DNA of 24,021 nt from a virus (IMGVR_UViG_3300008267_000092:1-24021); one strand, 5' to 3'. Positions 1-24,021 are shown, numbered from the stretch's first letter. Made by a program: numbers and translations. The notes: generated by a model from the letters alone, not told the origin.

Positions 1-897
1 TTTACTCACGCTTTAGTGTTTAATTTACAAGGCGATATAACCACTACTGCTTTGGATTGGTTCGGAGTTAATCTTTTGAATTGTACAAGTGGTGGAACTA
101 TTAAAGACTATGCTAATTTTGTAATGAGTGACTGTGCTTTTTTAAATAGTGGAGGTTTTAACTTTGACGGAACGATTGGAACTATTGGATATAGTAATTG
201 CCTTTTTAATACCGCAACTGGAACTACTGCAATTAATATCTTATCAACTTGTAATGTAAGCCGTAGGTTAAGAATTATCTACTCTTCATTCGTTATTGGT
301 AGCGGGGAAACAGGCGTAAATTTTAGCACTTCGGCAACGGTTGGCGATGAAAAGTATATCTTAGATACGATTAACTTCTCAGGTGGCGGAACTTATACAA
401 GTGGAGTTTTAAACACTTCAAATAAAGCCTTGTTTGTAAATTGCGTAGGTATTGCGAACACTGCAACGCGTGGCTTTATGTATATGATTAACAACACAAC
501 CGATACTACCATAGGTGCAGGAAATGTTAACGTATGGGTAAAGGCTTTGGGTACCACAACAGCAGACACGGGAAACTCTAAGTTTGACCACGCTAGTAAC
601 AGACTAACGTACACAGGAGCGTTTAATACTTCATTTTTAGTAACAATTAACGCAGCGGTTAGGTCAGGTACTACCAATCAAAATATTAGTATTGGAGTTG
701 CTAAGAATGGAACTATTTTAGCTAATTCAGAAATGACAATCAGAACGTCAACGGCTAATCAAGAACATCCAGGCAGTACACAATATGTAATTGATTTAGT
801 TGCTAATGACTATTTAGAATTGTTTGTAAAAAACTCGCAGTCGCCTGATGTTAGGGTTTCAGATTTAAATTTTTCAATAATTAAAATACCATCATAA
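1..897 (+). CDS. Tail fibre/spike protein, C-terminal part (5' truncated; frame open from position 1)
   Basis: Frame 1 is open from base 1 (FTHALVFNLQ...), so the GTG at 16 is not the real start. G/T/N/S-rich beta-helix-like repeats are followed by a C-terminal C1q/BclA-like jelly-roll pattern (NRLTYTG...FLVTINAAV...ISIGVAKNG...VIDLVANDYLELFVKN). Lies upstream of the lysis genes. Confidence 0.7.
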   Translation, partial: FTHALVFNLQGDITTTALDWFGVNLLNCTSGGTIKDYANFVMSDCAFLNSGGFNFDGTIGTIGYSNCLFNTATGTTAINILSTCNVSRRLRIIYSSFVIGSGETGVNFSTSATVGDEKYILDTINFSGGGTYTSGVLNTSNKALFVNCVGIANTATRGFMYMINNTTDTTIGAGNVNVWVKALGTTTADTGNSKFDHASNRLTYTGAFNTSFLVTINAAVRSGTTNQNISIGVAKNGTILANSEMTIRTSTANQEHPGSTQYVIDLVANDYLELFVKNSQSPDVRVSDLNFSIIKIPS

Positions 898-1022
898 TGT
901 ATTTCAAGCAATCAAAGGAAGTATTAGAAGCAAAACTAGGAAAAGGATATAGAACAGGTAGATATATTGCATTGACTTTAAGTTCAATATTTTTTACACC
1001 TTATAAATCATTAAAAAACTAA
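897..1022 (+). CDS. Possible 41-aa small protein (MYFKQSKEVLEAKLGKGYRTGRYIALTLSSIFFTPYKSLKN)
   Basis: The ATG overlaps the upstream stop (TAATG at 895-899), and the ORF fills the gap exactly up to the next gene. No recognisable family. Confidence 0.35.
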   Translation: MYFKQSKEVLEAKLGKGYRTGRYIALTLSSIFFTPYKSLKN

Positions 1023-1025
1023 AAT

Positions 1026-1691
1026 GTGGAGACGCTAGATATAACAACATTAACACAAAAATTAACACCTTTCTTAACATTCGTATTAATAGCATTATAT
1101 ATATTTAAAGATACAATTAATGAGAAAATAAAGAGCTGGAGGAAATCAAAGAAGATTGAAATATTAACCTCTCACGATGTATTCCTTACAACCGAGAACG
1201 TAAGAACTATAATTAAGAGAATTGAGTTTACCACAAAAGGAAGTCCCGATGTAATGAAAACAAAAGTACTACATCATTTAATTGACTTAAAGATTGATAC
1301 AGTAAACCTTAGATTTAAAGAACTATTAATGGATTCTGATGTAGATGATTGTAGTGGTCAAAGTCTTAAATTTAAAGTCATTACTTGCTTAACTAACGTA
1401 GTAAAGGAATACAACGACCAAGCATTGAAAGATTTTGTATCTTGGGGAATAAGTGAAGCTGATGCAAAATTTGCTATTGACGCTTACGAAGACTTCAGAA
1501 AAGATATTGTAGATGCGTTTCTTGAAAGGTTAGAGAGTATTAGTACTAATGATGATTATAATACAAATTACGATAAAATGAGTAGCATACTTGAGGTAGT
1601 TGCAATTTCACTATATTTGATACCTAAAGACGCAAAAAATGCGTTTGATTTAATTAATGGTAAGTTTTATAAATATGGTCAAAGCAATTGA
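1026..1691 (+). CDS. Single-pass membrane protein, putative holin/antiholin-type lysis protein
   Basis: One N-terminal hydrophobic helix (LTPFLTFVLIALYIF) followed by basic residues (KIKSWRKSKK) and a helical soluble domain. Immediately upstream of the endolysin. GTG start. Function inferred from position only. Confidence 0.45.
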   Translation: METLDITTLTQKLTPFLTFVLIALYIFKDTINEKIKSWRKSKKIEILTSHDVFLTTENVRTIIKRIEFTTKGSPDVMKTKVLHHLIDLKIDTVNLRFKELLMDSDVDDCSGQSLKFKVITCLTNVVKEYNDQALKDFVSWGISEADAKFAIDAYEDFRKDIVDAFLERLESISTNDDYNTNYDKMSSILEVVAISLYLIPKDAKNAFDLINGKFYKYGQSN

Positions 1692-1738
1692 GTTATTAGT
1701 AGGTATTACGTAGGGAAATTTAATAAATAAAAATAGAT

Positions 1739-2206
1739 ATGATAACAACAAAAGAATTAGTTAAAAGATACGGAACTCCAACGCAAGATGGAAACCCTTA
1801 TTTAATCACTATAACACTACCATACCCTATGCGACTAGCCTGGGATAAGAATGTTATGGTTAAAACAATGAGATGTCATAGACTTGTAGCTGACAACTTC
1901 CTTAGAGTATTCAATGAGTTATTGAAGGTATATGGTTACGAGAAGATTAAAGAGCTTGGTATCGACTTATTTGGAGGTTGTTTTAACTATAGAGCTATGC
2001 GTGGAGGAAGTGACTATTCGAGACATTCATGGGGAGTGGCAATAGATTTAGATCCTGAAAGAAACCAGCTTAAAGAAACTTCAAAAACAGCTAGATTTGC
2101 AAGACCTGAATACAAACCTATGATTGATATTTTCTACAAACATGGATTTATCAGCTTAGGTAAAGAGAAGAATTATGATTGGATGCACTTTGAAATTAAA
2201 GAATAA
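1739..2206 (+). CDS. Endolysin, Zn-dependent peptidase family M15 (L-Ala-D-Glu/D-Ala-D-Ala peptidase type)
   Basis: Motifs FNYR, SRHSWGVAID (SxHxxGxAxD) and C-terminal WMHFE supply the His/Asp/His zinc ligands typical of M15 phage endolysins. Confidence 0.88.
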   Translation: MITTKELVKRYGTPTQDGNPYLITITLPYPMRLAWDKNVMVKTMRCHRLVADNFLRVFNELLKVYGYEKIKELGIDLFGGCFNYRAMRGGSDYSRHSWGVAIDLDPERNQLKETSKTARFARPEYKPMIDIFYKHGFISLGKEKNYDWMHFEIKE

Positions 2207-2209
2207 GTT

Positions 2210-2833
2210 ATGAAAAATATCAACATTAAAGAACTTTTAAAATATTTAATAATTTTCATTTTAATATTAATTATATACTTGCAAAGAAGTTGTACTAATA
2301 AAAATGTAGTGGTTGTAAAAACTCCTGAATTAAAAGGTTCTTTCAACACCGTTAAACCTAAAGAGATTCCATCTAAAACAAAATATGTTTATGTAACCTT
2401 AAAAGGTAAAACAATTAATCTTACAAATCCTGTAAATGATTCGTTAGTTAAAGCTTATGAAAAATCTCAAGATTCAATATGTAAATTACAATTGTATATA
2501 GATGCCGTTTCTGAAAGAGAATATCTTACAGAATATAATAATGATACTATAAATTTAAAAGTATATTCTAAAACACAAGGTGTACTTTTAAGTCAGAAAC
2601 CATCGTATGTTATTAAAAGTAGAACTGTAGATGTTCCTATTAAAGCTAAAGAACAAAAGTTTGCTACATATTTAGGTGTTGATATTTTTGATAATCGTTC
2701 ATTTAATAATTTTGGAGTTAAAGCATCGTTAGGTTTTCAAAATAAAAATAAAGATATTTTAACAATTGCTTATGACACTCGACAAAATATTTATTTAGGA
2801 TACTCTATTAAACTTTTTAGTATTACAAAATAA
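2210..2833 (+). CDS. Membrane-anchored protein, putative spanin-like lysis accessory
   Basis: N-terminal hydrophobic stretch (LIIFILILIIYL) followed by QRSC (Cys28, weak lipobox). C-terminal amphipathic beta-strands ending ...IYLGYSIKLFSITK. Directly downstream of the endolysin. Confidence 0.5.
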   Translation: MKNINIKELLKYLIIFILILIIYLQRSCTNKNVVVVKTPELKGSFNTVKPKEIPSKTKYVYVTLKGKTINLTNPVNDSLVKAYEKSQDSICKLQLYIDAVSEREYLTEYNNDTINLKVYSKTQGVLLSQKPSYVIKSRTVDVPIKAKEQKFATYLGVDIFDNRSFNNFGVKASLGFQNKNKDILTIAYDTRQNIYLGYSIKLFSITK

Positions 2834-2856
2834 ATTATAAAATAAATGGTTTAAAA

Positions 2857-2888
2857 TTTGGAATTGTCATTAATTATCACTATATTTG
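2857..2888 (+). promoter_or_regulatory. Bacteroidota housekeeping-sigma promoter P1 (-33 TTTG, N20, -7 TATATTTG)
   Basis: TTTG at 2857-2860 and TATATTTG at 2881-2888 with a 20-nt spacer. Intergenic, 26 nt upstream of ATG 2915. Same geometry at 10663 and 21418. Confidence 0.82.
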
Positions 2889-2914
2889 CATTAATATTAT
2901 TAAATATAAAAAAT

Positions 2915-3847
2915 ATGACAATTAAAGAAATTAAAGAGTTTATTAAATTTCGTCCTGGATATATTAAGGAGGGTGCTAAAAGATTAAGATTTCATTTATT
3001 AAAAAAGGGTTATGACCCAACAATTAATAACTGTAAAATCGCTTTACGTGAATGTCGTGAAGAATTTAAAATGCAAATCACTTCAACTACACCTAATACT
3101 TCAAAAGTTTTAATTTACGATATTGAAACATCTTATAACATTGTTAAGTCTTGGAGAGTAGGTTACAATTTAAATATTAATCCTCAAGATATTTTACACG
3201 AACGTAAAATTATATGTATTAGTTATAAATGGTTTGGTGAAGATCAAATTTATAATTTATCTTGGGATAAAAATCAATGTGATAAATTTATGATTGAACA
3301 GTTTATTGAGGTGTTAAATGATGCTGATTTAATTGTTTCACATAATGGTGATAAATTTGACTTACCTTGGATTAAAACACGAGCGTTATATCATAACCTA
3401 CCAATGCTGGTAAACTATAAACAATTTGATACATTAAAAGTTGCTAAAAGAAAATTTAATTTTAACTCCAATCGTCTAGATTATATTTCAGAATTTTTAG
3501 GTTTTGGAAATAAGATTAAAACTGAAATGGCTTTATGGGATAAAATCATTCTTAATAAATGTCCAGTCGCAATGAAAAAAATGATTGAATATTGTGATAT
3601 GGACGTAGAACTTTTAGATAAAGTTTACGATAAATTAATGTATTGGGAAAATCCAATGAATCATGCAGGCGTAGATAATGATTTACCAAAATATAGTTCA
3701 CCTATTTCAGGTAGTTTAAATCTTGAACTTGTAAAAACTATTACAACTAATCGTGGTACAATTAAACGTATTATGCGAGATTTAGATACAGATCGATTAT
3801 TTGAAATGAGCGATTCTAATTTTAAAAAATATAAACTAAATAAATAA
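2915..3847 (+). CDS. DEDDy 3'-5' exonuclease of the RNase H-like fold (RNase_H_2/YprB/PolB-exonuclease-like), 310 aa
   Basis: ExoI YDIETS, ExoII HNGDKFDLPWI and ExoIII YCDMDV motifs. Start moved from the track's TTG 2858, which lies inside promoter P1, to ATG 2915, which has an A-rich leader. Confidence 0.85.
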   Translation: MTIKEIKEFIKFRPGYIKEGAKRLRFHLLKKGYDPTINNCKIALRECREEFKMQITSTTPNTSKVLIYDIETSYNIVKSWRVGYNLNINPQDILHERKIICISYKWFGEDQIYNLSWDKNQCDKFMIEQFIEVLNDADLIVSHNGDKFDLPWIKTRALYHNLPMLVNYKQFDTLKVAKRKFNFNSNRLDYISEFLGFGNKIKTEMALWDKIILNKCPVAMKKMIEYCDMDVELLDKVYDKLMYWENPMNHAGVDNDLPKYSSPISGSLNLELVKTITTNRGTIKRIMRDLDTDRLFEMSDSNFKKYKLNK

Positions 3848-3852
3848 CTTTT

Positions 3853-3891
3853 AAACCTCTTAGCTCAAATATGTAGTTGAGAGGTTTTTTT
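3853..3891 (+). terminator. Rho-independent terminator T1
   Basis: AAACCTCTTAGCT-caaatatgt-AGTTGAGAGGTTT forms a 13-bp stem with two G-U pairs, continuing into a 7-T run, 5 nt after the exonuclease stop. Confidence 0.8.
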
Positions 3892-3902
3892 AATTAAAAA
3901 AA

Positions 3903-4583
3903 ATGATACTAGAACGAATTATTTACGATGTACGCGAACAGTTAAAATTATTTACAGACGATTTTGAAATTGATGATAGATATATTATACATTTATTTAA
4001 TATAAAACGTGCTAAATATTTACGTCAAGAATTAAATAATTATCAACGTACAACAGATGTTTCTGTAAAGCAAACCCTATGTTTAGGTTTAGAAAAGGTT
4101 ACATCAAATCAATGTGGTTTAGATTATGAATGTGGATATATTTTAAGAACTGTACGTGAAATACCTCAACCTTTAGAATTACATATTAAATCTGCGATTA
4201 CAAGTGTAAGACCTACAAATAGAATTGAATTACCTTTTAATTTTGTAACTAAGGAGAAAGGTATTTATAGTAAGTACTCACCTTTCAATAAAGCTGTATT
4301 TGCTTTTCTAGATGTTGATAAACATATTTACGTAGTATCTACAAATGATGCTGTTAACATGTTAGAATGTCTTACCGTTACAGGTGTTTTTGAAGACCCT
4401 CTAGATTTAAAAAACTATTTAGATTGTTGTAGTTGTGAAGATGCTAAACCTTGTTTTGATGAACTTAAAACAGATTACCCTTTACAGCCTCACTATGTAG
4501 ATTTAATTAAAGGTGAAATCATTAAAGAGTTAGCTGCTAGATTTAATATACCTGAAGATAAAGAAAATGACTCAAATGATTAA
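3903..4583 (+). CDS. Tail ring/tubular (adaptor) protein, crAss001 gp40-like
   Basis: 226 aa, first gene of the tail block. Features recalled from crAss-like ring proteins (IIYDVRE, DDRYIIHL, GVFEDP, YPL...LIK.EI) plus Cys-rich loops. Assignment relies on synteny. Confidence 0.65.
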   Translation: MILERIIYDVREQLKLFTDDFEIDDRYIIHLFNIKRAKYLRQELNNYQRTTDVSVKQTLCLGLEKVTSNQCGLDYECGYILRTVREIPQPLELHIKSAITSVRPTNRIELPFNFVTKEKGIYSKYSPFNKAVFAFLDVDKHIYVVSTNDAVNMLECLTVTGVFEDPLDLKNYLDCCSCEDAKPCFDELKTDYPLQPHYVDLIKGEIIKELAARFNIPEDKENDSND

Positions 4584-5094
4584 GAATCCTAGAAGTGAGG
4601 GTAAAATTAAAACTCACTACGGTATGGTTGACTATTTTAAATTTTTTAAATCTAAACATCCTGAAATAAACATTGATCGTGTAAAATATTCAAATATAAT
4701 TTCAGAGTTTAATAAAGAGGTTATAAATTTAATTATTGAGGAAACCTTAGAATATGATTTACCACATATAGGTTCATCATTAAGCATCAAACAAGAAAAA
4801 CGTTTACCTAAAATTGTAAATGGTAAACTATACAACACTGTACCTGTAGACTGGGTAGCCACAAATAAATTGTGGTTTGAAGATTCTGAAGCTCGTGATA
4901 AAAAATTATTAGTAAGATATACTAACTCTCATAGTTCAAAATACGTATTTAGAATTTATTTTAAAAAGTATAAACAAGCGTTCTTCAATAAAAAATATTA
5001 TCAATTTAAACCTACAAGAACATTTCAAAGATTATTATGTAGTAGGATTAAAGATGAAAATAAAGAAAAGTATAACACATTTTTATTATATTAA
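4567..5094 (+). CDS. IHF/HU-like DNA-binding protein conserved in crAss-like phages
   Basis: Basic 175-aa protein with YSNIISEFN, LPHIGSSLSI, VDWVATNKLW and YYQFKPTRTFQR, resembling the crAss 'IHF subunit' family located between ring-protein genes. Start could also be ATG 4576. Confidence 0.65.
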   Translation: MTQMIKNPRSEGKIKTHYGMVDYFKFFKSKHPEINIDRVKYSNIISEFNKEVINLIIEETLEYDLPHIGSSLSIKQEKRLPKIVNGKLYNTVPVDWVATNKLWFEDSEARDKKLLVRYTNSHSSKYVFRIYFKKYKQAFFNKKYYQFKPTRTFQRLLCSRIKDENKEKYNTFLLY

Positions 5095-5096
5095 AT

Positions 5097-5267
5097 ATGA
5101 CAGGAATATATAAAATAACAAGTCCAACAAATAAAATTTATAACTGTGCAAAAGAGGCATTGATAGATTTTAATATTACGTATAGTACACTAATTAGATA
5201 TTTAAAAAATAAATTACCAAATAAAACAACATTAATATATTATAATCATGACGAATTCAAATTATAA
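5097..5267 (+). pseudogene. Internally deleted GIY-YIG homing endonuclease (GIY start fused to a NUMOD1-like HTH), 56 aa
   Basis: Translation is MTGIYKITSPTNKIY/NCAKEALIDFNITYSTLIRYLKNKLPNKTTLIYYNHDEFKL. The first 15 aa are a GIY-x9-Y(IG) start, and the remainder matches the C-terminal NUMOD1/IENR1 pattern. The catalytic core is absent. Not in the ORF track. Confidence 0.75.
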
Positions 5268-6003
5268 ATCATTAGGTACTGTGCTTTGGAGAGTAATGAA
5301 ACATTCACTTTGCCAAGAACTCACATATGAGGAAGCTGCAGAGTATGCTTTAGAATTTATAAAGCTATTAGGTGCACCTGTTATATATTTAGATAATGTG
5401 AAGATGTTAGAATTAAGTTGTCATAAAACAGCATTACCATGTGACCTATTATATTTAAATGGTGTTAGGTATATGGACACTGACCTTGAAGGTGCTATCC
5501 ACGAACCTATTGCAATGAGGGAGGCTACAAATGTTTATCATTTAGATCCTGCAGAATTTGCAAATGAAACTAATACTGATTTCAATTTAAGAGGTAATCA
5601 TAGACGTAATGAGTTTACATATCAAATTCAAAAAGGTATATTATTTGCATCTGTACCTGAAGGTTCTGTTGAAATTTCATATAAAGGAATTGCTGTAGAT
5701 GAAGATGGTTATCCTTTAATACCTGATAATGAAAAGGTCATGTTAGGTTTAGAATATTATATTCTTAGTAGATATTTAGAACCATTGTGGATGATGGGTA
5801 AAATTACAGATAAAGCTTTTGAATATATACAACAAAAGAGATATTTCTATACACCTTCCGCATTCACATCGTTACAAATGCCGAGTTTGGATAAAATGGA
5901 AACTATGATGAATAGTTTAAATAGATTAATAATCAATACTACAGCTCATCAAAACTTCTTTAAAAAGATGGGTGAGAAGGAAAGGTTGAAAAAATTTCGT
6001 TAA
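5248..6003 (+). CDS. Tail ring/tubular protein (P22 gp4-like tubular family; crAss001 gp43-like)
   Basis: 251 aa, immediately upstream of the muzzle gene. Motifs LPCDL, VEISYKGIAVDEDGYPLIPDN and LEYYI, as recalled for crAss-like ring proteins. Confidence 0.7.
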   Translation: MTNSNYKSLGTVLWRVMKHSLCQELTYEEAAEYALEFIKLLGAPVIYLDNVKMLELSCHKTALPCDLLYLNGVRYMDTDLEGAIHEPIAMREATNVYHLDPAEFANETNTDFNLRGNHRRNEFTYQIQKGILFASVPEGSVEISYKGIAVDEDGYPLIPDNEKVMLGLEYYILSRYLEPLWMMGKITDKAFEYIQQKRYFYTPSAFTSLQMPSLDKMETMMNSLNRLIINTTAHQNFFKKMGEKERLKKFR

Positions 6004-6020
6004 TATATAAACAATAAATA

Positions 6021-9000
6021 ATGAATAAAATCGTTAGACAATCCTATAGTGGGATGGCTCAAGATATTTCGAAATCAAAATTTTCAAATCAATTTTATTT
6101 TGAAGGTAAAAATATTAGAATTGTTACCACAGACACTCAGAGTACAGGTTCGATAACTAATGAAAAAGGAAACTCTTTAATACTAAAAGTACCTAAACCT
6201 GTTATAAATTATACTACTAAAATTATAACTTACGGTTCTAAATCGTTATCTTATACTAATGATGAGATTAATTATAATTCTCAAAGTGGAGATCAAGTGA
6301 TTATAGGTCAAGGTACAACAAGAGATTATGTAATACTTTTTACAACAGATAATAATGGTTTTGATTGTGTATGGAGTGTTAAATATGAAGATTATGAATT
6401 AAAACTTTTGTATTTAAGAAATTTAAATTTTTCAACATCTAATCCAATACAATGTCTTAATAATTTTGAAAACTCAAATATTGATAAAATATATTGGGTT
6501 AATGGTGTTAACCAGATTCAATTTTTAAATATCAAACATTCTATTGATAACCAAGATTTAGAGGAATTAATAGATTTACCTGTAAATGTAATCGACATGG
6601 TTGGTAAATATAGTCTTAGTGCACCTAAGATTACCTCTATTCTTTCAGGAGGTACACATACGTCAGGTATGATTCAATATGCATACAATCTTTATAGATT
6701 AAATTCTGCACAAACTAAATTAAGTCCTTTGAGTGAGTTAATACCTCTGGATAAAGGTATCTTAGGAGGTGGTAATTTAAATGAAAATGTAGGTTCTATA
6801 CCTGTCATCAATATAAATAATATTGACACTAATTACACAAATATTCGAGTATATTCTATAAAATATACCTCTTATAATGAAACACCTAAAGTATCATTAA
6901 TAGAAGATAGAAAGATACCTTCGAAGGGTTCTATTGAAATACTAGATGATAATACTACAATTACAAGTTTGTCGTTAGAGGAATTTTTATTTTTAGGTTC
7001 AGATATAATCATACCTAAACACATTACTAGTAAATTTAACAGGTTATTTATAGCCAACTATGATGAGCTTAATTTTGATGTGAAGTTAGATATGAGAGCC
7101 TATTCATTTCCTCAGTTATCAACATCTGTAAATGTTTATAATGATATCGAGTTAGATGACACCACAGGAGATATTGTACCATCTGAACCAGTATTACAGA
7201 ATACTAGAAATATAACATCTACTTTTACAGATTCAATTGATGATACTTTTGATTCTATAAATTTAAATTACGATGTAAATAGATATTTATATAATTCGTC
7301 AATACAAGGTGGTGAGGGTAAATATTTGAAATATGAATTATTGCAGACAACGGACTATGCTGAAGACAGACGTTATTTTAAAGATGATGAAATATATCGT
7401 TTAGGTATTGAATTTTTTAATGTCTACGGTCAAGTTAGTTTACCTAAGTGGGTTAGTGATTTTAAAGCACCATCTGGTAATCTTAAAGGTCTTCTTAATA
7501 TTTTAAAAATTGAATTAAAATCTGAGTTTTTTACATGGTTAAATATTAGTTCTAATTTTGAAGCTGAATATTCGAAACCTGTAGGGTATAGATTGTTAAT
7601 TGCAGAAAGAACACTTTCAGATAGAACTATTATTGCAAATGGGGCATTAGGTTCTATGATGATTAATGATAAAAGTACAAGAGATGTACCGTTGGATTAT
7701 CGTTCAAATCCTACAGAATATCAATATGTTAAAAATAAAACAGATGAACTTGTGAAATTACCTAATTTCTTATTGAGAAATTGTAATGAAACGTCATTTT
7801 ATGGTAATACACAACCATTACAAAAAGCCTCACATTTAGCAGATATGAATAGAGCTCGTGAAAACTCAAACACAGAGGTTTGTAGAGCTTATTATGGTGA
7901 CGATGATACTTCAGGTAGGTTTTATCAATTTAATCCAATGTTACAGTTGTATTCACCTGAAATATTATTTAAAGAAAGTATTTCATTAAATAGTGGGTTA
8001 GAATTAAAAATAAAAGGTGCATTTAAAAATACTTATAATGCCGTATGGGCTAGAAAATATGAAGCTAATGGTTCGGGAAATATTGCTGATGAAGTTAAAG
8101 CATTTGAAGGTATTATTCCTGCTTATGCTAAAAAAGTAACTCAAATATTAGGTAATCCTAACGCACCTTTAGATTATGGTATTGTATGTCATCCTGGAGG
8201 TAGTGCCCCAGACCGTGTGACACATTCTAAATTTTATAGAGGATATGGTGTTGTGGATATTACAGATGCTTATAATAGTGCAAAATTTATTGAAATTTAT
8301 CAACCTTTTGTGGGTACCACATTACCAGATACTAAAGATTATGTAAATAAGTACGGTCAAGGTTTACAGGTTACAATAAATTCAACAGGTTATCGTAAAG
8401 CGTATATATCATATACTGTAACACCTGATGTTTTAAATTTATTAACACCTTACACAATATCTGTAACTTCTGATAATGAAGGAAATAATGTGTTAATCAC
8501 ACACAATGTTATTTCAGGTAGTTATACGATTGATGTACCTGTTAGAGAATCTCCACTTACAACAACCCCTAATATTGAAAAAACATTTGAAACTTATTTA
8601 AAAATAAAAACACCTGGTGATGTACCATTTAAAGGTACTATGGATTGTTTAGTTAAAATTGCAGATTCAGGTCCTACAGATATTAAAATTGAAGTCTTAT
8701 CTACAGCTAACCTATTTTCAATTAATAATCCTGAATATATTTCAACTAATGCTTTCTCATCTGCAGATTATACTAAATCTTATAAAATTTACGGAACTCC
8801 TGAATTAACTGAAAAAGGTCAATCGTTTACCATCTATAATAAAGATAGTAATTACAGATATTCAAATTCATTTACAGGAATATATACTGACGGAGATAGT
8901 TCTTGGGATAAAACTGGTCTATATGGTCGTAGAATTATAAATTCTAATTCAGATAACAATAGATGTATTACTTTTGTAACAGGACCTAAAAATAGTAGTA

Positions 9001-10634
9001 CACCTAATGATAGTCTTGTAAGACATTATGATAGAAACAGTTTAGAAGATTTATTCACAATGGCAGGAGGTGATGTAGGAGGTGAGGATAATTTATTAAT
9101 TGCTGAACTGGTTAAGACCAAAGCTGAGATTTATCTAGGAGGTATTTATGGTGGTAATAGTTATGAAGATAAACAACGTACAAACTATCTTGAAATAGGT
9201 GAATATAAAACTTTATCACCATCTGAAACATCATACACTTTATTATCTCCTGGTGATACATTTGTTAATAATTTTAGATTTTTAAGAGTTGTTAGAAAAG
9301 ATACTAATATTTTAGCTGAAGGGGTGTTACAACAGGAAGAGATTGTTGAGTTTTTAACTGAAACATCTATAAATTTAAAAAATCGAAGTGATACGAGTGA
9401 CAGTGTTTGGGATTCTAAATTTTTCAATTTAAATAGTGATTATCATACTTACAACAGAGTTTATTCACAACTTTCTGATTTAATTAAACGTAGAAATCTT
9501 AATTATAATTTTAAAAAGATTTCAAGTTATGACACAAACATCATATCATCTAAATTAAAATCCGCAGGTGAATTAATTGATAATTGGACAGATATTCTTC
9601 AAAATGAAGTTATGACCCTTAATGGTAAATTTGGATCAATAAACTCATTAATATCATTTCAGGATGAGGTTTATGCTATACAAGATAAAGCTTTTGCATT
9701 TATATCTATTAGTCCTAGAATACAAGTTTCAGGTTCTGATGGGTTAGCTGTACAATTAGGTACAGGTGCTATTTTAGATAGATATAAATATATTTCCACT
9801 GAGAATGGTACGCGTAATAGATTTGGTGTTATTGTTACAGAGAAAGGTGTTTATTTTTATGATGCATTAAGTAAAGCTATTACAATGTTTAAAGGTCAAA
9901 TTGAAGGTTTATCAAATACCAAATCAATGCACTCATTCTTTATAAATAATCTTGTAGAGGGTGATTTAGTAATGGATAACCCTGTGTTAAAAAAAGGGGT
10001 ATCTTGTGGTTATGATTATGTCAACAATGATGTATTTTTAACATTTCATCAAAATAAAATTGAAAATGGTTTATCTACATATTCACCTTTTACAATAGCA
10101 TTTAATGAAAATTCAAATACATTTGTATCATTTTATGATTATACACCATCATTTTACATTAGTCGAGGTAACTACTTTGTTACAACCGACCCTAATAACA
10201 CATCCATTTATCGTCAAGGTGTAGGATTATATAATACTTTTTATAATGTTAAATATCCTTCATATGTCACATTAAATGTGAACCCTGAACCAAATCTTGA
10301 TTGTGTGTTTGATAATATCAATTTTAAGTCTGAAACATACTCGTATGACACAAATACAGGCTTATACACGATAGATAATCCAGACAAGACCCTTACAGGT
10401 ATTAGAGCTTATACAGATCATCTAGACTCAAATGTAGGAACTTCTGTAACACCATTGGTTGTTGGTAGAAATAATAATATCCGTCGTAAATTTAGAGATT
10501 GGAATGCGTTAATACCTCGTTCAGGTAGAGAACGTATAAGAGGACCTTGGGTAAAATTGAAATTAGTATTTGACCAACAAGGTGATTATAAATTTATATT
10601 ACACGATATTGATATTTCTTATACTACGTCATAA
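6021..10634 (+). CDS. Tail muzzle/stabilisation protein (P22 gp10-like; crAss001 gp44-like), 1537 aa
   Basis: Large beta-rich protein starting with GMAQDISKSKF. Contains YFKDDEIYRLGIEF, IYGGNSYE, KLKSAGELIDNWTD, beta-propeller-like repeats and a C-terminal RRKFRDW...RERIRGPWVKLKL, all typical of crAss-like muzzle proteins. Position fits. Confidence 0.78.
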   Translation: MNKIVRQSYSGMAQDISKSKFSNQFYFEGKNIRIVTTDTQSTGSITNEKGNSLILKVPKPVINYTTKIITYGSKSLSYTNDEINYNSQSGDQVIIGQGTTRDYVILFTTDNNGFDCVWSVKYEDYELKLLYLRNLNFSTSNPIQCLNNFENSNIDKIYWVNGVNQIQFLNIKHSIDNQDLEELIDLPVNVIDMVGKYSLSAPKITSILSGGTHTSGMIQYAYNLYRLNSAQTKLSPLSELIPLDKGILGGGNLNENVGSIPVININNIDTNYTNIRVYSIKYTSYNETPKVSLIEDRKIPSKGSIEILDDNTTITSLSLEEFLFLGSDIIIPKHITSKFNRLFIANYDELNFDVKLDMRAYSFPQLSTSVNVYNDIELDDTTGDIVPSEPVLQNTRNITSTFTDSIDDTFDSINLNYDVNRYLYNSSIQGGEGKYLKYELLQTTDYAEDRRYFKDDEIYRLGIEFFNVYGQVSLPKWVSDFKAPSGNLKGLLNILKIELKSEFFTWLNISSNFEAEYSKPVGYRLLIAERTLSDRTIIANGALGSMMINDKSTRDVPLDYRSNPTEYQYVKNKTDELVKLPNFLLRNCNETSFYGNTQPLQKASHLADMNRARENSNTEVCRAYYGDDDTSGRFYQFNPMLQLYSPEILFKESISLNSGLELKIKGAFKNTYNAVWARKYEANGSGNIADEVKAFEGIIPAYAKKVTQILGNPNAPLDYGIVCHPGGSAPDRVTHSKFYRGYGVVDITDAYNSAKFIEIYQPFVGTTLPDTKDYVNKYGQGLQVTINSTGYRKAYISYTVTPDVLNLLTPYTISVTSDNEGNNVLITHNVISGSYTIDVPVRESPLTTTPNIEKTFETYLKIKTPGDVPFKGTMDCLVKIADSGPTDIKIEVLSTANLFSINNPEYISTNAFSSADYTKSYKIYGTPELTEKGQSFTIYNKDSNYRYSNSFTGIYTDGDSSWDKTGLYGRRIINSNSDNNRCITFVTGPKNSSTPNDSLVRHYDRNSLEDLFTMAGGDVGGEDNLLIAELVKTKAEIYLGGIYGGNSYEDKQRTNYLEIGEYKTLSPSETSYTLLSPGDTFVNNFRFLRVVRKDTNILAEGVLQQEEIVEFLTETSINLKNRSDTSDSVWDSKFFNLNSDYHTYNRVYSQLSDLIKRRNLNYNFKKISSYDTNIISSKLKSAGELIDNWTDILQNEVMTLNGKFGSINSLISFQDEVYAIQDKAFAFISISPRIQVSGSDGLAVQLGTGAILDRYKYISTENGTRNRFGVIVTEKGVYFYDALSKAITMFKGQIEGLSNTKSMHSFFINNLVEGDLVMDNPVLKKGVSCGYDYVNNDVFLTFHQNKIENGLSTYSPFTIAFNENSNTFVSFYDYTPSFYISRGNYFVTTDPNNTSIYRQGVGLYNTFYNVKYPSYVTLNVNPEPNLDCVFDNINFKSETYSYDTNTGLYTIDNPDKTLTGIRAYTDHLDSNVGTSVTPLVVGRNNNIRRKFRDWNALIPRSGRERIRGPWVKLKLVFDQQGDYKFILHDIDISYTTS

Positions 10635-10662
10635 AAAATATTATAAAATATATAATTAATTC

Positions 10663-10694
10663 TTTGGAATTATCATAAATATTTTGTATATTTG
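10663..10694 (+). promoter_or_regulatory. Bacteroidota housekeeping-sigma promoter P2
   Basis: TTTG at 10663-10666, 20-nt spacer, TATATTTG at 10687-10694, in the intergenic gap before the cargo genes. Confidence 0.8.
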
Positions 10695-10725
10695 TGTAAC
10701 AAATTTATTTAAGACAATACAATTA

Positions 10726-10752
10726 GAGGTGGGAGTAATCTCACCTTTTTTT
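10726..10752 (+). terminator. Rho-independent terminator T2 (inside the P2 leader)
   Basis: GAGGTGGGA-GTAA-TCTCACCTT stem with a GNRA tetraloop, running into a 7-T tract (10746-10752), 20 nt upstream of ATG 10773. Confidence 0.72.
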
Positions 10753-10772
10753 ATAATATAAAATTTTAAAAT

Positions 10773-13700
10773 ATGCCAGATCCTAAAAAGAAAAATGGTA
10801 AAGTTGCTACTGATCCTAGAGATATTCCAGCAACTAGACGAGATAGTCTTAATTTACAAAAACTTGCAATAGAAAGAAGTAATTTTCTTAAAAATGCAGG
10901 TTATGTTAAAGAACCTGACGTTAAAAAAGGACCATTTCCGTATGCACATCAAGATATGTATAGGAATTATCAGCAAATGCAAAAAAAACAACGTGATAGT
11001 ATTACTACAGAAGTTATTAGATTAAACCGTAAAGGTCAGCCTTATAGAAGTACTGAGGTTTATGATCCTAAATATTATAGACAAGAAAATGTTAATGGTA
11101 ATCCTAATAAGTATAAAAGTCAAGAAGTAGGTGATATTGGAGTTTTAAATCCTGCTGTTAAATACGGTGATTTTGATTATAGAATTGATCCTACAAAATA
11201 TGAAAGATGGGTTAATCCCAATACAGGTGATGGTGTAAATAATTATATTTATGATTTTGGAAGTAAATATAATCCCAAACCAGTAAAAATTAATTCAGGT
11301 AAAGGTACTGTAAATGTTAACAAGAATCCTGGACATAATAATCAAAAACAAGTACCTGTTAAAAATGTAACTGCTAATAGTCCATTAGATTATATGAATA
11401 GTTCAACTATAAAATACGCTGATGGTGGTCAAATACATAATGATTTAGATGGTAAATATAATAATTATTTAAACAATAATATGAAACAATACGCACAAGG
11501 TGGAAAACTTACTCGTTTTGACGAAGGTGGTACACACGAACAAAATCCTTTAGGGGGAATTCCTCAAGGTCAAGATGGTCAAGGTAATATGAATACAGTC
11601 GAACAAGGGGAAACCAAGAAAGGTAACTTTGTATATAGTGATAGAATTGCTTTAGATAAAAATCTTATTAAACAATTCAACCTTCCAGGTTACGTAGCGA
11701 ATAAGAGTGTATCAGAAGCATCTAAAGCAATAGATAATCAGTTTAAAGACCGTCAAGATAAATATGCACAAGAAACTAAAAAGACTTTATTAGATAGGTT
11801 ATCTCAAGCACAAGAGCATCTTAAAGCTCAAGAGCAGGCTCAACAACAACAGATTAATCAATCTATGCAGGCTAATTCACAGCAAGTTCCCGATATGATG
11901 GAAGGTCAAATTCCTGAAGGTATGGAAGAATATATGGAACAATCTCAATCACAAAATCCTCAAGAGGAAATGATGGGAGGTCAGCAACCGATGGCACGTG
12001 GAGGGTATATGAATAGATATGATGATGGAGGTTATATTTCAGATTTAAAACCTGCAGGTTTGACAGATTTGAGTCCTTATGGTGCACAAATATCAACTAA
12101 TACATCGGGATTAAATAATATACAACCTACTGAAAATAACACCCAAACTCAAAGTAATACAGATTATTCTAAATTAGCACCTATTGCTACAGGTGTAGGT
12201 AATATGGTTTATAATCAAGATGCACAAAAGAGTGCAACATTAGGTACTATAAATGCTGTAGGTAGTACTGCAGGAGGTACTGTTGGTAAATATGTATCTG
12301 GAGCTACAGGTTTATATGATATGGGTCAAGAAGCTTTTGGTAAATCAGGTGTTGACACATCAGGTAAGCAATCTGTAAGTGGTGCCAGTGCTGGTAGATC
12401 TGCAGGTTCAGGTGCATTAAAAGGTATGGGTACAGGTGCTACAATTGGAAGTATTATACCAGGTGTAGGTACTGTAATTGGTGCAGGAGTTGGGGCAATT
12501 GTAGGTGGAGTTACAGGTTTAATAGGTGGTAAAAAAGATGAAAAAGCTCAAGCTGTAAATAATAAAAAATACTCACTTAATATTAATAAGCAATTTGATG
12601 ATCCTAATTGGGCAGCATACGGGGGTACATTAGATGTAGGTGTTAAACCGACAACAGGAAATAGTACAATAAGACCTTCAGTTAAAATGTTAAAATATGG
12701 TGGTGATATAGATCCCCCTGTAAAATTTTTAAAACCACCTGCAGGATACAATACAAATCCTATTCAAAATTTTCATGATATTACAGGTGTGTCACCTGAT
12801 ACACCTGGTTATGGTCAAGAATTTGGTAAAAAAAGTAATAAATTATTGTTTGATTATAATGTCAATATAAAAGATCCTGATACATTAGCTTTGCAGAAAA
12901 AAGGTAAAACTACATATACAAATACCAAGGAAGACATTATGAATAAAACGTGGAATGACGTACAACAGAAAAAATACGGTATTACAGCAGAAGGTTATAG
13001 AGATATGCATCCAGAAAACGATGTACCTACATTGGATCAAAAAATACCAGATTTTGTACCTGAAACAGGTGTGTTAGCTAGTATGGAAAAAAATTATCAA
13101 GATGTTTTAGCAAAAAGAACTACTGAAGCTAATAAAAAATCAATTGTAGATAAGGCTGGTGACTTTGTTAAAAACCATTACGGAGAAGCTATGAGGTATG
13201 CACCTATAGCAATGAATGCTTATCAACTATCTCAATTAAAAAAACCTCAAGGTGTACAATATCATACATCAGGTGATAAATATAAACCTCAGTATGTTGA
13301 TGAAACACAACTTCAAAATATTGCAGCTCAAAATCAACGTAATCAGATTAATGCAGTTAGTGAAAGTGGTGGTTCAGAGGGAGCAAATCGTGCAGCTATT
13401 CTAGGTTCAGGTGTAAATTTCAATAGAGGTTTGTCTGAGGCTTATTTAAATATGAAAGATAGAAATATGAGTATGGATGATCGTGCTCAACAATTTGATT
13501 CAGCTATAAATTCTCAAAATATTGCAATTAGAAATAGAGCTATTGATGAAATGAGAGCTGATAAAGGTAATTACGATACTCAAAAATCTAAGCTTTTAGG
13601 TGCAATAGGTACAGATATTGGTTCTGTAGGTAAAGAGGAAGTCAATAAAGACCAAATTGCGGCAATGTTGGGTTATACTTGGAGAGGTAATTACATGGTT

Positions 13701-13853
13701 GATGAAAAAGGTCAACGTGTTACTGCTGAAAAAATGGCTAAAGATAAAGCAGCTTTAGAAGCTTCTAATGAAAAACCTGCATATAATTCTAAAACAGGTG
13801 AAAAGATAACATATGGTTATGGTGGATTTTTAAAAACATATAATAAAAGATAA
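10773..13853 (+). CDS. Virion cargo/ejection protein 1 (crAss001 gp45-like), 1026 aa
   Basis: Directly after the muzzle gene. Core GGTHEQNPLGG...VEQGET...FVYSDR, a Q/E/M-rich coiled segment and a glycine-zipper hydrophobic segment (GTGATIGSIIPGVGTVIGAGVGAIVGGVTGLIGG). No cysteines. Confidence 0.7.
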   Translation: MPDPKKKNGKVATDPRDIPATRRDSLNLQKLAIERSNFLKNAGYVKEPDVKKGPFPYAHQDMYRNYQQMQKKQRDSITTEVIRLNRKGQPYRSTEVYDPKYYRQENVNGNPNKYKSQEVGDIGVLNPAVKYGDFDYRIDPTKYERWVNPNTGDGVNNYIYDFGSKYNPKPVKINSGKGTVNVNKNPGHNNQKQVPVKNVTANSPLDYMNSSTIKYADGGQIHNDLDGKYNNYLNNNMKQYAQGGKLTRFDEGGTHEQNPLGGIPQGQDGQGNMNTVEQGETKKGNFVYSDRIALDKNLIKQFNLPGYVANKSVSEASKAIDNQFKDRQDKYAQETKKTLLDRLSQAQEHLKAQEQAQQQQINQSMQANSQQVPDMMEGQIPEGMEEYMEQSQSQNPQEEMMGGQQPMARGGYMNRYDDGGYISDLKPAGLTDLSPYGAQISTNTSGLNNIQPTENNTQTQSNTDYSKLAPIATGVGNMVYNQDAQKSATLGTINAVGSTAGGTVGKYVSGATGLYDMGQEAFGKSGVDTSGKQSVSGASAGRSAGSGALKGMGTGATIGSIIPGVGTVIGAGVGAIVGGVTGLIGGKKDEKAQAVNNKKYSLNINKQFDDPNWAAYGGTLDVGVKPTTGNSTIRPSVKMLKYGGDIDPPVKFLKPPAGYNTNPIQNFHDITGVSPDTPGYGQEFGKKSNKLLFDYNVNIKDPDTLALQKKGKTTYTNTKEDIMNKTWNDVQQKKYGITAEGYRDMHPENDVPTLDQKIPDFVPETGVLASMEKNYQDVLAKRTTEANKKSIVDKAGDFVKNHYGEAMRYAPIAMNAYQLSQLKKPQGVQYHTSGDKYKPQYVDETQLQNIAAQNQRNQINAVSESGGSEGANRAAILGSGVNFNRGLSEAYLNMKDRNMSMDDRAQQFDSAINSQNIAIRNRAIDEMRADKGNYDTQKSKLLGAIGTDIGSVGKEEVNKDQIAAMLGYTWRGNYMVDEKGQRVTAEKMAKDKAALEASNEKPAYNSKTGEKITYGYGGFLKTYNKR
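11412..13826 (+). repeat. Eight dispersed protein-level hydrophobic-x-x-G-G motifs in cargo protein 1
   Basis: KYADGG 11412-11429, QYAQGG 11487-11504, RFDEGG 11514-11531, PMARGG 11988-12005, RYDDGG 12015-12032, WAAYGG 12609-12626, MLKYGG 12687-12704, TYGYGG 13809-13826. Not DNA-level repeats. Confidence 0.65.
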
Positions 13854-13856
13854 TAG

Positions 13857-15698
13857 ATGCCTATCAATAGATACTCAGATTTAAGTGTTTCAGCATATAA
13901 TCCTATGTCAATGGAAGAATTGGCAATGGTTCCAATGATGAAACGTAAACAACATGATGAATTAGATAAACAATTAGCAGAAGCCGTTGTTAAAGTTGAC
14001 CCTTTAAAATATCATGAAGATGAAGCGTTAAGATTAAAGAATGAAATGGAAGGTAAAGTTGCATTCCAATCGGAGCAACTTGCCTCCCAAGGTATTACAC
14101 CTGATGCAAAATCTTCATTTTATAAGTTAAATAAAGAATATAGAGATTTAGTTGCACCTACAGGTCAAGTAGGTAAAATAAACCGCGCTAAAGAAATTTA
14201 TGATAAGGAACATGCTGCATTTATTAAGAACGCAATGGAAACATCTAAAATAGGTGGTGACCAAGCAGAACTTAGGTGGAATGAACATGTTGCTAAAAAT
14301 TATACAGGATATGAAGATCCTGAACAAAAACGCATTAAATACATTGATCCTTTAGGTGCTGTCGCATATCAAGATCAAGATAAAGATTTAGCGTTAGCTC
14401 ATAGTATATTAGGTAGTTATTCTAGACAAGTGAGTAACGCGGGTTACCATATAGGTGAAGATAAAGCTACAGGTTTATTAGGTGTTATAAATAGTAAAGG
14501 TGAAACTGTACATTCAGATAACTTTAAACAGGTAAATGAAGCATTAAAAGGATATAGTGCAAAATGGCTTAATCCTACTGGAGAAGGTTATAAATGGTCA
14601 AAATTTGCAGGTCAAGATATTGAAAATAATCGTCAACGTATTAAACATGAATTCAATTCAATGTATAATCTAAAAACAGGTTATTCAAGTGAACAATCCT
14701 TTAATCCTTTAGCTGGTCAGGGTGGTGGTGACGGTGAAAACCAAACTGAGACACCTACACAGTTACAAGAATCTGCAAATGTAGAAAACCCAATAACAAA
14801 ACATTTAGATGAATTAAATAATACAAGTGTTAAAGATATACTTAGTCAATTTCCTGCAGCGTGGTCAAATTTACAAACTTTAATAAAAAATAAAAAAGTA
14901 AGTCCTGACGAATTAAAAAAACAAGATTATGCACTACAGCAGATGGTTAAAGATAAACTATCACCCGCAGCATTAGACGCATACACAACAACATATAATA
15001 TAAAAGTTGCACAAGGGTTGATTCCAAAAGGAGAGCCTATGTTTGGATCTAAAGCTCAAAAGGTAATAAAAAATGATTGGTCACAACAAAAAGATTTTGC
15101 ATGGTCAAATAATGTGATATTACCTGACTCTAAAGAAAATGATATTTTAGCTTCTCCACAGTTAGTTAATGCTACAACACCTGCCGCAAGAAATGCGTTT
15201 GCACAAAGAAGATTTGACCTTGCACGTAAAAATAAACAAACATTATTATATGACGAAGAAGGTAATAAAATAGATTTAGATGATGTTAATAGAAAATCAA
15301 TTGAATTAGTAGGTCATTATAATCCTGCGAACATGCTTAAAACTTTTGGTGGAAATCCAGATAATATTGTGTCACCACATGTAGTATCTTATGAAGATGC
15401 TGATGGAGTTTCACATACAGCATTAATGCCTCGTGATGCAAATGAAAAAATAACTAATAATTATAAAGCTGCACAAATAATAAATAAAACAATTAGAAAA
15501 AGTGTTGTACATGGAAATGGATTTGTAAGTTTTACAAGTAAAGATTTTCCAATTTTAAAATCTAAAGGTATCGATAATCTTAGAGTAAAGTTTGATTCAA
15601 AAAATAAAACATATACCGTGGAAACTGCTGGTAAAAAATTCCAACCTATGACACAAGAGGAATATAGTGATTTTTGGTATAATAATTTAAATAATTAA
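13857..15698 (+). CDS. Virion cargo/ejection protein 2 (crAss001 gp46-like), 613 aa
   Basis: N-terminal NRYS...YNPMSMEELAMVP..KRKQHDEL helical motif. Tightly coupled between cargo 1 and the 1905-aa gene. No cysteines. Assignment by synteny. Confidence 0.55.
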   Translation: MPINRYSDLSVSAYNPMSMEELAMVPMMKRKQHDELDKQLAEAVVKVDPLKYHEDEALRLKNEMEGKVAFQSEQLASQGITPDAKSSFYKLNKEYRDLVAPTGQVGKINRAKEIYDKEHAAFIKNAMETSKIGGDQAELRWNEHVAKNYTGYEDPEQKRIKYIDPLGAVAYQDQDKDLALAHSILGSYSRQVSNAGYHIGEDKATGLLGVINSKGETVHSDNFKQVNEALKGYSAKWLNPTGEGYKWSKFAGQDIENNRQRIKHEFNSMYNLKTGYSSEQSFNPLAGQGGGDGENQTETPTQLQESANVENPITKHLDELNNTSVKDILSQFPAAWSNLQTLIKNKKVSPDELKKQDYALQQMVKDKLSPAALDAYTTTYNIKVAQGLIPKGEPMFGSKAQKVIKNDWSQQKDFAWSNNVILPDSKENDILASPQLVNATTPAARNAFAQRRFDLARKNKQTLLYDEEGNKIDLDDVNRKSIELVGHYNPANMLKTFGGNPDNIVSPHVVSYEDADGVSHTALMPRDANEKITNNYKAAQIINKTIRKSVVHGNGFVSFTSKDFPILKSKGIDNLRVKFDSKNKTYTVETAGKKFQPMTQEEYSDFWYNNLNN

Positions 15699-15699
15699 T

Positions 15700-18600
15700 A
15701 TGGAAGAAGATGAAGATGGATTATTAAATAGTAGTCCTAAAAATAATACTAGTCCAGGATTAATAGATCATCGTCAAGTAAAAAAAGGATTAGTTTTTGA
15801 TATTAGTAAAAAACACAACATCTCAAAAACTACACAGGCTGCAGAATCTTTTCACGGATATAATACAGGTTTAGGTCAATCAAAATATGATAAAGGTTTA
15901 ACTTGGGGTACAAATATTGATGAAGATGATGTTGCAGGTTCTCTTAATGAATACCGTGCACAACAACAATCAGGTATTGCACAAGTAGGATTAGGATTAT
16001 TGCGTGCAACATCTAAAGGATTACAGGAGGTTGCAAAACTTCCTGGAGTGTTAGGTGGTATGACTGTCGCAACTTTTGAAAATGTTGGAGATTTAATGTC
16101 GGGTAAAGATGAGCATTCATTTATTGATACTGCGTTTAACAACACGTGGATTAAAACAATTGACGAAGTTGGTGAAAAAATAAACACTGATGTTTTACCT
16201 GTATATACTGCAAAAGCTGTTAAAGAAGGTAATTTGTGGGCAAACATATCTTCAACTGCGTTTTGGGCTACAGATGGTGCAGATGGTCTAGGTTTTATTT
16301 TAGGAATGATGGTTCCTGGTGCAATATTTGAATACGCAAGATTAGGTGGTAAATTAATTAGTGCAGCATCTCAAAGTCAACGATTAGCTAAAATTACATC
16401 AATGTCGGGTAAGGCTGAACAAGCTGTAAGTGCTTTAAAAACAATGGGTATCACAGGTAAAAACATTGATAGTGGTTTAGCTGTAATGGGTAATACTTTA
16501 TTTGAAGCAGGTGCTGAAGCTAAAAGTGTTGGTGACGACTTAGATAGAAAAAAACCAGAGTTTATGACTCGAAGAGTTGCTGAAATTAAAAATAACCTTG
16601 TTAAATCAAATTATGCAGGTGAACCTGAATTTATTCAAGGACCAATGCAAATGGTTAAAAATCCTGATGGTACACAATCAATGTCATCTTCAGGATTAAT
16701 TCCTAATCCTAATTATAAAAATTTTGATCAAATTGCATTAGAGCAAGCTGAAAGTGAATATAAGGAACAACGTGCATTAGCAATGAGAAATACTTTTGTT
16801 AGCAATGTAGGTATTCTTTTAGGTCCTAATGCCATGATGCATAAAGCAATATGGGGTAAAGCTGCTCAAAGATTTGAAAAAACTGCAGAACAAGGTATAA
16901 AAGGTGTTGCTAAAAGAGTTGGTAAATCTGCTGAAAGAGTTGGTAAAGCATTTGCTGTTGAAGGTGGATGGGAAGAAGGTTCTCAAACAAGTGTTGAAAA
17001 AATGTATGTCAACAAAGCTATGAAAGGTTCTCTTGGTAAAGATGGTTTTGAAGGTTTTGTAGATGATTTTAATGTAGGTGATTTTGCAAAAGAATACTCT
17101 AATACGTTGGCTACAACTGAAGGGCAGAAAGCTATCTTTTTAGGGGGAGCTCTTGGAGGACCTATGATGTCGTATCAAGGTAGAAAAGAAGATGTTGTAA
17201 ATAGAACACGTACTAATGAAGTATTAGATGGTATTGATAAACAGATAACTCATTTTAATAATATATTTGATAATGATGTTTATCAAAAAAATGAAGATGG
17301 TAGTTTTAAATATAAAAAAGATGAGCAAGGTAACGATACAACTGAAAGATTATTAGATAGTAAAGCTGTTCGTAAAATTGCTCAAGATTTAAATTATACT
17401 GAACAACGATCTGCAATATTTGATCTTGCTGTAAAAACAGGTAATACTGAAGTTGTTGATAAATTAAAACAGGACGCAATTTTTAATTTAATTTTACCAT
17501 CTATACATAACGGTGAAATGGGTCTTCAGGCTTTAGAGCAACAACTAAATGAAAATTCTAAGTTTCAGGAATTAACTGAACGAGATGCTAAAGCTGACAA
17601 TAAGGATAAGACTAAAGAATTTGTTAAACAAACCCTTGAAACAGCTAAATATCTTCAAAAACAAAATGAGAAGTTTGGTGATTTTAGTAGAGATGTAATT
17701 GATTTAACTCATCCTACAGCCACACAAGAACAAAAAGATGATTTTCTTAATAAATTAAACACATCTTACTTAAATAGTAAACATGAATTAAGACAAGATG
17801 AAATAAAATTAAAAGAATTAGAAGCTAAACGTGAAAATATTTTTGAAGAATTAGGTGTAGATCCATTATATAATCCTGAAGCAGAGTTTCCAACTGCAAA
17901 AATGAAAAATGGTATTGTTTCAGATGAAGATTTAATGCAACGTGCTGAACGAACAAAAGCAGCACTTAATTCAAATGAATTATTAAAGAAAACAGAAGCT
18001 GAGTATAATGAATTAAAACAGAAAATAGATAATCATAAAAAAGATATTTCTGAAATTTGGCAAGGTAAAGATAAAATAGCAGGTGCATTTAGTAAATTTG
18101 TAGATAAAGATAATAAAGATACTGAAAATACTTCTGATGAAAAAGTTGCACAAGCTGATGCATTAATAGCAAATGTCACAAATGCTCAATCTAATAAAGA
18201 ATTAGATCAGTTATTACTTCCTCCACATATACCTCAAAAAACAGAGGCTGATTATAACAGGGAAACAGAGTTAAATCTTATTCAAAATGTATCTAAAAGT
18301 ATTAATGAAGATCAATCTATTGGTAATTTAAAATTAAATTTAGATAAATTAAAATCATTAAACATCAGTTCTTTAAAAATAGATGAGATTGCTAAAAGGA
18401 TTGAAGATAGAATTAAGCAGTTACAGGATGAACAAGAATCATTTAAAGATTATCTTTTAGATGCTATTAATTCTTTTGACGAACAATCTCAAAAAGTTAA
18501 TGATTTTATATCTGATTTAAATACTGAAATTGATTCATTATTAAAAACCAAAGATGTTTTAGTTAAAAGTTTAAATGAGCAAGATAAATCTCCTAGAGGT

Positions 18601-21417
18601 AGAAATGCTAAACTTATTAAACAGTTAATTAAAGAAGCTGAGAATGAATTAGCAAAGGTTGAAAAAGAACTAGAGTATTTAGAAGGTTTAAAAGAGGAGG
18701 CTCAAAAAGAACTTACCAAAATTGAAAAAGATTTAAGTTATATTTTTAATAGATATGATCAAATTGAAAAATCTGATTTTGCATCTGTACAAGATATTAT
18801 AGATTATTTAAATGATAATAAAGAATTATTTAAAGATCACAGATTTGATTTTGAAAGACTTTTAGTTAACAAACATTATACTGAACAAAATATTGAAGGA
18901 TTATCAACAGCTATTAATGCTTTAGAAAATTACGCAGATGTTTTAAAAAGAACAATACGTTCATTATTAGACAGTGATGAAAATCATTCAGAAGATCTTT
19001 ATTATTTACAAGAACAATTAAATGATGTTCAGGAAAATTTAACTACTGCTAAAAAAGATTTAAAATCTGAACAAGCTAAATTAAAAAGATTAAATCGAGC
19101 TATACTTGATAAACAAGCAATTAAATCTGTAAATTTAGAAGAGGATTTTTGGAAAGATTTACAGACGTTTAAAAAGGATAAAATTAATCCTTTAGTAAAT
19201 AACCCTATTATTGCTGAAAAAATTCAAGCTAAACGCGATGAACTTACACAACAAGAACAGGAACTTGCTGATCAGATAGCTGCTGAACAAACAGATCTGC
19301 AAGAAGATCAAATTATTAATGATCCTACACAAGTTACTGAAGTTGTAGCACCAACTGTTACACTCGATGAGAATGGTAATTTTCAATCTGAATCATTGCC
19401 TACACAAGTAGATGAGGATGAAGACAATGAGGTTGTTCATGCTGAGAATATGTCTGAGGAAAAAATTAATGAATCATTAAAAGGTGAAGTTGCAGGTGCT
19501 AAAGTTATTAGTACTAACAGAGAAACTGGTGAGCCGTTAGGTAATTTATTACAACAATTTGTTGACTATGAAAGAACCCCTATAGATAAATCTGAACATG
19601 TTATAACTATTGAGTTAGGTGATCTTAATAAAGCAAGTAAAGAAGTTGAAAAGGCGTATAAAAGATTATTAAAAGGTACAGCAACTATAGAAGATGTCGA
19701 ATTGTTAAAAGCGAAACTACCTATTAAAATAGTATCTAGTTATAAAAATGAAAAAGGTGAACAACCTTATTCTTGGATAGAGGATCAGACCGAATTTAAT
19801 CAAAAAAATCCTGACTCTAAAGAAATATTAGATAAACAAACAATGCCTTTAAGAGTACGTATAATTGACGAGGCTGTTAAAAATAATAAAGCTGTTAATA
19901 ATACAGGTTTAGCGGGATTGACCACTAATATAGTTAAACAATATCCTGGGTTACTTACAGTTCAATATACAGATGAAGGTGCTGCTAAAAACAACATATT
20001 TGATTTACAGGTTTTTGATGGTATGTCTGAAGATGAAAAGGTTGTTTATTTTCAAAAAAATAGTGCGTTTGTAAACTGGGAAGGTAATTTAGTAAGTACA
20101 CTAAATCCTAAAAAAGTAATTCAAAGTAATTTTGGTCAAAATCATAAAGGTGAAGTATTTTTAACTATACCACAAAATAATGGTAAACCGTTTTATTTAA
20201 AATTAAACGTAAGTAAGGTTAGTGAAGATAAGGCTGAAGCTATTTATGAAATGGTTAATGCATTAAGTCAGGTATCACAAACAATAAGTGCACCAACTAA
20301 CTTTCAAGCAATGACTGTTGGTAAGTTTTTTGAAACACTTGATGGAATTGACCCTGAATTAAGTAGTCGTCTACAAGATGTACTTAAAAATGAAATTGAA
20401 TTTGTTAAACAGTACAATAAAGGTGATGAGCGAAATGAAAGTTTATCTAGATTTTTAGATCTTCTTATTTATCATAAGAGTGAAAATAAAAAAACTGCAT
20501 TTAATTTAAGTAAAGACGGTAATTTAACACTTGGTTCATTAGCTGAACATTTAATAAGTGATTCAGATTTTAAACATCAATTAACAATTACTAAAGATGA
20601 ATTAGGTACTGAAGAAGCTAAAAGTGTTATAATGAATTACATTCAGTATAAAAGACACAACATTCTTATTACTAAAGATAATGTTAATGAATTTGTTTTT
20701 AACAATAAAGACTATATTAAATATCTTTTAAATTCAGAATATCCTATATTAACTACAAATGCAATAACAGGTAAAGATGAAAAAGGTAATCAAATACCAA
20801 CATTTCAAGGTTATAGTAATATTTATTTAAATCAGGATGTTAAAAATTCTAAAAGTACTACAAATATTTTAAGTGGTAGAGGTACAGTTGCACCAATAGT
20901 TAAAAATAATTTAGATGTTAAAAAAGCTGATATAGAAAAAAGAAGACAAGAAGAATTAAATAGAAAAGATGATTGGTTTTTAAGTTTATCTGAAAGTGCT
21001 CAAAAAATAACTTTAAATAAAATTAATGCTAGATTTGATGCAGAACTAGCTGCTTTAGAAGGTAACAATCAACAAGTTTCAGCTACACCAATTGAAATCG
21101 AATCTGCGAATGAAGATGGTACATTGCCATCTGTGAAAGCTAGATTGGCTGCAGCATTAGGAAATAAAACACAACCCACTAAAAAAGAAGATGTAAAAAT
21201 GGATGTAACAAATATTCAGTCAATGTATGACAACGCTAACGAAGATAGTAAAATGAACATAGTATTGGCGCTTGCTAAAACTTTAAATCAAACCGTAGAA
21301 TCTGATAATATTGAAACTGTTGAAGATTTAAATAATATATTTAAAAATTTAATTACTGTGGCACAAAATGAAACAAACAAATCTATTGATCAAATTACAA
21401 AAGAATGTGGATTTTAA
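15700..21417 (+). CDS. Large virion cargo/ejection protein (crAss001 gp47-like), 1905 aa
   Basis: N-terminal YDKG...LNEYRAQQQS..AQVGLGL motif, glycine-rich hydrophobic segments, EGGWEEGSQ motif and a long heptad-rich central region. Precedes the RNAP-like gene. Confidence 0.6.
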   Translation: MEEDEDGLLNSSPKNNTSPGLIDHRQVKKGLVFDISKKHNISKTTQAAESFHGYNTGLGQSKYDKGLTWGTNIDEDDVAGSLNEYRAQQQSGIAQVGLGLLRATSKGLQEVAKLPGVLGGMTVATFENVGDLMSGKDEHSFIDTAFNNTWIKTIDEVGEKINTDVLPVYTAKAVKEGNLWANISSTAFWATDGADGLGFILGMMVPGAIFEYARLGGKLISAASQSQRLAKITSMSGKAEQAVSALKTMGITGKNIDSGLAVMGNTLFEAGAEAKSVGDDLDRKKPEFMTRRVAEIKNNLVKSNYAGEPEFIQGPMQMVKNPDGTQSMSSSGLIPNPNYKNFDQIALEQAESEYKEQRALAMRNTFVSNVGILLGPNAMMHKAIWGKAAQRFEKTAEQGIKGVAKRVGKSAERVGKAFAVEGGWEEGSQTSVEKMYVNKAMKGSLGKDGFEGFVDDFNVGDFAKEYSNTLATTEGQKAIFLGGALGGPMMSYQGRKEDVVNRTRTNEVLDGIDKQITHFNNIFDNDVYQKNEDGSFKYKKDEQGNDTTERLLDSKAVRKIAQDLNYTEQRSAIFDLAVKTGNTEVVDKLKQDAIFNLILPSIHNGEMGLQALEQQLNENSKFQELTERDAKADNKDKTKEFVKQTLETAKYLQKQNEKFGDFSRDVIDLTHPTATQEQKDDFLNKLNTSYLNSKHELRQDEIKLKELEAKRENIFEELGVDPLYNPEAEFPTAKMKNGIVSDEDLMQRAERTKAALNSNELLKKTEAEYNELKQKIDNHKKDISEIWQGKDKIAGAFSKFVDKDNKDTENTSDEKVAQADALIANVTNAQSNKELDQLLLPPHIPQKTEADYNRETELNLIQNVSKSINEDQSIGNLKLNLDKLKSLNISSLKIDEIAKRIEDRIKQLQDEQESFKDYLLDAINSFDEQSQKVNDFISDLNTEIDSLLKTKDVLVKSLNEQDKSPRGRNAKLIKQLIKEAENELAKVEKELEYLEGLKEEAQKELTKIEKDLSYIFNRYDQIEKSDFASVQDIIDYLNDNKELFKDHRFDFERLLVNKHYTEQNIEGLSTAINALENYADVLKRTIRSLLDSDENHSEDLYYLQEQLNDVQENLTTAKKDLKSEQAKLKRLNRAILDKQAIKSVNLEEDFWKDLQTFKKDKINPLVNNPIIAEKIQAKRDELTQQEQELADQIAAEQTDLQEDQIINDPTQVTEVVAPTVTLDENGNFQSESLPTQVDEDEDNEVVHAENMSEEKINESLKGEVAGAKVISTNRETGEPLGNLLQQFVDYERTPIDKSEHVITIELGDLNKASKEVEKAYKRLLKGTATIEDVELLKAKLPIKIVSSYKNEKGEQPYSWIEDQTEFNQKNPDSKEILDKQTMPLRVRIIDEAVKNNKAVNNTGLAGLTTNIVKQYPGLLTVQYTDEGAAKNNIFDLQVFDGMSEDEKVVYFQKNSAFVNWEGNLVSTLNPKKVIQSNFGQNHKGEVFLTIPQNNGKPFYLKLNVSKVSEDKAEAIYEMVNALSQVSQTISAPTNFQAMTVGKFFETLDGIDPELSSRLQDVLKNEIEFVKQYNKGDERNESLSRFLDLLIYHKSENKKTAFNLSKDGNLTLGSLAEHLISDSDFKHQLTITKDELGTEEAKSVIMNYIQYKRHNILITKDNVNEFVFNNKDYIKYLLNSEYPILTTNAITGKDEKGNQIPTFQGYSNIYLNQDVKNSKSTTNILSGRGTVAPIVKNNLDVKKADIEKRRQEELNRKDDWFLSLSESAQKITLNKINARFDAELAALEGNNQQVSATPIEIESANEDGTLPSVKARLAAALGNKTQPTKKEDVKMDVTNIQSMYDNANEDSKMNIVLALAKTLNQTVESDNIETVEDLNNIFKNLITVAQNETNKSIDQITKECGF

Positions 21418-21449
21418 TTTGGATATATTAAATTAATTTCGTATATTTG
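21418..21449 (+). promoter_or_regulatory. Bacteroidota housekeeping-sigma promoter P3
   Basis: TTTG at 21418-21421, 20-nt spacer, TATATTTG at 21442-21449, filling the 52-nt gap before ATG 21470. Confidence 0.8.
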
Positions 21450-21469
21450 TATAAATATAAAATATAAAA

Positions 21470-24021
21470 ATGGCGTGTAAAAAAATAACAAAGACAAATG
21501 GTTCAGAATCTGAATTAATAACTACTTTAGAAAGCATTTATGAAAATGAATTTAAAGCTGAAGCAGGTTATTCTTATTTTGAATCTGATGTGTTTATATC
21601 AGAATTTGGAGATTATATTAAAGGTTATGAGGAAGGAGATCCATCATTTAGTGGTCGTGTAGACAATAATGGTGAACCTAAATTACATTATAACGAAGCA
21701 GCTAAAAAATATTATTTTATTAATGAAAAGAAAGAAGAAGTTTTCTACCCTCTTATAAAGAGAGGGTTGAGAGCAACTTTTAACTATAAACAGATTGATA
21801 AAATTGTTTCAAGATTAGCATTAAACTACTTTAAAAAATCTAATTTAAATTTCAATAATATTAAGTTTGAAGAAGGTGAAAAATTACCTAATTTAAAAGA
21901 CGATATTAGATTAGAATTAGTTACCAAAATTAATGAGTTAAAAAATGGTAATTTTAAAGGGAAATTTTCCGCAAAATTACTTGAAAGTTCATTAGAGAAT
22001 TTAGATGAATATGTTGAACGAGTAGATGCTTTTTATAAACAAATAGGCATTAAGCGTGTAGATAATAATGATCAGTCATCTCTTGAGTCTGAAGCTGAAG
22101 AAGGTAAAGATCCTTCGTTTACTAAACAATCTTTTGAAAAAGATATAAAGGATTCATTAACTACAAATATTAAATTAAAATTAGCATTATTAGAAGATAC
22201 TAATGATTTAGATCCTATATGGGGAGAACCTACTTTTATTGGTTATAATGAAGCTCACGGTACGTTATTAAATAATATTACAAATCAAGTAGCTGTTGAA
22301 GGTGAAGATTTGTTTGAGTTACAACGCGATGCTATCACCTTATTAGCTACTAAAAAACCGTATTTAAAGCAGTTATTATCCTACATGAAGGAGTTTACTG
22401 AAGAGGATAAAAATCAGTTCGCACAGGCTTTTAATTTACACGGTAATAATTATTTAGTATCCGAGATTCAAACAAAAACTAAAGTGACAGACCCTGTAAC
22501 AGGGGAAGCATCTGTTAAAAAAGGATTTACTCATGTAGTTAAACAAATTTCAGAATCAGGCTCAAAAGCAACACTTGTAACATCTGAGTGGGGAAATAAT
22601 TTTAAAAATTCTTTTTTAGATGATAAGAATAAATTAACAACTGAATCTAAAGAAATTCTTAGTAAAATTATTGAGGATTTAGACACATTAAAAACTAATA
22701 TTAAAAATGACTTAACACCTTCAGAGTTTGAAAAATTTACAAACGAGTACATTTCTTTAACTCGGAAGTTAGGTGTTGAAATGTCTGAAAATGGAATAAT
22801 TAACTTTTTAGATAACGGTGGTGAAATAGCGTTTGATATAAGTGCTCAAATTAATAAACTGTCAACATCTGTTACACAAACAGCTATTGCAGTTAAAAAA
22901 GCAATTACAACTTTTAAAAAAGTAAATGAAAGTTATAAAAATCCATTTGATACAGAAAGTGTATTTAAAAAGTTAGCAAAAGCTGAAGCTTTTTATTTAT
23001 CTGAAGGTTCTGAATCAAGTATATATTCAAGAGGTAAGAATCAATGGTTATTTTCATATCCATCTTATTTATCAACTCGTATATTACAATGGAAGAAGAA
23101 TCCTGAATTATTGAGAAACTGGTATAATCAATCAGCATATAATAAAGGTTCTGAAATAATGAAGTATTTGTTAGCGTTAGATCTTGACCAAAATAGAACG
23201 TATGAGGATAATTATGTTGAAGATTTAATTAAAGAAAGATTAGAAAATTTTAAATTAGGTATATTTAACTCATTTCAAGAAACAGGTAATGATAAAAATC
23301 AACAACAGTCTGCAACAGATTTATCTTTTAAAGATTACTTTACAGATAACGTAAATAAAGTATTACTTAACAGTTATGTTAGAACTACCACTCCTGCAGA
23401 TAAAGGTTCAGATTTACAGATTAAGACTGGATTTTTTATTGAATCTGCTAATTTTCAAGATGGTATTTTAAATCTTACTGCTAAAACAAAAGAGGTATTT
23501 TTTAACTACTTTAACTCTGAAGTTAACAGAATGAAAGAGGCTTCAAATGAAGTTGATACTTTAAAATTTACACCTGAAAAATTAATTATTAATTATCATT
23601 ATAAAGAAGGTTCTACAATTGATGCTAAAGATGGGAATGCATTTCAATCACAATATTTTCCAGAATTATCATTTAATAGTAAATCTAAAAATGAACTAGT
23701 ATTGAGTATTAAAGATCAACTCTATAATTTAGATGGATCTATAAAACATACTGCAGATATAAGTGCCAACCCTGAATTAAAACAATTAATTATTTCACAT
23801 CTTAATAATGTATTGTCTGAAGGTATTAATCAGACGTTAAATACCTTCCTAGAACAAGAGATTTTAGAAATTAATGGTGAAGGATTACTTTCAAATAAAG
23901 CTATAGATCAAGTAACATTTACAGAGTATTCAAAAAAGAATTTATTAAATTCTGAAAACGCAGCATTAGAAATTGTATCGGATTACTATATTAATAGTCT
24001 TATACAAAATGTTGAATATTC
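21470..24021 (+). CDS. Giant virion protein, probably the N-terminal ~850 aa of the crAss-type virion RNA polymerase (3' truncated)
   Basis: Translated by hand from ATG 21470 (MACKKITKTNGSESEL...) with no stop up to the window end. Absent from the ORF track because it has no stop. Contains TTPADKG, YFNSEVNRM, LIINYHY...GNAF...FPEL and DYYINSLIQNVEY, which resemble my recollection of crAss-like vRNAP segments. The catalytic DxDxD motif is not within the window. Confidence 0.68.
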   Translation, partial: MACKKITKTNGSESELITTLESIYENEFKAEAGYSYFESDVFISEFGDYIKGYEEGDPSFSGRVDNNGEPKLHYNEAAKKYYFINEKKEEVFYPLIKRGLRATFNYKQIDKIVSRLALNYFKKSNLNFNNIKFEEGEKLPNLKDDIRLELVTKINELKNGNFKGKFSAKLLESSLENLDEYVERVDAFYKQIGIKRVDNNDQSSLESEAEEGKDPSFTKQSFEKDIKDSLTTNIKLKLALLEDTNDLDPIWGEPTFIGYNEAHGTLLNNITNQVAVEGEDLFELQRDAITLLATKKPYLKQLLSYMKEFTEEDKNQFAQAFNLHGNNYLVSEIQTKTKVTDPVTGEASVKKGFTHVVKQISESGSKATLVTSEWGNNFKNSFLDDKNKLTTESKEILSKIIEDLDTLKTNIKNDLTPSEFEKFTNEYISLTRKLGVEMSENGIINFLDNGGEIAFDISAQINKLSTSVTQTAIAVKKAITTFKKVNESYKNPFDTESVFKKLAKAEAFYLSEGSESSIYSRGKNQWLFSYPSYLSTRILQWKKNPELLRNWYNQSAYNKGSEIMKYLLALDLDQNRTYEDNYVEDLIKERLENFKLGIFNSFQETGNDKNQQQSATDLSFKDYFTDNVNKVLLNSYVRTTTPADKGSDLQIKTGFFIESANFQDGILNLTAKTKEVFFNYFNSEVNRMKEASNEVDTLKFTPEKLIINYHYKEGSTIDAKDGNAFQSQYFPELSFNSKSKNELVLSIKDQLYNLDGSIKHTADISANPELKQLIISHLNNVLSEGINQTLNTFLEQEILEINGEGLLSNKAIDQVTFTEYSKKNLLNSENAALEIVSDYYINSLIQNVEY

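Follow-up and report, generated by a model that had tools for sequence, protein, structure and literature searches.

Three giant cargo proteins of a crAss-like phage carry their only cysteines at the termini that face one another across the gene junctions, and this arrangement is conserved in distant relatives and follows the fusion and splitting of the genes. The pattern suggests that the three proteins are probably joined head to tail by disulfides into a linear ejection thread. The stretch of DNA analyzed (the window, 24,021 nucleotides) makes up the first 24 kb of a genome of 94 kb, whose phage is related to Cellulophaga phage phi14:2. The features on which the argument rests are as follows.

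6021..10634, + strand: muzzle protein, 1537 aa, 9 Cys by count (Pfam crAss_MUZ, E=4e-199, and crAss_MUZ_C)
10773..13853, + strand: cargo protein 1-like, 1026 aa, 0 Cys by count (Pfam crAss_CARG1, E=4e-22)
13857..15698, + strand: cargo protein 2-like, 613 aa, 0 Cys by count (position of phi14:2 gp68 and crAss001 gp46)
15700..21417, + strand: first chain protein, 1905 aa, sole Cys at residue 1903 (BLASTP against phi14:2 g067, E=2e-56)
21406..21408, + strand: TGT codon of Cys 1903, third from the C-terminus (TKECGF, then stop; from the sequence)
21470..24021, + strand: virion RNA polymerase, first 850 residues in the window (PDB 6VR4, phi14:2 gp66, E=4.6e-234)
21476..21478, + strand: TGT codon of polymerase Cys 3 (MACKK; from the sequence)
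30704-34825 in the genome, an ORF beyond the window: third chain protein, gp65-like with a zincin motif, 1373 aa, single Cys at residue 3 (MVCPNK)

On sequence evidence, the window genes are members of the Crassvirales virion RNA-polymerase cargo block of the phi14:2 gp67-gp66-gp65 type: the polymerase is a DFDxD two-barrel enzyme, orthologues of gp67 and gp65 flank it, and the block follows the muzzle and cargo genes. The catalytic motif GxDFDID is invariant, as are G565, D567, D569, and D571 (alignment A1). In the whole genome the polymerase, the middle chain protein, spans 21470-30196 (2908 aa); a Dda/RecD-type helicase (Pfam AAA_30 and UvrD_C_2) forms its C-terminal part, and the chain nonetheless ends in Cys. 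The third chain protein matches phi14:2 gp65 (BLASTP E=5e-100), with its HEIVH aligned to HEIMH (zincin HExxH). These genes are orthologous to phi14:2 gp67-gp66-gp65 and crAss001 gp47-gp49-gp50, which follow the muzzle and cargo proteins 1 and 2 in the same order; the present block differs in having the helicase and a ferritin gene before the third protein, located between the polymerase and gp65-like genes and hence inside the junction of the second Cys pair. By orthology, the cargo proteins here would be packed in the virion and ejected, as proteomics and transcription assays have established for phi14:2 and crAss001 (bioRxiv 10.1101/2020.03.07.982082; PMC10172136). Megablast of the region against phages gave no match, nor did a tblastn search of GenBank phages with the C-terminal 399 residues of the 1905-aa protein. 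This tail is too divergent, and orthology was instead obtained from whole-protein BLASTP against phi14:2 g067.

Counting from the sequence reproduced the ORFs and positions from which the sequence-only reading had started (no Cys in the 1026-aa and 613-aa proteins, Cys 1903 in the 1905-aa protein, Cys 3 in the visible 850 residues of the polymerase, and 9 in the muzzle). Among the 65 other ORFs of the same genome, Cys makes up 1.20% of residues (230/19,156), compared with 0.05% in the cargo proteins. The 4,394 cargo residues visible in the window contain 2 Cys where this background predicts about 53 (P = 1e-20), and the chance that two randomly placed Cys would fall one into each of the facing 3-residue stretches is about 9e-7. 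The sequence-only reading had taken many Cys in the unseen part of the polymerase as grounds against its proposal; the remaining 2,058 residues hold one more, at 2905 (KKYCNPS, then stop), limiting the Cys of the whole-genome ORF to residues 3 and 2905. Across the five cargo proteins after the muzzle, 7,825 residues thus hold 4 Cys versus about 94 expected (P = 3e-35), and all four are placed at ends facing a neighboring chain protein (P = 4e-12). The first chain protein has one, the polymerase two, and the last one, the layout that a linear chain requires. The muzzle protein lies outside the chain and provides an internal contrast for Cys content.

Conservation was surveyed in 56 lineages, defined at ≤70% identity and drawn from IMG/VR and GenBank, spanning Steigviridae, Intestiviridae, Suoliviridae, and Fipvunavirus. 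The co-conservation that the sequence-only reading had proposed to look for was strongly evident: both sides carry Cys at 71 of 76 junctions, while two junctions have it on the N side only, three on neither side, and none on the C side only (Fisher P = 1.4e-4 for co-occurrence). The C-terminal Cys lies 1-9 residues from the end and its counterpart at residues 2-7 of the next protein, most often (n=73) at residue 3 (40 proteins), residue 4 (17), or residue 5 (11). The outer ends of the chain behave differently. The last protein has a C-terminal Cys in 0/43 lineages and the first an N-terminal Cys in 4/50, and these four are either cut loci or cases in which the polymerase is the first on its strand. 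At the control junction between cargo 2 and gp67, Cys occurs on neither side in 43/43 lineages, and cargo-2-position proteins of the relatives contain 1 Cys in 27,086 residues. The phi14:2 orthologues, at 26-31% identity, share the 1/2/1 layout: g067 (1797 aa) ends in its sole Cys, the two of g066 (2180 aa) are at residues 3 and 2179, and g065 (1421 aa) has Cys 3 only. Among 15 gp67-like proteins (mean identity 20%), the C-terminal Cys is the sole invariant column in the last 150 residues. Exceptions include L014, with its upstream Cys 32 residues short of the end, and L026, in which a polymerase without C-terminal Cys precedes a 1161-aa protein that itself has no Cys at its termini; Pfam searches of the L026 proteins returned nothing useful. 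In gut lineages, a single protein may contain as many as about 39 internal Cys.

Cysteine is suppressed, being much rarer than in the phage proteome, both here (0.05% versus 1.20%) and internally in the chain proteins of the 56 lineages (0.043%), without being wholly absent, as a conserved Cys stands at each junction-facing terminus. Chance, annotation artefact, or AT-rich composition bias has next to no probability as an explanation. The genome's G+C content of 25-34% does lower Cys use somewhat; however, its other ORFs still reach the background given above, they rarely have Cys near a terminus (2/65 in the first five residues, 1/65 in the last five), and the pattern recurs in 56 lineages with terminus identity down to 16%, a survey result that refutes this explanation.

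Gene architecture provides a second line of evidence. The gp67|polymerase boundary has switched between split and fused states at least five times on the polymerase tree, and in fused proteins the fusion point is without a Cys pair. Eight of these proteins hold a single Cys in 3,500-5,300 residues, and it is C-terminal. In the distant fused proteins, fusion points were estimated from the position of the catalytic core because an HMM of the polymerase N-terminus (alignment A3) matched the start in close relatives only. Conversely, where the last protein is split in two (L024), an extra Cys pair appears at the extra junction, and where the polymerase is fused to the last protein (L086 and p-crAssphage), the C-terminal Cys is missing. 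The gp47-like gene of crAss001-like phages and DAC15 lies on the opposite strand and its product ends in Cys, while the polymerase begins with Cys. Retention of the pair across opposite strands and across the intervening ferritin gene indicates that it is not a DNA-level signal, and a translational-coupling signal was rejected on the same grounds.

Three pseudo-junctions have no Cys on one side or on both. One (L068) is a broken ORF; the other two (cr116_1 and cr131_1) are intron-like insertions in the DFDxD motif, both without the N-side Cys, and the read-through ORF of cr116_1 ends in Cys. A reading of L042, L045, L069, and L083 as fusions with reassigned stops and without terminal Cys was ruled out by counts of in-frame TAG and TGA. 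L045, L069, and L083 each have a single real stop flanked by the Cys pair, and of the four TGAs in L042, one is the true, Cys-flanked interprotein stop and three lie upstream of the true start.

These data bear on the earlier proposal. A tail-to-head link between the 1905-aa protein and the polymerase, by a disulfide or a shared metal site, had been suggested from the window, and it is supported by the relatives, the fusions, and the opposite-strand pairs; its scale, however, is larger than envisaged, with three proteins and two links rather than one. The two Cys-free cargo proteins upstream, of 1026 aa and 613 aa, are not part of the chain.

The joint behavior of the termini also weighs on the possibility that each Cys acts singly, forming homodimers or anchoring its protein to the portal, inner capsid, or tail barrel. 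Inter-subunit disulfides are used by the tail and portal-vertex proteins of crAss001, and gp47 of p-crAssphage (cargo-1 position) has a C-terminal Cys for which no partner is apparent. Independent action would nevertheless leave unexplained why the first N-terminus and the last C-terminus lack Cys, why the two sides of a junction gain or lose it jointly, and why an extra split brings exactly one extra pair, and we regard it as improbable. Slightly less credible is an account without any covalent link, in which the Cys belong to short signals for procapsid packaging, processing by the zincin-like protease, or translation of adjacent genes. The N-terminus of gp65-like proteins often reads C-P-N-x-N, a motif longer than a single residue, and polyprotein forms are thought to be cleaved. 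Yet the fusion points lack Cys, which is therefore not part of a cleavage site; pairs persist when the genes lie on opposite strands or apart, which argues against a translational signal; and the termini are otherwise unconserved. Two further candidates were rejected. Split inteins need an N-intein of ~100 residues from the Cys and a C-intein of ~35 residues followed by Cys, Ser, or Thr, whereas here the Cys are too near the termini and their flanks are unconserved; lipoprotein-type acylation was dismissed as no signal peptide or lipobox is present.

The chemistry of the link is a separate matter. Lys or Arg lies within two residues of the C-terminal Cys in 54/71 cases versus 43% expected, and Lys is strikingly frequent at positions -2 and +1 of this residue and after the N-terminal Cys. 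The enrichment beside the C-terminal Cys is compatible with a reactive thiolate. The frequency of Lys at both termini also counts in favor of a non-disulfide link between facing Cys, whether another redox-sensitive one such as a Lys-Cys N-O-S bridge or a metal bridge (Zn, Fe, or Cu), perhaps involving four termini of dimers in the manner of a zinc hook. The Cys pattern reveals pairing and not chemistry, a metal link could form in the reducing cytoplasm, and a ferritin gene lies within this very block. Conversely, neither Cys has a further conserved ligand (His, Asp, Glu, or another Cys) beside it, a metal site built from a single thiol per chain is a poor one, and phi14:2 and the majority of the relatives with Cys pairs have no ferritin gene. 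We consider such non-disulfide links unlikely, if the least so among the alternatives to a disulfide. A single Cys per terminus could likewise reflect a bridging metal or another thiol link.

If the links are disulfides, as we infer, Cys 1903 of the first protein would be bonded to polymerase Cys 3 in the virion, and polymerase Cys 2905 to Cys 3 of the third protein. [quoted passage not shown] With each Cys 1-5 residues from its chain end, a joint would leave only a stub of a few residues, so that the thread could traverse the tail channel like an unfolded single chain. Passage N-terminus first would fix the order of exit, giving the links a role in ejection order rather than in co-packaging. 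The purge of other Cys would avoid wrong cross-links in the packed capsid or the periplasm that could block threading, and the reducing cytoplasm would cut the links and let the three proteins part. In crAss001, virions contain structural disulfides, cargo has to unfold partly for exit, and interactions between cargo proteins are believed to determine the order in which they leave (PMC10172136). We lean, with somewhat less assurance than for the chain itself, toward the broader view that crassviruses build a post-translational polyprotein, a disulfide-stitched thread of >6,000 residues that is ejected as one chain and undone by the host cytoplasm, with fusion and stitching interchangeable in evolution.

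Several observations run against disulfides. Virion assembly takes place in the reducing cytoplasm, and neither thioredoxin nor glutaredoxin was found in this genome, so the oxidant and the time of bond formation must be assumed. An Erv1/Alr search had no match in this genome, and none in control genomes either, so that it carries no weight. Recombinant gp66 was purified and crystallized in 1 mM DTT, and the cargo-block papers examined report no non-reducing analysis of virions. Complex prediction for the last 150 residues of the 1905-aa protein with the first 150 of the polymerase, alignments supplied, gave a score of 0.00 and low pLDDT, which speaks neither for nor against a link. Many carriers of the pairs infect strictly anaerobic gut bacteria, a setting in which spontaneous oxidation is harder to take for granted. 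The exceptions L014 and L026 and the internal Cys of gut lineages also count against the chain. We found no published description of a terminal-Cys link, and the accounts of the cargo block that we examined make no mention of cysteines.

Known systems offer partial parallels. In Schitoviridae (N4-like phages), the giant polymerase and ejection proteins (gp50/gp51/gp52) are almost Cys-free, which has been explained by envelope passage, and the claim of the sequence-only reading that the N4 virion polymerase lacks Cys is borne out (PMC11445570). Both groups have a Cys-suppressed ejection set; however, N4-type sets contain essentially no Cys and a polymerase of one chain, whereas crAss cargo keeps defined Cys at inter-protein junctions, and the two polymerases have different folds. 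The crAss001 tail and portal-vertex disulfides stabilize a fixed shell and tail, demonstrating inter-subunit disulfides in crassvirus particles, while for the cargo proteins, which are mostly unresolved, no disulfide has been reported (PMC10172136). In AB toxins such as clostridial neurotoxins and diphtheria toxin, a single interchain disulfide holds two chains together during passage along a narrow translocation path and is cut once they reach the reducing cytosol (PMC6899712). The likeness to the proposed chain is functional, without homology: toxin chains are nicked from one polypeptide and not bonded end to end, whereas the proposed chain would connect the termini of separate gene products.

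It is an open question by what means podovirus-like phages move megadaltons of folded protein down a narrow tail in the correct sequence. Conserved terminal Cys pairs at protein junctions give a concrete candidate mechanism for the phage order that is most abundant in the human gut, as well as for its marine relatives. The terminal-Cys rule explains the free fusing and splitting of these genes. Where crAss genomes are recoded or poorly annotated, it shows the real boundaries of proteins, and it exposed the three pseudo-junctions and the four false fusions described above. It also suggests a redox-released delivery principle in a phage, akin to that of AB toxins.

Cysteine is almost absent from the five cargo proteins of this genome, and the four residues that occur lie at the facing ends of neighboring proteins. 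The virus record spans 94,131 bases, of which the window covers the first 24,021. The relevant features and their cysteines are as follows.

Genes of the cargo block, with encoded proteins and Cys positions
6021-10634, + strand: muzzle protein (Pfam crAss_MUZ, E=4e-199)
10773-13853, + strand: cargo-protein-1-like, 1026 aa (crAss_CARG1); Cys: none
13857-15698, + strand: cargo-2-like, 613 aa; Cys: none
15700-21417, + strand: gp67-like, 1905 aa, orthologue of phi14:2 gp67 (E=2e-56); Cys 1903 (...TKECGF*)
21470-30196 (whole-genome coordinates, exceeding the window from 24022), + strand in the window: virion RNA polymerase, 2908 aa; Cys 3 and 2905 (MACKK ... KKYCNPS*)
30199-30702 (whole-genome coordinates, beyond the window): ferritin-like, 167 aa (Pfam Ferritin, E=3e-20)
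30704-34825 (whole-genome coordinates): gp65-like, 1373 aa, orthologue of phi14:2 gp65 (E=5e-100), with an HExxH motif; Cys 3 (MVCPNK)

The 2908-aa virion RNA polymerase matches a crystal structure, that of gp66 from the Cellulophaga phage phi14:2 (6VR4, E=4.6e-234), and carries the invariant GxDFDID loop. This match, together with the gp67 and gp65 orthologues, therefore identifies the phage as crAss-like and of phi14:2 type, and its proteins are members of an already described block. Unlike phi14:2 gp66, the polymerase here bears a C-terminal SF1 helicase of the Dda/RecD type (Pfam AAA_30, AAA_19, and UvrD_C_2; residues about 2420-2870, about 28730-30080 in whole-genome coordinates). This domain is Cys-free, and the polymerase nonetheless ends in a junction Cys. 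At the DNA level, a terminator-like hairpin and T run (GGTGGGAGTAATCTCACC TTTTTTT) follow the muzzle gene (10635-10772), and an A+T-rich spacer of 52 bases (21418-21469) separates the gp67-like and polymerase genes; gaps between the remaining cargo genes are 1-3 bases.

Recounting the translations confirmed every cysteine count of the sequence-only reading, which had seen only the start of the polymerase; the whole 2908-aa protein contains Cys 3 and Cys 2905 only, not the many that might have lain beyond the window. At the 1.20% Cys frequency of the genome's other ORFs, the 7,825 residues of the five cargo proteins are predicted to hold 94 cysteines, against 4 observed (P = 3e-35). Four cysteines placed at random would occupy the four facing 4-residue stretches, one in each, with a probability of about 4e-12, so the pattern is far beyond chance.

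The same reading had proposed a disulfide or metal tether between the gp67-like protein and the polymerase, to be judged by whether the terminal cysteines are conserved and co-occur in homologues. Using a polymerase-core alignment, we gathered 80 IMG/VR loci; together with GenBank phages, these were dereplicated at 70% core identity to 56 lineages, covering Steigviridae, Intestiviridae, Suoliviridae, and Fipvunavirus. The genetic-code assignment was revised at four loci before the tally. A junction, the facing ends of consecutive module proteins, was scored for Cys among the last 10 residues of the upstream protein and the first 10 of the downstream one. Both cysteines are present at 71 of 76 junctions; of the other five, two carry just the N-side Cys and three lack both, and the C-side Cys never occurs alone. 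Of 73 N-terminal junction cysteines, 68 occupy residue 3, 4, or 5, and 63 of 71 C-terminal ones lie within the final four residues. The outer ends of the module behave differently: the last protein never ends in Cys (0/43), and the first begins with one in only 4 of 50; in each of these four, either the polymerase gene leads the module on its strand or the locus is cut. The control junction between the cargo-2-like and first chain proteins has Cys on neither side in all 43 lineages. Ends excluded, internal Cys frequency is 0.043% (129 of 299,376 residues).

Phage phi14:2 repeats the pattern of this genome exactly at 26-31% identity, with Cys only at the last residue of g067, at positions 3 and 2179 of g066, and only at position 3 of g065. 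Among 15 aligned gp67-like proteins (mean identity 20%), Cys is the sole invariant column of the last 150 residues. The rule is followed in Steigviridae (phi14:2, the crAss001-like PhiCrAssBcn22, DAC15, and cr116_1), Intestiviridae (p-crAssphage and cr8_1), Suoliviridae (cr118_1, cr50_1, cr7_1, cr131_1, and cr272_1), and the Flavobacterium Fipvunavirus phages. The number of internal cysteines varies among lineages: most table-11 relatives of phi14:2 lack them, and gut lineages, many with TAG recoding (read as Gln at loci L035-L089), have several to dozens while keeping the terminal pair, as in cr272_1 gp23 (39 Cys in 6,386 residues). These lineage differences may track oxic versus anoxic habitats.

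Gene fusion, splitting, and relocation offer natural experiments. At the gp67|polymerase boundary, 24 lineages have separate proteins and 29 a fused one, and this state changed at least five times on the polymerase-core tree. No Cys pair marks the fusion point in the fused proteins; across all 29, the 800-residue span where it is expected has a Cys density of 0.06%, the level of the internal background, and eight fused proteins hold a single Cys in all, adjoining the C-terminus (e.g., Fpv20, 4419 aa; L023, 5322 aa). Fusion joins the polymerase and the last protein in L086, p-crAssphage gp44, and cr8_1 gp93, which have no C-terminal Cys. L024 (14611-21815) encodes the gp65-like protein as two proteins, and the additional junction bears a Cys pair. 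The gp47-like and polymerase genes of crAss001-like phages and DAC15 lie on opposite strands, yet the gp47-like C-terminus and the polymerase N-terminus both retain their Cys. Retention of the pair across opposite strands, and across the ferritin gene here, therefore places the signal in the proteins rather than in gene-junction DNA. That ferritin-like gene, which sits within the second Cys-pair junction (polymerase/gp65-like), encodes three internal cysteines, a content suggesting that its product is not threaded cargo; any tie between its ferroxidase chemistry and thiol oxidation would be pure speculation.

False junctions lack Cys on at least one side, as at the broken ORF of L068 and the intron-like inserts of cr116_1 and cr131_1. 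In both of the latter the N-side Cys is absent, and the cr116_1 read-through ORF ends with a chance terminal Cys. The inserts (L096:15981-16820, NC_055882, and L094:15465-16258, NC_055902, respectively) are ~0.8 kb, fall exactly within the polymerase catalytic GSDFDxD motif, whose remainder continues in the downstream ORF, and carry an ORF of 215-242 aa annotated like "gene 17 product of phage PVPSE1"; each resembles a group I intron that encodes a homing endonuclease. L014 and L026 stand as exceptions to the rule. In L026 (13209-21762), the main one, a polymerase without a C-terminal Cys precedes a 1161-aa protein without terminal Cys. Next comes an 871-aa protein that has Cys 3 and itself ends in Cys, and the protein after it has Cys 4. 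Outside the chain rule, p-crAssphage (BK010471) gp47, an 857-aa protein in the cargo-1 position (L008:5138-7711), has a single Cys at 856, and the next protein lacks an N-terminal partner. Between the cargo-1-like and cargo-2-like genes, L001 and L002 (1981-2541 in each) encode a 186-aa ORF with four Cys that begins MANRY, identical to the start of the next gene (2534-4513), likely a mobile insertion that copied its target's start.

One, two, and one terminal cysteines in the first, middle, and last proteins are what a linear chain requires. The sequence pattern thus supports the proposed tether and would extend it from a single joint to a chain of three proteins. What lies beyond that pattern we infer. 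The simplest link between two single thiols would be a disulfide, and a Cys at the extreme terminus would leave a stub of only a few residues per joint, so that a linked chain could still traverse a channel requiring unfolded cargo. For crAss001, partial unfolding of the cargo, N-terminus-first exit of cargo protein 1, and an exit order dependent on cargo-cargo interactions have been argued, and disulfides were shown elsewhere in the particle (Bayfield et al., PMC10172136). The three module proteins form one polyprotein in some phages (Drobysheva et al., bioRxiv 10.1101/2020.03.07.982082), of which the Cys pairs would be the counterpart for split genes. Loss of all other cysteines parallels the suppression of Cys known among ejection proteins of N4-like phages (PMC11445570); in this case it would also guard against wrong cross-links. 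Lys is enriched near the C-terminal junction Cys, which would fit a reactive thiolate.

Several points weigh against a disulfide. Virion assembly takes place in the reducing cytoplasm, and many carriers infect strict anaerobes. The gp66 of phi14:2 was handled in DTT. No thioredoxin or glutaredoxin gene was found in this genome, and an Erv1 search, blank in its control genomes as well as here, carries no weight. The terminal cysteines may instead be joined by a bridging metal or another thiol link. If the joints are disulfides, the reducing cytoplasm would cut them and separate the proteins, a proposed release resembling that of the interchain disulfide of AB toxins.

These cysteines go unmentioned in the literature searched on crAss polymerases, cargo, and phage ejection proteins, a search that for Drobysheva et al. 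covered the bioRxiv version. Within that literature, the terminal-Cys rule and the end-to-end stitching it would imply are an undescribed variant on familiar themes, namely ejection proteins poor in Cys, disulfides in virions, and translocated chains with redox-driven release.
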